Shown here piece by piece: positions 1-64,000 of a stretch of 64,000 bases of DNA. This DNA is from Deltaproteobacteria bacterium (GTDB lineage: Bacteria > Myxococcota_A > UBA9160 > SZUA-336), in NCBI GenBank assembly GCA_019311115.1, contig JAFDDB010000001.1, forward strand, positions 30,674-94,673. The letters are read 5' to 3'. The notes below the pieces were generated by a model. It did no database searches. It was not told the origin of the DNA and worked only from the letters and a program-made list of their open reading frames with translations. The translations under genes were made by a program, and so were the position numbers. Within the stretch, counting starts at the first letter, position 1. Each line of letters opens with the position of its first letter.

Positions 1-915
1 GCCCGGGCCCGGGTGTCCCGTATGGTCGAGCAGCATCGCCAGCGCCAGCAGCGCCGCCGACGGGTTGCAACGGTCCTGTCCGGCGATGTCGGGCGCCGTA
101 CCGCCCGCGGGGTCGAACATGGCCACAGCGGTCGCGCCCTGCGCGTCGAAGCTGTAGGTGCCGCTCGCTCCCGTGCCGAGGCTTCCCGTGAGGCCGCACG
201 CCATGTCGGACAGGAAGTCGCCGTACTCGTTCAGGCAGAGCACGACCTGGAAGTCGCGCGGCTTCAGGATGATCTTGGCGAGCAGCGCGTCGAAGAGCTC
301 CACGTTGTGCGTCACGCCGGGGAAGTCGCGGCTCACGTCGCGCACGATCGACTCGAAGAACCCGTCCGTCGTGCGCTGGATGGTGTGCTTCGACGACGAC
401 GTGACCGTCAGCCCGTGGTCCTGCGCCCAGCCGAACGCGTAGCGGGCGGCCTCGTGGCAGGGCCGGCGCTCGACGATCCGCAGCGAGACGGCGGCGTCGC
501 TGCCGATCATGCGGCCGGGGTCGTCGTAGGTGCCGCCGGTCGCCACCCGGATGATGTGCAGGAAGACCTCGCCCTTGAAGTTCGACTGCACGCCCTCGAT
601 CGACATGACCGGCCGGTGGATCACGCTGAAGCCGAGCCGCCGCCGCAGCTCCGCGTTCGGGCTCTCGTCTTCGGTGGCGGTCGGGTACTTGAGCGCCACG
701 CGGTTGCGGCGCAGCGACTCCTCGGCCTCGTCGTACAGCGACGCGCCGCGCTGGCGCCGGCTCTCGAGCGACAGGTCGATCGGCTCGAAATCCAGCTCGA
801 CGGGAAGCGCCGCCGCGGCCGCGTGCACGGCTGCGCGCAGCTCGGCTCCGATCCCGTCTCCCCGCAGCTCCGTGACCCTGGTGACCACTCCCGCCTCCAC
901 GACTGCTCCCGCCAT
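1..915 (-). CDS. isocitrate/isopropylmalate dehydrogenase family protein (C-terminus outside window)
   Basis: My own translation of the minus strand from the ATG (complement of 913-915) stays open to the window edge. It reads MAGAVVEAGVVTRVTELRGDGIGAEL...NEYGDFLSD...GSLGTGASG...GGTAPDIAGQDRCNPSAALLALAMLL. These are family motifs of beta-decarboxylating dehydrogenases. The ORF is absent from the track because it has no stop in the window. Confidence 0.8.
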   Translation of the reverse strand, partial: MAGAVVEAGVVTRVTELRGDGIGAELRAAVHAAAAALPVELDFEPIDLSLESRRQRGASLYDEAEESLRRNRVALKYPTATEDESPNAELRRRLGFSVIHRPVMSIEGVQSNFKGEVFLHIIRVATGGTYDDPGRMIGSDAAVSLRIVERRPCHEAARYAFGWAQDHGLTVTSSSKHTIQRTTDGFFESIVRDVSRDFPGVTHNVELFDALLAKIILKPRDFQVVLCLNEYGDFLSDMACGLTGSLGTGASGTYSFDAQGATAVAMFDPAGGTAPDIAGQDRCNPSAALLALAMLLDHTGHPGPG

Positions 916-1027
916 CCTCGCTGGGCTCCGTACCCTTGCAGTTCCGCGCTCTGCATCGGCCGCTGCGCGCCCCGAGTAGAGGACGGCTGCTAGACTCCCG
1001 CTGGAAATCGGGCGCCGGGAGAAGAAC

Positions 1028-1351
1028 ATGGCCGAGGTGAAGCAGCTGTACAAGGACGCGTTCGCGGCGTTCGCCCGCGGGGACCTGGATGCGGCCGTCG
1101 AGGGTTACCGCCGGGCGGTCGAGACCGATCCCGGCTTCGCTCTGGCGTGGCAGGGACTGGCCGAGGTCTACGGCCGCCAGGACCGGCTCGACGAGGCGAT
1201 CGAAGCGATCGGCAAGGCGATCGAGGCCGACCCGGCCGAGTCGCTGTACCACACGGGCCTGTCCCGCTTCCTGCAGCGGCAGGGCAAGATCCCCGAGGCG
1301 GAAGCCGCGGCCATGGAAGCGCAGCGCGTGCAGTCGCGCGGCCCCGCGTGA
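1028..1351 (+). CDS. TPR repeat protein
   Basis: 107-aa ORF with a helical 34-aa repeat pattern: AFARGDLDAAVEGYRRAVETDPGFALAWQGLAEVYGRQDRLDEAIEAIGKAIEADP. Confidence 0.6.
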   Translation: MAEVKQLYKDAFAAFARGDLDAAVEGYRRAVETDPGFALAWQGLAEVYGRQDRLDEAIEAIGKAIEADPAESLYHTGLSRFLQRQGKIPEAEAAAMEAQRVQSRGPA

Positions 1352-1363
1352 CGACGACCTGAC

Positions 1364-2233
1364 TTGTTCGCACTGGCCGCCGCCGCGCTGATCGGCGTCC
1401 TGCACGTCCACCACGCTCCGTCGCACGACAGCGAAGCCCCGTTCAGCGACGTGGTCCAGGCCGCCTACGCGGCCGGGCTCGACTTCCTGGTGCTGACCGA
1501 GCACGTACTGGAGGACGCCGACGGTGCACTCCCCGGCGCATGGCGTGCGGGGGTGTACCGTGGCCCCGGCGGCCGCGAGCTGCTGGTGATGACGGGCGGA
1601 GAGTTCGGCACGCTCGACGGCCACCTGCTCGGCTACCAGCTGCCCCGCGCGCTGCCGACCCGCGGACTCGACGGTGCGCAGGCCGTGGCGGCGATCCACG
1701 AGCTCGGCGGCTTCGCGGTCGTGCCTCACCCCTTCCACTACGGGGGCTGGCACGCCTGGGACGCTCCGTTCGACGGGCTCGAGGTGCACAACCACGCCGT
1801 GGCGCTGCGTGACTCGGTCGGTCCGCTGTTGCCGCTGCGCCTGCTGCGGCTGGGCTTCTCGCGCGACGCCGCCATGCGCGCGCGGCTCGATCGGCCCGCG
1901 CCAGAGCTCGCGCGCTGGGACGACCTGCGCCGCAGCGGGCGTCGCGTGGTCGCGTTCTCGGGGGCGGACGTGCACCAGAACGTGTCGCTGGCGGGCTGGC
2001 AGATCGATCCGTACGGCGAGGTCTTTCGCGCGGTCCGCACGCTGTGCCCGGACGGTCCGCTCGCAGAGGCGCGCATCTGGCGCCTGCTGCGCGAGGGCCG
2101 CTGCACCATCCGCTACTCGATCTTCGACGCGCGAGAGACCGAGGCGGAGGCCGTCGAGCTCGATACCGGACGTGTCGAGCTGCAGCTCGACGGTGGACGC
2201 CGCGTGCTCGAAATCCGGCAGTTCGCGGATTAG
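1364..2233 (+). CDS. PHP-domain metal-dependent phosphoesterase
   Basis: [11 protein letters not shown] ... [10 protein letters not shown] ... [10 protein letters not shown] ... EVHNH gives a His/Asp ligand pattern of the PHP fold. TTG start as in the track. Confidence 0.6.
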
Positions 2234-2234
2234 C

Positions 2235-3275
2235 ATGGAGCCGATGGACGCAACGGACCCGAGGGACCCGATCGACCTGCGAAGCGACACCGTGACGAAG
2301 CCGAGTCCCGCCATGCGCGAGGCGATGGCCGGCGCGGAGGTCGGGGACGACGTGTACGGCGAGGACCCGACGCTGAACCGGCTCCAGGAGCGCGCGGCCG
2401 AGCTGGTGGGCAAGTCCGCGGCGCTCTTCGTGCCGTCGGGCACGATGGCCAACCAGGTCGCGATCCGTTCGTGGACGCGGCCCGGCGACGCGATCCTAGT
2501 CGGGAAGGGCGCGCACGTCTTCATGTACGAGTCCGGCGGTGCGGCCGCCTTGTCGGGTGCGCAGCCCGTGGTGATCGGCGAGGACGGGCTCTTCGACGCC
2601 GACGACGTGCGGGAGGGGATCTTCCCGCCCGACGACCACTACGCCCGTACGCGGCTCGTCTGCGTCGAGAACACGCACAACGGCAGCGGGGGGCGCGTGT
2701 TTCCACTCGAGCGTCAGCTCGAGATCGCGGCCGTGGCTCGCGAGGCCGGCCTGCGCGTCCACCTGGACGGCGCCCGGCTCTTCAACGCCGCGGCCGCCAC
2801 GGGACGGACGGTGGCCGAGCTGGCCGCTCCCTGCGACTCCGTCTCGTTCTGCCTGTCCAAGGGGCTCGGCGCCCCGGTCGGATCGCTCGTCTGCGGCGAT
2901 GCCGAGTTCGTGCGGCGAGCGCACCGCTACCGAAAGATGTTCGGCGGCGGCATGAGGCAGGCGGGCGTGCTGGCGGCCGCCGGGCTCTTCGCGCTGGAGC
3001 ACAACGTCAAGCGTCTCGACGATGATCACGCCAACGCCCGGCGCTTTGCCGAAGGAATGCGCCAGCTGCCGGGCGTCGAGGGGGTGCGCGAGCCCGAGAC
3101 GAACATCGTGCTGTTCCGCGTTCCCGACCTGGTGGGCTTCGTGGCGGGAGCGCGCGCGCGCGGCGTGCTGATCAACGCCATCGGACCGGGGGTACTGCGC
3201 GCGGTCTTCCACCTGGACGTGCACCGCGAGGATGTCGACCGGGCGCTGGTCGTGCTCGGCGAAGTGCTCCAGTGA
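2235..3275 (+). CDS. ltaE: low-specificity L-threonine aldolase
   Basis: Internal ATG at 2235, in frame with ORF 1674..3275. Motifs: [48 protein letters not shown] (PLP-Lys region). Confidence 0.85.
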
Positions 3276-3700
3276 GCGGTGGGGAGAAGCCTGGCCTGCG
3301 CTTCGAGTGCACGCAGTGTGGCCGCTGCTGCACGAACCACGGCGAGTACTCTCACGTCTACCTGGGGGACCGCGAGGTCGCGGCGCTGGCGCTCCTGCTC
3401 GGTCTCAGCGAGCGGGAGTTCGAGCGCAAGTACACGTTCATCGACGAGGACGGCTGGACCCAGCTGACGATCGCGAACGACCAGTGCGTCTTCCTGGGGC
3501 CGAACGGCGTGTGCGGCGTGTATGCGGCGCGCCCCGTGCAGTGCCGCACGTTCCCCTTCTGGCGGGACTTCGTCGAGGACGGCAAGTGGACCGTCGATGT
3601 GCGCGACCTCTGCGAGGGAGTCGGCCGCGGCCCGAGCTGGTCGCGCGACGAGGCCGAACGCCTCATGATCGAGATGGAGGGGTCGGACCCCGACTCCTGA
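3272..3700 (+). CDS. YkgJ-family cysteine-cluster protein
   Basis: CTQCGRCC ... CVFL ... [19 protein letters not shown] matches the UPF0153/YkgJ Cys pattern. Overlaps the ltaE stop by 4 nt. Confidence 0.7.
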
Positions 3701-3723
3701 CCTGCGAAGGGAGGGAGGAAGAC

Positions 3724-4347
3724 ATGGCGCGGCAAGGCGAGGATCCGGGCTGGACCGAGGTCGCGAGGCTTCGCGCCGAGGTCGCGAGCCGGCGCTCGCC
3801 CCAGGATCTGCGCGCGCTCCAGGTCGAGTTGCTGCGCCTGGCCGGGGATCCCCGCGGCCGCCGCGTGCTCGACCTGGGCTGCGGTGGCGGGGCGCTGGCG
3901 CGCCGCCTGGCCGAGCGAGGCGGCGACGTGACCGCCGTCGACCCCGATCCCGATGCGATCGAACAGGCGCGGCGCGACGCGGCCGGTCTGGACCCCGGCG
4001 ACCGCCTGCAGTTCCTGCGGGTGGACCCGGCCGACCCCGAGAGCCTGCCGCGCGGCCCCTTCGACCTGGTCGTCGTGCACGGCGCGGGTCTCGAGGCGCC
4101 GCTCCGCAACGTGGTCCGCTGCGCGCGCAGGGGCGGGCGCGTGCTGATCGGCGCTCGCCACCCGTACTCGGGCACCCCGTCGGACGACCGCCCGCTGCAG
4201 GCGCTCTTCGGTTCGCTACGCGAGGCCGGCGTGCGGGTCGTCGACGTCGCCGAGCCTGCCGCGGACGAGAATGGCGAGCGCCGCTTCCTCGCCCTGCTGG
4301 CAGAGCGTCCCCGGCGGAACCGGACCCGCCGTCCGAAGGCGGGCTGA
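3724..4347 (+). CDS. class I SAM-dependent methyltransferase
   Basis: Internal ATG at 3724, preceded by GGGAGGGAGGAAG. Motif I is VLDLGCGGGALA. The upstream part of ORF 3232..4347 is Arg/Pro-rich junk. Confidence 0.75.
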   Translation: MARQGEDPGWTEVARLRAEVASRRSPQDLRALQVELLRLAGDPRGRRVLDLGCGGGALARRLAERGGDVTAVDPDPDAIEQARRDAAGLDPGDRLQFLRVDPADPESLPRGPFDLVVVHGAGLEAPLRNVVRCARRGGRVLIGARHPYSGTPSDDRPLQALFGSLREAGVRVVDVAEPAADENGERRFLALLAERPRRNRTRRPKAG

Positions 4348-4423
4348 CTGCTAGAATCGCGCCACTCCGCACCCCCCACCCGTCACTCTCACTCCTAACT
4401 CTTGTCCAAAGAAGGGGCCGCCC

Positions 4424-5104
4424 ATGGCCGGTGAGCTGATCGAGTTTCCGAGCAACGGTTCCACCACACCCGGGTATCTCTCGAAGCCCGCGTCCGGCTC
4501 CGGTCCGGCGGTGATCGTGATCCAGGAGTGGTGGGGTCTCGTCGACCACATCAAGCAGGTTGCGGACCGCTTCGCGGCCGAGGGCTTCGTGGCCCTGGCG
4601 CCCGACATGTACCACGGCGAGTCTACCGACAGTCCCGACGACGCGGGCCGCTTGATGATGGCGCTCGACATCGACCGCGCCGCGACCGACCTGTCCGGCG
4701 CCGTCGGCTACCTGTGCGGGCTCGACGAGGTCACGGCGGCCAAGGTGGGCACCGTCGGCTTCTGCATGGGCGGACAGCTCGCCCTGGCGACGGCCTGCCG
4801 GTCCGAGCAGGTCGGCGCCTGCGCGGACTTCTACGGCGTGCACCCGAACGTCACGCTCGACTTCTCGGCGCTGCGTGCTCCGGTCCTCGGGGTGTTCGCC
4901 GAGAACGACGAGTTCGTTTCGCCCGAGGTGGCACGCAAGCTCGAACACGATCTGAAGTCGGCCGGCGCGCAGACCGACTTCCACATCTATCCCGGAGTGG
5001 ACCATGCCTTCTTCAACGACTCCCGACCCGACGTCTACAACGAGTCCGCGGCCAACGACGCCTGGCAGCGCACCGTCGAGTTCTTCCGTGCCCACCTCGC
5101 GTAG
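4424..5104 (+). CDS. dienelactone hydrolase family protein
   Basis: Motifs PAVIVIQEWWGL, GFCMGG (nucleophile elbow) and VDHAF, with typical DLH length and order. Confidence 0.85.
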   Translation: MAGELIEFPSNGSTTPGYLSKPASGSGPAVIVIQEWWGLVDHIKQVADRFAAEGFVALAPDMYHGESTDSPDDAGRLMMALDIDRAATDLSGAVGYLCGLDEVTAAKVGTVGFCMGGQLALATACRSEQVGACADFYGVHPNVTLDFSALRAPVLGVFAENDEFVSPEVARKLEHDLKSAGAQTDFHIYPGVDHAFFNDSRPDVYNESAANDAWQRTVEFFRAHLA

Positions 5105-5648
5105 CCCGGCCCGCGGGACGTGGCTGACGCGCCGCGAGTTGATCGTCGGCGGCGGCGCGCTGATCGGCGGCCTGGCTCTCGCGCCGCGTCTTCGGGCCGA
5201 GGGCGTCAAGCTCTCCGAGCCCACGCTTGCCGCGCTCGGGGAGAGCCCGATCGTCTACGTGTCCCCGCTCCACCCCGACGGCGGCGAGAGCAAGTGCCAC
5301 GGAGAGGTCTGGTTCTTCGTGGACGGCGGAGACGTGGTCGTGGGTGTAGACCGCGAGCGCTGGAAGGCCCGCGCGCTCAAGAAGGGCTGGGACCGCGCGC
5401 GCATCTGGGCCGGCGACTTCGGACCGGTCGCCAAGGCCGGAGACAAGTACCGCTCCGCGCCGCAGTTCGAGGCGCGCGGGTCGATCGACGCCGAGCCCGC
5501 CACCTTCGATCGGCTGATGCAGGCGTACGCAAAGAAGTACGCCGACGAGTGGGAGAAGTGGGGCCCGCGCTTCCAGAAGTCCTACGCGGACGGGTCGCGC
5601 GTGCTGATCCGTTACAACCCGGTCGCCGAGGGTCCGCCCGCCATGTAG
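5088..5648 (+). CDS. hypothetical exported protein with twin-arginine signal
   Basis: In-frame GTG at 5088 gives (M)PTSRSPARGTWLTRRELIVGGGALIGGLALAPRLRAEG, which is Tat-like. The ATG at 5004 would overlap the upstream gene by 100 nt. No family recognised. Confidence 0.5.
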   Translation: MPTSRSPARGTWLTRRELIVGGGALIGGLALAPRLRAEGVKLSEPTLAALGESPIVYVSPLHPDGGESKCHGEVWFFVDGGDVVVGVDRERWKARALKKGWDRARIWAGDFGPVAKAGDKYRSAPQFEARGSIDAEPATFDRLMQAYAKKYADEWEKWGPRFQKSYADGSRVLIRYNPVAEGPPAM

Positions 5649-5658
5649 AGCCCGGGCT

Positions 5659-6495
5659 CTACTCGAAGCGCATCTTCCCCTGGTCGATCACCACGTCGTC
5701 ATCCTGGTTCCGCGTCTGGAAGATGCACTCGTTCCCGTCGACCCACATCGAGATCTTCAGCTTCTCGCCCGGCATGACGGGCTTCGAGAAGCGCGCGTCC
5801 ATCGCCTTGAACCGCGCGGGGTCGCCGTCGCAGAGCGCGTCGAGCAGCGCCTTGCCCGTGATGCCATAGGTGCAGAGCCCGTGCATGATCGGCTGGTCGA
5901 AGCCGCCGAGCTTGGCGAACGACGGGTCGGAGTGCAGCGGGTTGCGGTCGCCCGAGAGCCGGTAGATCAGCGGCTGGTCTGCGCGCGTCGCGAAGCTCGC
6001 CACGTGGTCGGGTGCGCGCTCCGGCGGTGCGATCTTTGCGGACGGTCCGCGCTCGCCGCCGAAGCCGCCCTCGCCGCGCAGGAACACGGACATGCGCGTC
6101 TTGAGCAGCGGCTCGCCCGTCGCCACGTCGACGGAGGTCGACTCCATCTCGACGACCGCGCCGGAGCCCTTGTCCCAGACCGCGGTGCAGCGGCCCTGGC
6201 TCTCGACTTCGCCCTCGGTCGGGATCTCGCCGAGAAGCTCGATCCCCTGCTCGCCGTGCACCAGGAGTGCCGGGTTGAACGAGCCGATCTTGTTGAAGGG
6301 CACTCCGCCCCCGCCGATGATCACGGCGAACGTCGGGAGCACACGCTGCGGCGTGTCCTTGGTGTTCTCGGTGGTGAACTGCAGGTCGTCGAGGCCCGCG
6401 CCCACGCCCAGCGCGTAGAGCAGACAGTCCTTCGAGTTCCAGCTGCGGCGGACGGGATCACCTTCGAGGCCGACGGCCTGGGGATCGATCGGCAT
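5659..6495 (-). CDS. MaoC-like (R)-specific enoyl-CoA hydratase/dehydratase (double hot-dog)
   Basis: Start MPIDPQ at 6495, preceded by AGGAG. Contains LIYRLSGDRNPLHSDP, typical of the MaoC dehydratase domain. Confidence 0.8.
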   Translation of the reverse strand: MPIDPQAVGLEGDPVRRSWNSKDCLLYALGVGAGLDDLQFTTENTKDTPQRVLPTFAVIIGGGGVPFNKIGSFNPALLVHGEQGIELLGEIPTEGEVESQGRCTAVWDKGSGAVVEMESTSVDVATGEPLLKTRMSVFLRGEGGFGGERGPSAKIAPPERAPDHVASFATRADQPLIYRLSGDRNPLHSDPSFAKLGGFDQPIMHGLCTYGITGKALLDALCDGDPARFKAMDARFSKPVMPGEKLKISMWVDGNECIFQTRNQDDDVVIDQGKMRFE

Positions 6496-6536
6496 GACAG
6501 ACTCCTGTTTCGAGGCCCCCACTGGAGGCGGTCGCC

Positions 6537-6573
6537 ATGTTACGATAGGAAATAACGAACGTCAATCGGAAAA
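6537..6573 (-). promoter_or_regulatory. conserved promoter/operator module, copy M1
   Basis: Minus-strand read: TTTTCCGATTGAC-GTTCGTTA-TTTCCTATCGTAACAT. It contains TTGACG-17nt-TAACAT. It lies 41 nt upstream of the MaoC start and 16 nt upstream of the divergent crotonase ATG. Near-identical copies sit at 8077-8113 and 11419-11455. Confidence 0.6.
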
Positions 6574-6589
6574 CTCCCCGGAGGAACCC

Positions 6590-7411
6590 ATGAGCGCCGC
6601 CGCTCCCCCGACCGCCGACCTGGTGCAGTTCGAGATCGAGGGCGGCGTCGCCCGGCTGACCCTCGACGACCCCAAGGCGCTCAACGCCGTCTCGATGCCG
6701 ATGCTGCGCGGCATCGGCGCGGCCCTCGACGAGATCGAGAAGCCCGCGAACCACGTGCGTTGCGTGCTGCTCACGGGCGCGGGCGGCGCGTTCTGTGCCG
6801 GTGCGAACCTGGCCGCAAGCGATCCGGGCGGCGTGAGCGGTGACGACGGACAGCTCGACGTGGGGCGCGTGCTCGACGAGTCCTACCACCCGGTGCTGCG
6901 CCGGCTGCGCGACCTGCACTGTCCGCTCGTCGTGGCCGTGAACGGCGTCGCGGCCGGGGCCGGCATGAGCTTCGCGATGATGGGCGACATCGTGCTGGCG
7001 GCGCGCAGCGCGAGCTTCGTGCAGGCCTTCGTTCGGCGGGGCCTCGTGCCGGACTGCGGCTCCACGTTCCTGTTGCCGCGGCTCGTCGGCTTCGGCCGCG
7101 CGCTCGAGCTGGCGATGCGCGGGCAGAAGATCACGGCCGGGCAGGCGCTCGAGTGGGGGATGGTCAACCACGTGTTCGACGACGACGAGCTGATGGACGA
7201 GGCGCAGGCTCTCGTGGCCGAACTCGCGGCGGGGCCGACGGTCGCGCTCGGGCTGATCCGCCGCGCCTACTGGGCGTCGCGCGACAACGGCTTCGAGGAG
7301 CAGCTGCAGGTCGAGCGCGAGCTGCAGCGGGAGGCGGGGCGCAGCCAGGACTTCGTCGAGGGCGTCAAGTCGTTCCTGCAGAAGCGGCCGCCGGAGTTCA
7401 CCGGCCACTAG
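6590..7411 (+). CDS. enoyl-CoA hydratase/isomerase (crotonase) family protein
   Basis: Internal ATG at 6590 after GGAGG. Motifs LNAVS, FCAGANL and the crotonase fold pattern through the C-terminal FLQKRPPEF. Confidence 0.85.
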   Translation: MSAAAPPTADLVQFEIEGGVARLTLDDPKALNAVSMPMLRGIGAALDEIEKPANHVRCVLLTGAGGAFCAGANLAASDPGGVSGDDGQLDVGRVLDESYHPVLRRLRDLHCPLVVAVNGVAAGAGMSFAMMGDIVLAARSASFVQAFVRRGLVPDCGSTFLLPRLVGFGRALELAMRGQKITAGQALEWGMVNHVFDDDELMDEAQALVAELAAGPTVALGLIRRAYWASRDNGFEEQLQVERELQREAGRSQDFVEGVKSFLQKRPPEFTGH

Positions 7412-7461
7412 GGCGGGCGGGTCGGGACGGGGCGGACGGCGGGTCGGGTCGGCCGGGAGCG

Positions 7462-8034
7462 CTAGCGCGCGGCCGGAGGCACCTCGCCGTCGGGCGGCCA
7501 CGAGCTGACGCCGTCCTCGAGCGGGAACTCGACGCTGCGCGCGAGCTGCGAGATCAGACGCCACGTGCCGATGGCGGCCGTGAGCTCCAGGCACTCGTCG
7601 TCCGAGAGGTGCGCGCGGCAGGCCGACCAGGCCTCTGGACCGATGCGCCCCGTCTCGAGCGTCTCGTCGACGGCGGCCAGCACGGCCCGGTCCTCGTCCG
7701 AGAACCCGTCGGCGGCTCGCCAGTCGCGAAGCGCCAGCAGCTCCTCGTCGGTGCACTTGAAGGTCTCTCGCGCGACGCGCCAGTGCTGCGTCCACTCGTA
7801 GTCCGAGCCGGTGGCCCAGCCGATGCGCATGATCACCAGCTCGCGCAGGCGGTCGTCGAGCACCCCGCCGAAGAGCAGCGAGAAGAGCAGGTCGTTGACG
7901 GCCTTGGCGACCCGGGGGCGGCGCAGCAGCACGCGGAACACGTTCAGGTCGGCCATGGCGGCGGCGATGCCGATCTCTTCGGCGGCGGCCTTGGCCTGCT
8001 CGGGCGAGAGCGGCTCGATGCGGGACTGGGTCAC
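7462..8034 (-). CDS. carboxymuconolactone decarboxylase (CMD/AhpD-like) family protein
   Basis: 190-aa ORF with a GTG start after GAGGAGG. Contains RELVIMRIGWATGSDYEWTQH, typical of the CMD family. Confidence 0.8.
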   Translation of the reverse strand: MTQSRIEPLSPEQAKAAAEEIGIAAAMADLNVFRVLLRRPRVAKAVNDLLFSLLFGGVLDDRLRELVIMRIGWATGSDYEWTQHWRVARETFKCTDEELLALRDWRAADGFSDEDRAVLAAVDETLETGRIGPEAWSACRAHLSDDECLELTAAIGTWRLISQLARSVEFPLEDGVSSWPPDGEVPPAAR

Positions 8035-8076
8035 GGGAAGATCCTCCTCGGGCGTCGTTCCAGCCCGCAGGAGGCG

Positions 8077-8113
8077 TTATTACAATAGGAAATTCCGATA
8101 GTCAATCGGAAAA
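8077..8113 (-). promoter_or_regulatory. conserved promoter/operator module, copy M2
   Basis: Minus-strand read: TTTTCCGATTGAC-TATCGGAA-TTTCCTATTGTAATAA (TTGACT-17nt-TAATAA). It lies 42 nt upstream of the CMD gene start. Confidence 0.6.
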
Positions 8114-8170
8114 TCTCCCTCCACGTCCCGCGCCCTCCGCGTCCGGCGCTCTCCACGTCCCGCGGACAGG

Positions 8171-8207
8171 GAGGTGCCCGGACCCCGGCGGAGGGTCCGG
8201 GCACCTC
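8171..8207 (-). terminator. strong hairpin downstream of glnK (putative intrinsic terminator, no U-tract)
   Basis: GAGGTGCCCGGACCC-cggcgga-GGGTCCGGGCACCTC forms a perfect 15-bp stem, 24 nt after the glnK stop. It separates the amtB-glnK operon from the M2 promoter. Confidence 0.45.
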
Positions 8208-8230
8208 GAGGAGGGATGAGCGAGGCGGGC

Positions 8231-9999
<1,769 letters not shown>

Positions 10000-10038
10000 G
10001 GTTCCCTCCTCAGGTGAAGCGAAGTCGGAGGGCGGCAG

Positions 10039-10055
10039 AGCAACGGGCGTGCCAA
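10039..10055 (-). promoter_or_regulatory. sigma54 (-24/-12) promoter of amtB-glnK
   Basis: Minus-strand read: TTGGCACGCCCGTTGCT, matching TGGCAC-N5-TTGC exactly. It lies about 40 nt upstream of the amtB ATG, with GAGGAGGG as the RBS. Confidence 0.7.
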
Positions 10056-10091
10056 CGGTCTGGAGTGCGTAGCGCCGGTCTCGTGGTTCAG

Positions 10092-10110
10092 CTGCCTACA
10101 AGTTGGGCAG
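10092..10110. promoter_or_regulatory. palindromic upstream site (putative NtrC-type enhancer)
   Basis: CTGCCTA-caagt-TGGGCAG, 37 nt upstream of the -24 element. It has the same architecture as the perfect palindrome at 45420-45440. Confidence 0.4.
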
Positions 10111-10310
10111 CCCGGTGCCCGGGGGGCGGGCTTCGGCAGGATGCAGTGGCCGGACTCTTCGGGGCGGAGATTGAATTGCGGGCGGAAAGGGTCGGTCCAA
10201 TCGGTATTCGCTAGAGCATTCCCTTCTCAGGGCTCCCGGCCGGCTGGCCGGGGGCCCTCCTTCCTTTGGGGTGCCCTACGCCGGGCCGAACGCTTCCGCG
10301 ATGGCGCCCT

Positions 10311-11363
10311 CTACCGCAGTTGCGGCATGACGCGGTCGCGCATCAGCTCCATGTGGGACGACACCAGGTCGTCCGACATGCCGCCGAGCCGTGTCCAGCC
10401 CAGCAGGTGGTCGACGCCGATCTGCTCCTTGATCTCGGCGATCCGCTCGGTCACGTAGTCCGGCTCGCCGCAGATGACCGCGCCGTGCGACACGAGTTGC
10501 TCCCACTCCACGACGCTCGCCAGGTCGCGGATCTGCGTGTACCACTCGTAGCCCTCGATCGGCTTCTGCCCGACCTTGGGCGCGACGTACTTTCCGAAGG
10601 TGCGGAAATACCAGATCACCGGGTCCGCGAACTCCTTGCGCGCCCGCTCGTGGTCCTCGCCGGTGTAGGTCATGACGAGCGCGCCGACCTCGTGCGCGGC
10701 CGGGTCGTGGCCGTTCTCTTCGAGCGCCTCGCGGTAGCGCGCGACGCGGTCCTTGGCGACCTGCAGCGATCCGCCGAACACCGGCGACAGCAGCAGGTTG
10801 AAGCCCATGCGTCCGGCCTTCTCGAACGTCTCCTCGGAGAGCGCCGCGAGCCAGATCGGCGGGTGGGGCTGCTGCAGGGGCTTCGGGCGCACCTCGACGT
10901 CGCGGAACGTGTAGTGCTTGCCCTCGAAGTTCAGCCTCTCGTCGGTCCAGGCGCGGCGGATGATCTCGATCGACTCGTCGAAGATCTCGCGGCTCCGGGT
11001 CTGGTCGATGTCGTAGCCCTCGAACTCGATCGGCTGGTAGCCGCGGCCGACGCCCAGCTCGACGCGTCCGCCCGAGAGCAGGTCGAGCATGGCGTAGTCC
11101 TCCGCCACCCGGACGGGATGGTTGAAGGGCAGGACGACCACGCCCGTGCCGAGCCGGATCCGGCTGGTGCTCCGCGCGATCGCGGCCAGCGACAGCGCCG
11201 GGGAGGCGCAGAAGCCGTACTCGCTGAAGTGGTGCTCCGCCGGCCAGACGGAGTCGAACCCGAACTCCTCGGCCCGCTCCATCAGCGTGACCTGCTCGTC
11301 GACCATCTCCTGCTCGCTGCGTCCCATGGGGCTCTCGAACAGGTGGAGCATCCCGAACTTCAT
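10311..11363 (-). CDS. LLM-class (luciferase-like) flavin-dependent oxidoreductase
   Basis: Internal ATG at 11363 (MKFGMLHLFE) after GGGAGGAAG. Motifs FDSVWPAEHHF and LDLLSGGRVELGVGRG. Confidence 0.85.
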   Translation of the reverse strand: MKFGMLHLFESPMGRSEQEMVDEQVTLMERAEEFGFDSVWPAEHHFSEYGFCASPALSLAAIARSTSRIRLGTGVVVLPFNHPVRVAEDYAMLDLLSGGRVELGVGRGYQPIEFEGYDIDQTRSREIFDESIEIIRRAWTDERLNFEGKHYTFRDVEVRPKPLQQPHPPIWLAALSEETFEKAGRMGFNLLLSPVFGGSLQVAKDRVARYREALEENGHDPAAHEVGALVMTYTGEDHERARKEFADPVIWYFRTFGKYVAPKVGQKPIEGYEWYTQIRDLASVVEWEQLVSHGAVICGEPDYVTERIAEIKEQIGVDHLLGWTRLGGMSDDLVSSHMELMRDRVMPQLR

Positions 11364-11418
11364 CGCGTCTTCCTCCCTGCGTGCGCTCTCTTCCGGTTCT
11401 TTCCTGGCAGGGAACGCC

Positions 11419-11455
11419 ATGCTACGATAGGAAATCTGGACAGTCAATCGGAAAA
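11419..11455 (-). promoter_or_regulatory. conserved promoter/operator module, copy M3
   Basis: Minus-strand read: TTTTCCGATTGAC-TGTCCAGA-TTTCCTATCGTAGCAT (TTGACT-17nt-TAGCAT). It lies 55 nt upstream of the LLM start and 11 nt upstream of the divergent hydrolase ATG. Confidence 0.6.
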
Positions 11456-11466
11456 AGAGGGCTCGG

Positions 11467-12237
11467 ATGGCAGAGACGCGACGGATCGACCTGGGAACCC
11501 ATTCGCTTCGCGTGACCGACCGCGCGCCTCGCGTGGCGGGGGAGGGTGCCGGCGACCCTCCTTTCGTCTGCCTCCACGGCCTCGTCGACACCCTCGAGAT
11601 CTGGGACCGCTTGGCCGGCGCGCTGTCGGAACAGCGGCGGACGATCTGCGTCGACCAGCGGGGCCACGGGGAGTCCGGCGCACCCGCGGGTCCCTACGCC
11701 CGCGAGGATCTGGCGGCGGACGTGATCGGCGTGCTCGACGCCCTGGGCATCGAGCGTGCGGTGCTCGTCGGTCACTCGATGGGCGGCATCATCTCGATGA
11801 CGACGGCCGTCGCGTACCCCGACCGCGTCGCGGGCATGGTCCTGCTCGGCACCGCGAGTCGCTGCAACGAGCGCACGGCGAAGTGGTACGAGCGGATCGC
11901 CCAGGCGGGCGAGGCGGACGGCTGCGACGGACTCGCGCGCGCGATCTACGGCGACAAGTCGAAGCGCCGGGTGACCGGCGACGCGAACGCGATCTCGGCC
12001 GTGACGCGGACGCTCGCGAGCCTCTACACCGACCCGCTCACGCCGAAGCTCGAGTCGCTCGACTGCCCCGTACTGCTGCTGGTCGGCGAGAAGGACCCGA
12101 TGGGTCCCCGAGCCTCGGAGATCATCGCCGAGGCGCTGCCCGACTCGACGCTCCAGGTGCTGCCTGGGTGCGGACACTGGATCCACGTCGAGGCCTCGGA
12201 CGAAGTCCGCGCCGCCGCAGCCGCGTGGATCGGCTAG
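11467..12237 (+). CDS. alpha/beta hydrolase
   Basis: Motifs FVCLHGL, DQRGHGES, VGHSMGG (GxSxG) and a C-terminal GCGHW histidine. Confidence 0.85.
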   Translation: MAETRRIDLGTHSLRVTDRAPRVAGEGAGDPPFVCLHGLVDTLEIWDRLAGALSEQRRTICVDQRGHGESGAPAGPYAREDLAADVIGVLDALGIERAVLVGHSMGGIISMTTAVAYPDRVAGMVLLGTASRCNERTAKWYERIAQAGEADGCDGLARAIYGDKSKRRVTGDANAISAVTRTLASLYTDPLTPKLESLDCPVLLLVGEKDPMGPRASEIIAEALPDSTLQVLPGCGHWIHVEASDEVRAAAAAWIG

Positions 12238-13836
12238 CTACCGCTCGTCCAGGCTGCGGCAGCCGATGGCTTCGGCGAGGTGGGAGGGTTCGATCGCGTC
12301 GTCGGCGGCGAGATCCGCGATGCTGCGGGCGACGCGGAGCACGCGCGTGACGGCGCGCATCGAGAGGCCGAGGGTCTCGAGCGCGCGTTCGAGCAGGGTC
12401 CTGCACTCGCGGTCGAGTGCGCAGACGCGCGCGAGATCCGCGGGGGGGAGTTCCGCGTTCGTCAAGAAGGGACGGTCGGCGTAGCGGAGCGCCTGGCGTT
12501 CGCGTGCGGCGAGCACCCGTGCTGCGACGCTAGCACTACGCTCGTTGGTGTTGTCCGCTCTCCGCGTCGGAAGAACGTCGCCGACCGGAACCGGCGGCAC
12601 GGGCACGTGCAGGTCGATGCGGTCGAGCAGCGGGCCGGAGAGCTTGCGGCGGTAGCGGGCGATGGCCGGGTCGTCACACTGGCACTCGTGCCGCTCGTCG
12701 CCGTGGTAGCCGCACGGGCAGGGGTTCATGGCCGCGACGAGCTGGAAGCGCGCCGGCAGGTCGAGTGCGGCGCCCGCGCGCACCAGTCTCACTGCGCCCT
12801 CTTCGAGAGGCTGGCGGAGCGCCTCGAGAACCGGCCGGCGGAACTCCGGAAGCTCGTCCAGGAACAACACGCCGCGGTGTGCGAGCGAGATCTCGCCGGG
12901 GCGGAGCGGACGCCCCCCGCCGGTCATGCCTGCGTCGGAGGTGGTGTGGTGCGGCGCGCGGAAGGGCGGGCGGCGCAGTAGCGCCGCTCCGCCGAGCGTG
13001 CCGGCCACGCTGTGGATGCGCGTGGCCTCGCGCGCCTCTGCGTCGTCGAGATCGGGCAGGAGTCCGGGCAGGCGGCGGGCGAGCAGCGTCTTGCCGCTTC
13101 CCGGAGGGCCGACCATCAGCAGGTTGTGGCGGCCCGCCGCGGCGATTTCCAGCGCGCGCCTCGCGCCAGGCTGACCGCGCACGTCGGCCAGGTCGGGCTC
13201 GTCGGGTCCGCGGGGTGCTTCGGGTCCGGTCCTGGCGCCCGGCGCGGCGAGAACCAGCTCGTCCTTCTCCTGCAGCCACCCGAGCACGCCGGTCAGGGTC
13301 TCCGCACCGAAGACGCGAGCGCCGGGACAGCCCGCCGCTTCATCCAGGTTCGCCAGGGGGACGACCACGCGCTGGAGTCCGGCCAGCGGTGCGGCCGAGG
13401 TCAGCGCAGCGGCGCCGCGAACCGCGCGCAGGGTGCCGTCGAGTCCGAGCTCGCCGAGCAGCAGCACCGACGCCAGCGCATCGAACTCCACCGGCTCGCG
13501 CGCGGCGGCGATCGCGACGGCGATCGGCAGGTCCAGCGCAGAGCCCGCCTTGGGAATCTCCGACGGAGCCAGGTTCACGGTGACGCGCCCCGGCGGGAAC
13601 TCGAGGCCCGACTGCCGGAAGGCGGCGCGGATGCGGTCGCGGCTCTCGCTCACCACGCGATCGCCCTGTCCGACGATCTGGAAGCTCGGCAGGCCGCGGC
13701 CGGCATCGACCTCGACCGAAACCGGACGGCCCTCGATTCCGTAGAGAGTTGCGCCCCAGACTCGGGTCAACACTTGCGAATCCGCATGCGGCGGCTCCGC
13801 GGGACCGGCGGGGCGAGCGAGAACAGGGTAGACCAA
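12238..13836 (-). CDS. comM: YifB/ComM family Mg-chelatase-like AAA ATPase
   Basis: Lon-like N-domain (SEIPKAGSALDLPIAVAI), Walker A (GPPGSGKT) and a ChlI-type region. Start is uncertain: TTG at 13836 or in-frame GTG at 13773. Confidence 0.9.
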   Translation of the reverse strand: MVYPVLARPAGPAEPPHADSQVLTRVWGATLYGIEGRPVSVEVDAGRGLPSFQIVGQGDRVVSESRDRIRAAFRQSGLEFPPGRVTVNLAPSEIPKAGSALDLPIAVAIAAAREPVEFDALASVLLLGELGLDGTLRAVRGAAALTSAAPLAGLQRVVVPLANLDEAAGCPGARVFGAETLTGVLGWLQEKDELVLAAPGARTGPEAPRGPDEPDLADVRGQPGARRALEIAAAGRHNLLMVGPPGSGKTLLARRLPGLLPDLDDAEAREATRIHSVAGTLGGAALLRRPPFRAPHHTTSDAGMTGGGRPLRPGEISLAHRGVLFLDELPEFRRPVLEALRQPLEEGAVRLVRAGAALDLPARFQLVAAMNPCPCGYHGDERHECQCDDPAIARYRRKLSGPLLDRIDLHVPVPPVPVGDVLPTRRADNTNERSASVAARVLAARERQALRYADRPFLTNAELPPADLARVCALDRECRTLLERALETLGLSMRAVTRVLRVARSIADLAADDAIEPSHLAEAIGCRSLDER

Positions 13837-13898
13837 CTCTGCGCAGGAGGCCGGAGGCGAGCGCGGCGTCCCGCACCTGCCGGGTTACGAGGAGACGC

Positions 13899-14840
13899 AT
13901 GCAGCACTCGCGGACGCCGTGTCGAAGCTGGGGACTCCTGCTGGCCCTCGCGCTGGTCGCTGGCGGCGGCGCGCCCGCCCCAGCCTTCGATGGCGAGCGT
14001 GCCTACCGTGACCTTGTCGAGCTGGTCCGGATCGGCCCACGCCCCGCCGGATCGCCGGGCGCCGCCGCCGCGCGCGAGCTGATCGGAGAGCGCCTGCGCC
14101 AGGCCGGCTGGCGCGTGGACGAACACCCACTGCGCGTCGAGGTGGACGGGCAGGGCATCGACATGACGAACTTGATCGGCGTGATGCCGGGCGAGCGACC
14201 CGGCCTCGTCCTGATCGGCACGCACTACGACACGAAGCGCCTGCCTGGCTTCGTCGGCGCGAACGACGGCGCCTCCGGGGTGGCGGTGCTGCTCGAGCTG
14301 GCGCGAACGCTCGGGGACGCTCCCCGTCCCTACACGGTCTGGCTCGTCTTCTTCGATGGCGAGGAGGCGCTCGGCGCCGGCATCACGGCGAACGACGGGC
14401 TCTTCGGCAGCCGCGCCCTGGCGAGGCAGATGCAGCGCGAGGGCGACTTGGAGAAGATCCGCGGCTTCCTGTTGGTCGACATGGTGGGGGACCGCGACCT
14501 GGGGCTCACCGAGGACGTCGGTTCGACACCCGCCCTGCGCCAGGCCCTGGTGGAGGAAGCCGCGCGGCTGGGTCTCGAGGACGTACTCGGTGGCGGAAGC
14601 GTCGCCCTGATCGACGACCACACCCCGTTCCAGGCGCTCGGAGTCGAGCCGGTCCTCGCCCTGATCGACTTCCGGTTCGGCGGCGACTCGATGCCGGGAC
14701 CGCTCTGGCACACGACGGGAGACGACTTGTCCGCCGTCTCCGCCGAGAGCCTGAATAGCGTGGGGAGGCTGCTGGTCGAAGTCCTGCGGAGAGTCGAGCG
14801 CGAGACCGTCGCGCGCGAGGGCGTCGAAGGTGCGCGCTGA
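13899..14840 (+). CDS. M28-family peptidase / glutaminyl-cyclase-like protein
   Basis: Internal ATG at 13899 gives a signal peptide. Motifs GTHYDTK, NDGASGVAVLLELAR, FFDGEE and VDMVG give the M28 metal-ligand pattern. Confidence 0.75.
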   Translation: MQHSRTPCRSWGLLLALALVAGGGAPAPAFDGERAYRDLVELVRIGPRPAGSPGAAAARELIGERLRQAGWRVDEHPLRVEVDGQGIDMTNLIGVMPGERPGLVLIGTHYDTKRLPGFVGANDGASGVAVLLELARTLGDAPRPYTVWLVFFDGEEALGAGITANDGLFGSRALARQMQREGDLEKIRGFLLVDMVGDRDLGLTEDVGSTPALRQALVEEAARLGLEDVLGGGSVALIDDHTPFQALGVEPVLALIDFRFGGDSMPGPLWHTTGDDLSAVSAESLNSVGRLLVEVLRRVERETVAREGVEGAR

Positions 14841-14937
14841 GGCTCGGATCCACTATCCTGCCGCCTCTTTGGAGAGGCGTCGGGCGGGCAGACACCGGCC
14901 CGACACGGGCTCCGGATTCCGGAGCTGGGGGACCCAC

Positions 14938-15594
14938 ATGATACGTACTGCAACCGCGATCCTCGCGGCCGTTGCACTGGCTACGGCCGGCTGCGCCAGC
15001 GGCGAGGGCGGAATGTCCAAGACCCAGAAGGGCGCCCTGCTCGGCACCCTGGCTGGCGCGGTCGCCGGCGCCGCGATCGGTGGCAAGGACCACCGTGCGG
15101 GCGGCGCGCTGATCGGCGCTGCCGCCGGCGCCGTCGCGGGCGGGTTGATCGGCAACTACCTGGACAAGCAGGCCGAAGAGCTCGACGCGATTCCCGGCGC
15201 CGAGGTCGAGCGCCGCGACGACTCGCTGCTCGTGAACTTCCAGAGTTCGCTGCTCTTCGACACCGGACAGAGCTCGCTGCAGCCGGGCGCGTACGACCGA
15301 ATGCGGTCGCTGGCGCGCACGCTCAACAACTATCCGAAGAGCCGGGTCATCATCAAGGGACACACCGACAGCAGCGGGGACGAGCGCTTCAACCAGACGC
15401 TGTCCGAGGAGCGCGCCGGCACGGTCCGGAACTTCCTGATCTCTGAGGCCGTCGCACCCGGGCGGATGACCGCGATCGGCTTCGGCGAGCAGATGCCCGT
15501 CGCGACCAACAACACCCCGGCGGGACGCCAGCAGAACCGCCGCGTCGAGATCGAGATCCGTCCCGACGAAGAGGTCATGCGCTCTGGCGGCTAG
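14938..15594 (+). CDS. OmpA-family (Pal/YiaD-like) lipoprotein with glycine zipper
   Basis: Internal ATG at 14938. Lipobox LATAGC and Gly-zipper GALLGTLAGAVAGAAIGG. The OmpA C-like domain includes GHTDSSGDERFNQTLSEERA...NRRVEIEI. Confidence 0.85.
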   Translation: MIRTATAILAAVALATAGCASGEGGMSKTQKGALLGTLAGAVAGAAIGGKDHRAGGALIGAAAGAVAGGLIGNYLDKQAEELDAIPGAEVERRDDSLLVNFQSSLLFDTGQSSLQPGAYDRMRSLARTLNNYPKSRVIIKGHTDSSGDERFNQTLSEERAGTVRNFLISEAVAPGRMTAIGFGEQMPVATNNTPAGRQQNRRVEIEIRPDEEVMRSGG

Positions 15595-15642
15595 GCCGCA
15601 CGCGCAGCGCTCTACGGCGTGGAATCGGGAGTCGATCCGCTC

Positions 15643-16905
15643 ATGACGCGTCCAATTCTGCCGCTCGCGCTCGTCTTGGCGCTCGCGGTGCCCCCCGTCT
15701 CGGGGAGCGGGGCGACGGACGAGGAGCCGGTCCGGGTCGTCGTCGACCAGCCCCGCAACGGCGAGATCGTGCGCGGCCGCTTCGACATGGCCCCGCTCTC
15801 GGGACTCGCCCACGCCGGAGCGCGCGCCACGCGCTTCGACGTGATGCTCGTGATCGACGTGTCGGGCTCCACCGCCTACCCGAGCGGCCTCGACGTGAAT
15901 CAGAACGGTGAGCTCGGAGTGCAGCGCGCCGCGACGATGAAGGGTGAGCCGGACACGAAGAACACCGACCCGGGCGACTCCGTGCTCGCGGCGCAGGTCA
16001 CCGCCGGCCGCGCACTGCTCGCGGGCCTCGAGCCCGGCCGGGTACGCGTGGGCGTGGTCAGCTTTTCGGGCGAGATCGACCCGGCCACCGGGCGCCGGCG
16101 CTCGCCGAGACAGGTGGACGCCATGGTCGAGCAGCCGCTGACCGAGGACTACACCGCGGTCGACCGCGCGCTCGAGGCCGTGCACCTGCGCGGTGCGCAC
16201 GGCGGAACCAACATGGAGGCCGGCATCAAGATCGCGTTGCGCGAGCTGGCGGGGCTGCGCGGCGCGCGCTCCACGCCGCGCAAGCACGCGAAGAAGATCA
16301 TCCTGCTGCTCACCGACGGGAAGCCGAGCCTCCCGTACGGACTGGGTTCGGAGGAGGACCAGGAGGACATCGACGCCGTCATCAACGCCGCGCACCTGGC
16401 GCGAGCGGGCGGAGTCATGCTGAACGTGTACGGGCTCGGACCGACGGCCATCGACTACCCGATCGCGGCTTCGGAGGCCGCGCGCGTGACGGGCGGCCTC
16501 TACACGCCCGTGCGTCGCCCCGGTGACATCGTGGCGCTGCTTACCGGCGTGTCGTTCGCCAACGTCGAGGACGTGGTGGCCGTCAACCTGACGATCGCCG
16601 AGATGTCCGCTCCCGAGGACATCCTCACCGCGCCCGACGGCTCGTTCAAGGGATACGTTCCGGTCCGCCCGGGGAAGAACCGCATCCGGATCTCGGCACT
16701 CGCGTCGGACGGATCGCGCGGCTTCACCGAGATCGAGTTCACCTTCCGGCACCAGGAGCTGACGGATGCCGAGATGAACTCCGAGCTGGCGCGGATCCGC
16801 AAGCGGAACCGGGAGCTTCAGCTCCTGATGGAGCAGGAGCGTCAGAAGGCGTTTCGCAAGTCGATTCGCGAGCGCGACCTCGAGATCAAGATCGAAGGCG
16901 AGTAG
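15643..16905 (+). CDS. secreted von Willebrand factor A domain protein
   Basis: Signal peptide from M at 15643. MIDAS motif LVIDVSGST, then LLLTDG. The C-terminus is a charged coiled coil. Confidence 0.75.
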   Translation: MTRPILPLALVLALAVPPVSGSGATDEEPVRVVVDQPRNGEIVRGRFDMAPLSGLAHAGARATRFDVMLVIDVSGSTAYPSGLDVNQNGELGVQRAATMKGEPDTKNTDPGDSVLAAQVTAGRALLAGLEPGRVRVGVVSFSGEIDPATGRRRSPRQVDAMVEQPLTEDYTAVDRALEAVHLRGAHGGTNMEAGIKIALRELAGLRGARSTPRKHAKKIILLLTDGKPSLPYGLGSEEDQEDIDAVINAAHLARAGGVMLNVYGLGPTAIDYPIAASEAARVTGGLYTPVRRPGDIVALLTGVSFANVEDVVAVNLTIAEMSAPEDILTAPDGSFKGYVPVRPGKNRIRISALASDGSRGFTEIEFTFRHQELTDAEMNSELARIRKRNRELQLLMEQERQKAFRKSIRERDLEIKIEGE

Positions 16906-16925
16906 AGACGTAGGAGGGGGGGAAG

Positions 16926-17735
16926 TTGAAGACGATCATGCTCATCGCGGTCCTGGTGCTCGGACTGCTCGGTGGCATCGCGGGCATGGTGTCGCCCGTG
17001 CTGGCCCAGCAGGCGCCCGAAGCCGCGGCACCCGCTTCGCCGGGAACACCCGAAGCCTCGGAAGACGACCCCGAGGGCCGGACGCTCGCGGACTGGTACG
17101 CGATGGGCGGCTGGATCATGCACGGGCTGGTGCTCTGCTCGATCCTGACGCTGGCCATGGTCTTCGAACGCCTCTGGGCGCTGCGCCGCGGCGCGGTGAT
17201 TCCGCGCCGCTTCATGCGCAAGCTCATGGAGCACTGGCGCAACCGGGACATCCCCCAAGTGATCGCGATGTGCGGCGAGTCCGACGTGTCGATCGCGCGG
17301 GTACTGCGCGCGGGTCTGCTCCACTTCGACGAGGGCCTGACGCGCGTCGAGGGCGCGATCGAGGTGGCGGGCGAGCACGAGGCGACACTGCTCCGGCGCA
17401 ACCTGTCCGTGCTCTCCGCGCTCGGAAACATCGCCACGATGATGGGACTGCTCGGCACGGTGCTCGGCATGATCGAGTCGTTCGACCTGATCGCGCAGAC
17501 CGGTACGGGCGACGCGCGCGTCGTAGCCGGCGGGATCTTCCAGGCGCTCGTCACGACGGCGGCTGGCCTGATCGTCGGCATCACGGCCGTGGGCTTCCAC
17601 TCGTACCTGCGGCGCAAGGTCGAGATCCTCGAGATCGACCTCGAAGACACGTCGTTCAGGCTGATGGAAGAGATCAGCCTCGAGCGCGAGTCGGCGGGCG
17701 AAGCCCCGGCCGGCCTGACGCCGCAGGAGGCCTGA
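16926..17735 (+). CDS. exbB: MotA/TolQ/ExbB proton-channel family protein
   Basis: LSALGNIATMMGLLGTVLGMI and GGIFQALVTTAAGLIVGI signatures. The N-terminal signal-like segment is followed by a Pro/Ala/Glu-rich linker. Confidence 0.85.
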   Translation: MKTIMLIAVLVLGLLGGIAGMVSPVLAQQAPEAAAPASPGTPEASEDDPEGRTLADWYAMGGWIMHGLVLCSILTLAMVFERLWALRRGAVIPRRFMRKLMEHWRNRDIPQVIAMCGESDVSIARVLRAGLLHFDEGLTRVEGAIEVAGEHEATLLRRNLSVLSALGNIATMMGLLGTVLGMIESFDLIAQTGTGDARVVAGGIFQALVTTAAGLIVGITAVGFHSYLRRKVEILEIDLEDTSFRLMEEISLERESAGEAPAGLTPQEA

Positions 17736-17736
17736 G

Positions 17737-18141
17737 ATGGCGCGGCGCCGCCGCGAGTTCGAGGAGGCCAGTCTCAGCATGACGCCGTTGATCGACGTCG
17801 TGCTGCTGCTGCTGATCTTCTACATGGTCACCACCGCGTTCCAGGATCGTGAGATCGAGCTGATGCTCCCGGAGTCGGACAGCTCGGCCATCCCCGAAGA
17901 GAAGAAGAAGTTCGTGATCGAGATCGGCCGCGGCGAGAACGAACTCGCGATGAACGGCGAGCGGATCACCGTCGAGGGGCTCGACCGCGTGATCGAGGTC
18001 GAGGCCGCGGCGGACAACATTCAGTCGGTCGAGATCAAGGCGGACGAGTACGTCTACCACCGGCGCGTGATCCAGGTGCTCGGGATCGTGAAGAAGCACG
18101 GGGTGGACGCGGTGGGGATCGCCGTCCGGGAGAAGCGGTAG
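17737..18141 (+). CDS. exbD: ExbD/TolR biopolymer transport protein
   Basis: TM segment MTPLIDVVLLLLIFYMVT followed by an ExbD periplasmic domain. It starts 1 nt after the exbB stop. Confidence 0.85.
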   Translation: MARRRREFEEASLSMTPLIDVVLLLLIFYMVTTAFQDREIELMLPESDSSAIPEEKKKFVIEIGRGENELAMNGERITVEGLDRVIEVEAAADNIQSVEIKADEYVYHRRVIQVLGIVKKHGVDAVGIAVREKR

Positions 18142-18169
18142 GGCCTGGCGCCGGGCGGGCCGGGCTGCG

Positions 18170-19525
18170 CTAGTTGAGCGCGGACGGGTTCAGGACTTCC
18201 TTGCGCGCCAGCTTGCCCTTGCGGTAGTGCGATTTCACGTCGATGTCGCCGTCGGCGTTCAGGTCCTGGTCCTTGCGCACGAGCACCATTCCGCCCGGGT
18301 CATCGCCCTCGTAGTGCTCCCAGACGTCGGGGTTCCCGTCGGCGTTGGTGTCCTTCTCGATCCGGGTCGGGATCCCTGTCGCGTCGTAGTAGATCCAGAC
18401 GTCCATCTCGCCGTCGCCGGTGCTGTCCTCGAGCTCGACCGCGCGCCTGCGGTCGCGGTACTGCACGCGGCGGTCGACGCGGCCGTCGCCGTTGGTGTCG
18501 TGCTCCTCGGTGCGTAGCGAGCCGTCGGTGTAGGTGTAGGTGCCGTCGCGCTTGCCGTCGAAGTTGCGATCCACCTCGACCGAGGTGCCGCGGTTGTTCT
18601 CGTAGCGTGTCCAGCGGTCGGGCTTGCCGTCGCCGTTGGTGTCCTCGGCGCGCTGCGCGATCTGCCCGTCCTCGTAGGTATTGTGTGCATCGAGCTGACC
18701 GTCGTAGTCGGTGTCTTCGGAGCGGCGGATCAGGTCACCCGACTTCGCGTCGAAGACCAGCTCGATCTCGGGGTGGCCGTCGCGGTCGGCGTCCAGGGTC
18801 TTGACGACGCGCTCCTGCCGGCCCTCCTTGACCATGGCCTTCTCGTAGAGCGAGTCCGGAATGTCCTTCCGCTCGTAGGGCGGGGCGGGCGAAGAGAGCG
18901 GGTCGTTGGCGAACTCGCCCTCGCTGCGTTCGTCCTGCTCGTGCTTGATCGACTCGTTGATATCTTCCTGGCGGCTGATGGCGGCCAGCAGCTCTTCCTG
19001 CCGCCGCAGCTCGTCCTCGATCTCGCTCTCGAGAGCGTCCTGCCGGTCGAGCTCGTCGTCGATCTCGCGCTCGAGCGCTCCGTCCGCGCCTCCGGCGGCC
19101 GGTCCGGCCGGGCCGCGGGCGGGGCGGCCGGTGTCAAAGGGAACGTCTCCGGTCACCAGGCCGTAGAGCCCGAACAGCGTGGCTCCCGCGAGCGCGCCGT
19201 ACGGACCCGCGATCTGGCCACCGATCACGGTCCCGACGATGAGTCCCTCGGCTGCGCTCTCGGCGTGCTTCTGCAGGGTCGACGGCTTGGAGCGCTGGGC
19301 GGAGTTCGAGGCGGGCTGGGCGGCCTCGCCGCCCGGGGTGACCTCGCCATCCGCGCTCGCGCCGTCCTGCTCGGCGGCCTCGGCTTCGGCCGCGTCGATC
19401 TCGGCCTCGGCGGCCGCATCGGCGCCCCGCGCGGGCGGCCAGTTGGCCGGAGCGGTCGTAGAGCACGCCACGCTCGCCAAGGCCAGCAGGGCCACGCCGG
19501 CTGCGCTGAGGATGGGTCGGCTCAT
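18170..19525 (-). CDS. lipoprotein with glycine zipper, acidic coiled coil and about 8 DxDxDG repeats
   Basis: Lipobox LASVAC and glycine zipper GLIVGTVIGGQIAGPYGALAGATLFGLYGLVTG. The C-terminal half carries about 24-aa repeats, for example DTNGDGKPDRWTRYENNRGTSVEV. GGAGG RBS. The gene sits 45 nt downstream of the 1149-aa gene. Confidence 0.7.
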   Translation of the reverse strand: MSRPILSAAGVALLALASVACSTTAPANWPPARGADAAAEAEIDAAEAEAAEQDGASADGEVTPGGEAAQPASNSAQRSKPSTLQKHAESAAEGLIVGTVIGGQIAGPYGALAGATLFGLYGLVTGDVPFDTGRPARGPAGPAAGGADGALEREIDDELDRQDALESEIEDELRRQEELLAAISRQEDINESIKHEQDERSEGEFANDPLSSPAPPYERKDIPDSLYEKAMVKEGRQERVVKTLDADRDGHPEIELVFDAKSGDLIRRSEDTDYDGQLDAHNTYEDGQIAQRAEDTNGDGKPDRWTRYENNRGTSVEVDRNFDGKRDGTYTYTDGSLRTEEHDTNGDGRVDRRVQYRDRRRAVELEDSTGDGEMDVWIYYDATGIPTRIEKDTNADGNPDVWEHYEGDDPGGMVLVRKDQDLNADGDIDVKSHYRKGKLARKEVLNPSALN

Positions 19526-19570
19526 TGGGGGTCGGGGCCTCCGGTGAGCAAGGCTAGCACGGGGGGCCCA

Positions 19571-22500
19571 TCAGCTCTTCCTGGCCCAGAACTCGCTGAA
19601 GTCGCGGCAGCGGACCCGCTCGAAGCGCTCGATCGAGGGCGGCATCCCGCCGTTGGCGAGCGGGATCTCGGCCTCGGTCTGCAGGTCGAACTGCTGATCC
19701 ACGGCCCCGTCGAAGTCGCTGTCCTCCATCTGGACCGCGGCCTGTCCTCCCTGGAACGTGATCCAGACGTCGGGGAGGCGATCGGCGTTCGTGTCCGCAT
19801 CCAGGCGTGTCTGCTCGCCGTCGTCGAAGACCTGGCGGCGGTCCGCCCAGCCGTCCTTCGTCGAGTCCTCGAGCGCGCTGCTGACGACGCCAGCGGCGTA
19901 CTCGATGACCTCGTACGGCGTGCAGCGGTACACCGGGACTCCGCCCTTGTCGAAGCGCGTCAGGCGGTCCGGCCGGCCGTTGCAGTTGCGGTCCTCTTCC
20001 TGGAGCAAGACGCGCTCCTCTTCGCTCTGCGGATCGAAGTGGATCACGATGTTGGGCTTGCTGCAGCGGCCGCGCGCCTCGGCTTGGAGGATGCGCCGCC
20101 CGTTCGCGAAGTCGACCCACACATCGATGATGTCGTTCTGGTTGGTGTCGATCTGCCGTCGCACGATCACGCCTGCCTCCAGGAACGAGGTCGTGTCGTA
20201 CCGACAGTCGCCATCGGTGTCGACGATGTCCTCCTTGAGGTCGCCGGTCTCGTCGAGCACCTGCTTGTGGTCGAGGCAGCCGTCGCCCGAGGAGTCCTCC
20301 TCGACCTCGCGCGGCTTGCCGTCGACGTAGCGCATGACGCGGTTCGGCTTGCCGTCCTCGTCCGCGTCCTCGATGCGCTCGGTGGGCGTGCCGTTGGCGT
20401 CATACCGGGTCAGCAGATCGGCCTTGCCGTCACGGTCGCCATCCTCGCGGCTCTCCCGTACCTGCCCATCCGCGTACAGCGACAGCCACTGGTCGACGTT
20501 GCCGTCCGCGTCGCTGTCGAGCTCTTGCGCCACGGCGACGCCGTCCTTCAGCGTCACGGTCGCGTCGTACACGCCGTCCAGGTCGGTGTCTTCCGCGATG
20601 CGGTGGGGATCCTCGGCTCCGGCCTTGAAGTACGCCCGGCGGTCCGCGATGCCGTCGGCGTTCTTGTCCGTCTCGACGCGGGCGCGCTCGCCCTTCTCGA
20701 AGTACGAGATCGAGTCATAGAGCCCGTCCCGCGTGGTGTCCGCCTCCTGGCGCGACAGCACGTCGCCTTCGAAGTACGAGATGGTGTCGACCTGGCCGTC
20801 CCCGTCCGAGTCTTCTTCCTGCCGCTCCCGCCCGCCCTCGCTCTTCAGGTGGAGGCGCGTGTCGAAGTTGCCGTCGAAGGTGGTGTCGGAGCGGGTCGTC
20901 GCCGCCACGCCGTCCTGGTAGAGGGTGACCTGGTCGTCCTGCCCGTCGAAGTTGCGGTCTTCGCGCTGCTCGGTCTGCACCCCGGCCACGTACGTCTTGA
21001 AGAGGTCGGGCCTTCCGTCGGCGTTGGTGTCGATCTCGTCGGTCGCGGGTTTCCCCTCGGCGTCGAACAGCGTGACCTGGTCGTAGGCGCCGTCGTTCGT
21101 CGAGTCGGTCTGCTGGCGGATCATGGCGCCGCCCTCGAAGTGGCTGACCACCTCGGCGCGGCCGTCCTCGTCCGAGTCGCGCTCCTCGCGGACGCGCACC
21201 TCGCCGGACTCGTCGTAGAAGGTCCGGCCCTCCGGCACGGCGTCGCCGTCCGCGTCGTGTTCGACGATCGACCGCTTGCCCGCCTCGTAGCGGACGTGCA
21301 GGTCGAAGACGCCGTCGTGGTTCTCGTCGGTCCAGTCGCGGGAGACCCGCCCCTGTGCGTCGTACTCCGCGCGGTAGTCGTCGCGCCCGTCGTGGTTGCG
21401 GTCCTCGCGCATCGCCTTGGGCACCTCGCCCGCCAACTCCAGGTGCCGGTCCGGCTTGCCGTCGCCGTCCGTGTCGAGTTCCTGCGACACGCGGACGCCG
21501 TTCTCGAAGTCCGTCCAGCTGTCGGCGCGGCCGCTGTTGTCGGTGTCCTCGATCATCCGCGTCTGCTGGCCGGTCTCGGGGTCGAGAATCAGCCAGCGGT
21601 CCGCGTCGCCGTCCTTGTCGGTGTCGAGTTCCTGCTTCTCGAGCTTTCCGTCGGCGTAGAAGTTCCACAGGTCGGGCTTCGAGTCGTAGTCCTCGTCGAC
21701 CTCCTGTCGTACGGCCACGCCGTTCTCGAGGAACTCCTCGAAGTCGATCCCGCCGTCGCCGTTGCGGTCCTGCTGGCGGTGCTTCGGCTTGCCGTCCTCG
21801 AACTCGATCTGCAGGTCGAGCAGGCCGTCGCCATTGGTGTCCTCGCGCTGCGAGAGTACCTCGTCGCCGTCGAACACGTAGTCGATGTCGATGCGGCCGT
21901 CGAAATCACGGTCCTCGCGCTGCCCGCTGCGCTTCTCGTCCTCGAACGCCACGAACGTGTCGGCCTTGCCGTCCCGGTTCGAGTCGATGTCCCGCGTCTT
22001 CAGTTCACCGGCGGTGTAGGACTCCACGACCTCCGGCCGGCCGTCCTCGTCCATGTCGCGTTCCTGCCGCACCAGCAGGTCGTTCTCGTAGCTGCGGCGG
22101 GTGTCGACCTTGCCGTCTACGTCGGAGTCGACCTCCTCCCGCTGGCGCACCTCGTTCGCGTCGTAGTACACGTAGAGTTCGGTGATGCCGTCCGCCTCTG
22201 CGTCCCGCTCCTGCCTCACGCGTTTCCCGTTCTCGAAGTAGATCTTCGTGTCGCGCTTGCGGTCGTAGTCGGTGTCGATTTCTTCGCGGCTGATCTGGTC
22301 GTTGTCGTAGAACCCGAAGCGGTCGAAGTCGCCGTCGTCGTTCGTGTCCTTCTCGGTCCTCGACTGCTTTCCGTCGGTGTAGTAGATGCGCAGGTCGAAC
22401 GCGCCGGTCGCGTTGGTGTCCTGCTCCTCGAGTTCGCGCTCGCCGTCCGCGCGGTAGTGGGCCCGGGTCTCGGGGCGGCCGTCTTCGTTGCGGTCGATGA

Positions 22501-23020
22501 GCGTCTCGCCGATCCAGGTGACGGCCGGCTCGCTGCCCGACGCAGGCTTGCTCTTGTACAGCGAGATCTCGTTCGGCTTGCCGTTGCCGTCGGGATCCTT
22601 CTCGAGCCGGACCTTGAGGCCGTTCTCGTAGCGGAGGTGGTAGTCGGCCTCGCCCGTGCCGGTCGTGTCGCGCTTCTCGAACGCGGGCCGTCCCTGCAGG
22701 TCGAGCTCGACCCACAGGTCGATGCGCCCGTCGTGGTCGGTGTCCTGCTCCTGCCGGGTCATCTTGGGCCCGTGGAAGAACTGCCAGAGGTCGACGTCGC
22801 CGTCGAAGTTCTCGTCGAGCTCGATGCGCACCGGCTTGGGGCTGCCGGCGTAGTGCTCCCACAGGTCGATCTTGCCGTCCTGGTTCTGGTCCTTCTCGAT
22901 GCGCAGCAGTTGCTCGTTGTCGTCGTACAGGTACTGGTCGGGGTAGTCGAGCGCGGCGAGCGCGGCGCGAGGTCCGATCAGCGCGCAGAGCGCGAGTAGA
23001 GCGGCGAGGGGGCGGAGCAT
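19571..23020 (-). CDS. giant secreted repeat protein (about 42 tandem 24-aa DxDxDG units)
   Basis: 1149 aa with a signal peptide (MLRPLAALLALCALIGPRAALA). It is almost wholly D-[TSR]-[DN]-x-D-G-x-x-D-x4-[YF]-x2-G-x5-[EQ] repeats. Its ATG abuts the tonB-like stop codon. Confidence 0.8.
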   Translation of the reverse strand: MLRPLAALLALCALIGPRAALAALDYPDQYLYDDNEQLLRIEKDQNQDGKIDLWEHYAGSPKPVRIELDENFDGDVDLWQFFHGPKMTRQEQDTDHDGRIDLWVELDLQGRPAFEKRDTTGTGEADYHLRYENGLKVRLEKDPDGNGKPNEISLYKSKPASGSEPAVTWIGETLIDRNEDGRPETRAHYRADGERELEEQDTNATGAFDLRIYYTDGKQSRTEKDTNDDGDFDRFGFYDNDQISREEIDTDYDRKRDTKIYFENGKRVRQERDAEADGITELYVYYDANEVRQREEVDSDVDGKVDTRRSYENDLLVRQERDMDEDGRPEVVESYTAGELKTRDIDSNRDGKADTFVAFEDEKRSGQREDRDFDGRIDIDYVFDGDEVLSQREDTNGDGLLDLQIEFEDGKPKHRQQDRNGDGGIDFEEFLENGVAVRQEVDEDYDSKPDLWNFYADGKLEKQELDTDKDGDADRWLILDPETGQQTRMIEDTDNSGRADSWTDFENGVRVSQELDTDGDGKPDRHLELAGEVPKAMREDRNHDGRDDYRAEYDAQGRVSRDWTDENHDGVFDLHVRYEAGKRSIVEHDADGDAVPEGRTFYDESGEVRVREERDSDEDGRAEVVSHFEGGAMIRQQTDSTNDGAYDQVTLFDAEGKPATDEIDTNADGRPDLFKTYVAGVQTEQREDRNFDGQDDQVTLYQDGVAATTRSDTTFDGNFDTRLHLKSEGGRERQEEDSDGDGQVDTISYFEGDVLSRQEADTTRDGLYDSISYFEKGERARVETDKNADGIADRRAYFKAGAEDPHRIAEDTDLDGVYDATVTLKDGVAVAQELDSDADGNVDQWLSLYADGQVRESREDGDRDGKADLLTRYDANGTPTERIEDADEDGKPNRVMRYVDGKPREVEEDSSGDGCLDHKQVLDETGDLKEDIVDTDGDCRYDTTSFLEAGVIVRRQIDTNQNDIIDVWVDFANGRRILQAEARGRCSKPNIVIHFDPQSEEERVLLQEEDRNCNGRPDRLTRFDKGGVPVYRCTPYEVIEYAAGVVSSALEDSTKDGWADRRQVFDDGEQTRLDADTNADRLPDVWITFQGGQAAVQMEDSDFDGAVDQQFDLQTEAEIPLANGGMPPSIERFERVRCRDFSEFWARKS

Positions 23021-24061
23021 CTAGTCATTTCCGTGCGTGAAGGTAGCGACCAGCCCCTGGGTGATGATGTAGTGGATCTCCTTGGGGGGCGGCGGGAACG
23101 GGCTCGCGTGCCGGAAGGCCTGCAAGCAGGTGGAGCCGAGCTGCTTGCCGTCGGTGCGCACCACCTTGAGGCCGTGCGCGGACCCGCCGCGGTCGATCCG
23201 GAAGCGCAGGTCGACGGTGCCCGCCCCGACCTCGACGGGCGGATTCCAGCGCGAGTAGACGCGGTCGCGGATCATGCGCAGGTAGGCCAGGCAGACCGGG
23301 TCCTTGCGGCAGTCCTTGGCGACTCCGCCGGGGAGCGAGCCGCGGTCCCCGTCGCCGTGCAGCATGCTCTCCGCCGTGCCGGAGTCGCGCGCGTTGATCT
23401 TGGCGCCCTGCAGGTCGCCGTCGACGACCGTGTCCGACGCCACGCCGCGGACGATCTCGGGCGCATCCACGTCGGCGGCGCGCGGGTTCGTGATCGGTCC
23501 CGAGGCCTCGAGCTTGCGCGGACCGGCCGACGCCTTGGTCACCGAGACCCGGCGCACCGTCGGCGCGACCTGGTCGACCTCGATCGGCTGGATCGGGGTC
23601 ACGACCTCGGCGAACGCGCTCACCTTGGTCGTGTCCACCTTGCGCCGCACGACTTCCTTGGGCGCCTCGGTGATCTGCATGCGCTCGACCTCGACGCGGT
23701 CGGCGCGGTGGATCTCGGGCACCGGCTTGAGTTGCTGGACCTTGGGCTGCACCACGTTCTTGAAACGCTTGACGGACGAGTCGAGGATGCGCCGCGCCAG
23801 GATCTTGGGCTTGGGCGGCTCGGGCCGTTCCTCGAGCATCCGGACCTCGACCGTCTCCTCTTCCGGGATGAACACGTCGAGCAGCACGTCCCAGAACAGC
23901 AGCAGGAGCGCCAGGTGAAGGGCCAGCGACAGGATGATCAGCCACCAGGAGCGGTCGTTGCGCCGCTCGTCCGGGTCGAAAGCCGGCAGGCTGGCCGCAA
24001 GCTGGGCCGCGATGCTGGACGACGCCATGGTCGGCGCTGCGATGGCGGACTGGTCGGTCAT
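23021..24061 (-). CDS. TonB/TolA-like energy transducer
   Basis: Internal ATG at 24061, in frame with ORF 23021..24430. TM segment WWLIILSLALHLALLLLFW and Pro/Lys/Glu spacer EERPEPPKPK. The C-terminal TonB_C-like domain includes VDLRFRIDRGGSAHGLKVV...ASPFPPPP. An alternative ATG lies at 24088. Confidence 0.7.
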   Translation of the reverse strand: MTDQSAIAAPTMASSSIAAQLAASLPAFDPDERRNDRSWWLIILSLALHLALLLLFWDVLLDVFIPEEETVEVRMLEERPEPPKPKILARRILDSSVKRFKNVVQPKVQQLKPVPEIHRADRVEVERMQITEAPKEVVRRKVDTTKVSAFAEVVTPIQPIEVDQVAPTVRRVSVTKASAGPRKLEASGPITNPRAADVDAPEIVRGVASDTVVDGDLQGAKINARDSGTAESMLHGDGDRGSLPGGVAKDCRKDPVCLAYLRMIRDRVYSRWNPPVEVGAGTVDLRFRIDRGGSAHGLKVVRTDGKQLGSTCLQAFRHASPFPPPPKEIHYIITQGLVATFTHGND

Positions 24062-24603
24062 CGGCTGGCGGATTCCCCCCGCTCCCATGTTGCTTGTTGG
24101 CCCGGCCAATCGGTGGCGGGCCCCGGAGCCTTGGATCCCTTCCCCCTCTGCTCTATTCGTCCAGGACGTCAGCTCGGCTGAGCGGAATCCAGCCGCGCCG
24201 CTGTGGGCCCCAGGCGGGGCTTCGGGCCGCTGGAGCGCAGACCAACTTAGGGCTCGGATGCGGCCCCTGTCAACCGTCGTCCGTGCGGTAAGTGGCCGAT
24301 GTAAAAGAACTTTTACCTCGATGTCGGAAGCGTCCCCGCCACCCCTCCCGTGACGCGCTGCGGCGCCCGTTGACAACGTGCGTCGAACCCGTGATCGTCG
24401 ATCGGCTGCTCGGAAATGGTTGCGAGCCACTCTCCGGATCAGGCTGCTGCGCTCAGTCCCCCCACCGATCGAACCGATAAGCAGGCTCCAGGGCCGGTAT
24501 CAGGGCGGTGGGACGACGGCCGGGCCGGTCCGCTGGAGGGGGGATCCAGGACGGATGGCGGGATTCGAGCGCTTCGGCGCATGGAACGGGACGCGGACCT
24601 GAC

Positions 24604-25917
24604 ATGGGTCTGACGCTGATCCAGCGCAGCTCGGGGCAGAGGCCCCCGCGCAACCCCAAGATCGCACTGGTCCTGGCCGGCGGTGCGGTCACCGGTGGCG
24701 CCTTCAAGGTGGGCGGGCTGCGGGCGCTGGACGAGTGCCTGGTCGGCCGCGGCGTCTCGGACCTCGATCTGTACGTGGGCCTCTCGGCTGGCGCATTCCT
24801 GGCCACGTCGCTGGCTGCCGGGCTGACGCCGGACGACATGATCGGCGCGCTCGAGGGTACCTCGAGCCGCCTGTCGCAGCTCCGGCCCCTGGACTTCTAC
24901 CGCCCGAACACGGGCGAGTTCATCAACCGGCCGCTGAACTTCTCGGCGCGCCTGGCGGGCTACCTGCCGGGTCTGGCGCTGGATCTGCTCTCAGTGTTGC
25001 CGCAGCTGCCGCGCCGGCTGGGCCCGAGCGTGCGGCGGCTCTTCGAGGAGCCGAACTACACCCACGTAGAGTCGCTGCTGATGGACCTGTTCGACGAGAT
25101 CTCGCCGAAGCGGCAGTTCCCCGCGCTCGGCAGCCTGATCCCGTCCGGGCTCTTCGACAACGCGGCGCTCGAGCGCTGGCTGGCGCAGAACATGGCGGCG
25201 GTCCAGCGGCCGAACCGCTTCGACGAGCTGTACCGCGACACCGGCCGCAAGCTCTTCATCACGGCCTCGAACCTGGATACGGCCGAGCGGGTGGTGTTCG
25301 GGCCGGACGACGACCACGGGCTCTCGATCTCGCAGGCGGTCCAGGCGTCGAGCGCGCTGCCCGGCTTCTTCCGGCCGGCCCGCATCAACGGGGTGGACTA
25401 CGTGGACGGCGGCGTGCAGCGCACGGCCAACATCGACGTAGCGATCGAGCAGGGGGCCGACCTGGTCATCTGCTACAACCCGTTCCGCCCGTTCCTGAAC
25501 GAGGTCGACCTGAGCAGTCCGTCGTACCTGGCCGACCGGGGAATGGGGACGGTGATCAGCCAGGTCTTCCGCACGCTGCTCCACACGCGGCTCCGGCTGG
25601 GCCTGCGGTCCTACCTGCACGACCACCGCTTCCGGGGCGACATCGTGGTGATCGAGGCCCGGGAGACGGACGAGCAGTTCTTCGACCTGAACCCGATGGC
25701 GTTCTGGAAGCGCTCGGACGGCATGCGCCACGGCTTCGAGTCCGTGCGCCAGACCCTCTCGGACCACGCGGACGTGCTGGGCCCGCTCCTCGAGTCCTAC
25801 GGCCTCGACTTCCGGGCCCCCGGCGCCCAGCCCGAGGCGGCCGCGTCCCGGGCGCCCGGTGCCGATGGCTCCGCGGATGAGCCTGCCCTGCGGCTGGTCG
25901 GCACCCGGGCGACCTGA
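24604..25917 (+). CDS. patatin-like phospholipase
   Basis: Internal ATG at 24604. Motifs LAGGAVTGGAFKVG (oxyanion), GLSAGA (GxSxG) and VDYVDGG (Asp of the dyad). Confidence 0.85.
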   Translation: MGLTLIQRSSGQRPPRNPKIALVLAGGAVTGGAFKVGGLRALDECLVGRGVSDLDLYVGLSAGAFLATSLAAGLTPDDMIGALEGTSSRLSQLRPLDFYRPNTGEFINRPLNFSARLAGYLPGLALDLLSVLPQLPRRLGPSVRRLFEEPNYTHVESLLMDLFDEISPKRQFPALGSLIPSGLFDNAALERWLAQNMAAVQRPNRFDELYRDTGRKLFITASNLDTAERVVFGPDDDHGLSISQAVQASSALPGFFRPARINGVDYVDGGVQRTANIDVAIEQGADLVICYNPFRPFLNEVDLSSPSYLADRGMGTVISQVFRTLLHTRLRLGLRSYLHDHRFRGDIVVIEARETDEQFFDLNPMAFWKRSDGMRHGFESVRQTLSDHADVLGPLLESYGLDFRAPGAQPEAAASRAPGADGSADEPALRLVGTRAT

Positions 25918-26068
25918 GCCACAGCGCTGCCCGGGGCTGAAAAGCCGCGAGAAACCGGGTGCTTGGCGCTACCTGCCGGTTGTTCGAGCGAGCCCCGGAT
26001 GCTATGATCCGCCTTCCGCGCACCGCACCGGGAGAGTCTCGTCCCCGGATGCTGCCCGAGCCGTCCAC

Positions 26069-26824
26069 ATGTGCACACTGATCGTCCTCGACCGAGTCGT
26101 GCCCGGCGTACCGCTCTTGGTGGCGTCCAATCGAGACGAGTACTTCCGTCGGCCCGCGGCGCCGCCCGCACGGGTCGCGTCACGGGACGGGCGGCCTGCC
26201 TTCGTCGCGCCCCAGGATCTGGAGGCGGGCGGGACGTGGATGGGGCTGAACGACCGCGGCTTGTTCGTCGGACTCACGAATCGCGCCACGCTGCGGCGCG
26301 AGGACGACCGGCGCTCGCGGGGATTGCTGGTCCTGGATGCCCTGGGCCGGAGCAGCGCAGAGGAGGTCGCCGCCGAAATGCACGAAGGTCTCGAGGGCGC
26401 CTACAACCCGTTCCACCTGCTCTGCGCAGACGGCCACAGCGCCCACCTGACGGTGCTGCGCGATGACGGAGCCTCGACGATCGCCCTCGACCCCGGTGCC
26501 CACGTGGTCTGCAACCACGATCCCGACGATCCGGGTTCGAGCAAGGTGCGGGACCTGCAGCAGCGCGTCGACGCGCTGGACGTCGGCCTGCCGCTCGAGG
26601 CCCTGATGGACGCGCTGGCCGAAGTGCTGTCGAGCCACGCCGAGCCCGGCAATCCGCTCTCGAGCGCGTGCGTGCACACGCCGGACTACGGCACGCGCTC
26701 CTCCACGCTGATCGCCCTCGGCCCGGAGCAGCGCCGCTACTGGCACAGCGACGGACCGCCCTGCGAAGCCAAGTACCGCGACCTGGGAACGCTCCTCGAC
26801 GGAGTCGCTTGCCGGGCCGACTGA
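26069..26824 (+). CDS. NRDE family protein (TANGO2/DUF833-like)
   Basis: Internal ATG at 26069. MCTLIV N-terminus (Ntn-like Cys2), VASNRDEYFRRP and GGTWMG. Confidence 0.75.
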   Translation: MCTLIVLDRVVPGVPLLVASNRDEYFRRPAAPPARVASRDGRPAFVAPQDLEAGGTWMGLNDRGLFVGLTNRATLRREDDRRSRGLLVLDALGRSSAEEVAAEMHEGLEGAYNPFHLLCADGHSAHLTVLRDDGASTIALDPGAHVVCNHDPDDPGSSKVRDLQQRVDALDVGLPLEALMDALAEVLSSHAEPGNPLSSACVHTPDYGTRSSTLIALGPEQRRYWHSDGPPCEAKYRDLGTLLDGVACRAD

Positions 26825-26860
26825 GTTCCACTCCTAGCCGACGATCTGGAGACGATTGAA

Positions 26861-27181
26861 GTGAAGCGAATCGGAAGCAACCTGCGGCCCGCGGAGCAGA
26901 AGCCCCAGCGCAAGCTCCGCAACATCATCCGGTACTCGGACGAGCAGAAGCCCCACAACGATTATCCCAAGCGCATCGTGTCGCCGACGCGACCGGCCTC
27001 CTGCTGCAACGACGAGAACCGCGAGGTGGTCGGGAACGTTCGCGAGGTCGACGGCTTCAAGTACTGCTACAAGATCTGCCGGGAGTGCGGGCACGCCGTG
27101 CGCTACTTCTATCCCGCCGTCGAGACCAACGACGAGGCCGTGCGCAAGTACCGGGACTGGAAGAAGTACATGACCCAGTAG
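26861..27181 (+). CDS. hypothetical basic Cys-rich (zinc-ribbon-like) small protein
   Basis: 106-aa ORF with a GTG start after GGAG and host-like GC3 codon usage. Cys pattern is CC-x21-C-x3-C-x2-C. It is Lys/Arg-rich. No family recognised. Confidence 0.5.
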   Translation: MKRIGSNLRPAEQKPQRKLRNIIRYSDEQKPHNDYPKRIVSPTRPASCCNDENREVVGNVREVDGFKYCYKICRECGHAVRYFYPAVETNDEAVRKYRDWKKYMTQ

Positions 27182-27219
27182 CGGTAGGCGCTCCTGTTCG
27201 AGGGGGAGCGGTTCCGAAC

Positions 27220-28515
27220 ATGCAGATCCGTACCCTCCAGGACGCCGAACGCTACCTCGACGGCTTCATCAACCGCGAGCGCGTGGAGAGCTTCGACTAC
27301 GAGAAGCTCGGCTTGGCGCGCATCCGCGGTCTGCTACAGGCCATCGGCCGGCCGCAGGCGGGTCTGCCGTGCATCCACGTCACGGGCTCCAAGGGCAAGG
27401 GGAGCGTCTCGCTGGCCGCCGAGGCCCTGCTCCGTGCCGCCGGTCGCCGTGTGGGCACCTACACCTCGCCCCACCTCGAGAGCTGGCGCGAGCGCTTCCG
27501 GATCGACGGTCGGGTCGTCGCGGTCGAGGACATGCTGCGCGCGCTGCGGCGCATCCAGCCCGAGGTGGACCGCGTGAGCGCCGACCCGGAGACGCGGCCG
27601 AGCTTCTTCGACGTCACCACGGCGCTCGCCTTCGAGATCTTTCGCGACGCGTCGGTCGACGCCGGCGTGATCGAGGTCGGGCTCGGCGGAAGACTCGACT
27701 CGACGAACGTGGTGGATTCGTCGGTCTGCGTGCTGACGGCCGTGCAGCTCGAGCACACCGACAAGCTCGGTGAGACCTTGGAAGAGATCGCGCTCGAGAA
27801 GGCCGGCATCTTCCGCAAGGAGGTCCCGGTCGTACACGGACCGCTCCCCCCCGAGGCCTACGGCGCACTCTTCGCGCGCTCGGTCGCCGAGGACGCTCCC
27901 CTCGAAGAGGTCGAGGCGCGCGACGTCCGTCCGACTCCCGAGGGCCAGCGGTTCGGACTGCCGGACGGCCGCGTCGTCGAGACCTGCGTGATCGGGACGC
28001 ACCAGGCCACGAACCTGGCGATCGCGGTGCGGTCGTGTGAGCACTTCCTCGGGCGCGCGCTGTCCCCGGCCGAGATCGGCGCGCTGCGCTCGCTGGCGCT
28101 TCCGGCCCGGCTCGAGCGCATCGGTCCGCTCGTGCTCGACTCCGCGCATACGCCCGACTCGGCGCGTGCGCTGCGAGAGACCGTGTGCGCGCGCTGGCCG
28201 GGCCGCCGCTGGGTGCTCGGCCTCTCGATCTCTCGCGACAAGGACGCCCGCGGCATCCTGCGCGAGCTCGCGGGCGAGGCCCGGCTCTGCATCCTGACGC
28301 GGGCCGAGCCGACCCGCTCGATCGACACCGGCGAGCTCGAGGCGCTGGCGCGGGCCTGCGGAGTGGCCCGCGTCGAGGTCTGCGAGGACCCGCTCGAGGC
28401 CGCGGAGCGGGTGCGCAGCGAGTGCGCGCCCGACGAGATCGGCGTGCTGACCGGCTCGATCTACTTTGCCGGCGCCGTTCGTGGCCGGCTTTTGGAGCCC
28501 GCGCGGAGTCGGTAG
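27220..28515 (+). CDS. folC: bifunctional folylpolyglutamate synthase/dihydrofolate synthase
   Basis: Internal ATG at 27220. Mur-ligase motifs HVTGSKGKGS and TSPHL, plus GLGGRLDSTNV and DSAHTPDS. Confidence 0.85.
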   Translation: MQIRTLQDAERYLDGFINRERVESFDYEKLGLARIRGLLQAIGRPQAGLPCIHVTGSKGKGSVSLAAEALLRAAGRRVGTYTSPHLESWRERFRIDGRVVAVEDMLRALRRIQPEVDRVSADPETRPSFFDVTTALAFEIFRDASVDAGVIEVGLGGRLDSTNVVDSSVCVLTAVQLEHTDKLGETLEEIALEKAGIFRKEVPVVHGPLPPEAYGALFARSVAEDAPLEEVEARDVRPTPEGQRFGLPDGRVVETCVIGTHQATNLAIAVRSCEHFLGRALSPAEIGALRSLALPARLERIGPLVLDSAHTPDSARALRETVCARWPGRRWVLGLSISRDKDARGILRELAGEARLCILTRAEPTRSIDTGELEALARACGVARVEVCEDPLEAAERVRSECAPDEIGVLTGSIYFAGAVRGRLLEPARSR

Positions 28516-28542
28516 ACTGCGCGCCCGAACCGGAGGACCCCC

Positions 28543-29628
28543 TTGGCGATCATCCAGAAGAAGACGGGCAACTTTCTCGAGGACTTCGTGATCGGCCGCC
28601 GCATGCGCCACAAGGGCGGGCGCACGGTGACCGAGGGCCTGACGGCCGCCTTCACGGACTTCTCGTACACCACCAATCCGCTGCACAAGAACCTGCGGTA
28701 CGCCGAGCGCTACGGCTACCCGGGCATGGTCGTGCCTCCCGGCCTGGTCATGGCGATTGCGTTCAGCCAGTCGGTCGAGGACGTGTCCGAGAACGCGCGC
28801 GCGAATCTCGAGTACATCGACATGCGCTTCGGCGTCCCCGCCTACGTCGGGGACACCATCGAGACCGAGACCACGGTGCTCGGAGTGCGCGCGTCGTCGA
28901 GCCGGCCCGAGCTCGGGGTGGTTCACGTGCAGAGCATCGCCACCAAGCAGACCGGCGACATCGTGCTCGCCTACCAGCGCAAGGTGCAAGTGTTCAAGGA
29001 GGATCCGAAAGCCACGCTCGACGAGGGCCAGGTCGACCCCGCACCCGTCGAGGTGGTGCCGTGGGTGCCCGAGTACGACGCCGGCCGCAACTACGCCGAG
29101 CTTGCACACCTGACGAACGACGACACGTACTTCGAGGACTTCACCGTCGGCGACACGATCGAGCACTCGCGCGGCCGCACCATGACCGAAGAGCACATCC
29201 AGCTGACCGGAATGCTCGACAACACCTCGCAGGTGCACTGCAACCAGACGCTGATCGACCGCGACCCCGCGCGCTACCTGGGCGGACGGCTGGTGGTGTT
29301 CGGCGGCATCCCCTTCTTGCTGTGTCTCGGGCTCTCCTGCCCCGACATCGCCGACAACAGCCCCGGGGACCTCGTCTACCGCACGGGCCGTCACACCGCG
29401 CCGATCTTCGCCGGCGACACCGTCTTCGCGTCGACCGAGATCGCGGGCAAGCGCGACTTCGAGGGCCGCGACGACCTGGGCGTGCTCGACGTGATCCTGC
29501 GCGGACACAAGTTCGAGCGCGACGAAGACGGTGGCGAGAAGCGCGTCGACATCTTCTACCTGGAGCGCGAGCTGGCCGTCCAGCGTCGGAGCCACTACGC
29601 CTCGGTGGGCTCCGCTGCGGGGAGCTGA
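28543..29628 (+). CDS. MaoC-family double hot-dog dehydratase (mesaconyl-CoA hydratase-like)
   Basis: 361 aa with two hot-dog halves. Its size and architecture resemble 2-methylfumaryl-CoA hydratase. TTG start per track. The specific activity is not provable from sequence. Confidence 0.65.
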   Translation: MAIIQKKTGNFLEDFVIGRRMRHKGGRTVTEGLTAAFTDFSYTTNPLHKNLRYAERYGYPGMVVPPGLVMAIAFSQSVEDVSENARANLEYIDMRFGVPAYVGDTIETETTVLGVRASSSRPELGVVHVQSIATKQTGDIVLAYQRKVQVFKEDPKATLDEGQVDPAPVEVVPWVPEYDAGRNYAELAHLTNDDTYFEDFTVGDTIEHSRGRTMTEEHIQLTGMLDNTSQVHCNQTLIDRDPARYLGGRLVVFGGIPFLLCLGLSCPDIADNSPGDLVYRTGRHTAPIFAGDTVFASTEIAGKRDFEGRDDLGVLDVILRGHKFERDEDGGEKRVDIFYLERELAVQRRSHYASVGSAAGS

Positions 29629-29638
29629 GCTCGCGCTG

Positions 29639-30448
29639 GTGAAGATTCCTCGGGTACACGGCATCGAGATCCACGAGCAGCCCTGGTGTCCGCCTTCGCT
29701 GCGCGACACGGCGACCGACTACCTGCAGTTCGTTTCGAACCTGACCGGCGCCTTCTCGGCGATCGCGCCGCGCCTGGGCGAGGCGATCGCTCGCTCGGGA
29801 GAGAGCGAAGTGATCGACCTGTGCTCGGGCGGCGGCGGACCCTGGCTGGGGTTGCTGGCCGCGTTCGCGCCCGATGCCGCGCCTGCGCGCGTGACGCTGA
29901 CGGATCGGTTTCCGAACCGCGAGGCTTTTGAACGCGCGGTGCGCGAGTCCGAGGGCCGGATCGGGTTCGAGTCCGAGTCCGTCGACGTGATGAAGGTGCC
30001 CGCGCGTCTGCGCGGGTTCCGGACGCTATTCGCAGCGCTGCACCACTTCCGCCCGGCGGACGCCCGAGCCATCCTGGCGGACGCGGCCGAGCACGGTCAG
30101 CCCATCGCGATCTTCGAGGGCACGGAGCGGCGTGTCTCGGGTCTGCTCGCCATGATCTTCCTGGTTCCGCTGATGACGCTCGCGGTCATGCCCTTCGTGC
30201 GTCCGTTCCGGCTCTCGCACCTGGTCTGGACCTACCTGATTCCCGCGGCCCCGCTGGTGATCGGCTTCGACGGCTTCATCTCGTGCCTGCGCACGTACAC
30301 CTCGGAAGAGCTCGAGGAACTGACGGCCGGGCTCGGCGGCGACGACTACGTCTGGGAGATCGGTGTCGAGCGGATCGGGCCTGGCCCCATGGCCATTCCC
30401 TTTGCCATCGGCGCCGCAGCGGGTCAGGGGACGCAGACGTCGCGGTAG
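29639..30448 (+). CDS. class I SAM-dependent methyltransferase-like protein with C-terminal TM segments
   Basis: In-frame GTG at 29639. IDLCSGGGGPW resembles motif I. The hydrophobic C-terminal part includes LLAMIFLVPLMTLAVMPFV. Confidence 0.5.
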   Translation: MKIPRVHGIEIHEQPWCPPSLRDTATDYLQFVSNLTGAFSAIAPRLGEAIARSGESEVIDLCSGGGGPWLGLLAAFAPDAAPARVTLTDRFPNREAFERAVRESEGRIGFESESVDVMKVPARLRGFRTLFAALHHFRPADARAILADAAEHGQPIAIFEGTERRVSGLLAMIFLVPLMTLAVMPFVRPFRLSHLVWTYLIPAAPLVIGFDGFISCLRTYTSEELEELTAGLGGDDYVWEIGVERIGPGPMAIPFAIGAAAGQGTQTSR

Positions 30449-31065
30449 TTGCGCCAGGCGCGGCGCAGCCACTCGTACGCGCGCGCTTCCGCGGCCTCCA
30501 TCTCTTCGGGCAGGACACGCCCCGACACGAAGAGCAGCGTCGCGGGCATGCGGCCGCGGAAGATCAGGCCCGGGGCCGACAGCAGCTGCTCGCGGTAGGC
30601 GTTCTCGACGGGACGCCCGTCGTAGATCAGCAGGTAGGCGGCCATCGGCACCAGCGGGTCGGCGAGTCCACGCTCGTAGCGCGGCCGGTGCACGGGCAGG
30701 TCTCCATCCTCGTCCTCGATCCAGACGACTTCCTGCCGGACGGGCCGGCTCCGCTGCAGCAGCTTGTACTCCGGCCGGTAGTAGATGTGCTTGGCGTCGG
30801 GGCCGCGCGCGATCACGTACTCGAGCGTGGAGCCACCGTCCGCGCGCAGCTTTCCTCGGCGCCACAGCGCGGGCTTCATGCGCTCTTCGATGTACTGCAG
30901 GTGCGGAGTCGGATCGTCTCCCGGGTCCCATCTGGGCGCGAGCGCGGTCGGGTTCGCGCAATCGTCGCCCTGCATTCCCAGGTACGCGTGAAGCGTCACG
31001 GGGACCAGCGCCAAGGCCAGCAACACCGAAAGGTGTGGAACCCAGCGGGAGGAAGGCGAGATCAC
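30424..31065 (-). CDS. epsI: EpsI-like exosortase-associated protein
   Basis: GTG at 31065 overlaps the exosortase stop (GTGA). A single N-terminal TM (VPHLSVLLALALVPVTL) precedes a roughly 190-aa periplasmic domain. The call rests mainly on position and topology. Confidence 0.55.
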   Translation of the reverse strand: MISPSSRWVPHLSVLLALALVPVTLHAYLGMQGDDCANPTALAPRWDPGDDPTPHLQYIEERMKPALWRRGKLRADGGSTLEYVIARGPDAKHIYYRPEYKLLQRSRPVRQEVVWIEDEDGDLPVHRPRYERGLADPLVPMAAYLLIYDGRPVENAYREQLLSAPGLIFRGRMPATLLFVSGRVLPEEMEAAEARAYEWLRRAWRNYRDVCVP

Positions 31066-31946
31066 GCCGGCTCCTCGGTTCGCCGATCGCGGCCGGCGAC
31101 CAGCAGCAGCAGGACGAGCGTCACCCCGAACGCGATCAGGCCCGACGCCTCGTGCGCCGCCGTCTCCAGCAGGTCGAAGCTCCCGTAGTGCGCCATCAGC
31201 ACGAGGCCCGTCACGCGGACGATGTTGCAGCCGATCGCGAGGGCAGCACCGGCGGCCAGGATCGCGACGCGCCGCTGCACCGTCGAGGCCATGTAGGCCA
31301 GGATCAGGGACAGCGTCATGGCCGCGTAGAACGTCGAGAAGCCGCTGCACGCGTCCGAGACGAGCACCGTTCCGGTCGGGATGATCAGGGTGGTGCCGTC
31401 GCGAACGACCGAGATCCCGAGCCAGGGGATCAGGCCGGCGGTCGCCCAGGCCGTGATCTCGCGCAGGACCTGGTGCACGGGAGCGACTGCCGCGGCAGGG
31501 AAGGGCAACATGAAGAACGCCAGCAGCAGCGGGAAGACGAGCGCGCGCGTGCGCCGAACGCCCAGCAGCAACAGCGCGAGGCCCGGCAGCGCCAGCAGCA
31601 GTGCGAAGGCCGAGAGCACCTGCGTGTGGATCGCCAGGTCGAAGATGCGCAAGAGCAGGGCGGGGACGAGAAAGGCGAAGCCGAGCGCCGAGCCCGGCTC
31701 CCGCGTGTCTCCGTCCTGGCGTCGGAACGTGTCCCAGAACAGCCAGCCGACGAGGATCGGGATGAAGAGGCGGTGACCGTCGAACCAGATGCGCGTCGTC
31801 CAGCGGTCGACCAGCCAGGCGAGGGTGGGGGTGAAGACGGCCAGGAAGAGCACGAGCCACGCGATGTGCGCCCAGCGCTCTGCAGCGGCCGGCATCGCCA
31901 GCGCGAAGCGCCGCGGCTCTGCTGCGATTTCTTCGGATGTACTCAT
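31062..31946 (-). CDS. exosortase family protein
   Basis: 294-aa polytopic membrane protein with signature residues DACSGFS (Cys), NIVRV (Arg) and a late AAHEASG (His). Confidence 0.8.
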   Translation of the reverse strand: MSTSEEIAAEPRRFALAMPAAAERWAHIAWLVLFLAVFTPTLAWLVDRWTTRIWFDGHRLFIPILVGWLFWDTFRRQDGDTREPGSALGFAFLVPALLLRIFDLAIHTQVLSAFALLLALPGLALLLLGVRRTRALVFPLLLAFFMLPFPAAAVAPVHQVLREITAWATAGLIPWLGISVVRDGTTLIIPTGTVLVSDACSGFSTFYAAMTLSLILAYMASTVQRRVAILAAGAALAIGCNIVRVTGLVLMAHYGSFDLLETAAHEASGLIAFGVTLVLLLLVAGRDRRTEEPA

Positions 31947-31996
31947 GGCCTTCGACCCCTGGGAGGCGGCGCGGGATCCGGACTACCGATCGGACG

Positions 31997-33325
31997 TCAG
32001 AGCGTCAGCGTAAACTCATCGACGAGCGCGCCGGGCAGCCGGGCGCTGTGCGTCGAACGGCGATCGTAGGTTCCGGGGTCCATCAACAGCTCTCGATCCT
32101 CCGCCAGCCCGATCAGGTTCTCGCCGAGCATGCGAAATATGGTCTCGTCGAAGCGCATGACCGACAGCGGAGCGTCGAGCACGCCATTCTCCACCCAGAA
32201 GGTGGCGAACCGGGTCATTCCGGTGGTGCGGCATGCGCTGCGGTCGGAAAAGTTCAGGTACCACAGATTGCTAATGTAGATGCCCGTCCCGAGCTCGTCG
32301 AGCACCCGGTCGCGGGAGAGGTTTCCGGGCGCCAACTCCACGGAGAGCGGCGCCTCGGCCCCGTTCGCCCCGTTCGTCGGCTCTCCGTACTCGAGCGCGG
32401 ACCGCGGCGAGACCAGGGTACCGGCGTGCTCTCCGCCGGTGATCAGCGGCACCTCGGCAGGACGCAGGAAGCCGGCATCCTGGAAGGCGGGTGCGACGCC
32501 GTCGCGCGTGTTCTCGCGGATCGACACCGAGGGGTGGAGGCGCTCCTCGCCCTCGATCATGCGCAGGAGCGGCGTCGTCTTGGTCCGGTGCGCGCGCAGT
32601 CCGAAGCCGCCCCAGCTCAGCATCTCGAAGATCTCGAGCAGCGCGGCCGGCGCCAGGAACACCCGGTAGCGTCCGGGCTCGATGGTGCGCGGCGTGCGGC
32701 CGAGGTGCTCGAGTTGGTCGGACGCGGCGTCCACCCGGAGCTGGAACTCCGCGGTGTCCCAGTCGAAGCCGGCGTAGCTGGCCTTGGCCGCCCGGTCCGC
32801 GGTCCGGTAGAAGCTCCAGTCGAAGTTGTAGCTGTAGCGCCGGTCCCAGTTGTGCTGTCCGAGCGAGTTCGCGAAGCCCGCGTAGGTGCCGCCTGCGGCG
32901 TAGATCCCGACCAGGTCGTGTTCGCGCCCCGCCGCCGCGGCGTCGTCGAGTACGCGCTCGCTCGACGGCAGGTGGTTCTCGGCCTCGTGTTCGGTGGATT
33001 TCACGTCCTGTGCATACGAGAGCAACGGGTCCTCGGGTACGTGCGCCCGCATCTCGCGGAACCGCTCGACGGCCCGCGCGAGCGTCGCGCGGTCTTCGTC
33101 CAGATGGCCGACGAGGCTCACGCGCCCGCCGACGTGCCGCCGGCCCTCGATCAGGTCGATGCCGAGCGAGCGCTGACTGACGCTTCCCGCCTGGCGGATG
33201 GCGCCGCGGTTGAAGCGCACGAAGTCCGAGTCCTCTCCCGCGAACGAGCAGGTGAAGACCTCGTCGCCCCGCAGCAGCGAGCCTAGCTCGGCGGCGACGT
33301 CGCGGAAGTAGTCCTGCACGCTCAC
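31997..33325 (-). CDS. pmbA: PmbA/TldE-family metalloprotease partner
   Basis: GTG at 33325 overlaps the tldD stop (GTGA). TldE-like pattern throughout, for example GIYISNLWYLNFSD and MTRFATFWVENG. Confidence 0.8.
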   Translation of the reverse strand: MSVQDYFRDVAAELGSLLRGDEVFTCSFAGEDSDFVRFNRGAIRQAGSVSQRSLGIDLIEGRRHVGGRVSLVGHLDEDRATLARAVERFREMRAHVPEDPLLSYAQDVKSTEHEAENHLPSSERVLDDAAAAGREHDLVGIYAAGGTYAGFANSLGQHNWDRRYSYNFDWSFYRTADRAAKASYAGFDWDTAEFQLRVDAASDQLEHLGRTPRTIEPGRYRVFLAPAALLEIFEMLSWGGFGLRAHRTKTTPLLRMIEGEERLHPSVSIRENTRDGVAPAFQDAGFLRPAEVPLITGGEHAGTLVSPRSALEYGEPTNGANGAEAPLSVELAPGNLSRDRVLDELGTGIYISNLWYLNFSDRSACRTTGMTRFATFWVENGVLDAPLSVMRFDETIFRMLGENLIGLAEDRELLMDPGTYDRRSTHSARLPGALVDEFTLTL

Positions 33326-34755
33326 GCGCCCCCGAAAACCCGGACGCCGCGGAAGAGACAGGGCGGCGACGCGTGCCCGACGCGGATCGCCTGGTTCGGC
33401 TCGCCCTTGCCGCAGGTCGGCGTGCCCATGACCTGCAAGCTCCCGGCGTCTCCGACTCCCGCGAGGCTGCGCCAGAACGTCGCCGACACGCCGCGGTAGT
33501 TGGGATTGCGCACCACTTCGGCGAGCGCCCCGCCGCGGATGCGCCGGCCCCACTCGCAGCCGAACTGGAACTTGTTCCGCGAGTCGTCGATCGACCAGGA
33601 CCGGTTCGACTCCATGTACACGCCGTCGTCTACCTGCGACACGAGGTCCTCGAGCGTCGCGTCCGCGGGCTCCAGGTTCAGGTTCGCCATCCGGTCGATG
33701 GGCGGGCGGTTCCAGCTGGTGGCCCGCGAGTTCGCCACGCCCTCGACTCCGGCGCGCGCCTGCGACACCGCCCCGCCGAGCGGGCGGAGCAGCACGCCGT
33801 CGCGGATCAGGAACTGGCGCTCGGCGGGCCGGCCCTCGTCGTCGAACGCGTAGCTCGCGAGCTGGCCCGGGCGCGTGGGGTCGAAGGTGATGTTCAGCAG
33901 CTCCGAGCCGTAGCTGTAGTGACCGAACATGTCGAGCGTCACGAAGCTCGTGCCCGCGTAGTTCCGCTCGTCGCCCAGGATGCGGTCGAGCTCGATCGGG
34001 TGTCCGATCGACTCGTGGATCTGGATGTACATCTGGTCCGGCGCCAGCAGCAGGTCGAGCTCGCCCTCGGGGCAGTTCGGCGCGTCGAGCAGCTCGAGAG
34101 CCTGTTCCGAGATGCGGGGTGCGGCTTCGCGAAAGCCGATCTGGTCGAGCACCTCGAGTCCGCCCTGCCGGCAGAGCGCGCCACCAGCCAGGCTGCGCGT
34201 CTGCGACTCGGTGCCGCGGTTCGCGGTGGCGTTGAGCCCCGGAACCAGCACCTGGAAGCGCTGCTCGATTCGCATTCCGTCGGTCGTGAGCAGCAGCGTC
34301 TCCTCGTCCTCGTGGTAGAGCGACGCCCCCCAGTCGACGATCTCGTCGCCCGACTTCAGCCGCTCCGCCTCGTCGCGCACGATGCCGATCCGGTCGCCGA
34401 GCGGCACCGCGTCCCAGGGCTTCTCGACCGGGCTCTCGTAGCGACCGCTTGCGGTGTCGCGAGCCAGGTCGCCGAAGTCCATGACCGCGCGGCCGGCGGT
34501 GTCGTGCGCCCAGTCGCGGGCGCGCCCCGCCGCGGCGGCCAGCCCCGAGCGGCTCAGGTCCGAAGTGGCGGCGTAGCCGAGTCCGCCGCGGTCGATCACG
34601 GTGACCATGGCGCCCAGGTCCTCGGACGAGCGCGGCGGGTGGAGGTGGCCGCGACGCACGGCGACGCCCTCGCTGCGGCGGTGAACGCGGCGCAGCGAGC
34701 AGAACTCGACGGCCGGCGCCACGTCGCGGAAGAGCGCCTCCAGCGACCCCGGCAT
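33322..34755 (-). CDS. tldD: TldD-family metalloprotease
   Basis: Internal ATG at 34755 (MPGSLEALF). HESIGHPIE (HExxxH) and a C-terminal GTPTCGKG motif. Confidence 0.85.
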   Translation of the reverse strand: MPGSLEALFRDVAPAVEFCSLRRVHRRSEGVAVRRGHLHPPRSSEDLGAMVTVIDRGGLGYAATSDLSRSGLAAAAGRARDWAHDTAGRAVMDFGDLARDTASGRYESPVEKPWDAVPLGDRIGIVRDEAERLKSGDEIVDWGASLYHEDEETLLLTTDGMRIEQRFQVLVPGLNATANRGTESQTRSLAGGALCRQGGLEVLDQIGFREAAPRISEQALELLDAPNCPEGELDLLLAPDQMYIQIHESIGHPIELDRILGDERNYAGTSFVTLDMFGHYSYGSELLNITFDPTRPGQLASYAFDDEGRPAERQFLIRDGVLLRPLGGAVSQARAGVEGVANSRATSWNRPPIDRMANLNLEPADATLEDLVSQVDDGVYMESNRSWSIDDSRNKFQFGCEWGRRIRGGALAEVVRNPNYRGVSATFWRSLAGVGDAGSLQVMGTPTCGKGEPNQAIRVGHASPPCLFRGVRVFGGA

Positions 34756-35450
34756 CAGGCCGCGTAGGTCTCGTTCAGGTAGCGCACGATGGCGGCGGAC
34801 TCGAACATCTCCGTGCTCGTGTTCGGGTCGACCAGCCACGGCACCATGACACGGCCCGAGCGCTGCTCGAACTCGTGCCGCTTGCGACTTCCCTTGGCGA
34901 CGTTGTGCAGCAGGTACGGGATCTCCAGGCTGCACAGCGCCTCGCGCACGATGCGGCAGAAGGGCGACGCCTCGAAGCTGTACAGCTCCAGGGCGTGCGC
35001 GGGAGGTGTCGCCTCGCGGTAGTGCACGCCGCCTCCCACGCGCCAGAGTCCGGCCGCGGCGGCGGTCACGTCGTTGTGCGGTCCCGGGCGGAGCAGCAGC
35101 GGCGGCGGACCGTCGCCGTAGGTCTCGAAGAGGTACGCGACGATGGCGTTCGACTCGTACATCTCCTTGCCGGTGTTCGGGTCGACCAGGTAGGGGAACT
35201 GCGCCTTGCCGCCGCGCTCGAGCAGTTCTTCGCGGTAGATCGGGCCACCCTTCGGGCACGGCAGGATCTGCGCGTCCAGGTCCAGGATCGACAGCGCTTC
35301 GCGGACCTTGCGGCAGAAGGGACAGCCCTCGAACTCGTACAGTTCGAGCGGCGCCTCGGGCCGGCGGCCGAGCGGACCGACCGCCAGGCCGGAAGCCAGC
35401 CGGGTAAGCGTCGCTGCCAGCGAAGTCGCGACATCGAGTGTGCGGTTCAT
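34755..35450 (-). CDS. tandem glutaredoxin/GST-N (thioredoxin-fold) protein
   Basis: Internal ATG at 35450 after GAGGAA. Two homologous modules, ELYEFEGCPFCRKVREAL and ELYSFEASPFCRIVREAL, each ending in ...ES.AIV.YL.ETY. Confidence 0.7.
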   Translation of the reverse strand: MNRTLDVATSLAATLTRLASGLAVGPLGRRPEAPLELYEFEGCPFCRKVREALSILDLDAQILPCPKGGPIYREELLERGGKAQFPYLVDPNTGKEMYESNAIVAYLFETYGDGPPPLLLRPGPHNDVTAAAAGLWRVGGGVHYREATPPAHALELYSFEASPFCRIVREALCSLEIPYLLHNVAKGSRKRHEFEQRSGRVMVPWLVDPNTSTEMFESAAIVRYLNETYAA

Positions 35451-35470
35451 TGAGGTTCCTCGGGCTCGGT

Positions 35471-36298
35471 TCAGACGCGGGGAAACTTGGGCGGCCGGCG
35501 CTCCATGAACGAGGCGACGCCCTCCTTGAAGTCCCCGCGCGTCATGCTGTCGCCCATCAGGCGGATGGCCTTGGCGTTCGACTCTCCGAACGACTCGTGG
35601 AGCCCTTCGTAGACCTGGCGCTTCATGATCTGCATCGAGGTCGGCGAGCAGCTCGAGGCCAGGTCGCGGGCGTACTCGCGCGTGAACTGCATCAGTTCGT
35701 CGTGCGGAACGACGCGGTTCACCAGGCCGACCTCGGCGGCCTCCCGGGCGTCGATCTTGCGGCCCGACAGGATCAGGTCCATGGCGTGCGCCGTGCCGAC
35801 GATGCGCGGCAGCATCCAGGCGACGCCCCACTCGGCGATCAGTCCACGGCGCACGAAGGCGGTCGTGAACACCGCGCGGTCCGACGCGAAGCGGATGTCG
35901 CAGCAGAGAGCGATCGGCAGCGCCATCCCCGCGCAGGGGCCGTTGATGGCCGCGATGATCGGCTTGCGCACCGACATCAGGTACGAGTACGCGCCGCGGA
36001 AGCCCTCTTCCATGTCGGCTTGTCCGGGGCTCGCATCGGCCAGGGCTTCGCCCCCGCCGCCGGTGAACGCCCCGCCCTCGGTCAGGGACTGGAGCCCGCG
36101 CATGTCGGCGCCGGCGCAGAAGCCGCGCCCCTCGCCCGTCAGCAGGATCGCGACCACGCGCGAGTCGGCCTCGGCCTCGGCGACGGCGTGCTTGACCTCG
36201 GTGCCCATCTGGTTCGTCCAGGCGTTGAGCTGGTCCGGGCGGTTCAGCCGGATCGTCGCCAGCGGCTCCTCGACGTCGTAGAGAATCTGCTCGTACAT
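35471..36298 (-). CDS. enoyl-CoA hydratase/isomerase family protein
   Basis: ATG at 36298 after AGGAGG. Motifs LNAWT, FCAGADM and a C-terminal FMERRPPKF. Confidence 0.85.
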   Translation of the reverse strand: MYEQILYDVEEPLATIRLNRPDQLNAWTNQMGTEVKHAVAEAEADSRVVAILLTGEGRGFCAGADMRGLQSLTEGGAFTGGGGEALADASPGQADMEEGFRGAYSYLMSVRKPIIAAINGPCAGMALPIALCCDIRFASDRAVFTTAFVRRGLIAEWGVAWMLPRIVGTAHAMDLILSGRKIDAREAAEVGLVNRVVPHDELMQFTREYARDLASSCSPTSMQIMKRQVYEGLHESFGESNAKAIRLMGDSMTRGDFKEGVASFMERRPPKFPRV

Positions 36299-36332
36299 CC
36301 GTTCCTCCTGTCGCTTCTTTGGGTCCGCCATT

Positions 36333-37604
36333 CTAGCTGTGGAGAGACGCCGGGAGTGGCGCCGCGTGGGGCGCCGGGGAGTAGCGTGCCCGGGGCCGCA
36401 GGATCGGGCCACGGTACTGCTCGACCACGTGTGCGACCCAGCCCGCCAGGCGCGCGGTGGCGAAGATCGCCAGCAGCGAGGCGGCGGGCACTCCGAGCGC
36501 TCCGCCCAGCGCGACAATCGCCGTGTCCACGTTGGCGGCGGGCAGGTCCGCCCGCTCCATGGCCCGGATCAGCGCTCCGACGACCCGGACCACGCGGTCC
36601 TGCGGTGCGAGCGAGCGTGCGGCCTCGAGGATCGGAGCCGCGCGCGGGTCGGGTCCGCGGTAGACCAGGTGCCCGAACCCGGGTAGCAGGTCGCCGCGCC
36701 GCATGCGCTCGTGGACCACGGCCTCGGCCCGCTCGGGGAGCCCGATCTCGGCGACGAGCGCCGCCACCTGCTGGCTGGCGGCCCCGTGCCGTGGCCCCTG
36801 GAGGGCCGCCAGGCCCGCGAGGACGCAGGCGTACAGGTCGCTGTGAGTAGACGCCACGACGCGCGCGGCGAAGGTGGAGGCGTTCAGCTCGTGGTCCGCC
36901 AGCAGGACGAGCGCGCGGTTCACGGCTCGCACCGTGTCCGGGTTCTGGCGCGCGCCGATCGCGACGACCACGGCCTCGGCGATGCCGGGCGCGTGGAGTG
37001 CGGCCTCGAACCGCTCGGGGTGGGTCCCCAGCGAGCCCGCCGCCGCCAGGGTGCGGATCAGCACGCGGGCGCGGGGCAGCACGGCCTCGGGCCGCACGTC
37101 GAAGCGGCCCGGGTCGGCCGCAGCCAGCGCGGACGTGGCGAGCATCAGGCAGGACAGCACGGGGGTCTCGGCCGGAAGCAGCGTCTGCAGCTCGGCCACG
37201 GGCAGCCCGCCCGCCGGTGGCGCCCACTCCACGGGCCCCGGCGGCAGCTCTCCGCTCCAGAGCAGCTCCGCCACGGACTCGAAGGGGGTCTCGCGGGCCG
37301 CCAGATCGACCGCGGCGTGGTCCCGGTAGACCGGGCCCTGCTCCCCGATCCAGCTGACCGAGGTGTCCAGCACGGGCTCCCCGTAGCGGAGTGGGCTCCC
37401 CACCGGAGCCGGCTGTCCGCGCCGTGAGGCACGGCGGGCGCGCAGCCGCTCCAGGTCGGCGCGGCGGTACCGGCGGGACGGTCCCTGCTCGCCCGGGACG
37501 CTCTGCACCTGGCCCCGGCTTGCATAGGCGTAGAGCGTTTCCCTTTTGATCCCCAGTAGTTCGGCGGCCGACCGGGCGTCGAGGTACTCGTTGTATGGAT
37601 TCAT
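36333..37604 (-). CDS. helix-turn-helix (MerR/excisionase-type) domain fused to a citrate synthase-like domain
   Basis: The N-terminal roughly 55 aa read LDARSAAELLGIKRETLYAYASRGQV...YRRADLERL. The CS-like body keeps DHELNAST, GFGHLVYRGPDPRA and NVDTA. Confidence 0.8.
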   Translation of the reverse strand: MNPYNEYLDARSAAELLGIKRETLYAYASRGQVQSVPGEQGPSRRYRRADLERLRARRASRRGQPAPVGSPLRYGEPVLDTSVSWIGEQGPVYRDHAAVDLAARETPFESVAELLWSGELPPGPVEWAPPAGGLPVAELQTLLPAETPVLSCLMLATSALAAADPGRFDVRPEAVLPRARVLIRTLAAAGSLGTHPERFEAALHAPGIAEAVVVAIGARQNPDTVRAVNRALVLLADHELNASTFAARVVASTHSDLYACVLAGLAALQGPRHGAASQQVAALVAEIGLPERAEAVVHERMRRGDLLPGFGHLVYRGPDPRAAPILEAARSLAPQDRVVRVVGALIRAMERADLPAANVDTAIVALGGALGVPAASLLAIFATARLAGWVAHVVEQYRGPILRPRARYSPAPHAAPLPASLHS

Positions 37605-37612
37605 GAATCAAG

Positions 37613-37622
37613 ATTGATCAAT
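37613..37622. promoter_or_regulatory. perfect 10-bp palindrome in the divergent CS/CS intergenic region
   Basis: ATTGATCAAT lies in an AT-rich 73-bp spacer. It starts 9 nt upstream of the HTH-CS ATG and ends 55 nt upstream of the paralogue ATG. Confidence 0.35.
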
Positions 37623-37677
37623 GTCAGTGTGTTCTGCAACCTCCCGTGAAACAGACGAAGCAGAGAGGAGAGATGAG

Positions 37678-38790
37678 ATGAGCGCGACGCAGAACGCGGA
37701 AGACGCAGGACGCAGCGGACTCGAGGGCGTGGTGGTGGCCGACACGGTGATGAGCCGGGTCGACGGGCTGGCCGGCCACCTGGTGATTCGCGGATACGAC
37801 GTGGAGGTGCTGGCTGCCAGCGCCCGCTTCGAAGACGTGTGCGCGCTGCTCTGGCAGGGCAGCACGCCGGGGAGTGAGGCCGGGCGAGAGGCGGGGCGCG
37901 AAATCGGCCAGGCGCGGCTTCGCGCGCACGCGCGGCTGCCGGGGCTCGGCGGAGCGTTGAAGCTGCCGAACGCGATGGAAGCGCTGCGCGCCGGAATCGC
38001 GCAGCTCTCGGTCGAGGCCGAGCCGGAGCTCGACCCGCGCTACGAGCTCGTCGGAGCGTGCGCCGTGTACGCCGCGGCCTGGGCGCGGCTCCGCGCCGGC
38101 CAGCAGCCGGTCGCTCCCGACCCGGGGAGAGGTCACGCCGAGGACTACCTGCGCATGGTGCGCGGCGAGGAGCCGGGCGAGCGCGCGGCCGCGCTCGACG
38201 CGTACCTGGTGACGGTCGCCGACCACGGCATGAACGCGTCGACCTTTACCGCGCGGGTCGCGGCGTCGACCGACAGCGACCCGGTCTCGATCGTGACCGC
38301 AGCGCTGTGCTCGCTCAAGGGACCGCTCCACGGGGGCGCCCCCGGCCCGGTGCTCGACATGCTCGACGCCGTAGACACGCCGGACGCCGCGGCGGAGTGG
38401 GTCGAGGCGGAGCTGGCCGCCGGCCGGCGCATCATGGGCATCGGCCACCGGGTGTACCGCGTGCGCGATCCGCGCGCCGCCGTGCTCGAGCGCCAGGTCG
38501 AGCGGCTCGAGATCGCGGGCGTGGCGCTCGACCGTCTCTCGTTCGCGCGCGCCGTCGAGAAGGTCGCGGTCGACGCGCTGCAGCGGCGCCACCCGGACCG
38601 GCCGCTCGAGGCGAACGTCGAGTTCTACACTGCCGTCCTGCTCGACGCCGTCGGCCTGCCGCGCGAGCTCTTCACGCCCACCTTCGCCTGCGCCCGCACC
38701 GCCGGCTGGCTCGCGCACGCCGCCGAGCAGAAGCAGAACGGCCGCCTCATCCGCCCCGCCTGCCGCTACACGGGCCCCGAGCCGGTGTAG
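37678..38790 (+). CDS. citrate synthase family protein (short, CitA/citryl-CoA-lyase-like type)
   Basis: Internal ATG at 37678 after GAGAGGAG. Motifs DHGMNAST, GIGHRVYRVRDPRA and NVEFYTA. Confidence 0.85.
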   Translation: MSATQNAEDAGRSGLEGVVVADTVMSRVDGLAGHLVIRGYDVEVLAASARFEDVCALLWQGSTPGSEAGREAGREIGQARLRAHARLPGLGGALKLPNAMEALRAGIAQLSVEAEPELDPRYELVGACAVYAAAWARLRAGQQPVAPDPGRGHAEDYLRMVRGEEPGERAAALDAYLVTVADHGMNASTFTARVAASTDSDPVSIVTAALCSLKGPLHGGAPGPVLDMLDAVDTPDAAAEWVEAELAAGRRIMGIGHRVYRVRDPRAAVLERQVERLEIAGVALDRLSFARAVEKVAVDALQRRHPDRPLEANVEFYTAVLLDAVGLPRELFTPTFACARTAGWLAHAAEQKQNGRLIRPACRYTGPEPV

Positions 38791-39804
38791 TCACCGGGCA
38801 AGGAGTTCTTCCGCGATCTGGATCGCGTTCGTCGCCGCGCCCTTGCGCAGGTTGTCGCCTACCTCCCAGAGCCATAGGCGGTCGCTGGACAGGTCGCGGC
38901 GCACTCGGCCCACCAGCACCTCGTCGCGGCCCTCGACGTCGAGTGCGGTCGGGAACAGGCCACTGGCGGGGTCGTCCACTACCTCGATGCCCGGGAAGCT
39001 CCGCAAGGCTTCGCGTGCGTCGTCGGGCGAGAGCGGGCGCTCCGTCTCGACGAGCACGCTGGCCGAGTGACCGACGCGCACCGGCACGCGCACGCAGGTC
39101 ATGGTCACGTCGAGGTCGGGCATGCCGAGGATCTTGCGGGTCTCGTCCAGCAGCTTCACCTCTTCGGTGGAGTAGCCGTCGTCGCGGAAGTCCTCGCAGA
39201 GCGGCACGACGTTGTGCGCGATCTGCGCCGCGAACTTCTTGGGCGCGGGCGCCGCCCCTCCACCCGCGGTCGCCTCGAGCTGCGACTCGAGCTCGTCGAG
39301 GCCGGGATTGCCCGCTCCGCTCACGGCTTGGAGCGTGGTCACGACGGCGGAGCGCAGCCCGGCCCGCCGGCGCAGCGCCTCGAGCACCATGACGAACGGG
39401 ATCGTGGTGCAGTTGGGGCAGGAGATGATCCCCTGGTGTCCGGCAATCGCATCGGCGTTCACCTCGGGCACGACCAGCGGCACCTTCGGGTCCATGCGCC
39501 AGGTGTTGGACTTGTCGATCGCGACGGCCCCGCGTCGTGCCGCCTCGGGGGCGAGCTCCTTGGAGAGTGCGCCCGTGGCAGCGAAGAAGACGTAGTCCAC
39601 GCCGTCGAGGGCCTCGGGCAGCGCCTGCCGCACCTCGACCGCCTCACCCCGGAACTGGACCGTCGTGCCCACGGATCGCTCGCTAGCCAGGGGGCGCAGC
39701 TCGGCGACGGGAAAGTCCCGCTCCTCGAGCACCCGCAGCAGCACCTGGCCGACGGCGCCGGTGGCTCCGGCGATCGCGACGACCTTTCCGTGGCGTGCGG
39801 ACAT
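38791..39804 (-). CDS. asd: aspartate-semialdehyde dehydrogenase
   Basis: Motifs AIAGATGAVGQ, SCPNCTT (active-site Cys), QAVSGAG and NLRKGAATNAIQIAE. Confidence 0.95.
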   Translation of the reverse strand: MSARHGKVVAIAGATGAVGQVLLRVLEERDFPVAELRPLASERSVGTTVQFRGEAVEVRQALPEALDGVDYVFFAATGALSKELAPEAARRGAVAIDKSNTWRMDPKVPLVVPEVNADAIAGHQGIISCPNCTTIPFVMVLEALRRRAGLRSAVVTTLQAVSGAGNPGLDELESQLEATAGGGAAPAPKKFAAQIAHNVVPLCEDFRDDGYSTEEVKLLDETRKILGMPDLDVTMTCVRVPVRVGHSASVLVETERPLSPDDAREALRSFPGIEVVDDPASGLFPTALDVEGRDEVLVGRVRRDLSSDRLWLWEVGDNLRKGAATNAIQIAEELLAR

Positions 39805-39851
39805 GACTGTCTCTCCTCGAATCCGGAAGCGGGGACTCTAGAAGGGGACGT

Positions 39852-41102
39852 CTACAGCAGCAAGCCCGCCAGCGCCCCGGTGCTGAACGTCGCCAGCGCT
39901 CCGGCGAGAACCGCGCGCAGACCGTCGCGGGCGATGTCGGGGCGGCGCTCGGGGGCGATGCCGCCAAGCCCTCCGAGCAGGATGCCTAGCGAGCCCAGGT
40001 TCGCGAAGCCGCAGAGCGCGTAGCTGGCGATCACCACGGAGCGCGGGTGGAGCGACGCGCGCACCTCGGAGAGCATCTGGTACGAGATGAACTCGTTGAA
40101 CATCACCTTCACGCCGAGCAGTCGCGCCACGGCGGGTGCGTCGGCCCAGGGGACGCCCAGCAGGAAGGCGAGCGGCGAGAGCAGCACGCCCAGCAGCCCC
40201 CGGAAGCTCAGGTCCGGCAGCCCGACGAGTCCACCGGCCCAGGCGAACGCCGCGTCGAGCAGGTAGATCAGCGCCACGAACACGATCAGCATGGCGCCCA
40301 CGTTGAGCGCGAGGCGGAGGCCGTCCGACGCGCCGACGGCGATCGCGTCGATCGAGTTGACGCTCTCGTGCGGCACGCGAATCTGCGCCACGTCCTGCAT
40401 CGTCTCGGGCGTGCCGGTCTCTGGGATCACGAGCTTGGCGAATGCGATGCCCGCCGGCGCCGACATGAAGCTCGCGGCGATCAGGTGCCCGGCGAACTCG
40501 GCGCCGACCATGCCCATGTAGATGACGAGCACCGACCCCGCGACGGTCGAGAGCCCGCACGTCATCACGCAGAAAAGCTCGCTCCGCGTCATGCCCGCGA
40601 TGTAGGGCCGCACCATGAGGGGCGCCTCGGTCATGCCGAGAAAGACGTTCGCGATGCTGGACAACGCCTCGGCGCCGCTGATCGGCAGCACGCGGCGGAG
40701 TCCGCGCGCCAGCCCGGACACCACGTGCTGCAGCAGTCCCCAGTGGTAGAGCAACGCGAAGATGCTCGACATGAAGATGATCACGGGCAGCACGCGGATC
40801 GCGAGCACGAAGGGCACGGCGACGGGTGAGCCGTCGCCGTCCATGACCCGCGCCGGCCAGCGGCCGAAGACGAAGTCGATGCCCTGGTCGGCGGCGCGGA
40901 TGAAGAAGACCGCGGCGTCGTTGAGCACCGCGAAGAGGCCCGTGCCGATCGGCGTGCGAAGCGCGATCACCGCAATTGCCAGCTGCAGCCCGAAGGCCAT
41001 GGCGACGGTGCGCCAGGCGATGCCGCGCCGGTCGGTCGAGACCGCCACCGCGATGCCGACCAGCACCGCCAGGCCCGCTAGGCCGACCGCGCGCTCCATC
41101 AT
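39852..41102 (-). CDS. NupC/NupG-family concentrative nucleoside transporter
   Basis: 416-aa polytopic protein with CNT-type motifs (GIDFVFG, GMTEAPLMVRPY, FCVMTCGLSTVAGSVL). Confidence 0.85.
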   Translation of the reverse strand: MMERAVGLAGLAVLVGIAVAVSTDRRGIAWRTVAMAFGLQLAIAVIALRTPIGTGLFAVLNDAAVFFIRAADQGIDFVFGRWPARVMDGDGSPVAVPFVLAIRVLPVIIFMSSIFALLYHWGLLQHVVSGLARGLRRVLPISGAEALSSIANVFLGMTEAPLMVRPYIAGMTRSELFCVMTCGLSTVAGSVLVIYMGMVGAEFAGHLIAASFMSAPAGIAFAKLVIPETGTPETMQDVAQIRVPHESVNSIDAIAVGASDGLRLALNVGAMLIVFVALIYLLDAAFAWAGGLVGLPDLSFRGLLGVLLSPLAFLLGVPWADAPAVARLLGVKVMFNEFISYQMLSEVRASLHPRSVVIASYALCGFANLGSLGILLGGLGGIAPERRPDIARDGLRAVLAGALATFSTGALAGLLL

Positions 41103-41752
41103 CCGGCGCTTCCGGCCGCCGCGTGGAAGCTCGCGTCCAGGCGGCGGGTCTCTTCCGCGGGATCGTCGGCGTTCGCGATCGCGGAGATCACGGCTGCGGC
41201 CACGGCGCCGGTCTTCGCGACGTCGGCCAGGTTGGACGCGCCGATGCCGCCGATGGCGACCAGCGGGTGCGCCGCCAGCTCTACGGCCTGACGCAGCAGG
41301 TCGGCTCCGCGCGGATCGAACTCGGACTCCTTGGAGCGGGTGCCGAAGACCGGGCCGAACGCCACGTAGTCCACGGGGCGGCCGCGGCTCTCGCGCACCT
41401 GCTCGAGGGTGTGCGTAGACAGGCCGACGACCAGCCGCTCCCGCACCTGGGGCGGGACGCGTTCCGGGGCCAGGTCGTCCTGTCCCAGGTGCACGCCGCC
41501 CGCACCCGCGAGGTCCGCCAGGTCGTAGCGGTCGTTCACGACCAGCAGGGCTCCCGCCTCGCGCGCACGCTGGCTCGCGAAGCGCGCCAGCTCGAGCGCC
41601 TCGGCGTCGTCGGTATGCTTGAGTCGCAGCTGGATCACAGTCGCACCGCCTTCGAGTGCGGCGCAGACGATCTCGCGCGGACGCGTGCGCCAGCGCGGGT
41701 CGTCGTCGGCCAGCGGGTAGATCCCGGACAGCGCGGCGAGCGTTCCTGTCAT
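41099..41752 (-). CDS. thiE: thiamine-phosphate synthase
   Basis: Motifs IQLRLK, VVNDR, GVHLGQDD, VGLSTH, YVAFGPVF and AIGGI. Confidence 0.9.
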   Translation of the reverse strand: MTGTLAALSGIYPLADDDPRWRTRPREIVCAALEGGATVIQLRLKHTDDAEALELARFASQRAREAGALLVVNDRYDLADLAGAGGVHLGQDDLAPERVPPQVRERLVVGLSTHTLEQVRESRGRPVDYVAFGPVFGTRSKESEFDPRGADLLRQAVELAAHPLVAIGGIGASNLADVAKTGAVAAAVISAIANADDPAEETRRLDASFHAAAGSAG

Positions 41753-41780
41753 CGGTCCATCCTCAGCGACTCGGAGTGTG

Positions 41781-43213
<1,433 letters not shown>

Positions 43214-43217
<4 letters not shown>

Positions 43218-44299
43218 GAGGCCTCCCGTACCGGCAGCAGCACGCGCGCGCGCGTCCCTCCGGCGTGTCCCGGCAGCATCTGGATGCGGCCGCCGTGCTT
43301 CACGACCCAGTGTTGGGTCAGCGCCAGGCCGAGACCCGTCCCGTCCTCGCGTCCGGTGAAGAACGGCGTGAAGACGAGCGGCAGGTGCTCGTCCGGAATT
43401 CCGGGTCCGGTGTCGTCGACCTCGATCCGTACCATGCGCATCGGCTTCGACTCTCCCGGCGACAGGTGATAGGGCGTGTCGACGCGCGTGCGCAGGGTGA
43501 GCTGTCCGCGGCCTTCCATGGCTTGCACGGCGTTCCGCGTCAGATTCAGGAAGACCTGTGTGATCCGGTCCGGGTCGAGCTCGAGATCGGGAATGCTGGG
43601 GTCGTACTCGCGCCGCACTTCGATCTCGCGCCACGAGCCCGACTGGCTCTGCAACGTGAGCAGCTTGTCGAGGATCTCGTGGATGTTGACCGGACGCGGA
43701 TGGATGTCGCCGCCGCGCGTGAGCTCCCCGAACTCGTCGAGGAGCCTGCGGATCCGGTCGGTCTGCTCGACGATCAGCTCCGGAAAGCGCCGGAGCCCCG
43801 GGTCGTCGAGCCGGCTCTCGAGCAGCTGCGCGGCACCGCGGATTCCTCCCAGCGGGTTGCGGATCTCGTGCGCGATGCCGCTCGCCAGCCGGGCGTAGAC
43901 CTCGCTGCGCGCCTGCTGGTCGACCATGTCCTCGAGTTCGCGGCCGATGGTGCGGTCGTGGAGCGTCAGCGCCGCCCCGTCGGCCTCGCGATCCATGATG
44001 ATGGGCGACGCCGCCAGGTCCACGATCAGGGACCGCTCGCCGTGGCGGTGGTGGATGACGCACTCGTGTGACGACAGGTCGCGCTGCGTCTCGAGCACCT
44101 GCATCAGGATCGACACCGCCGGGTGTCGATCGCCGAGCACCTCGGCGAGGCGCCTGCCCGCGCTGCTGCGCCGAGAGACGTCGAGAATCCGGCTGGCCTC
44201 GGCGTTCTGGAACTCGACGCGTCCCTTGGCGTTGACCGCCACGATGCCGACGCGGAGCGAGTCGAGCACCGCGCCCATCCTCTCGAGCTCGTCGTTCAC
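43214..44299 (-). CDS. ntrB: PAS-domain sensor histidine kinase (NtrB type)
   Basis: GTG at 44299 overlaps the dusB stop (GTGA). H-box GIAHEIRNPL, N-box FLNLTRNAVQA and G-boxes DDTGPGI and GTGLGLAL. Confidence 0.8.
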
Positions 44300-45363
44300 T
44301 CGGCGCTCCGGAAGAAGCTCGTGGCGTCGGCGACCACCCGTTCCAGGTCGTCCGCGCGATTGACGCGCTCGCGGAAGGCGCTCGCTCCGCGCAGCCCGAC
44401 GGCGTACGCGCACAGGTACTTCTTGAGCATGTGCACCGCCGATCGCTGGTCGCCGAAGTAGCGGAGCATCAGCTCGAGGTGCCGCTCGACCAGTTCCGCG
44501 CGCTCGGCCGGAGCCGGCTCAGGCACCGGCCGTCCGCCATCCAGCTCCACGATCTGCGAGAAGATCCAGGGGCGCCGCAGCGCGCCGCGCCCGATCATGA
44601 CGCCCGCCGCCCCGGTCTGGCGCAGCATGTCGAGCGCGTCCTGCGGTGTGACGATGTCGCCGTTTGCGAGTACCGGCACGCGCACCGCGTCGACCACCTC
44701 GGCGATGCGCGCGCGGTCGGCCCGGCCGCGGTAGAGCTGTGCGCGCGTGCGGCCGTGAACGCTGACGAAGTCGGCGCCCTCGGCCTCGGCGATGCGCGCG
44801 ACCTCGGGCGCCGTGATGGAGTGCGCGTCCCAGCCGAGCCGCACCTTCACCGACAGCACGCCGTCGGGCAGCGACCGGCGCATGGCCGCGACCAGCGGGC
44901 CCACGCTCTGCGGCGTGCGCAGCAGGCAGGCTCCCGCTCCGTGCTTGAGGAACTTCTTGACCGGGCAACCCAGGTTCAGGTCGATGAACCGCGCGCCGCG
45001 CCCGGCCAGCATGCGGGTGGCCTCGCCGAGCGGCCCGGTCTCCGCCCCGAAGAGCTGGTAGGCCAACGGCTGCTCGGCGGGGGCGCTCTCGACCAGCCGC
45101 CAGCTCTTGGGCCCCTGCCGCGAGAGCCCCTTGGCCGAGACGGTCTCGGTGAAGACCAGCGCGGCGCCCGCCTGGGCGGCGATCAGCCGGAACGGCAGGT
45201 TCGTGACCCCGGCCATCGGAGCCAGGACCAGGTTCCGCTCGAGCGTCTCCCGCCCCACCCGCAGGGGCCGCACGAGTCCGAGCGTCTCCTCGCCACTTCC
45301 ACGGTCGTGACGGGAAGGAGAGGCGGATGGGGACTGGGCTTCGCGGGGTTCGGACTGCATCAT
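44296..45363 (-). CDS. dusB: tRNA-dihydrouridine synthase
   Basis: Motifs LAPMAGVTNLPFR, DLNLGCP, VKVRLGWD, VHGRTR and MIGRGA. Start is ATG at 45363, or possibly the in-frame GTG at 45273. Confidence 0.9.
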   Translation of the reverse strand: MMQSEPREAQSPSASPSRHDRGSGEETLGLVRPLRVGRETLERNLVLAPMAGVTNLPFRLIAAQAGAALVFTETVSAKGLSRQGPKSWRLVESAPAEQPLAYQLFGAETGPLGEATRMLAGRGARFIDLNLGCPVKKFLKHGAGACLLRTPQSVGPLVAAMRRSLPDGVLSVKVRLGWDAHSITAPEVARIAEAEGADFVSVHGRTRAQLYRGRADRARIAEVVDAVRVPVLANGDIVTPQDALDMLRQTGAAGVMIGRGALRRPWIFSQIVELDGGRPVPEPAPAERAELVERHLELMLRYFGDQRSAVHMLKKYLCAYAVGLRGASAFRERVNRADDLERVVADATSFFRSAE

Positions 45364-45419
45364 GCGGGGGGCGGCCTCGCAGGCGGAATTCGCCAGTGGT
45401 CGAGAGGAGATCGGCCCGA

Positions 45420-45440
45420 TCTGCCTAGATCGTAGGCAGA
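45420..45440. promoter_or_regulatory. perfect 8+8 palindrome in the dusB-ntrBC / moeA divergent region
   Basis: TCTGCCTA-gatcg-TAGGCAGA lies 56 nt upstream of the dusB ATG and 22 nt upstream of the moeA ATG. It shares CTGCCTA-N5-T(A/G)GGCAG with 10092-10110. Confidence 0.4.
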
Positions 45441-45462
45441 CGTTATACCGTGGGGAGTTCGC

Positions 45463-46743
45463 ATGCGCCATTCCAGCCCGACCCTGGCCACCGAGCCCGA
45501 GCGCGTCTCGATCTCGATCCAGGAGGCCCGCGACCTGGTGCTCTCGACCATCGAGACGCTGGGTCCCGAGACGGTCGGGCTGCGGGACGCGGTGGGCCGG
45601 GTGCTGGCCGAGGAGATCCGCGCGGACCGGCAGATCCCGCCGGCCGACAACTCGGCGATGGACGGCTTCGCGCTGCGCGCCGGGGACGCGGCGGAGCCTC
45701 CCACGCGGCTGCGCGTCGTGGAGGTGATCGCGGCGGGGGCGCGCTCCGACCGCAAGCTCGGTCCGGGGGAAGCCGCGCGCATTCTGACCGGTGCACCGAT
45801 CCCCGAGGGCGCCGACGCCGTCGTCATGCAGGAAGCCACGCGGGTCGAGGGCGACGAGGTCCACGTGCTGGAGCCCGTGACCGCCGGCGACCACATCCGG
45901 CGCGCGGGCAGCGACGTCTCGCCCGGGCTTCTCGTGGCCGAGCCGGGGCGCGTGCTGCGCCCCGCCGACGTGGGCATGGTCTCCTCGCTCGGCCGCACGC
46001 AGCTGTCGGTGGTCGCGCGCCCGCGGGTGGCGATCCTGGCGACCGGCGACGAGCTGGTCGAGCCGGACCGGCTCGAGGAAGACGGGCGCATCGTCTCGTC
46101 GAACAGCTATGGGTTGCAGGCTGCGGTGATCGAGGCGGGGGCCGAGCCGGTGCTGCTCGGCATCGCGCGCGACGAGCCCGACGTGATCGCCCGCAGCTTT
46201 GAACGCGCGTTGCACTGCGACCTGGTGATCTCGACCGGCGGCGTGTCGGTCGGCGATCGCGACTGGATCAAGCGCGTGCTCGCCGACCTGGGCGGCGACA
46301 TGCGGCTCTGGCGCGTGCGCATGAAGCCGGGCGCGCCGGTCGCGTTCGTCACGCTGGCCGGGCGGCCGGTGTTCGGCTTGCCGGGGAATCCGGTCTCCAC
46401 GCTCGTCACGTTCGAGCAGCTGGTGCGTCCCGCGTTGCTGCGCATGATGGGACGCCGCGAGATCTTCCGCCCTGTCGAGCGGGTTCGCCTGGCCGACGCC
46501 TACCGCAAGCCCGCGGGGCGCGCGCACTACGTGCGCGTGACGTTGGAACGCGCCCACGGGTCACACGACCGATCACGCGTGGCGCGCGTCTGCCAGGACC
46601 AGAGCTCGGGCGTGCTGCTCTCGATGGTGCGCGCCGACGCGCTGGTCTTCGTGCCCGAGGAGGTCACCGAGATCGAGGCGGGGAGCGAAGTGCCGGCCAT
46701 CCTGATCGGCTCGTCGGACCTGTGCGCGGAGCCCGGCCATTAG
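45463..46743 (+). CDS. moeA: molybdopterin molybdotransferase
   Basis: Motifs ADNSAMDGFA, LATGDEL, STGGVSVGDRD and LPGNPVS. Confidence 0.9.
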   Translation: MRHSSPTLATEPERVSISIQEARDLVLSTIETLGPETVGLRDAVGRVLAEEIRADRQIPPADNSAMDGFALRAGDAAEPPTRLRVVEVIAAGARSDRKLGPGEAARILTGAPIPEGADAVVMQEATRVEGDEVHVLEPVTAGDHIRRAGSDVSPGLLVAEPGRVLRPADVGMVSSLGRTQLSVVARPRVAILATGDELVEPDRLEEDGRIVSSNSYGLQAAVIEAGAEPVLLGIARDEPDVIARSFERALHCDLVISTGGVSVGDRDWIKRVLADLGGDMRLWRVRMKPGAPVAFVTLAGRPVFGLPGNPVSTLVTFEQLVRPALLRMMGRREIFRPVERVRLADAYRKPAGRAHYVRVTLERAHGSHDRSRVARVCQDQSSGVLLSMVRADALVFVPEEVTEIEAGSEVPAILIGSSDLCAEPGH

Positions 46744-46765
46744 GCTCACGCACGTCGAGGGGGCG

Positions 46766-47317
46766 GTGCTCGCCGGAGGCGCGTCGAGCCGCATGGGCCG
46801 CGACAAGGCGAGCCTCGACCTGGACGGCACCGCCATGGCGTCGCGCGTCGCGTCGGCGCTCGGGGACTGCTTGTCGACGGTGCGGATCGTGCTGCGGCCG
46901 GGGCAGCCGAACCCGACCGACCTGCCGCGCATCGACGATCACCACGAGGCGCGCGCTCCGATCGTGGGAGTGGCCGCGGCGCTCGAAGCCGCCGAGGCTC
47001 CGGCCGTGCTGGTGGCGGCTTGCGACCTGCCCGGCCTGCACGCGCGGTTCCTGCTCGCGCTGCTCGCGCACGTCCCCGCCTCGGGCGGGCCGGAGATCGT
47101 GGCGCCGCGCACGTCTCGCGGCCCCGAGCCGCTGGTCGCGGTCTACCGCCGGACCCTGCTTCCCGAGCTGGGCCGGCGCATCGGGGCGGGAGAGCTGGCG
47201 CTCCAGGGCCTGCTCCGCGACTGCGACACGCGCTTCGTCGACGCGGCGCTGCTGCGCGAGATCGACCCGGATCTCGAGGCGCTTCGCAACGTGAACCGGC
47301 CCGAGGACCTTCCCTAG
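46766..47317 (+). CDS. mobA: molybdenum cofactor guanylyltransferase
   Basis: LAGGASSRMG N-terminal motif and ACDLP. The GTG start gives a slightly short N-terminus, so the start is uncertain. Confidence 0.8.
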   Translation: MLAGGASSRMGRDKASLDLDGTAMASRVASALGDCLSTVRIVLRPGQPNPTDLPRIDDHHEARAPIVGVAAALEAAEAPAVLVAACDLPGLHARFLLALLAHVPASGGPEIVAPRTSRGPEPLVAVYRRTLLPELGRRIGAGELALQGLLRDCDTRFVDAALLREIDPDLEALRNVNRPEDLP

Positions 47318-48600
47318 CCTCTTCGGCCTGCCCGCCCTACCTCGAGGTAGCGTCGCGCCGCGAGCAGCAACGGCTTCGGGTCCGCGGCGTCGCCTGCAAA
47401 CCGCGCCGCGTCTGCGGCGCGCAGGATGCGCAGCGCCTCTGCGTCGTCGATGCGCTCGGCAAGCTCCGACGTCGTGAGCGGCGACGGGTCGAGCGACCAG
47501 CGCACGCGCACGCCCGCCTTCACCGCGGCGGAGAGCAGCGACGGAAAGTCGGGGCTGCCCGCAGCTTGCTCGGCGCGCGCCAGGAGCCCCGCGAGGTCGG
47601 GCTCGGGCTCGCGAGCCCGACCTCGCGGGGCGCCGCGCCACCAGCGTGCCAGCGCCCACCCGCTGACGGTCAGCAGGCCGACCAGCACGAGCCCGATCGG
47701 CCACGCCAGGCCCGGCCGCAGCGAGACCTCACCCGCGCGCTCGCGCGCCTCCCAGGGAGCGCGCTGCACGGCCCCGCGCCGGACCACCTCGAGAGCGAGT
47801 GGCTCCGAAGAAGCGCGGCGGTAGCGGCCGGCGGCCGGGTCGAAGTAGTCGACCCGGAACGCCCCGATCGTGTGCGTTCCCGTCTCCTGCGGCACGACGT
47901 CGAAGCGGAAGCGGCGCCGCGAGACCAGACGTCCCTTGCGCGTGTCGGTCAGGGTTCGCGGCCGTTCGGCGAAGACCTCGACATCTCTCCCGATCAGGGC
48001 GGCGAGGTCGGGCGGGGAGACGTCCCACACGTTGCCCGCGCCGAACACGTCGACGTCGACGCCGATGGCCCGCCCCACCGTGACCTGGTCGCCGTCGGCG
48101 CTCACCCGCACCTCGAGCGGCCCGACCAGCCCGTCGAAGCCCTCCGGCCGCCCCGCTTCGGGGAGGGCGCGCACCCGCACGCGCACGCCCGGAACGTCGA
48201 TCTCGGCTTCGTCGCCGTCCCGCGTCTTTACGCGCAGAATCGAGCTGGGCACCTCGAGCGTGCCCGTTCGCGTGGCGTAGAGCGCGCGCCGGAACAGCGT
48301 GGTGCGCGCGGCATCGCGGCCGCCCGGGTGCAGCAGCGCGCTGCCTTCGCTCGGCATGCGCTCGACCCAGAACCCCTCGCAGACCGGGGGCTCCCAGCGC
48401 GGCCGTGCGTACAGGTGGTGCACGACCGTCAGCTCGAGGACCAACTGCTCGTGCAGGAACGGCTGGTCGCGGTCGACGCGCGTTCGCACGTCGATCACGC
48501 CGGGCACGTCGATTACGGCCTCCGCCCGCGCGGAGCCCGTGAGCGCCCAGACCGCCGCTTGTACGCAGAGGGCGGCGATCCGGTACGAGCCCGGTCTCAC
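47314..48600 (-). CDS. batD: BatD-like protein
   Basis: GTG at 48600 overlaps the upstream stop (GTGA). Signal peptide, a large periplasmic domain, and a late TM (GLAWPIGLVLVGLLTV). It is the last gene of the bat operon. Confidence 0.65.
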   Translation of the reverse strand: MRPGSYRIAALCVQAAVWALTGSARAEAVIDVPGVIDVRTRVDRDQPFLHEQLVLELTVVHHLYARPRWEPPVCEGFWVERMPSEGSALLHPGGRDAARTTLFRRALYATRTGTLEVPSSILRVKTRDGDEAEIDVPGVRVRVRALPEAGRPEGFDGLVGPLEVRVSADGDQVTVGRAIGVDVDVFGAGNVWDVSPPDLAALIGRDVEVFAERPRTLTDTRKGRLVSRRRFRFDVVPQETGTHTIGAFRVDYFDPAAGRYRRASSEPLALEVVRRGAVQRAPWEARERAGEVSLRPGLAWPIGLVLVGLLTVSGWALARWWRGAPRGRAREPEPDLAGLLARAEQAAGSPDFPSLLSAAVKAGVRVRWSLDPSPLTTSELAERIDDAEALRILRAADAARFAGDAADPKPLLLAARRYLEVGRAGRRG

Positions 48601-50228
48601 CAGGCCTGCCCGCCCGGGGGTTGCGGGCGTCCGGGCTCGAACTGCTCGGCGATCTGCTTGCGGAGCGGCGCCTCGACGCGCTCTTCGAGCGAGTCGAGCC
48701 AGCGCTCGGCCTCTTCGGGCGAGAGCTCGGCCTGCTGGGAGCCGTCGCGCGGCGAGGGCACGGCCTCGCTCATCACGGTCTCGCCCTCGCCGTCGCCCTC
48801 GCCGGACCTGGTGTCGGGGGCGTCCTGCGGGGGCATCGGCAGGTCGGGCGGGAGGTCTTCGGGCCCGGCGCGCTCCGCCGCCCACTCGTAGTTGAACTTG
48901 GCCTCGACACTGTCGGGACGATCGAGGATGGCGGTCCAGAAGGCGTCGCGCGCCTCGGCCCAACGCTCCTCGCCCAGCAGGGCGTCGCCCAGGTTGAAGT
49001 TCGCGGCGAAGCGCTGGTCCCGCTCCTCCAGGGGCAGCGCGCGTAGCGCGTCCAGGTACGCCGCCGCGGCCCGCCCGCGCTCGTCCAGGCGGTAGAGCGC
49101 GTTGCCGATGCGCAGGCGGCTCTCGGGCACGGCTCCGTAGTTCCGCTCGGTACGGCGGTACAGCGACAGGGCGCCGCGTGCGTCTCCCCTTGCGAGCGTG
49201 CGGTCTCCCTGGCTGAGCCAGCCCGCCCCCTGTACACCGAGAAGCGTCAGTGCGACGAGGGCGACCGCCGGGGCCGGCCGCAGTCCCAGCCGCGCGCGGG
49301 ATCCTCGTGCCGCGGGACGCAACGAAGCCGCGAGCTCCAGGGCCAGCAGGATCCCCGCGCCCAGCATGAGCGCGCGCAGCGGGCCGGTGGAGCGCGGCTC
49401 GTGATGCTGCTCGGCCGCGCTCGGTGGCGGCAGCAGGGCGGCCGTCGGTGGGCGGTCGCGGTGCTCGACGAAGAACGGCCCGCCGGTCGTGGCCGCGAGT
49501 AGCTCGAAGCTGGCGTCGCTGCGGCGCGAGTAGGCCTCGTCTCCGCGCTCGTCCTGGAGTGGGCGGCCTCCGGGGCCGGGAACCGGCGCGCCGTGTTCCT
49601 CGCCGAACCCGATCGAGGTCACGCGCACGCCGTTCGCGCCCAGGCTGGCCGCGGCTTCCTCCAGCGACCCGCCCGCGTGCTCGCCGTCGGAGAGCAGGAC
49701 GATCCGCCGGGGCCGGTCCGAGCGCGGGTCGAAGACCTGGAGCGCCACGCGTAGCGCGCGCGCCAGGTCGGAGCCGCGCTGCGAGATCATCTCGGTGTCG
49801 AGCGCGCGCAGGTAGGTCAGCACGGCGTCGCGATCCTGCGTCAGCGGCAGCGCGGCGAAGGCGTCGCCCGCGAAGAGTACGAGCCCGAGTCGCACGCTCG
49901 TCGCCTCGAGCGCCAGCCTCTCCGCCGATCGCACCGCCCGGCGAAGCCGCGAGGGCGCCACGTCGGCCGCGCCCATGCTGCGCGAGACGTCGAGCACGAT
50001 CACCACGTCGATTCCCGCGCCTCCGAGCCGCGGGGGCTCGTGGGCCGCGCGCAGGAACGCGGTGATCAGCAGGGCCGACGCGCAGCCGAGTGCGAGCGCG
50101 CGCAGCGCCCGGCGCCGTCCGAAGCGGTCACGCCCGAGCCAGTGCCGCAGCTCGAGGTGACTGCGCCACGCCCCGCGCAGCATCACCAGCGCGACTGCGA
50201 GTCCCGCCGCGACGACGCTCTCGGTCAC
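48597..50228 (-). CDS. vWA domain plus TPR protein (BatB/BatC-like fusion)
   Basis: GTG at 50228 overlaps the batA stop (GTGA). vWA MIDAS VLDVSRSM and LLSDGEH. After a TM segment comes a TPR-like region (GDARGALSLYRRTERNYG...RIGNALYRLDERGRAAAAYLDAL) and an acidic tail. Confidence 0.75.
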   Translation of the reverse strand: MTESVVAAGLAVALVMLRGAWRSHLELRHWLGRDRFGRRRALRALALGCASALLITAFLRAAHEPPRLGGAGIDVVIVLDVSRSMGAADVAPSRLRRAVRSAERLALEATSVRLGLVLFAGDAFAALPLTQDRDAVLTYLRALDTEMISQRGSDLARALRVALQVFDPRSDRPRRIVLLSDGEHAGGSLEEAAASLGANGVRVTSIGFGEEHGAPVPGPGGRPLQDERGDEAYSRRSDASFELLAATTGGPFFVEHRDRPPTAALLPPPSAAEQHHEPRSTGPLRALMLGAGILLALELAASLRPAARGSRARLGLRPAPAVALVALTLLGVQGAGWLSQGDRTLARGDARGALSLYRRTERNYGAVPESRLRIGNALYRLDERGRAAAAYLDALRALPLEERDQRFAANFNLGDALLGEERWAEARDAFWTAILDRPDSVEAKFNYEWAAERAGPEDLPPDLPMPPQDAPDTRSGEGDGEGETVMSEAVPSPRDGSQQAELSPEEAERWLDSLEERVEAPLRKQIAEQFEPGRPQPPGGQAW

Positions 50229-51289
50229 GGCAGCCTCCGCAGCAGTCCCCAGGCGCACAGCACCTCGACCGCCAGCAGCAGAAGCGCCACGCCGAGCACC
50301 CACGGCGTGAGCGACGCGCGCTGCAGCTGCGGCTCCTCCAGGCGGGGACGCGCCTCGAGCCGGTCGATGGCCTGTGCGACCTGGGCCAGGTCGCGCGGCT
50401 TGCGGGCGTGGAAGAACCGGCCGCCCGTGCGCGACGCGACCGTCTGCAGCGTGTCGCGGTCCAGGTCCACGCTCTCGAAGCGCAGCGGCTCACCCGGCGT
50501 ACGGCGTGCGAAGGGAACGACGCCGGTGCCACCGATGCCGACCGCGTGAATCCGCACCCCGTGCATGGCGGCGACCTGGGCTGCGGTGTCGGGGCCCAGC
50601 TGTCCGGAGTTGTGACGACCATCGGTGAGCAGCAGCAGCACGCGCTCGCCCGGGGGCGCGTCACCGGCCGGCGCGTCGCGGGCGCCGAAGCGGCGCGTGG
50701 CCAGGCCGATGGCCTCGCCGATCGCCGTGGCGTCGCCCGCGATTCCCACGTCGATCCTTCGGAGCGACGAGAGCACCAGCCGATGGTCGACCGTGAGCGG
50801 GCACTGGGTGAAGGCTCGCTGCCCGAACACCACGAGTCCGATGCGGTCGCCGTCGCGGTCGCGGATGAAGTCGGCGATCACGCGCTTCGCCAGATCGAGT
50901 CGCGTGACGCGTCGGCCGTCGATCAGTCCGTCGAGCGCGTTCATGCTGCCCGACGCGTCGAGCGCGATGACCAGGTCGATGCCGCTGCCGCCAGCAGGGT
51001 TCTGCGGGATCAGGGCGACGGGACCCGCCAGCGCGAGCGCCACGCCCGCGAGGGCCAGGGCGCGCAGTGCCGCCGAGAACCACCAGGATGCGTCGGCCGG
51101 GAGCGCGACGCGGCGATGCGCCGTCGCGGCGACGCGCACGCGCGCTGGTCCTCGCCAGAGCGCCGCTGCGAGCAGCGCGCACGCCAGCAGCAGTCCGGCG
51201 GCGAGCGCCAGCGGGTAGTCGATTCCGACCGCTCCCGAGAGCAGCGCCTCGAGCTCGGCCGATCCGCCGAGCTCAGTCGCCCACGGCAT
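50225..51289 (-). CDS. batA: vWA domain membrane protein (BatA-like)
   Basis: Internal ATG at 51289. Two N-terminal TM segments, MIDAS ALDASGSM, LLLTDGRHN and a C-terminal TM. Confidence 0.8.
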   Translation of the reverse strand: MPWATELGGSAELEALLSGAVGIDYPLALAAGLLLACALLAAALWRGPARVRVAATAHRRVALPADASWWFSAALRALALAGVALALAGPVALIPQNPAGGSGIDLVIALDASGSMNALDGLIDGRRVTRLDLAKRVIADFIRDRDGDRIGLVVFGQRAFTQCPLTVDHRLVLSSLRRIDVGIAGDATAIGEAIGLATRRFGARDAPAGDAPPGERVLLLLTDGRHNSGQLGPDTAAQVAAMHGVRIHAVGIGGTGVVPFARRTPGEPLRFESVDLDRDTLQTVASRTGGRFFHARKPRDLAQVAQAIDRLEARPRLEEPQLQRASLTPWVLGVALLLLAVEVLCAWGLLRRLP

Positions 51290-52139
51290 CCTGCAACCAG
51301 GCGCGTGCTTCGGCGCCGCCGCGGTCGACCGGTTCGGCGCGCGCCTCGGCGGCGAACCGCTCGGCATCGAGTCCCCGGAGAACCTCGATCAGCGGTGGTG
51401 CCACCGGCTCGCCCAGCTCGGCGGGCGTCACTCCCTCGATCTCGAGTGACCAGCGCGCCCGCACGTAGTCGTGCAGCGCCTGCGCGAAGCCGTCTGCGCG
51501 AAGCCGCGGATCGGCGATCGCGCGCGCGTCGGCCATCGCTTCGAGCGCCGCGGTCGCCAGCAGACGCGGGTCGGCCGCTTCGCCGAGCACGCCGTGGTGG
51601 CGTCGCCACCAGACGGCCGCGACCAGGCTGGCGACGATGGCGGCGATCGCCCCGCCGGCGATCCAGGGTGCGCGCGGGCCGCGGACGGGCGGCGCCTCGC
51701 GCAGGTCGAAGAACACCTCCTGCTCCGGCAGTTCGGCGCGGACGCTCAGCACGCTGAACGGTACGCCCGCGACGGGCAGCGGCTCGATCCGGCCGTCGGG
51801 ATGGACGAGCGGCACGAACAGTGACGGCAGGCTCTGCTCGCCGACCTGCTTGGCCCGGAGCGTCCAGAGCACGCGGTGACGCAGGCCGCCGGCCAATTCG
51901 AGGCTCTCGCCCTGCTCGATGCTCTCGGTCAGGAAGACGTCGTGACCCGGCGGGTCGGGGCGCGCCACCGAGAAGCCGGCCGGCGTGTCGATCTCGACGG
52001 TCACGCCGATGCGGTCGCCGACGCGCGCCTGAGCCCGGTCGAGATGCAGGCGCACCTGCAGGCCGCGCACCGGCTCCGTCTCGGGCGCGCAGGCCGCGGC
52101 CAGCAGCAGCGTGCAGGCGAGCAGTGCGGTGCGTCTCAT
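51273..52139 (-). CDS. DUF4381-like lipoprotein/membrane protein of the bat operon
   Basis: ATG at 52139 overlaps the DUF58 stop (ATGA). Lipobox-like LLAAAC and a mid-protein TM (WIAGGAIAAIVASLVAAVWW). The position is typical for DUF4381. Confidence 0.55.
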   Translation of the reverse strand: MRRTALLACTLLLAAACAPETEPVRGLQVRLHLDRAQARVGDRIGVTVEIDTPAGFSVARPDPPGHDVFLTESIEQGESLELAGGLRHRVLWTLRAKQVGEQSLPSLFVPLVHPDGRIEPLPVAGVPFSVLSVRAELPEQEVFFDLREAPPVRGPRAPWIAGGAIAAIVASLVAAVWWRRHHGVLGEAADPRLLATAALEAMADARAIADPRLRADGFAQALHDYVRARWSLEIEGVTPAELGEPVAPPLIEVLRGLDAERFAAEARAEPVDRGGAEARAWLQDAVGD

Positions 52140-53047
52140 TGGAAACGCCTGCCGCGGTGCTGCTCCAGGAAGCGGTGCAGGCTCGGGATCAGGTCGGGTC
52201 CGGTCTGCAGCACGCCGCAGCGGGCCCCTCGCTTGCGGAGCGGCCCCTCGGGCAGGGGCGCGAGTTGGCGGGAGCGCCTCCGGCGGGTGTTCCAGCGGGT
52301 GGCGCGGCCACGCCAGCGGGTCGGACGGCCACGCCAGAGGGTCGGGTGGCCCTCCTCTGCCGGGGCCACGCGCACGGGCGCCATGGCCATCCGGTCGGGG
52401 AGCGAGTCTGCCGGGTCGGATACGCGCAACACGGCCAGTTCGTGTTTGCGTGCGCAGTTCGCCAGTGCGACCGCCGGATCGGGGAAGAGCAGGTCGGACA
52501 GCAGGACGACCACCGAGTGACGCGGAAGAGTGTCGGCCGCCCAGGCCAGTGCCGGCGCGGCGTCCGTCGGTCCTGCGGGGGCGCGCTCGTACAGCGCCCG
52601 GAACAAGCGTTCGAGGTGCGCGGGACCGGTCCCCGGCCGCAGCGTGTGGACCAGTCCGGAACCGAAGGTCGCGAGGGCGACGCGGTCGCTGGCACGGACC
52701 GCCGCCACGGCGAGCGCGGCGGCCGCGCGCCGGACGGCATCCAGCTTGGTCGCGTTGCCGAAGCCGACCCCGAGCGAGGGGGACACGTCCACGAGCAGGG
52801 CCAGCAGCAGGTCGCGCTCCTCGCGCATCTGTACGGCGACCGGGTAGCCGAGTCGCGCGGTGGCGTTCCACTCGATGTGTGCCGCGTCCTCGCCCGCCTC
52901 GTAGTCGCGAAGCTCCTCGAAGGTCAGGCCCTGTCCCCGATACGCGCTGCGGTATGCGCCGCTGAGCGCCGTGGACACGTCGCGCTGGGCGCGAACGCGC
53001 AGCCCGTTTGCGTCGCGTTCCGCCTGGGTGCGCAGCGCCGCGTTCAC
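52136..53047 (-). CDS. DUF58 domain protein
   Basis: GTG at 53047 overlaps the moxR stop (GTGA). Motifs YRGQGLTFEELRDYEAGEDAAHIEWNATAR and LLVDVSPS. Confidence 0.85.
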   Translation of the reverse strand: MNAALRTQAERDANGLRVRAQRDVSTALSGAYRSAYRGQGLTFEELRDYEAGEDAAHIEWNATARLGYPVAVQMREERDLLLALLVDVSPSLGVGFGNATKLDAVRRAAAALAVAAVRASDRVALATFGSGLVHTLRPGTGPAHLERLFRALYERAPAGPTDAAPALAWAADTLPRHSVVVLLSDLLFPDPAVALANCARKHELAVLRVSDPADSLPDRMAMAPVRVAPAEEGHPTLWRGRPTRWRGRATRWNTRRRRSRQLAPLPEGPLRKRGARCGVLQTGPDLIPSLHRFLEQHRGRRFQ

Positions 53048-53967
53048 GGGGTCGGAACCCGGTCGAGCAGCTCCTGTACCACGTCCTCTGCGGTGCGGCC
53101 GTCGGCCTCGGCTTCGTAGCTGAGCAGGACGCGGTGTCGCAGTACGTCGTGCGCCACGTGCTTCACGTCCTCGGGCAGGGCGTACTGGCGCTGGTCGAGG
53201 CAGGCATGCGCGCGCGCGGCCTCTACCAGGTAGATCGAAGCGCGAGGCGACGCGCCGAGTGACACCTCGTCGGGCCCGCGCGTGGCACGCACCAGCGACA
53301 CGGCATACGCAGCCACGCTGGGCTCGACGTGAACGCGCCGCGCGGCCGCGCGAAGAGACTGGACGCGCTCCGCGTCGAGCACGGCGGCCGGCGGACTCGC
53401 CTCTTCGGGACCGGTCTTGCGCGCGACGACTTCGAGCTCCTCGGCCTCGGTCGGGTAGTCGACGCGGAGCTTCAGCATGAACCGGTCGATCTGGGCCTCC
53501 GGAAGAGGGTAGACGCCCTCCTGCTCGATCGGGTTCTGGGTCGCCATGACCAGGAACGGCTCCGGGAGCGGCAGGGTCTCGCCGACCAGGGTGACCTGGC
53601 GCTCCTCCATGGCCTCGAGCAGCGCGCTCTGCACCTTGGCCGGCGCGCGGTTGATCTCGTCCGCCAGTATGACCTGGTGGAAGATGGGTCCCTGGTGCAC
53701 CCGGAACTCGCCGGTGGCGGGCTCGTACACCTGGCTACCGGTCACGTCCGCCGGCAACAGGTCGGGCGTGAACTGGATGCGCCGGAAGCCCAGCCCGAGT
53801 ACGTGCGCAAAGGTGCGAACCGCGGTCGTCTTGGCCAGGCCCGGCACGCCTTCGACCAGGACGTGGCCCTGGCAGAGCAGGGCGACCAGCAGGCCCTCGA
53901 CGAGTCCTTCCTGTCCGACCAGGACCCGCCCGATCTCTTTGCGCAGCCGTTCGATCGCGTCGTTCAC
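53044..53967 (-). CDS. moxR: MoxR-family AAA+ ATPase
   Basis: Motifs GVPGLAKT, ILADEINRAPAKVQSALLEAMEE, ATQNPIEQEG and FMLK. Start is GTG at 53967 (VNDAIERL), or the upstream start at 54021 given in the track. Confidence 0.9.
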   Translation of the reverse strand: MNDAIERLRKEIGRVLVGQEGLVEGLLVALLCQGHVLVEGVPGLAKTTAVRTFAHVLGLGFRRIQFTPDLLPADVTGSQVYEPATGEFRVHQGPIFHQVILADEINRAPAKVQSALLEAMEERQVTLVGETLPLPEPFLVMATQNPIEQEGVYPLPEAQIDRFMLKLRVDYPTEAEELEVVARKTGPEEASPPAAVLDAERVQSLRAAARRVHVEPSVAAYAVSLVRATRGPDEVSLGASPRASIYLVEAARAHACLDQRQYALPEDVKHVAHDVLRHRVLLSYEAEADGRTAEDVVQELLDRVPTP

Positions 53968-54053
53968 GTCCGCCCCTTGCCGCCGCAAGGCTAACCCAGA
54001 CCCGCCGCGCCATGGGCGCATGGGCGGGCCGACGGGGGAGGGGGGACGTGGCG

Positions 54054-54539
54054 TCAGCGGCGGCGCAGGCGGTCGAGCGTCGCCGTGGTCCGCACGCCGG
54101 GCGTCTGGCGCAGGGCCACGAAGGAGCCGCCCAGCTCTTCGATCGCGAGCGACTCCGGCGTGTCGAGGCCCCGGTACTCGCCGCCCTTGCAGACGACGTC
54201 GGGGCGCAGCGCGCGGATCAGCGGTGACGCGTCGGCCTCGGGAAACAGCACGACCCAGTCGACGACGGCGAGGCCGGCGACCATCTCGGCGCGCTGCCGT
54301 TCGGGCGTGACCGGCCGGCCCGCGCCCTTCAGTTTGCGCACGCGGCGGTCGCGGTTCACGCCCACGACCAGCACGTCGCCGAGCGCGGCGGCCTGCTCGA
54401 AGCTGCGCAGGTGGCCGACGTGCAGCAGGTCGTAGCAGCCGCTGGTGAAGACGATGCGCCGTCCCCGCCGCCGCTCGCGCGCCAGGCGAGCGGCCAGGGC
54501 GCGGCGCCCGATCACCCTATCCCGGGCGCGAGAGATCAC
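54054..54539 (-). CDS. D-glycero-beta-D-manno-heptose-1-phosphate adenylyltransferase-like cytidylyltransferase
   Basis: FTSGCYDLLHVGH (HxGH), VGVNRD and a RfaE domain II-like length. Confidence 0.8.
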   Translation of the reverse strand: MISRARDRVIGRRALAARLARERRRGRRIVFTSGCYDLLHVGHLRSFEQAAALGDVLVVGVNRDRRVRKLKGAGRPVTPERQRAEMVAGLAVVDWVVLFPEADASPLIRALRPDVVCKGGEYRGLDTPESLAIEELGGSFVALRQTPGVRTTATLDRLRRR

Positions 54540-57138
54540 TGGAGTCCTCCGGGGCCTCGGGGGCCGTGGGCGGGGCGCTGCCGGGCAGCCGCGGCAGCGA
54601 CAGCAGCTTCTTCAGCTGGTTCACCCCGGCTCCGATCATCCGTTCGGCCCAGCCCGCCGCGGTGCGCACCGAGTCCGGCGCCACCAGGCTAGCGCTGAGT
54701 TCGTCCTGGGGTCCCTGCACCCGCACGTACAAGGTGACCAGGTTGTCGTCCTCGCCGAGCACCCAGTCGCCGATCACCGGCAGCATGTCGATCACCCGGT
54801 CGACCGTCTGCAGGAACAGGAAGGCGAAGAGGATGTCTCGCGGGCGGCCCGGCTCGAGCAGGCGCAGGTCGCCGGCGGCCAGCAGGCGAAGCTCCGGCCC
54901 GGTGAGCGACAGGTTCTCGGTGCGGAGAACGCCCTCGCGCAGGGTGAACCGTCCGGTCAGCTCGTCGTAGGGAAGCGGGCGTCCGAAGAGCCCGCGGACG
55001 CCCTGCAGCGAGGGCAGGCGCGCGAGCGCGACCAGCACGGGCAGATGGCTCACGCTGCCGTCGGTGGCGCGCACGTCGATCTCGAAGTCCGCCTGCGACA
55101 GGAACGGGCGCCCCGGCTCGAGGACCCCGCGAAAGCGGCCGTCGACGTCGGCGCGTCCGGTGAGCGCGCCAGCGGGCAGCGTCAACGGGTCGTTGGCCGC
55201 GTCCATGTCGGCGCCGACCGTCCGCATGCTGATGTCGATGGGTGCGCGCCCCTCCGAAGCGAGCGACACGGTCCCGTGTAGCTGCGCGTCGCCGCCTCCG
55301 AGCAGCGCCCGCCCGCCGTCGAACGACACGGTGGCCCCCTGCGCCGCCACGTTGACCTTCGTGTCCTCGAGCCGCCAGCGGCCCACGCGCAGCAGGGGGA
55401 TCGTCGCCCGGCCGGACATCCATAGCTCGCCGCGGTCCGCCGGCGGCGGGGCCGCGCCGTCCAGGTAGCGCACGTCGAGCCGCACGCGCTCCGCCCGTGG
55501 ATCCCAGAGCAGTTCGAGTTCGGCCGGGGCGCCCCCGTACACGCCGCGCGCCCGTCCCATGCGGAGCTTCCCGTCGGGAAACGTCAGCTCCGCGGTCACG
55601 TCACGGAGCGGCATGATGAACGCGGGATGGGAGAGGGCGAACTCTCGCAGCTCGATGCGAACCGGCTCGCGGCCCGGCTCGGGCGGCGACCGCAGCGCGC
55701 GCGCGGCCGGTCCGAGTCCCGGAATCGGAACGCCGGGCCCCTTGGGCGTGCCGCGTTCGGCCTTGGGCAGGCGGACGAGGCGGTGCATGCCGTCGAGGTC
55801 GACGTCGATGGTGGGCAGCGGCTTGCCCGATCGGCTCATGCGCAGCTCGCGGATCACCAGACGGTTGCCGGCCACCTCCAGCTCGCCGTGGATGTCCTCG
55901 AGTGGATCCGACGACGGCGAGGTGCGGTACACGCCGCGGCTCACGCGAGCCGTCACGCGAAGCTGCTCGGGTCGCAGCTTGCTCTTGAACGCGAGCGAGT
56001 CCGCCAGGTCCTTGCGCGCCACGTCCAGGTGGATCTTCAGCCCCTCGATGCGTCCGCCCTCGATGCGCGCGTCGGCACGCGCCCAGGTCGAGAAGCGCAG
56101 GCCCATCAGCATGAGCGGGTGGACGCGCCCCTTCGCGGCGCGCCCCGGCGCGAAGTCGGCGAACTCCAGGTCCGCGCGGACGCGGTCCCTTGGCCCCGAG
56201 CCGACCCACAGACTCCCCGACAGCACCAGGTCGTCGAGCGCGATGCGCCGCGCCTCGACGGAGACGCGCTCGGGTCCCCACTTGATGCGGGCCTGCACGC
56301 GCGTGTTCGCCGGAGCGATGCGCTCGGGCAGGCCGGGCAGTCGAAGCCTGAACCGGGACACGCGCATGTCCACCTCGGCCGCGATCCGGCCGCGCGCGTA
56401 GTGCAGCCGCAGCTGACCGCGCGCGGTGCCGCTCGGCTTCGCGCCGAGGTCGAAGGGAAGGGAGTCGAGCTGTACGCCGTCGAGTTGGAGCGTCGCGGTC
56501 GCGTCGTCGAGCCAGCCGTCGACCTCCGCCTCGGCCCGCCCGAGCAGCTGGTCTCCCCGCCAGAGCTCACCGACCGCGGTGCCCTTTGCGTTCGGGCGCA
56601 GCCGCGACCGCTTCAGGTCGAGCGCCAGGTCGACCACGCGGTAGCGCTCGCCGCCCGGCGTGACGATCTCGATCGTGCCGTCGCGCAGCGACAGGTCCAG
56701 CGGCGGCAGGTCGAGTGGACGGGTCGTTCCGGCCTCGCCCAGACGCAGCCGGACGACCGGCGCGTCGAGCTCCCACCGGCGTGGCAGCAGCTGTCCCGCC
56801 AGCAGCCACGGCCAGCTCTGGCTGGCGCGCGCGTGCTGAACCTCGAGCACCGGCTCGTCGGCTCCCGGGTCGAAGACGCGGAGTCCGGTCAGCTCGAGCT
56901 GCAGCGATCGGCCGGGCAGGACGGAGATGGTCGAGATCTCGACCCTGCGCCCGAGCAGGCGGCTCGCCACGGCGCTGACCAGCGGCCCGCGAGTGGCGGC
57001 CCAGAACAGGCCCGCTGTCGCCAGCCCGATGGTGGCCAGGACCAGGACTGCGAGGGCCAGCCGCCGCCAGTTGCGTCTCACTGCGTCGTCTCTGCCTCTC
57101 TGGTCGTTTCGCGAACCCTGGGGCGCGCGACACGCCAC
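54517..57138 (-). CDS. AsmA/YhdP-like large envelope protein
   Basis: 873 aa with a single N-terminal TM (LALAVLVLATIGLATAGLFW), a long beta-rich body, and a C-terminal region resembling AsmA_2. Start is GTG at 57138 or GTG at 57081. Confidence 0.6.
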   Translation of the reverse strand: MACRAPQGSRNDQRGRDDAVRRNWRRLALAVLVLATIGLATAGLFWAATRGPLVSAVASRLLGRRVEISTISVLPGRSLQLELTGLRVFDPGADEPVLEVQHARASQSWPWLLAGQLLPRRWELDAPVVRLRLGEAGTTRPLDLPPLDLSLRDGTIEIVTPGGERYRVVDLALDLKRSRLRPNAKGTAVGELWRGDQLLGRAEAEVDGWLDDATATLQLDGVQLDSLPFDLGAKPSGTARGQLRLHYARGRIAAEVDMRVSRFRLRLPGLPERIAPANTRVQARIKWGPERVSVEARRIALDDLVLSGSLWVGSGPRDRVRADLEFADFAPGRAAKGRVHPLMLMGLRFSTWARADARIEGGRIEGLKIHLDVARKDLADSLAFKSKLRPEQLRVTARVSRGVYRTSPSSDPLEDIHGELEVAGNRLVIRELRMSRSGKPLPTIDVDLDGMHRLVRLPKAERGTPKGPGVPIPGLGPAARALRSPPEPGREPVRIELREFALSHPAFIMPLRDVTAELTFPDGKLRMGRARGVYGGAPAELELLWDPRAERVRLDVRYLDGAAPPPADRGELWMSGRATIPLLRVGRWRLEDTKVNVAAQGATVSFDGGRALLGGGDAQLHGTVSLASEGRAPIDISMRTVGADMDAANDPLTLPAGALTGRADVDGRFRGVLEPGRPFLSQADFEIDVRATDGSVSHLPVLVALARLPSLQGVRGLFGRPLPYDELTGRFTLREGVLRTENLSLTGPELRLLAAGDLRLLEPGRPRDILFAFLFLQTVDRVIDMLPVIGDWVLGEDDNLVTLYVRVQGPQDELSASLVAPDSVRTAAGWAERMIGAGVNQLKKLLSLPRLPGSAPPTAPEAPEDSSDLSRPG

Positions 57139-57368
57139 CTAGGAGCAGGGACCCCGGGCATGGGGCGGCAACACGTTCGCAAATCGGGTGCTCATCCGCC
57201 GTGCCTGTGGTGCGTATCCAGCGCTGTTCGCCGGCTTCTCTGACGTGTCCGAAGCCCCTAAGCATCGGCCGGGTCTAAAGAATCGGCCGGAGGAGCCCGA
57301 TCGTTCCGGGTGACGCAATGGGAGTGCGCCTTGGGGGGGGCCTCCAGGACCAGAGAGGAGCTCCGCGA

Positions 57369-57611
57369 ATGGAGCATTCGAGCCAATACTACGGAGTGAC
57401 CGACCCGCACCAGCGCAAGCGCAACCGGGTTCGGGAGCTGCGAGAGAACAAGCTGATGACGCAGGCCCAGCTTGCGAAGAAGGCGAGGGTCGCCCTCCGG
57501 ACGATTCACTCGGTCGAGAAGGGCATGAACTGCCGCATGGACACCAAGCGCAAGATCCTCATGGCGCTCGGCATTCCTTTCGAGCAGAAGGGCCAGGTCT
57601 TCCTGGACTAG
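57369..57611 (+). CDS. XRE-family helix-turn-helix transcriptional regulator
   Basis: Internal ATG at 57369 after GAGGAG. HTH is LMTQAQLAKKARVALRTIHSVEKG. Confidence 0.75.
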   Translation: MEHSSQYYGVTDPHQRKRNRVRELRENKLMTQAQLAKKARVALRTIHSVEKGMNCRMDTKRKILMALGIPFEQKGQVFLD

Positions 57612-57709
57612 CCCGACCGGGAATTTGATCGGGGAGACATCCCCGCGAGGCGGCGCGCTCGGGTTCCGAGCCGCCGCCTCCGTCGTTCTGGGGCCGCGCG
57701 CCCGGCGCG

Positions 57710-58213
57710 TTGACACCCGGCCCGTGCCTGACTAGCGTGCGGCGAGTGGCCGCCCGAGACGATCGAAATCGCGAACGCGTGCGCACCGAGCTGAACGACC
57801 ACCTCGCGCGCCACGGGCTGAAGCACACGCGCCAGCGCGACATCATCCTCGACGCGTTCCTGGCCTCGACCGGACACATCACCAGCGAGCAGCTCTACGA
57901 GCAGGTTCGCGACAGGCACCCCGAGATCGGGGCGGCGACCGTGTACCGCACGCTCAAGCTGCTGGTCGAGGCGGGCATCGCCAGTTCGAGCACGTTCCAG
58001 GAGGGCGTGACGCTGTACGAGCATCAGCCCTGTCACCACGACCACCTGATCTGTCTGGGCTGCGGCGACATCGTCGAGTTCGAGTGCGAGGAGATCGAGC
58101 AGCGCCAGATAGAGATCGCCGAAGAGAACGGCTTCCGGCTGACGCGCCACCGCCTGCACCTGTTCGGGTACTGCGCGCGGTGTCAGAAGCAGGGACGCGA
58201 CGCCAGACCTTGA
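57710..58213 (+). CDS. fur: Fur-family transcriptional repressor
   Basis: Motifs HTRQRDIIL, ATVYRTLKLL, HHDHLICLGCG and CARC. The start is uncertain: the track uses TTG at 57710, and in-frame GTGs lie at 57737 and 57746. Confidence 0.85.
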   Translation: MTPGPCLTSVRRVAARDDRNRERVRTELNDHLARHGLKHTRQRDIILDAFLASTGHITSEQLYEQVRDRHPEIGAATVYRTLKLLVEAGIASSSTFQEGVTLYEHQPCHHDHLICLGCGDIVEFECEEIEQRQIEIAEENGFRLTRHRLHLFGYCARCQKQGRDARP

Positions 58214-58262
58214 CGGCAAGTGGCTGGGGCGCGGCCAGGCCCCACGGAGGACCTCACGTCCC

Positions 58263-59162
58263 ATGTCGCACCTCGATCCGACCTGGAGCGTCCGGCGGAG
58301 GCTACGCCGCTGGCTCGACATCCGGATCCAGCTCCGCAAGGCGCGCCAGGATCGCCGTCTTCGGCCCGATGCGCCGCCGAAGCGCCAGTTGGTAGTGTGC
58401 GGCTACCCGCGGTCGGGCACCTCGCTGCTCTACAACATGCTCTCCTCCTCGCTGGACGGCTTCCTGTTCGAGGAGTTCGAGACCCGGGCGCGCAAGAGCA
58501 TATGGAAGTACGAGGACTGTGCTTCCAAGCGCCCGCGCGACATCGGCGACCTGGCCGAGCTCGTGCGCGAGAACGTGCACGGCAAGCGCATCTCGGTGAT
58601 CGTGATGATCCGCGACGTGCGCGACGTGATCACGTCGACGCACGCGCAGATCCCGGACCGCTACTACGTCGACTACGATGGCCGCTGGGCGCCGCGCACG
58701 GGCCGTGCCCCGCGCATCGAGCGCACCGGCGACGGCGTGGCGTCGATCGAGGCCGCGATCGACCGCGCGCGGCGGGTCGAAGGCCTCGAGCAGATCACGC
58801 TGCGCTACGAGGACCTGGTCGCGAGCCCCGGCGCCGTCGAAGCGCGCTTGGCCCGGGTCCTCGATCTCGAGTTCGCGGGTCGCTTCGAGGAGTTCCACCT
58901 CGTGCCCGAGCGCCACGCATACCGCTACGATGGCCGGCGCGAGGTCGAGGATCCGGGCCTGGAACGCAGCCGGGTCGACAGCACGCGCAGCGGCCGCTGG
59001 GCGGGAGACGAGCACCGTGAACGGATCCGCGAGCAGTTCGACGCGCATCCCGAGCTGTTCGAGGTGTTGCGCAGGCGCTGCTACGAGAGCGACGACCGCT
59101 GGTACGAGCCATACCGGACGGGCGCGCCGCGCGTGAGCACGTCTGCCGCCCCCGAGCCGTAG
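58263..59162 (+). CDS. sulfotransferase family protein
   Basis: VVCGYPRSGTSLL is like the 5-prime PAPS-binding loop. VIVMIRDVRDVITS is like the 3-prime PB motif. Confidence 0.65.
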   Translation: MSHLDPTWSVRRRLRRWLDIRIQLRKARQDRRLRPDAPPKRQLVVCGYPRSGTSLLYNMLSSSLDGFLFEEFETRARKSIWKYEDCASKRPRDIGDLAELVRENVHGKRISVIVMIRDVRDVITSTHAQIPDRYYVDYDGRWAPRTGRAPRIERTGDGVASIEAAIDRARRVEGLEQITLRYEDLVASPGAVEARLARVLDLEFAGRFEEFHLVPERHAYRYDGRREVEDPGLERSRVDSTRSGRWAGDEHRERIREQFDAHPELFEVLRRRCYESDDRWYEPYRTGAPRVSTSAAPEP

Positions 59163-59182
59163 CGCTTCGTGCCGGCCGGCGG

Positions 59183-59803
59183 TCAGCTCCTCAGCTGGTT
59201 GGGGAGTTCGTTGGGGTCCTCGCCGCGTGGGGGGAAGGGGGTGGCCAGGAGGCGGCCGCACTCGGTGATGGCCTGGCAGAGGGCGTGTTCGGCTTCGCCG
59301 GTCCGGATGCCGTCGAGGACGTGGCGCACGACGCCGTCCCAGGTGCCGTCTTCTACGCAGGCGTCGATGCCGCGGTCGGCGAGGATCTCGACCCGGTGCT
59401 CCAGCAGCGAGACGAAGATCAGGATTCCGGTGCGGTCGCGGGTCTCGACCAGGCCCTCCTCGACGAAGGCGAGCTTGGCTGCGCGGTCCACGTGCCAGGC
59501 GCCGCGACTGCGCGGCACCAGCCAGAACAGCAGCGGCCGCCAGCCCGCCAGCGCGTAGCCGGCGGCGAACACCGCGACCTGAAGGGGGGGCAGCCAGCGC
59601 GACGCCTCGAGCGGTGAGGCCAGCACCCCGACGCCCGCGGCGAATGCCAGCAGCGCCGCTGCGACGGCCCGCACGCCCGCGTAGTCGTGGCTCTGGGTGA
59701 CGACCATGGGGACGATCTCGCCCGAGGTGTGGCGCTCGGCCTCCTGCACGGCCGCCTCGATCTGCTCGCGCGCGCGGGGGTCGAAGAGTTCCTCGGCGCG
59801 CAT
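59183..59803 (-). CDS. TPM-domain protein
   Basis: ATG at 59803 overlaps the upstream stop (ATGA). Contains SGEIVPMVV, two TM segments, and GILIFVSLLEHRVEILADRG. Confidence 0.8.
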   Translation of the reverse strand: MRAEELFDPRAREQIEAAVQEAERHTSGEIVPMVVTQSHDYAGVRAVAAALLAFAAGVGVLASPLEASRWLPPLQVAVFAAGYALAGWRPLLFWLVPRSRGAWHVDRAAKLAFVEEGLVETRDRTGILIFVSLLEHRVEILADRGIDACVEDGTWDGVVRHVLDGIRTGEAEHALCQAITECGRLLATPFPPRGEDPNELPNQLRS

Positions 59804-60558
59804 CACCAGCCTCCCGAGGCGCCGCCGCCTCCGAAGCCGCCGCCGCCTCCGCCGAAGCCGCCCCCACCGAAGCCCCCGCCTCCAAAGCCGCCGCGCATGC
59901 CGCCGTAGCCGATGCCCGCCCGGCGCGCGCCGCCGAGGAACGGCAGGAAGAAGAGACCGCGCGATCCGAAGAAGAGCAGCAGCAGCACCAGCCAGACCAA
60001 CGGCGTCCGCGAGCTTGCGCCGCCCCGTCCGCTGCGCCGTGGACGCGGCGGTGCGGGCTCGCCGCTGGCCGCCGCCATCAGGTGCGCGACGCCCTGGCCG
60101 ATTGCCGCGACCATGCGTCCGGACCGGATCTCGGGGAGCATCACCTCCTGGATGATGCGGTTCGCCACCGCGTCGGGAATCACCCCCTCGAGCCCGTAGC
60201 CGACCTCGATCCGGAGCTTCTTCTCGTTGGGTGCGACCGTCAGGATCACGCCGTTGTCCAGCCCCGCGTGTCCCGCCTTCCACGCTTCGGCGACGCGCAT
60301 CGAGTAGTCCTCGATGGGCTCGTCGCCGAGCGACGGCGTGGTGTGCACCACGATCTGGTGGCCGCTCTTCTCTTCGTAGCGGCGCAGCGCCGCTTCGAGC
60401 TTGCGCGCGTCGGCGGGGGACAGCAGCCCCGCGCGGTCGACGACCGGCGAGCGCAGCGCCGGGATCTCCTGGGCGGTAGCTCTCGTCGCGGAGAGCAGGG
60501 AGGCGGAGAGCAGCGATGCGCCGAGCAGCAGTGCGGTCAGCAGCGCGCCGCGGATCAG
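59803..60558 (-). CDS. TPM-domain (YgcG-like) protein with Gly-rich tail; non-canonical start
   Basis: Signal peptide LIRGALLTALLLGASLLSASLLSATRATAQE. Motifs VVDRAGLLS, GHQIVVHT and RIEVGYGLEG. A TM segment is followed by a GGFGGGGFGGGG tail. There is no ATG, GTG or TTG in frame near the signal peptide. Candidate starts are ATT at 60561, CTG at 60558 and ATC at 60555. Confidence 0.65.
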   Translation of the reverse strand: MIRGALLTALLLGASLLSASLLSATRATAQEIPALRSPVVDRAGLLSPADARKLEAALRRYEEKSGHQIVVHTTPSLGDEPIEDYSMRVAEAWKAGHAGLDNGVILTVAPNEKKLRIEVGYGLEGVIPDAVANRIIQEVMLPEIRSGRMVAAIGQGVAHLMAAASGEPAPPRPRRSGRGGASSRTPLVWLVLLLLFFGSRGLFFLPFLGGARRAGIGYGGMRGGFGGGGFGGGGFGGGGGGFGGGGASGGW

Positions 60559-61154
60559 AATTCGACCTCGGGTGCGCGCTCGGCGCCGGAGTCGGACTCG
60601 AAGGTCGGCCGCACGTCGACGCCCAGGATGTGGCGCGCCGTCAGGTTCGTGGGGAACTGCCGCACCAGCTTGTTGTACCCGCTGACCGCCGTGATGTAGC
60701 GCCGGCGCGCGACGGCGATGCGGTTCTCGGTGCCCTCGAGCTGCGCCTGCAGGTCGCGGAAGGCTGCGGTCGACTTGATGTCGGGATAGCGCTCGACCAC
60801 GACCATGAGGCGGGACAGCGCGCTGCCGAGCGCGCCCTGTGCCTGCTGGAAGCGCGAGAACGCCTGCGGGTCGTCGAGCACGCTGGAGTCCACCTTCATG
60901 CCGGCCACCTTGGAGCGCGCCTCGACCACGGCCTGGAGCGTCTCCTTCTCGAAGTTCGCGGCCCCCTTCACGGTGCGCACCAGGTTGGGGACCAGGTCGA
61001 GGCGGCGCTGGTACTGGTTCTCGACCTCGGCCCAGGCGGCCTTCACGTCTTCGTCGGCGCCCTGGATCGAGTTGTAGCCGCAGCCGGAGAGGCTTCCGGC
61101 ATAAGCGACCAGCAGGGCCAAGCCCGCGACTCTCCAATTGAATCGGGAACGCAT
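60555..61154 (-). CDS. lemA: LemA family protein
   Basis: Lipobox-like GSLSGC. LemA pattern: QYQRRLDLVPNLV, ERYPDIK, GTENRIAVARRRY and YN. Confidence 0.9.
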   Translation of the reverse strand: MRSRFNWRVAGLALLVAYAGSLSGCGYNSIQGADEDVKAAWAEVENQYQRRLDLVPNLVRTVKGAANFEKETLQAVVEARSKVAGMKVDSSVLDDPQAFSRFQQAQGALGSALSRLMVVVERYPDIKSTAAFRDLQAQLEGTENRIAVARRRYITAVSGYNKLVRQFPTNLTARHILGVDVRPTFESDSGAERAPEVEF

Positions 61155-61186
61155 GGCGGGTCAGGCTAGCCGTGGAGGGACCCGTG

Positions 61187-61230
61187 CCGCCAGCCCCTCC
61201 GGCCCGCCCCGCCAGCCCCTCCGGCCCGCC
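61187..61230. repeat. perfect tandem duplication of a 22-bp unit
   Basis: CCGCCAGCCCCTCCGGCCCGCC appears twice (61187-61208 and 61209-61230) in the lemA/bfd intergenic region. Confidence 0.9.
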
Positions 61231-61249
61231 CCGACGTGGAATCGAAAGC

Positions 61250-61268
61250 GGTATTGATTTTCATTATC
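61250..61268. promoter_or_regulatory. Fur box upstream of bfd
   Basis: GGTATTGATTTTCATTATC matches 15 of 19 positions of GATAATGATAATCATTATC. It sits in an AT-rich patch 19 nt upstream of the bfd GTG, followed by AGATTGATAGG. Confidence 0.6.
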
Positions 61269-61287
61269 AGATTGATAGGATGGCGGC

Positions 61288-61506
61288 GTGATCGTCTGCC
61301 AGTGCACCGGAGTCAACGACCGCCAGATCCGCGCGGCCGTGCGATCGGGAGCCTCGACCCGCGTCGAGGTCTCGCGCGCCTGCGCTTCGGCCGGCGACGG
61401 TTGCGGCGGCTGCGTCCGCGAGATCGACGCGTTGATCGCCGACGAGCGCGAGTCCGAGGAGCGCAGCCCGGACCTGCTCGACGGGGGTCTGCTCGCCGCA
61501 GGCTGA
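61288..61506 (+). CDS. bfd: bacterioferritin-associated ferredoxin-like (2Fe-2S)-binding protein
   Basis: MIVCQCTGV ... GDGCGGC gives a C-x-C ... C-x2-C BFD-like pattern. 72 aa. Confidence 0.85.
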   Translation: MIVCQCTGVNDRQIRAAVRSGASTRVEVSRACASAGDGCGGCVREIDALIADERESEERSPDLLDGGLLAAG

Positions 61507-61594
61507 GCGGGTCCGTCCGGACCCGGTTCTGGCTCCCTCTGGCCCCTCTGGCCCCTCTGGCGAAGGGGCGGAGCGCCGCCTACCCCTGTCCGGC

Positions 61595-62086
61595 GTGGAC
61601 CCGGTCTACCGCATGGTGGCGAGTGACATGCGGCCCCCGCGCGACCCGTTCGCGTCGTGGCTCGGCCGCGTGCGCGTGGGCCTGCCGGACGAGGCCTGGC
61701 CTTCGGGCGCCGAGGGGCCCCTCGCTCCGCTCTGCCAGCTGAACACGGTCGAGATACCGGAGCGCCCGCCGCTGCTCGAGCGCGTGGCCCTGCTGACGGT
61801 CTTCGCGCCCCCTGGGGCCGAGGACGCGCGCCCCGGAGAGGTGCGAGCCTACCCGAGCATCGCCGACCTGGTTCCGCTGCAGGAGCTGCGGCGAGCCTCC
61901 CAGCCGCGCCCGATCCAGTGGGAGCCCGGCGCGGCCGACGCGGAGGGCGGCCGGGTCGGGGGTGTCCCCTTTCCCGCCGCGCCGGGGCTGGACCCCGCAG
62001 AGTTCGTGCTCCAGGTCCGCGACGACGGCGGCGCGCTGTTCTACGTGCTGCGCAGCGGAGAGGACTGGCGCCTTGTCGCGGCCTGA
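61595..62086 (+). CDS. hypothetical protein (possibly DUF1963/YwqG-like)
   Basis: 163-aa ORF with a GTG start. PLCQLNTVEIPE is reminiscent of YwqG-family proteins. Weak assignment. Confidence 0.4.
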   Translation: MDPVYRMVASDMRPPRDPFASWLGRVRVGLPDEAWPSGAEGPLAPLCQLNTVEIPERPPLLERVALLTVFAPPGAEDARPGEVRAYPSIADLVPLQELRRASQPRPIQWEPGAADAEGGRVGGVPFPAAPGLDPAEFVLQVRDDGGALFYVLRSGEDWRLVAA

Positions 62087-63242
62087 CGCCGCCGCTGCGG
62101 CAGCAGGCGCCCCGGCCAGTCCCGAGGGCCTCCGGGCGCTCCTCGTCGACCGCCTGCTCCCGCTGTGGCGCGACCACGGCGTCGACCGCGAGCGCGGGGG
62201 CTTCTACTCGCGGATCGGTCGGGGGCCGGCGCCGCTCACCGAGGAGCCGAGGCGCCTGCTGGTCCAGACGCGGCAGGTGTACGTGCTGAGCCTGGCCTCC
62301 CAGGCCGGGGCGGGCTCGTGGACCGCCGACCTGGCCGCGCAGGGGGCCGAGGTCCTGCTCCGCGACTTCTGGGACGACGAACACGGCGGCTTCGTGCTGG
62401 CCACCACCCCGGACGGTGAGCCGCTCGACCGGCGCAAGGACCTGTACGCCCACGCGTTCGTGCTGCTGGCGCTGTCGGCGCGTCATTTCGCGGCCAGCGA
62501 CCGCGCGGCCCGCCCGCTGGCGACGCGGACGCTGGCGCTGCTCGAGGACCGCCTGGCCGACGACGTGAACGGGGGCTTCTTCGAGGGCGGCGACTCGGAC
62601 TGGACACCGCTCGACGAGCCGCGCCGCCAGAACCCGCACATGCACCTGCTCGAGGCGGCGCTGGCGTGGCTGGAGCACGACCCCGACGGTCCCTGGCTCG
62701 GGGTCGCGCGGCGGCTACTCGACCTGCTCGAGCAGCGCTTCGTCGAGCCGGGGTCCGGCCTGCTGCGCGAGTACTTCGAGGACGACTGGAGTCAGCGAGG
62801 CGACGACCGGGGGCGGATCACCGAGCCCGGGCACCACTTCGAGTGGGTCTGGCTGCTGCACGAGCACGCGCGCCTGACCGGCGAGGACCGTGGCCTCGAC
62901 CTGGCGCGGCGCCTCTTCGAGAGGGGCGCGGCCAGCGGGATCGACCCCGAGCACGGCGGGGTCTACGACGAGGTCGACGTGGACGGCCACGTGCGCCGCG
63001 ACTCCAAGCGCCTGTGGCCGCAGACCGAGTACCTGCGAGCGCTGGCGGTGCGTGGCGACCTGCGGGTGCTGCGGCCCGCCCTCGAGACCTTCCTTGAGCG
63101 CTACGCCGACCCGGCGACGGGCGGCTTCCGCGAGCGGCTGCAGCGAGACGGAGCGCCGATCTCGCGCGAGATGAACGCCACCAGCGTCTACCACCTGTGG
63201 ACGTCGCTGCCGGTCGTGGCGGCCGCCCTCGGCGGCGCCTGA
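62073..63242 (+). CDS. N-acylglucosamine 2-epimerase (AGE) family isomerase
   Basis: In-frame TTG at 62073. Motifs GGFY, QTRQVYVL, DLYAHAFVLLAL, NPHMHLLEA, GHHFEW and LWPQTE follow the (alpha/alpha)6 AGE pattern. Confidence 0.8.
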   Translation: MSRPDAAAAAAGAPASPEGLRALLVDRLLPLWRDHGVDRERGGFYSRIGRGPAPLTEEPRRLLVQTRQVYVLSLASQAGAGSWTADLAAQGAEVLLRDFWDDEHGGFVLATTPDGEPLDRRKDLYAHAFVLLALSARHFAASDRAARPLATRTLALLEDRLADDVNGGFFEGGDSDWTPLDEPRRQNPHMHLLEAALAWLEHDPDGPWLGVARRLLDLLEQRFVEPGSGLLREYFEDDWSQRGDDRGRITEPGHHFEWVWLLHEHARLTGEDRGLDLARRLFERGAASGIDPEHGGVYDEVDVDGHVRRDSKRLWPQTEYLRALAVRGDLRVLRPALETFLERYADPATGGFRERLQRDGAPISREMNATSVYHLWTSLPVVAAALGGA

Positions 63243-63446
63243 TCAGGCGATCTCGACGTCCGAGCCGCGGAAGTTGCCGATCAGCTCCACCTGCTTGGTG
63301 TGGATCAGGTGGGTGATCGTCGCGATGACCTCGGCGTCCGAGCGGGACTCGTCGGCCACGGCCGCGACCAATTCCAGGAGCGTGATCTGGCGGCGATGGA
63401 GCGGCTGCTGCTGCACGGCTTCGAGCTTCCTGGCTGCTTCACCCAT
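63243..63446 (-). CDS. hypothetical 67-aa protein
   Basis: ATG preceded by GGGAG, with host-like codon usage and a sigma54-type promoter about 60 nt upstream. No family recognised. Confidence 0.45.
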   Translation of the reverse strand: MGEAARKLEAVQQQPLHRRQITLLELVAAVADESRSDAEVIATITHLIHTKQVELIGNFRGSDVEIA

Positions 63447-63503
63447 TTCGTGACTCCCGTCTTCCTGCCTGCTCAGACGCTCCCGAACTCACCCCCGTTC
63501 ATG

Positions 63504-63520
63504 TGCATTCGACGTGCCAA
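63504..63520 (-). promoter_or_regulatory. putative sigma54 (-24/-12) promoter
   Basis: Minus-strand read: TTGGCACGTCGAATGCA. GG-N10-GC spacing is correct. TGGCAC is exact, and the -12 element is ATGC rather than TTGC. Confidence 0.5.
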
Positions 63521-63675
63521 GCCGCGCCCGCTGGGGCGGAACTGCCAAGACACTGTTCTTGCAGCGTTATCGCCGTGTGCCGGTGCCCCGTGAAACAGCC
63601 CCGGGGACGCGAATTGTCAGCGTGTTGACGCAGAACGTCAGCGAAGCGTCGTGCGTTTGCTGCACCCGGACCGGG

Positions 63676-63996
63676 TCAGTCGAGGGGCGAGGCGACGTCG
63701 ATCCACACGTCGCCGTCGCGCACGTCGACCGGATAGCGCGGCAGCGGCTCGCCGCCGACGGCGTCCGGCGGGTGGCCCGTCTCTACGTCGTACGGCCAGC
63801 CGTGGCCCGCGCAGTAGATGACCCGGTCCTCCAGCTCGCCTTCGTGCAGCGGGTAGCCCGCGTGCGGGCACGCGTTGGCCATGGCGTAGACGCGCTCGCC
63901 CACGCGGTAGAGCCCGATCTCGAGCCCGCCCGCGCGGACGCACAGCCCGCGCCCCGCGGGCAGTTCGGTGAGCCGGGCGACGCGTTCGTAGGCCAT
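63676..63996 (-). CDS. Rieske (2Fe-2S) domain protein (NirD-like small subunit type)
   Basis: CPHAGYPL ... CAGHGW gives the two Cys-His boxes. 106 aa. Confidence 0.85.
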   Translation of the reverse strand: MAYERVARLTELPAGRGLCVRAGGLEIGLYRVGERVYAMANACPHAGYPLHEGELEDRVIYCAGHGWPYDVETGHPPDAVGGEPLPRYPVDVRDGDVWIDVASPLD

Positions 63997-64000
63997 GGGA

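Follow-up and report, generated by a model that had tools for sequence, protein, structure and literature searches.

Gene layout and the proton-motive motor

The window, namely the whole stretch of 64,000 nucleotides that was analyzed, carries seven ORFs within 14938-24061, each of which was confirmed in position and strand. Genes for an OmpA-domain lipoprotein, a vWA protein, ExbB and ExbD follow one another on the plus strand, and a minus-strand run comprising a tonB-like transducer gene, a giant repeat gene and a repeat lipoprotein gene converges on them. The parts list drawn up in an earlier note on this DNA proved right in Pfam and NCBIfam scans, repeat parsing and structure modeling, and the spacings reported there for the plus-strand run (48, 20 and 1 nt) are borne out by the ORF coordinates. 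At 23018..23023 on the minus strand the sequence reads ...AAT GAC TAG ATG CTC..., that is, the TAG of the tonB-like gene abuts the ATG of the giant gene directly, as described previously; in homologous loci the two are separated by gaps of 8-21 nt or overlap by 4-10 nt. The flanks consist of unrelated housekeeping genes, for an M28 peptidase, a ChlI-like ATPase, patatin, TANGO2 and a Mur ligase. In the profile-HMM search, which had been proposed as a check, OmpA, VWA, MotA_ExbB and ExbD were matched clearly and TonB_C marginally, and the Pfam scan returned no family for either repeat protein (18170-19525 and 19571-23020).

The first plus-strand gene (14938..15594) encodes a YiaD-type outer-membrane lipoprotein with a lipobox (...TAGC), a glycine zipper and a C-terminal OmpA peptidoglycan-binding domain. 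Pfam matches were OmpA at 78 bits and Gly-zipper_YMGG, while the NCBIfam model NF053611 (YiaD_Gzip_OmpA) scored 235 bits, exceeding its cutoff of 175. The Pal model TIGR02802 reached 72.7 bits, under its cutoff of 125, and an assignment as Pal was ruled out on these scores. An orthologue was found in 10 related loci. The second gene (15643..16905, plus strand, with an alternative GTG start at 15619) encodes a secreted, periplasmic vWA protein (VWA_2 43 bits, VWA 36 bits) with the MIDAS DVSGS at 15856-15870, followed by a C-terminal domain and a tail read as coiled coil. All orthologues keep the cleavable signal peptide and the MIDAS, no His or Asp was found in their hydrophobic segment, and the vWA stop overlaps the exbB start in three related loci (L003, L005 and L024). 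The third product (16926..17735, plus strand) is an ExbB/TolQ-family proton-channel subunit with an N-terminal signal-like extension, matched by MotA_ExbB (PF01618) at 97 bits; on NCBIfam it scored 84.7 bits for tolQ and 56.9 for exbB, both far under the equivalog cutoffs. Starting 1 nt past the exbB stop, exbD (17737..18141, plus strand) encodes an ExbD/TolR-family subunit (PF02472, 88 bits) with an Asp in its transmembrane segment (PLIDVV).

The 346-residue product of the minus-strand gene at 23021..24061 scored 25.2 bits against Pfam TonB_C, for which the cutoff is 24.6. Because this score is marginal, the assignment was settled by structure prediction with AlphaFold2 and Foldseek, supported by 83 full-length homologues. 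The predicted transmembrane helix (23873..23950, pLDDT above 90) carries Ser45 and His49, the SxxxH or "SHLS" motor-contact motif, whose columns are invariant across 29 aligned sequences. It is followed by a periplasmic linker of about 185 residues (23315..23872), predicted to be disordered, with pLDDT below 50 over residues 69-245; a short PEPPKPK stretch occurs there, and neither a long Pro-rich nor a helical domain II. The C-terminal domain (23024..23314), which bears an SPFPPPP motif and is preceded by the invariant Cys251 and Cys257, was modeled at pLDDT 93-97 with an alpha-beta-beta-alpha-beta topology. Foldseek aligned it with TonB 5lw8 (target-normalized TM 0.74, rmsd 2.3 A) and with TolA 2x9a_B (TM 0.77). 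On these models, the protein is a genuine TonB/TolA-family transducer.

Secreted DxDxDG repeat proteins

The giant gene (19571..23020, minus strand) encodes a secreted protein of 1149 residues whose net charge is -146; a signal peptide (22952-23020) precedes about 45 repeats, each 24 residues long. According to repeat parsing and AlphaFold2, the array spans residues 44-1112 (19685..22891). In the model (mean pLDDT 82), each repeat consists of a 9-residue loop and a hairpin of 6 and 7 residues, and the mature protein contains no helices. The pTM of 0.41 refers to overall shape, so that the global fold is not fixed by the model, and Foldseek detected local likeness to Rhs/YD strips only. Toward the C-terminus the repeats become irregular and form a "cap" (residues 900-1149, 19574..20323), where the six Cys of the mature protein are all located and to which homologue fragments align, sharing invariant D, C, F and W positions. 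Its C-terminal tail carries a conserved motif, F.R[IV].C..F[SD].FW (ERFERVRCRDFSEFW, 19586..19630), kept in 12 orthologues; the homologue on contig P0001, at 30% identity, retains the core C..F..FW. Mature length is held at 1081-1127 residues in 13 orthologues (within about 4%), and the L021 homologue, at about 30% identity, has 1089 residues.

The neighboring gene (18170..19525, minus strand) encodes a repeat lipoprotein of 451 residues. From its N-terminus it comprises a lipobox (19463-19477), a hydrophobic glycine-zipper segment (19148-19249), an acidic segment of coiled-coil appearance (18929-19075) and eight DxDxDG hairpin repeats (18176-18793), and all four are conserved in 11 aligned orthologues. 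Judging from their sequence, the DxDxDG loops would bind Ca2+. The repeat proteins gave partial matches to NF050087 (NCBIfam) and DUF6802 (Pfam), and the family model of the Leptospira adhesin Lsa25.6 scored 70 bits, under its cutoff of 150. Some members of the repeat family are labeled YwqK-like by JGI. The earlier description as an unassigned DxDxDG repeat family holds insofar as the family is uncharacterized; it is no orphan, for its cluster representatives exceed 5000 and their architectures are many. Distant members combine the repeats with HEAT, GDSL-lipase, RHS and cadherin/FG-GAP domains, which indicates that the repeat module itself is generic.

Recurrence of the linkage and the place of the receptor

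At least 13 uncultured marine Myxococcota species share the block. Since the flanking genes are syntenic as well, conservation within this lineage (lineage 1) is by itself weak evidence. A tblastn search recovered the convergent arrangement of the window in 10 loci, and 2 further metagenome contigs show it too; one lineage-1 genome (L004/L016) has no OmpA-vWA-exbBD half within 10 kb. In a second arrangement (lineage 2: the P0001 contig, L021 and L027), exbD-exbB is divergent from the tonB-like and giant genes; identity is about 30% and the flanks are different ones. The transducer there keeps SxxxH, as SAGLH, and the cluster is adjoined by no gene for a repeat lipoprotein, a vWA protein or an OmpA protein, leaving only exbBD, the tonB-like gene and the giant linked. 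In the third arrangement, a gene of about 590 codons, whose products are the closest shorter relatives of the giant, is the first of a repeat-exbB-exbD-tonB-TBDR (TonB-dependent receptor) operon. It lies in a complete genome of 44% GC (L028); the same order recurs in L029, and the contigs of L030 and L026 break off after the first genes of this order.

Altogether, exbB or exbD adjoins the repeat gene in each of the seven readable loci beyond the window lineage (P0001, L021, L026, L027, L028, L029 and L030, about six independent organisms), the linkage spans genomes of 44% to 70% GC, and in most readable loci the tonB-like stop and the giant start abut or overlap. The neighborhood comparison that the earlier note had called for did find the tonB-like, giant and lipoprotein genes linked to exbBD. 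For the first two, this linkage persists through rearrangement and divergence to about 30% identity, whereas in lineage 2 it is absent for the lipoprotein, vWA and OmpA genes. The complete set of seven genes may therefore have been elaborated in one lineage only, or be fortuitous in part.

Regarding the receptor, 14 window ORFs reach 550 residues or more. For eight of these the scan covered either the ORF's own frame or the real gene beneath it in the same orientation, and none of the eight matched Plug or TonB_dep_Rec. The other six, outside the scan (10266-12350, 14506-16752, 18683-22999, 27334-29709, 30363-32069 and 50090-51757), are taken to be overlapping non-coding frames, as they overlie identified genes and fail the third-position GC filter. 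The reported absence of a receptor gene from the window thus stands for the eight scanned ORFs. Precomputed Pfam gene tables covered five related loci, and these list no TBDR within 10 kb of the cluster; for the remaining related loci the check was a tblastn comparison with the window's own proteins only. The claim that repeat proteins stand "instead of" a receptor overreaches, given that shorter relatives occur in TBDR operons and that one receptor bears 6 such repeats N-terminal to its plug. A TBDR as the conserved partner, which had been named as evidence against the proposal, is indeed approached by these operons and this fusion. A TBDR encoded elsewhere may be the final target of the transducer.

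A candidate envelope module, its alternatives and known systems

In the reading preferred here, to which a probability of roughly one half is attached, the seven genes encode an envelope module built around a Ton/Tol-type proton-motive motor. Drawing on gene content, motifs, predicted folds and recurrent linkage, which the analysis shows, we infer Ca2+ binding, location, contact and force transfer as follows. ExbB and ExbD would form the inner-membrane proton channel, on which the SxxxH transmembrane helix of the transducer docks. The partner of the transducer, judged by conserved genomic association, would be Sec-exported proteins of 24-residue units and not a barrel receptor; the link of such repeats to Ton is drawn from the TBDR fusion, and the periplasmic placement of the parts from signal peptides and lipoboxes. 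Each unit, a putative Ca2+-binding loop plus a beta-hairpin, would be strung into one continuous antiparallel meander sheet. In the window lineage this would yield a soluble form of 45 repeats and an outer-membrane glycine-zipper lipoprotein with 8, together a periplasmic scaffold that Ca2+ stiffens and that is anchored to the outer membrane. The hairpin repeats at pLDDT 82 and the length held in lineage 1 and matched in L021 suggest that the giant has a defined architecture. Contact between the transducer C-terminal domain and this scaffold would be direct, with beta-strand addition at an exposed edge strand or at the conserved C-terminal tail as the probable mode, and the scaffold would serve the motor as its adaptor or load. 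The products co-operonic with exbBD would add metal-dependent protein contacts (vWA) and a peptidoglycan anchor (the YiaD-type lipoprotein). The earlier proposal of an uncharacterized pmf-energized envelope apparatus is supported by the parts and by recurrent linkage, while the label "cargo" for the repeat proteins finds no support in the analysis. In the literature searched, no description was found of a secreted Ca-loop hairpin-repeat protein as a Ton component, and the family is apparently a recurrent, undescribed partner of Ton-type motors. Because the pairing recurs in unrelated bacteria, it points to an undescribed partner of machinery that is otherwise well studied.

Two alternatives are considered improbable, to a similar degree. 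One is a Tol-Pal-like, receptor-independent tether joining outer membrane, peptidoglycan and inner membrane, mobilized or tensioned by the motor, with the TonB-like protein as TolA, the giant taking the place of TolB, and the OmpA and repeat lipoproteins that of Pal. Two outer-membrane lipoproteins, one of them peptidoglycan-binding, and the lack of a TBDR in the scanned ORFs and near the five lineage-1 loci agree with it, as does a transducer domain that fits TolA as well as TonB. For ExbB and ExbD, the tolQ and tolR models also give higher scores than exbB and exbD do, albeit far under the equivalog cutoffs. However, the parallel, which the earlier note had drawn, fails the membership tests run: the lipoprotein is a YiaD equivalog, TolB and CpoB are absent, the linked set shrinks in the second lineage to one without OmpA, vWA and lipoprotein genes, and related repeat genes lie in TBDR operons or are fused to a receptor. 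The other doubtful reading makes the repeat proteins high-capacity periplasmic binders (buffer, store or chaperone) of Ca2+, lanthanides or another metal, serving TonB-dependent uptake. It draws on the 24-45 acidic loops per protein, the charge of the giant and the short relatives in operons with TBDRs; one short relative has as its neighbors DUF364/DUF4213, FecCD, a TBDR, an ABC ATPase and a periplasmic binding protein; moreover, the repeats of the fusion receptor sit where imported ligand would emerge. Among solved-structure sequences, the sole match was to the EF loops of lanmodulin, spaced by about 24 residues, although it is confined to the motif. Metal storage leaves the transducer abutment, the conserved length, the Cys-rich cap and the lipoprotein paralogue unexplained, and no metal importer was seen in lineage-1 or lineage-2 clusters.

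Far less probable still is an ordinary Ton system that energizes remote receptors beside unrelated syntenic repeat, vWA and OmpA genes. Loci for tonB and exbBD often have no adjacent receptor gene, and the whole region is syntenic within the lineage, but linkage recurring in three gene orders, at 30% identity and from 44% to 70% GC, with stop and start abutting or overlapping in most loci, argues against coincidence. Equally remote is an Agl/Glt-type gliding or surface-motility apparatus, or an Rhs-like beta-cocoon enclosing cargo. The host is labeled Myxococcota, and the TolQR-like motor, TonB-like protein and vWA protein recall AglQRS, GltG/J and CglB; yet no Glt-family match appeared in Pfam or NCBIfam, the vWA protein is soluble and secreted instead of a lipoprotein, and the Agl/Glt parallel drawn earlier lapses, with no specific component detected. 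The cocoon rests on the top Foldseek matches of the giant, Rhs and teneurin shells at E about 1e-20, against which stand a TM-score of only about 0.10 (rmsd about 57 A), the lack of an RHS_repeat Pfam match on the giant, and a sequence in which no cleavage motif or toxin domain was seen on reading.

Compared with known systems, the proposed module shares with ExbB-ExbD-TonB the MotA_ExbB and ExbD subunits, the SxxxH helix, the extended linker, the TonB-fold C-terminal domain and, in related operons, a TBDR. It differs in a linker that is not a Pro-rich PPII rod, and in an adjacent partner that is a secreted Ca-loop hairpin-repeat protein in a cluster with no TBDR in or near it. Tol-Pal (TolQ-TolR-TolA-TolB-Pal-CpoB) likewise combines a motor and a TolA-like transducer with a periplasmic partner and an OmpA-domain outer-membrane lipoprotein, but here a TolB propeller and CpoB are lacking, the lipoprotein is of YiaD type and lineage-2 clusters contain no lipoprotein genes. 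Putative force transducers of vWA type adjoin TolQR-like motors (Williams-Jones et al. 2025, PMC12204202), and here too the vWA gene lies directly upstream of a tolQ/exbB-like gene, overlapping it in relatives; in contrast to those classes, the present vWA protein has a cleavable signal peptide, lacks an SHLS helix or Asp-bearing transpore helix and is accompanied by a separate TonB-like transducer. The TolQ-only one of those classes, with paired vWA genes, was observed beside the cluster in L004. The continuous beta-hairpin meander resembles Rhs/YD-repeat and MORN/YwqK-type proteins, as reflected in the Foldseek E-values to Rhs shells, but no RHS_repeat or MORN Pfam match exists, each repeat carries a DxDxDG loop and global TM is about 0.1. 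Lanmodulin is a periplasmic EF-hand lanthanide binder encoded near a TBDR. It shares acidic D.D.DG..D loops about 24 residues apart, the periplasmic location and a genomic link with TonB-dependent uptake; at E 2e-3 the match is marginal and confined to the motif, and the four sites of lanmodulin are helical EF hands, whereas here 24-45 loops are linked by hairpins.

Organization of the gene block and its motor

Two converging gene runs occupy positions 14938-24061, an arrangement described in the earlier note and borne out here by the ORF listing and translation. On the plus strand, genes for an OmpA lipoprotein (14938-15594; OmpA, 78 bits, with a glycine zipper), a vWA protein (15643-16905; VWA_2 and VWA), an ExbB-type protein (16926-17735; MotA_ExbB, PF01618, 97 bits) and an ExbD-type protein (17737-18141; ExbD, PF02472, 88 bits) are separated by gaps of 48, 20 and 1 nt, as had been claimed. 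On the minus strand are located a TonB-like transducer (23021-24061), a giant repeat protein of 1149 aa (19571-23020) and a repeat lipoprotein of 451 aa (18170-19525). The profile-HMM matches proposed as a check, namely TonB_C (marginal, 25.2 bits against a cutoff of 24.6), MotA_ExbB, ExbD, OmpA and VWA, were all obtained, while the two repeat proteins belong to no Pfam family. The stop codon of the tonB-like gene directly abuts the start of the giant gene, since GAC TAG ATG CTC is read on the minus strand at 23018-23023. The neighboring genes, encoding an M28 peptidase, a ChlI-like ATPase, a patatin, TANGO2, a Mur ligase and a MaoC hydratase, are unrelated to the block. The GC content of the window is approximately 70%, and that of the repeat-gene region equals that of its flanks, giving no sign of recent transfer. 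AT skew is strongly negative over the repeat genes (-0.23 to -0.33 within 18000-24000), which is attributed to Asp/Glu-rich coding on the minus strand. A promoter/terminator scan predicted 0 promoters, and terminators only at the level expected by chance.

Both motor subunits score far below the NCBIfam cutoffs, so that neither receives an equivalog-level ExbB/ExbD or TolQ/TolR assignment. The ExbB-type protein reached 84.7 bits on the tolQ model (cutoff 221) and 56.9 on the exbB model (cutoff 206), and the ExbD-type protein 66.8 bits on tolR (cutoff 127) and 47.2 on the ExbD model (cutoff 216); the Tol models therefore outscore the Exb models for both subunits. The Asp of the ExbD transmembrane segment is supplied by the sequence PLIDVV. 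The transducer has 83 full-length relatives of approximately 340 aa, all from uncultured bacteria labeled Myxococcota or Deltaproteobacteria. In an alignment of 29 homologues, Ser45 and His49 of its transmembrane helix are invariant, forming the SxxxH ("SHLS") motif, the site of contact between TonB or TolA and its motor (PMC12204202). Cys251 and Cys257 are likewise invariant, as is most of the SPFPPPP motif of the C-terminal domain. The AlphaFold2 model, built on an alignment of homologues, displays a helix at residues 38-63 (pLDDT >90), a linker of approximately 185 residues (pLDDT <50) and a C-terminal domain of alpha-beta-beta-alpha-beta order (pLDDT 93-97). In Foldseek this domain matched the H. 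pylori TonB domain 5lw8 (target-normalised TM 0.74, rmsd 2.3 Å) and the E. coli TolA domain 2x9a_B (target-normalised TM 0.77) about equally, so the fold does not distinguish Ton from Tol. With the SxxxH helix, the C-terminal fold and the linkage to exbBD all present, the protein proposed to be tonB/tolA-like is a real member of the TonB/TolA family.

Regarding the remaining plus-strand genes, the OmpA lipoprotein passes the NCBIfam YiaD equivalog model (235 bits against 175). The vWA orthologues all possess a cleavable signal peptide and conserve the MIDAS site DVSGST. In relatives the vWA stop overlaps the exbB start, and the vWA gene does belong to the motor operon of the window's lineage. 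A role for this protein as a tethered force transducer, in the classes of PMC12204202, was considered and rejected, as it carries neither an SHLS-type nor an Asp-bearing helix; across 11 aligned orthologues, no conserved His, Ser or Asp was found in its hydrophobic segment. A second vWA cluster, unrelated to the motor block, is present elsewhere in the window as a MoxR/Bat-type operon (48597-54021, minus strand). It comprises a MoxR AAA_3 ATPase (53044-54021), a DUF58 protein (52136-53047), a vWA protein (50225-51367) and a vWA plus TPR protein (48597-50303), all on the minus strand. The window also encodes an 873-aa protein with YhdP and DUF748 matches (54517-57138, minus strand), AsmA-like and a candidate lipid-transport bridge between the membranes.

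The secreted hairpin-repeat proteins

The giant begins with a Sec signal peptide, after which approximately 45 units follow, each 24 residues long and built on the pattern D-x-[DN]-x-D-G-x-x-D-x-h-x-x-[YF]-x-x-G-x(6)-[ED]. Counted strictly, the motif D-x-[DN]-x-[DN]-G-x-x-D gives 38 occurrences for the giant and 8 for the lipoprotein; from this DxDxDG motif, the loops of both proteins would be expected to bind Ca2+. Aspartate accounts for 15.8% of the giant, whose net charge is -146, and the six cysteines of the mature protein all lie within its last 250 residues. In the AlphaFold2 model (mean pLDDT 82), each unit forms a 9-residue loop and a hairpin of 6 and 7 residues. The mature protein is predicted to be helix-free, a single unbroken antiparallel meander with tight turns along one edge and the DxDxDG loops along the other; the alignment was shallow (15 rows), and a pTM of 0.41 makes the global fold untrustworthy. 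If the ribbon were open, its approximately 90 strands would span an estimated 40 nm or so. Thirteen orthologues have mature lengths of 1081-1127 residues, a homologue of approximately 30% identity has 1089, and the repeats are conserved evenly from one end to the other (0.45-0.7 per repeat). Steady length and even conservation imply that the repeats are positionally orthologous, which speaks for a defined object and against a variable stalk. Furthermore, the C-terminal tail F.R[IV].C..F[SD].FW is retained in all orthologues, and its core also in the 30%-identity homologue. An exosortase EpsH-family gene in the window (31062-31982, minus strand; PF09721, 178 bits) implies a PEP-CTERM-type sorting system in the organism; the giant's tail was rejected as a PEP-CTERM/MYXO-CTERM signal, as no hydrophobic segment follows the tail motif.

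In the 451-aa protein, a lipobox is combined with eight repeats of the giant's type and with a hydrophobic glycine-zipper segment that is strongly conserved. Its glycine zipper resembles that of the YiaD-type lipoprotein, and its acidic segment resembles a coiled coil.

A word-index search with the whole giant returned only 3 matches and did not recover full-length orthologues that exist in the loci, probably because Asp-rich repetitive words saturated the candidate list; the C-terminal 250 aa returned fragments only. A profile search over 1.84 billion cluster representatives revealed a large repeat family, with 5369 members at an E-value of 1e-3 or lower, of which 1886 reach 1e-10 or lower. 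Distant members occur with HEAT, GDSL-lipase, RHS and cadherin/FG-GAP domains. The repeat itself is a generic module, the Ton link belonging to the giant-like subfamily.

Linkage of the repeat genes to motor genes

Conservation of the linkage in relatives had been named as a check on the proposal, and it holds in the window's lineage and beyond, in three gene orders. Within the lineage, 13 MAGs in a scan of species-representative genomes encode the transducer; they derive from cold seeps, hydrothermal sites and, apparently, sponges. By tblastn, the full block, in which the tonB-like, giant and lipoprotein genes run convergently with exbD, exbB, vWA and OmpA, was observed in 10 loci, and also on 2 further metagenome contigs. 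Since the patatin, TANGO2 and M28 genes on the flanks are conserved too, within-lineage conservation alone proves little. Small variations add a little support, as in one locus (L024) that lacks the M28 gene while the block is intact. The genome represented by L004 and L016 keeps the minus-strand trio next to a PEGA/FGE-sulfatase gene, an ExbB gene without ExbD and two vWA genes. In L004, the ExbB-like and paired vWA genes adjoining the trio (17677-20567) match the class that PMC12204202 puts forward as "TolQ-only plus paired vWA".

The decisive evidence comes from beyond this lineage. A second lineage displays a divergent arrangement. Among the word-index matches to the giant, a single distant homologue is full-length (P0001, 1145 aa, 30% identity), and it lies on a contig where exbD-exbB diverge from a 341-aa gene whose stop overlaps the start of the giant. 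A metagenome scan with this homologue yielded 3 loci only, of which a 20-kb contig, L021, was decisive. There, the gene upstream of the giant is TonB-like, with SAGLH in its helix and a C-terminal domain homologous to that of the transducer (C..YL..R.R.Y.RW..P, ASPFPP). The flanks differ from those in the window, with an ABC-2 transporter and GldG-like auxiliary protein on one side and transaldolase and rpiA on the other; repeat lipoprotein, vWA and OmpA genes are not adjacent to the L021 cluster. It can also be observed that the ABC ATPase, ABC-2 permease and GldG-like protein (ABC_transp_aux) adjoin exbD in L021 (3976-7294), and that a GldG-like gene occupies the same position on the P0001 contig. 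A 311-aa gene downstream of the giant on the latter contig was considered as a repeat lipoprotein and dropped, since transaldolase stands there in the related L021. The same divergent arrangement is found on L027, a frameshift-ridden contig.

Apart from giant fragments, the best profile matches were signal-peptide proteins of approximately 570-590 aa with approximately 24 repeats, and in all four of those looked up, exbB directly follows the repeat gene. The order in two of them, L028 and L029, is repeat protein, ExbB, ExbD, TonB and TonB-dependent receptor (TBDR). L028 is a complete 3.79-Mb genome of 44% GC (CP182354.1) with the operon at 10001-15745 and a repeat protein of 588 aa; the best NCBIfam match of its receptor is the "FCYXU motif-type" TBDR model, at 717 bits below the 825 cutoff, in which we take U to mean selenocysteine. 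In L030 the contig ends after repeat protein, ExbB and ExbD, and in L026 (9168-12203) the order is DUF364, repeat protein and ExbB. The DUF4213/DUF364 gene of L026 overlaps the start of its 588-aa repeat gene, and this family is annotated with putative heavy-metal chelation; just upstream on the opposite strand are genes for a TBDR, FecCD, a periplasmic binding protein, an ABC ATPase and a flavin reductase. Finally, an 883-aa TBDR with Plug and barrel (P0003; L001, 10001-12652) carries an N-terminal extension of approximately 150 residues that forms six DxDxDG hairpin repeats before the plug, on the periplasmic side. We know of no description of this domain combination.

In total, exbB or exbD lies next to the repeat gene in 7/7 loci of readable context beyond the window's lineage; these loci come from about six independent organisms and show three gene orders. 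As a genome holds only a few ExbB genes, chance adjacency in each arrangement would be very unlikely. A complete motor and transducer of Ton/Tol type is present in the window, and its genomic coupling to a secreted hairpin-repeat family is recurrent.

Possible roles and comparison with known systems

The earlier note held that the repeat proteins stand in place of a TBDR, which is true of the scanned ORFs of the window but not of the repeat family, since the L028 and L029 operons contain a receptor and P0003 is a receptor fused to repeats. No Plug or TonB_dep_Rec match was found in eight of the window's 14 ORFs of at least 550 aa, each scanned either in its own reading frame or through the real gene beneath it on the same strand; the other six were judged non-coding, as each lies across identified genes and does not pass the filter on third-position GC. 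Nor was a TBDR found within 10 kb in the five loci of this lineage with Pfam gene tables. Given that related operons hold a receptor, or a receptor fused to repeats, a remotely encoded TBDR may be the end target.

We give about an even chance (roughly 0.5) to the reading in which the repeat proteins are periplasmic, Ca2+-stiffened scaffolds that serve as adaptor or load for the motor. In the window's lineage, such a scaffold would be tied to the outer membrane by the lipoprotein paralogue. The C-terminal domain of the transducer would bind the repeat proteins directly; the obvious mode for a TonB/TolA-type fold would be strand addition, whether to an edge strand or to the conserved C-terminal tail, as family members do with the TonB box or TolA box of a partner.

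Several other explanations have to be weighed against this one. A receptor-independent tether resembling Tol-Pal would suit the scores of the Tol models and the receptor-free loci of this lineage. The proposed parallel with Tol-Pal fails in its parts, TolB, Pal and CpoB all being absent from the block: none of the seven proteins matches a TolB family in Pfam or NCBIfam, TolB is a beta-propeller whereas the giant is modeled by AlphaFold2 as a hairpin meander, and the OmpA lipoprotein reaches only 72.7 bits on the Pal model TIGR02802 (cutoff 125.35). Together with the receptors in related operons, this leaves such a tether rather unlikely. We hold with similarly low confidence that the repeats are a high-capacity periplasmic metal buffer serving TonB-dependent uptake. 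The abundant acidic loops and the receptor-containing operons are consistent with a buffer, and sequence searches of solved structures with the giant gave nothing useful apart from a marginal profile match to the EF loops of lanmodulin (E 2e-3), a motif-level likeness with a common spacing of approximately 24 residues; a buffer would leave the fixed length of the giant unexplained.

An ordinary Ton system with unrelated neighbors would accord with the conservation of the flanks, and is very improbable given the recurrence of the linkage in three gene orders. A gliding apparatus or an Rhs-like cocoon is just as hard to credit. The suggested Agl/Glt parallel did not stand, as homologues of the Glt-specific components (the GltA/B/H/K barrels, the GltC/D/E TPR proteins and the CglB-type vWA lipoprotein) were not found with Pfam and NCBIfam, libraries beyond whose reach too-remote homology would lie; the vWA protein of the block is soluble with a signal peptide, whereas the CglB type is a lipoprotein. 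The best Foldseek matches of the giant are the YD-repeat shells of Rhs, teneurin and TcB/TcC proteins (E about 1e-20), a likeness that is local, with TM about 0.10 and rmsd about 57 Å. The giant was accordingly rejected as an Rhs protein, the 3Di likeness not extending to a closed shell. It has no RHS_repeat match in Pfam, and neither a C-terminal autoproteolytic motif nor a toxin domain was seen on reading its sequence.

Other families were approached without being reached. On the Lsa25.6 model (NF050087, cutoff 150), the giant scored 70.1 bits and the lipoprotein 27.3, and DUF6802 (PF20615) gave 17.8 bits against a cutoff of 27. Searches of open-access full text and bioRxiv found no Ca-loop hairpin-repeat protein described as a Ton/Tol component, nor, on YwqK/MORN with TonB/ExbB and on Lsa25.6, any account of the linkage. 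The block fails the tests of membership in Tol-Pal, Agl/Glt, Rhs and the vWA-transducer classes. The suggestion of an uncharacterised envelope apparatus is supported in so far as the module is built on a proton-motive-force motor.

The locus is a concrete candidate in which a TonB/TolA-type transducer has a secreted calcium-loop repeat partner of tightly fixed length. Moreover, the repeat family heads receptor-containing Ton operons in unrelated bacteria, including one complete genome, so its function could be testable in any growable host. As an adaptor or load, the repeat protein would bring a component of a new class into Ton biology; as a metal buffer, it would be akin to lanmodulin in concept, with a very high capacity.

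In the textbook view, inner-membrane energy reaches the outer membrane of diderms by two routes, Ton and Tol-Pal, and recent surveys suggest that more motor-coupled systems are still to be found (PMC12204202). The present block works like such systems, its motor and transducer being true family members, and differs from a classical Ton uptake locus in the absence of the adjacent receptor. On a bolder and distinctly speculative reading, in our judgment doubtful, the block would represent a third class among trans-envelope force systems of the TonB/TolA type, in which a beta-hairpin ribbon of fixed length, loaded with Ca2+, either is pulled by the motor or sets its position. The glycine-zipper lipoprotein paralogue would hold this ribbon in the outer membrane, and the repeat family of other Ton operons and of the receptor fusion would be a general adaptor. 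Such a class would stand beside Ton, which gates receptors, and Tol-Pal, which mobilizes a lipoprotein.

Follow-up and report, generated by a model that had tools for sequence, protein, structure and literature searches.

The window analyzed here, a 64,000-nucleotide stretch of DNA from an organism found in marine sediment metagenomes, a setting in which Ca2+ is plentiful, contains a gene for a 1149-aa repeat protein (REP) among genes for components of a TonB/Tol-type motor. The features of the locus are as follows.

14830..15594, forward strand: Pal-like protein of the OmpA family that binds peptidoglycan; Gly-zipper, lipobox-like LATAGC
15619..16905, forward strand: exported protein with a VWA domain and, at its C-terminus, a coiled-coil-like tail; the gene lies between those for OmpA and ExbB
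16926..17735, forward strand: ExbB/TolQ-type proton-channel subunit, convergent with the REP operon
17737..18141, forward strand: ExbD/TolR-type subunit with a transmembrane Asp (LIDVV)
18170..19525, reverse strand: 451-aa probable lipoprotein, downstream of REP in the REP operon
19571..23020, reverse strand: REP gene, an open reading frame; mature protein of ~1125 aa, pI 4.29, net charge -146
22949..23020, reverse strand: Sec-type signal peptide of REP, aa 1-24, read by eye
23021..24061, reverse strand: TonB/TolA-like gene, probable start MTDQ, 346 aa; its TAG stop abuts the REP ATG

The OmpA-family gene opens a row in the order OmpA, VWA, ExbB, ExbD. The TonB/TolA-like protein carries an S-x3-H motif in its transmembrane helix and also has a linker rich in Pro and Lys. 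Its TonB_C domain is borderline, at 24.4 bits where the cut-off is 24.6 and with an E of 0.86 against PDB TonB. All motor components score under equivalog cut-offs, and the locus encodes no TolB propeller, TonB-dependent receptor or Glt protein. The 451-aa lipoprotein combines a Gly-zipper and an acidic coiled-coil-like stretch with eight REP-type 24-residue units (aa 245-444), and only the closest loci, L001 and L005, also have its gene.

REP is a real exported protein of an uncultured marine myxobacterium. Its open reading frame has coding-type codon bias (GC3 of 0.94, GC2 of 0.38); a search for RNA runs containing the gene found none. The N-terminus reads MLRPLAALLALCALIGPRAALA/AL, assigned by eye from the sequence as a Sec signal, in keeping with the signal peptide noted before; a helix at aa 3-14 is predicted in the full-length model, and hydrophobic N-termini also occur in the orthologues. 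Because Leu occupies position -1 of Cys12, there is no lipobox, and Cys12 is not kept in orthologues. The signal peptide, the conserved cysteines described below and the net charge of -146 all point to an extracytoplasmic protein.

Repeat array and predicted fold

19652..22891, reverse strand: 42-unit array, 24 residues per unit, aa 44-1123 of REP
20297..22495, reverse strand: uninterrupted core of 30 consecutive units, aa 176-908, spacing 24-26 residues
21548..22129, reverse strand: eight modeled units, aa 298-491
19574..20296, reverse strand: C-terminal part, aa 909-1149, repeat units with insertions and six mature Cys

The original prediction described a secreted protein of about 42 tandem 24-residue DxDxDG units. 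A hidden Markov model built from REP itself finds 40 units, 24-26 residues apart, and two further degenerate units seen by eye (aa 142 and aa 909) bring the total to 42. The first Asp of the unit and Y/F/L at position 14 are kept in all 42 units, followed by D/E9 (40 units), D5 and G6 (36 each), D/N3 (35) and G17 (21). Twenty-five units contain the strict loop D-x-[DN]-x-[DN]-G-x-x-[DE] and 41 of the 42 a relaxed pattern, against a chance level for the strict loop of 0.14 +/- 0.37 (maximum 3) in 2000 composition-preserving shuffles. In addition, the Asp autocorrelation peaks at lag 24. Since Tandem Repeats Finder detects no 72-bp array in the DNA and unit-to-unit identity is low (mean 27%, highest 58%), the array is old and not the product of a recent amplification, in agreement with the degeneracy reported earlier.

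Apart from Cys12 in the signal peptide, the cysteines lie at positions 915, 939, 986, 1013, 1033 and 1138. All six mature residues thus fall within the final 235 residues, with none between aa 13 and 914, which bears out the clustering noted before. C915, C939 and C1138 are invariant among the orthologues, and a terminal C-x2-F-x2-F-W motif is conserved. However, the accompanying claims that the periodicity breaks in the last ~250 aa and that a distinct module begins there did not survive: the units run on to approximately aa 1123 with insertions between them, and this part is not clearly separate from the rest.

An AlphaFold model of eight units was obtained with high confidence (pLDDT of 96.7, pTM of 0.86). 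In every unit, the DxDxDGxxD loop (9 residues) is followed by two strands, of 6 and then 7 residues, with a 2-residue turn between them, and this pattern repeats strictly. In this model, the units join into a single continuous antiparallel hairpin ribbon with a MORN/YwqK-like fold. As the connections of a beta-meander alternate edges, the tight turns lie on one edge of the sheet and the DxDxDGxxD loops on the other. Of the suggested beta-hairpin solenoid or propeller, the hairpins in a repeating open structure, and with them a coherent repeat fold, are found in the eight-unit model, but not the propeller. The full-length model is less confident (pLDDT of 62.9, pTM of 0.46); its hairpins are again confident where the alignment is deep, and the global shape may be a straight strut, a superhelix or a compact coil, each compatible with this model.

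The closest structural matches of the eight-unit fragment are MORN and YwqK-type models (Foldseek, BFVD; E of 1.7e-10 to 1e-7), with a TMq of 0.5-0.66 to these predicted proteins. Its structural matches in the PDB are only single-layer hairpin sheets, among them engineered OspA, Rhs/YD shells and teneurin, and the PDB searches found no close solved structure for the scaffold. Rhs and teneurin shells head the Foldseek PDB lists, and FG-GAP_3 matches occur in 11 of 93 relatives, with a weak one in P0001; both observations would fit a Rhs/YD-type shell around cargo or a string of integrin-like FG-GAP propellers. However, REP itself matches neither FG-GAP nor RHS_repeat, its 24-residue period with two strands per unit differs from the ~60 residues and four strands expected of propeller blades, and neither blades nor ring closure appear in the model. 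Likewise, the fragment reaches TM-scores (TMq) of only 0.18-0.30 to Rhs shells and the full-length model 0.06-0.08, the consensus lacks the YD motif, and there is no toxin or cargo domain. Both architectures are rejected here as highly improbable.

The open hairpin ribbon resembles MORN/YwqK proteins (COG2849), which likewise build an elongated twisted antiparallel sheet from hairpin units of ~23-24 residues; some relatives are named "YwqK antitoxin" by JGI. In contrast to MORN repeats, the REP consensus lacks the GxG and YEGEW signatures, no MORN family is found for REP at E<=0.1, and MORN is not among the 25 families matched most often by the 93 relatives. In addition, the lengths of the connections are reversed: MORN1 has an intra-hairpin loop of 5 residues and an inter-unit loop of 6 (PMC7725318), compared to 2 and 9 in REP. 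The inter-unit loop of REP is of the DxDxDGxxD calcium type, which MORN lacks, and classical MORN proteins stay in the cytoplasm while REP is exported.

Calcium-type loops and related families

The Ca sites of integrin propellers are formed by the nine-residue motif D-x-D/N-x-D-G-x-x-D/E between two antiparallel strands. In REP, both the sequence and the model place a loop of this FG-GAP/integrin type, D-x-D/N-x-D-G-x-x-D, within a beta-hairpin. As anticipated from the DxDxDG motif, the loop Asp and Gly positions are conserved in the orthologues, with Asp1, Asp5 or Asp9 invariant in many units of a seven-orthologue alignment. Among PDB sequences, the repeat profile picks up the metal loops of lanmodulin and of an EF-hand protein (E of 1.4e-6), and relatives carry precomputed EF-hand_5, Dockerin_1 and FG-GAP matches. 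This suggests that one edge of the ribbon forms a rail of up to ~40 putative integrin-type Ca2+ hairpin sites.

The DxDxDG-type loop is all that REP has in common with integrin/FG-GAP, EF-hand, dockerin and lanmodulin proteins, and REP is not an EF-hand, integrin or thrombospondin domain. Its scaffold is an open hairpin ribbon with one site per 24 residues rather than a four-stranded blade, a helix-loop-helix or a dockerin. An EF-hand assignment was rejected, as strands flank the loops in place of the two helices that enclose the 12-residue loop of an EF-hand, and no EF-hand family is found at E<=0.1. Thrombospondin type 3 repeats were rejected as well: REP has regular hairpins and no Cys at aa 13-914, and hence lacks the Cys-laced pattern of these repeats.

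When the repeat profile is compared with PDB sequences, lanmodulin matches best, and its loops have the same spacing of 24-25 residues. This raises the question of a high-capacity periplasmic buffer or store, for Ca2+ or for a different hard cation (a lanthanide, for example), that feeds or protects an uptake pathway in the way that lanmodulin lies beside its TonB-dependent receptor. The ~40 candidate sites and the net charge of -146 would suit this function, and one small family member adjoins genes for a P-type cation ATPase and GDT1. However, the likeness is limited to the loops, which are separated by strands in REP and by helices in lanmodulin, and loop position 2 is Thr, Ser or Arg in REP instead of the Pro typical of lanmodulin. 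No metal transporter is encoded at the REP locus, and a buffer would have no need for the conserved unit count or the unit-by-unit orthology described below. A role in metal storage consequently appears improbable to us.

RTX proteins resemble REP as long, acidic, exported arrays of Asp-rich Ca2+-type sites, and REP may similarly rely on extracytoplasmic Ca2+ for folding, as expected of RTX. They differ in that RTX nonapeptides (GGxGxDxUx) form a parallel beta-roll exported by a T1SS, while REP has antiparallel hairpins of 24 residues, a Sec signal and no HemolysinCabind match.

At their cut-offs, no curated family explains REP, nor does any FG-GAP or TSP3 match, in line with the initial failure to name a family for the repeat. 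REP scores 17.8 bits against DUF6802 (PF20615; gathering threshold, 27) and 70.1 bits, spread over four partial stretches, against the Lsa25.6 equivalog (NF050087; cut-off, 150). DUF6802 is matched by 34 of the 93 relatives (E<=1e-3; best E of 6.6e-46), one of which, P0002, passes with 38.1 bits. Judged by these profile scores, REP is related to DUF6802 and lies outside its curated boundary. Both models cover a few REP-type units each, and their members are small, at ~100-250 aa versus 1149 aa for REP. No structure or mechanism is known for either family, and none of the papers searched names DUF6802. The REP-type repeat itself is widespread, comprising 2779 clusters of mostly 7-8-unit proteins.

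Giant orthologues and their gene linkage to a TonB/Tol-like motor

Myxococcota genomes and metagenome contigs were the only sources in which the giant form was found. These orthologues are 1087-1149 aa long at 32-50% identity, and their units correspond position by position (30-33 of 40 in close orthologues and 7-13 of 40 in distant ones, with ~1 expected by chance). Their conserved N-terminal LLYDDNEQL is only the first hairpin and is absent from the two closest orthologues, and no TonB box could be defined among them.

REP lies directly downstream of the TonB-like gene and beside ExbB/ExbD in this window and in six genome loci, which together are all the loci whose flanks were long enough and in which a match was possible. 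The order is ExbB-ExbD and then, divergently, TonB-like and REP in L001 to L005 and L008, whose orthologues are 34-50% identical. On the contig of P0001, ExbB/ExbD are accompanied by an upstream 341-aa gene without family assignment that overlaps P0001 by 4 bp, and two fragmented contigs (L011 and L015) have the same neighborhood as the REP locus. In L002, REP is followed by a gene for a TPR protein. P0054 reads through from the end of TonB_C into a REP-type N-terminus, repeats and TonB_C are naturally fused in P0045, and P0003 is a TonB-dependent receptor with ~6 REP-type units ahead of its plug. By gene linkage, REP has the position of an accessory component of a TonB/Tol-type trans-envelope system. 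The neighborhoods of small family members are unrelated to this one; the motor link is a property of the giant subfamily rather than of the repeat in general.

Similar to Tol-Pal and TonB-ExbBD, the locus encodes TolQ/ExbB-, TolR/ExbD- and TolA/TonB-like proteins, the last with the SxxxH transmembrane motif. REP, a putative periplasmic all-beta partner, follows the TonB-like gene in the place that TolB takes after TolA, and a Pal-like OmpA lipoprotein is encoded in the window. The Agl-Glt gliding motor of Myxococcus was also compared; the REP fold is not known from any of these three systems.

Long acidic Ca-binding repeat proteins are often adhesins, and REP might instead act past the outer membrane, at the cell surface or outside the cell, as an adhesin or matrix protein that depends on Ca2+ and is directed at surfaces, polysaccharide or prey, with the TonB-like system unrelated or serving export only. 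VWA-domain and OmpA-family genes are nearby, and the only curated family with a sizeable REP score (70 bits) is the Leptospira Lsa25.6 "adhesin" family, recombinant Lsa25.6 having been reported as fibrinogen binding (PMC8657130). Moreover, secretion of the PopC protease in M. xanthus is reported to need a TonB-dependent transporter (PMC6434023). However, the Lsa25.6 score is far under the 150-bit cut-off, no outer-membrane secretion signal (T1SS, T5SS, T9SS C-terminal domain or PEP-CTERM) was recognized in REP, and no outer-membrane transporter gene lies at any REP locus. The strict length and positional unit orthology would also be unusual, as the repeat number of adhesins tends to vary. Taken together, we regard an adhesin as unlikely.

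Proposed role in the cell envelope

The analysis shows the repeat, its conservation, the hairpin-ribbon fold and the gene linkage; we infer that REP binds Ca2+, resides in the periplasm, contacts the TonB-like protein and serves as a strut. Our favored reading, to which we give an even chance, is a periplasmic ribbon that is made rigid by Ca2+ and works with its own TonB/Tol-like motor. The chain would remain unfolded in the cytoplasm, where Ca is low, and be exported through the inner membrane by Sec, after which Ca2+ would fill its loops in the periplasm and cause folding and stiffening. The folded protein could then be a rigid strut or ruler of fixed length, acting with the translationally coupled TonB/TolA-like protein and the adjacent ExbB/ExbD proton motor. 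The 451-aa lipoprotein, with its eight REP-type units, is a likely membrane-anchored docking partner, and together these proteins would constitute a Tol-Pal-like or gliding-motor-like trans-envelope machine.

MORN1 repeats 7-15 span ~80 A (PMC7725318), and therefore roughly 9 A per unit. With an equal rise per unit, the REP ribbon would measure ~35-40 nm. The conserved length and positional unit orthology argue for a ruler-like constraint. A more specific version of the periplasmic ribbon reading, which we put forward as speculation with the odds against it, is that REP forms the periplasm-spanning, Ca2+-rigidified "tendon" of undescribed TonB/Tol-like machines of marine Myxococcota. The ~42 units would bridge or measure the distance between inner and outer membranes, the motor would pull on REP through pairing of edge strands with the C-terminal domain of the TonB-like protein, and docking of the 451-aa lipoprotein to REP would use hairpin units of the same type.

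The DxDxDG loop is known on the helices of EF-hands, on the propeller blades of integrins and in dockerins; in REP, it is predicted to be the regular linker of a ribbon, giving a scaffold with one calcium-type site every 24 residues along a single edge of a MORN-like sheet. The ~2800 sequence clusters with this repeat represent a large uncharacterized family that is partly captured by a DUF. Within it, the giant form, with its conserved unit count and dedicated TonB-like/ExbBD set, is a candidate force-bearing or distance-setting part, and a new envelope machine, if true, would belong to a poorly studied uncultured group.

Unit array of the exported protein REP

The open reading frame (ORF) at 19571..23020 on the minus strand comprises 1149 codons and encodes REP, an exported repeat protein. 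Its codon-position GC contents of 0.70, 0.38 and 0.94 are typical of real genes in this window, which has 70% GC. A unit profile, derived from ten clean units and then run iteratively on REP, located 40 units at 24- to 26-residue spacing. With a degenerate unit at aa 142 and another at aa 909, the total is 42, in agreement with the approximately 42 tandem 24-residue units of the original prediction. The Asp autocorrelation likewise peaks at lag 24. Asp1 and a Y, F or L at position 14 are found in 42/42 units, followed by D or E at position 9 (40/42), Asp5 and Gly6 (36/42 each), D or N at position 3 (35/42) and Gly17 (21/42). REP contains 25 copies of the strict loop D-x-[DN]-x-[DN]-G-x-x-[DE], in contrast to 0.14 ± 0.37 in composition-keeping shuffles.

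Mature REP has a mass of ~128 kDa, a pI of 4.3 and a net charge of -146. Its six cysteines (residues 915, 939, 986, 1013, 1033 and 1138) do cluster toward the C terminus as predicted; however, the periodicity said to break there persists and is only interrupted by insertions. No 72-bp tandem repeat was found in the REP DNA, and the units share a mean identity of only 27%, consistent with the prediction that the array is not a recent amplification. A lipoprotein assignment for REP was ruled out, since Leu occupies position -1 of Cys12 and Cys12 is not conserved in the orthologues. Overall, the finding is real and was well described at the outset.

Relatives and orthologues

Word-indexed searches with whole REP or with an alignment of seven orthologues returned three matches each, compared to 629 for a clean 8-unit alignment, probably because the candidate list was swamped by Asp-rich words. 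When 1.84 billion representatives were scanned exhaustively with HMMER, 2779 clusters were recovered at an E value of ≤1e-3, 599 at ≤1e-10 and 36 at ≤1e-30. Most clusters represent proteins of 200 to 600 aa, with seven units as the commonest unbroken run, and many relatives are small lipoproteins annotated as hypothetical, from Myxococcota, Desulfobacterales or Binatia. The 24-residue repeat is thus common yet uncharacterised, and REP, whose run reaches at least 25 units, is the extreme case.

Among the small members, two Myxococcaceae lipoproteins of five to six units (P0207 and P0271, at loci L013 and L014) share a neighborhood of genes for an RHH protein, a SPOR-domain protein, a TPR protein, LepA and signal peptidase, with nothing TonB-related. 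Another (P0159, locus L016, 9159-12705) lies near a P-type cation ATPase gene and two genes of GDT1, a putative Ca2+/H+ antiporter family.

The only full-length orthologues found came from metagenome-assembled genomes of Myxococcota (loci L001 to L006 and L008; 30 to 50% identity) and from one JGI metagenome contig, which encodes P0001. Orthologue lengths are 1143, 1145, 1090, 1112, 1087 and 1145 aa, versus 1149 aa for REP. In two close orthologues, 30 to 33 of 40 units match their positional counterpart best; in distant orthologues this number is 7 to 13 of 40, versus approximately 1 expected by chance. The array is old, with every unit individually constrained. Cysteines 915, 939 and 1138 are invariant in the orthologues, as is a terminal C-x2-F-x2-F-W motif. 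The source organism is present in marine sediment metagenomes; no RNA sequencing run containing the REP gene was found.

Predicted fold and calcium-type loops

The best Pfam match of REP is DUF6802 (17.8 bits; cut-off, 27), and in NCBIfam the Lsa25.6 "adhesin" equivalog from Leptospira scores highest (70 bits versus 150), so that no curated model accounts for the protein. That REP itself acts as a surface adhesin, as the latter name might imply, is unlikely. A whole-sequence search of the PDB gave nothing meaningful (Rab5 at an E value of 0.53), and the repeat family was not found in literature on DUF6802, on DxDxDG with TonB or on GldG/ExbB/Myxococcus.

An 8-unit stretch (REP aa 298 to 491) was modeled by AlphaFold2 from an alignment that added 120 small relatives and three further 8-unit segments encoded in the window; the pLDDT was 96.7 and the pTM 0.86. 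In this model, each unit has a constant layout of a 9-residue loop (DxDxDGxxD), a 6-residue strand, a 2-residue turn at D/N-G (positions 16 and 17) and a 7-residue strand, and the strands form a single continuous antiparallel meander. Since connections in a meander alternate between the sheet edges, the calcium-type loops must, on topological grounds, all align on one edge of the ribbon. The structural part of the original prediction was therefore half right: the hairpin repeats with calcium-type loops are retained in the 8-unit model, but the propeller, EF-hand and TSP3 domain suggested alongside them are not. An arrangement as propellers or a shell, contradicted by this confident fragment model, is very improbable.

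Foldseek comparison of the 8-unit model to the PDB gave only loose matches (E value, ~1e-4; TMq, ≤0.53) to other single-layer hairpin sheets, including engineered OspA, Rhs/YD and teneurin shells and the SdgB/TarM beta domain. Against predicted viral structures, nearly all of the top fifty matches were of the MORN or YwqK type (E values down to 1.7e-10; TMq, ≤0.66). The fold class is accordingly MORN-like, consistent with "YwqK", the JGI label on some relatives. However, the MORN sequence signature differs from the REP repeat, and so does the connection geometry. MORN1 has a hairpin loop of 5 residues and an inter-repeat loop of 6 residues (PMC7725318), in contrast to a 2-residue turn and a 9-residue connector in REP, where the connector is the calcium-type site. 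The full-length REP model (pLDDT, 62.9; pTM, 0.46) confirms the hairpins where the alignment is deep; its overall shape and the corresponding Foldseek matches are unreliable because of the uneven alignment depth (1 to 66 rows).

In the integrin-type hairpin site of the DxDxDG motif, the ion is held by side chains 1, 3, 5 and 9 and carbonyl 7. The REP loop follows the same pattern. In the PDB, the repeat profile matched lanmodulin and an EF-hand protein at their metal loops (E value, 1.4e-6); the alignment covers the loops only, which have an equal spacing of 24 to 25 residues. Matches to EF-hand_5, Dockerin_1 and FG-GAP_3 are present in relatives of REP, and the loop Asp and Gly are invariant in many units across the seven orthologues. 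Together, these results support the loops as candidate Ca2+ sites. With such a row of sites, REP could be a metal sponge, although we regard this as quite improbable. The large repeat family to which REP belongs pairs a MORN-like scaffold with integrin-type calcium loops and is partly catalogued (DUF6802, "YwqK-like" and Lsa25.6) but uncharacterised.

The REP gene is linked to a TonB/Tol-like motor set

The genes surrounding REP in the window are as follows.

14830-18141, plus strand: row of OmpA-family, VWA, ExbB and ExbD genes, four genes converging on the REP operon
18170-19525, minus strand: 451-aa probable lipoprotein (LASVAC), downstream of REP in the same direction
23021-24061, minus strand: TonB/TolA-like gene (346 aa), directly upstream of REP; likely start MTDQ at 24061
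24508-26824, plus strand: patatin-like phospholipase and TANGO2-family genes, flanking the TonB-like gene
31062-31946, minus strand: exosortase (EpsH) gene, 8 kb from REP
48597-50303, minus strand: second VWA-domain protein, elsewhere in the window
54517-57138, minus strand: weak YhdP/DUF748-like (AsmA-type) large envelope protein, elsewhere in the window

The TAG stop of the TonB-like gene abuts the REP ATG. Its longest ORF (469 aa; 23021-24430, minus strand) was rejected, as this start was judged too far upstream; from MTDQ, the length is near that of a 341-aa gene on the P0001 contig. The protein has a transmembrane helix with the S-x3-H motif also seen in TonB and TolA and a linker rich in Pro and Lys; its TonB_C domain is borderline (24.4 bits; cut-off, 24.6). 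In the converging row, a Pal-like OmpA-family Gly-zipper lipoprotein and an exported VWA protein whose tail is coiled-coil-like precede ExbB/TolQ and ExbD/TolR; solved structures of ExbB and of TolQ resemble this ExbB to about the same degree. The 451-aa lipoprotein combines a Gly-zipper and an acidic stretch of coiled-coil character with eight copies of the 24-residue REP unit. A 1438-codon ORF antisense to this gene and REP (18683-22999, plus strand) is a mirror artefact of the GAC-rich coding opposite, a bias that also produces a strong AT skew (-0.23 to -0.33) between 18 and 24 kb in the window.

Loci L001 and L005 keep the full arrangement, including the whole OmpA-VWA-ExbB-ExbD row, with TANGO2/patatin beside the TonB-like gene on one side and M28/ChlI on the other; patatin is also kept in L011. 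Only in these two loci do orthologues of the 451-aa lipoprotein adjoin REP, and relatives elsewhere (P0084, P0081 and P0101) share its N-terminal part. ExbB-ExbD, the TonB-like gene and REP are kept in L002, L003, L004 and L008. The P0001 contig has ExbB/ExbD and the 341-aa gene, which lacks a family assignment and overlaps P0001 by 4 bp. The long-read contigs L011 and L015, with fragmented gene calls, show the same neighborhood. A GldA/F/G-like ABC set (ATPase, ABC-2 permease and ABC_transp_aux) lies, in part or whole, upstream of ExbBD in L002 (3297-5009), L004 (3832-5420) and the P0001 contig; L003 has only the ABC-2 permease (5046-5834), and the set is absent from the window. In L002, REP is followed by a TPR protein, and an exosortase-like gene (14644-15252, minus strand) lies 1.4 kb downstream of REP. 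The REP C terminus is without a PEP-CTERM tail.

Three fusions or read-throughs point the same way. P0054 reads through from a TonB_C end into a REP N terminus. P0045 (525 aa) joins a signal peptide, ~11 units, TonB_C (aa 292 to 383) and an alpha/beta hydrolase-like C-terminal tail. P0003 (locus L009, 8001-10652) is a TonB-dependent receptor in which about six hairpin units separate the signal peptide from the plug; its gene adjoins amidase, NosL and DUF1302/DUF1329 genes. The N-terminal LLYDDNEQL of REP was ruled out as a TonB box, being the second half of a loop-less unit; the closest orthologues have VLHYDPETGTL in its place. Because small members of the repeat family occur in unrelated neighborhoods, the motor link belongs to the giant subfamily of REP and its full-length orthologues.

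Taken together, these results show REP to be an exported, highly acidic ribbon of ~42 hairpins with a row of conserved calcium-type loops and a fixed unit count, encoded in tight linkage with a TonB/Tol-like motor set. Both the constant number of units and the conserved linkage to TonB-like and ExbBD genes are new. We favor a model in which the chain would stay unfolded until it reaches periplasmic Ca2+ and would then be stiffened along the loop edge. Nine repeats of MORN1 measure approximately 80 Å (PMC7725318); at a similar ~9 Å per unit, an uncoiled REP ribbon would extend ~35 to 40 nm, on the order of the periplasm width. In this model, REP would connect the TonB-like protein to an outer partner, for which the 451-aa lipoprotein is a candidate, and would serve as a strut, a ruler or a force-bearing link. 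Such a role would be comparable to that of TolB after TolA in Tol-Pal and to that of the periplasmic Glt proteins in the gliding motor.
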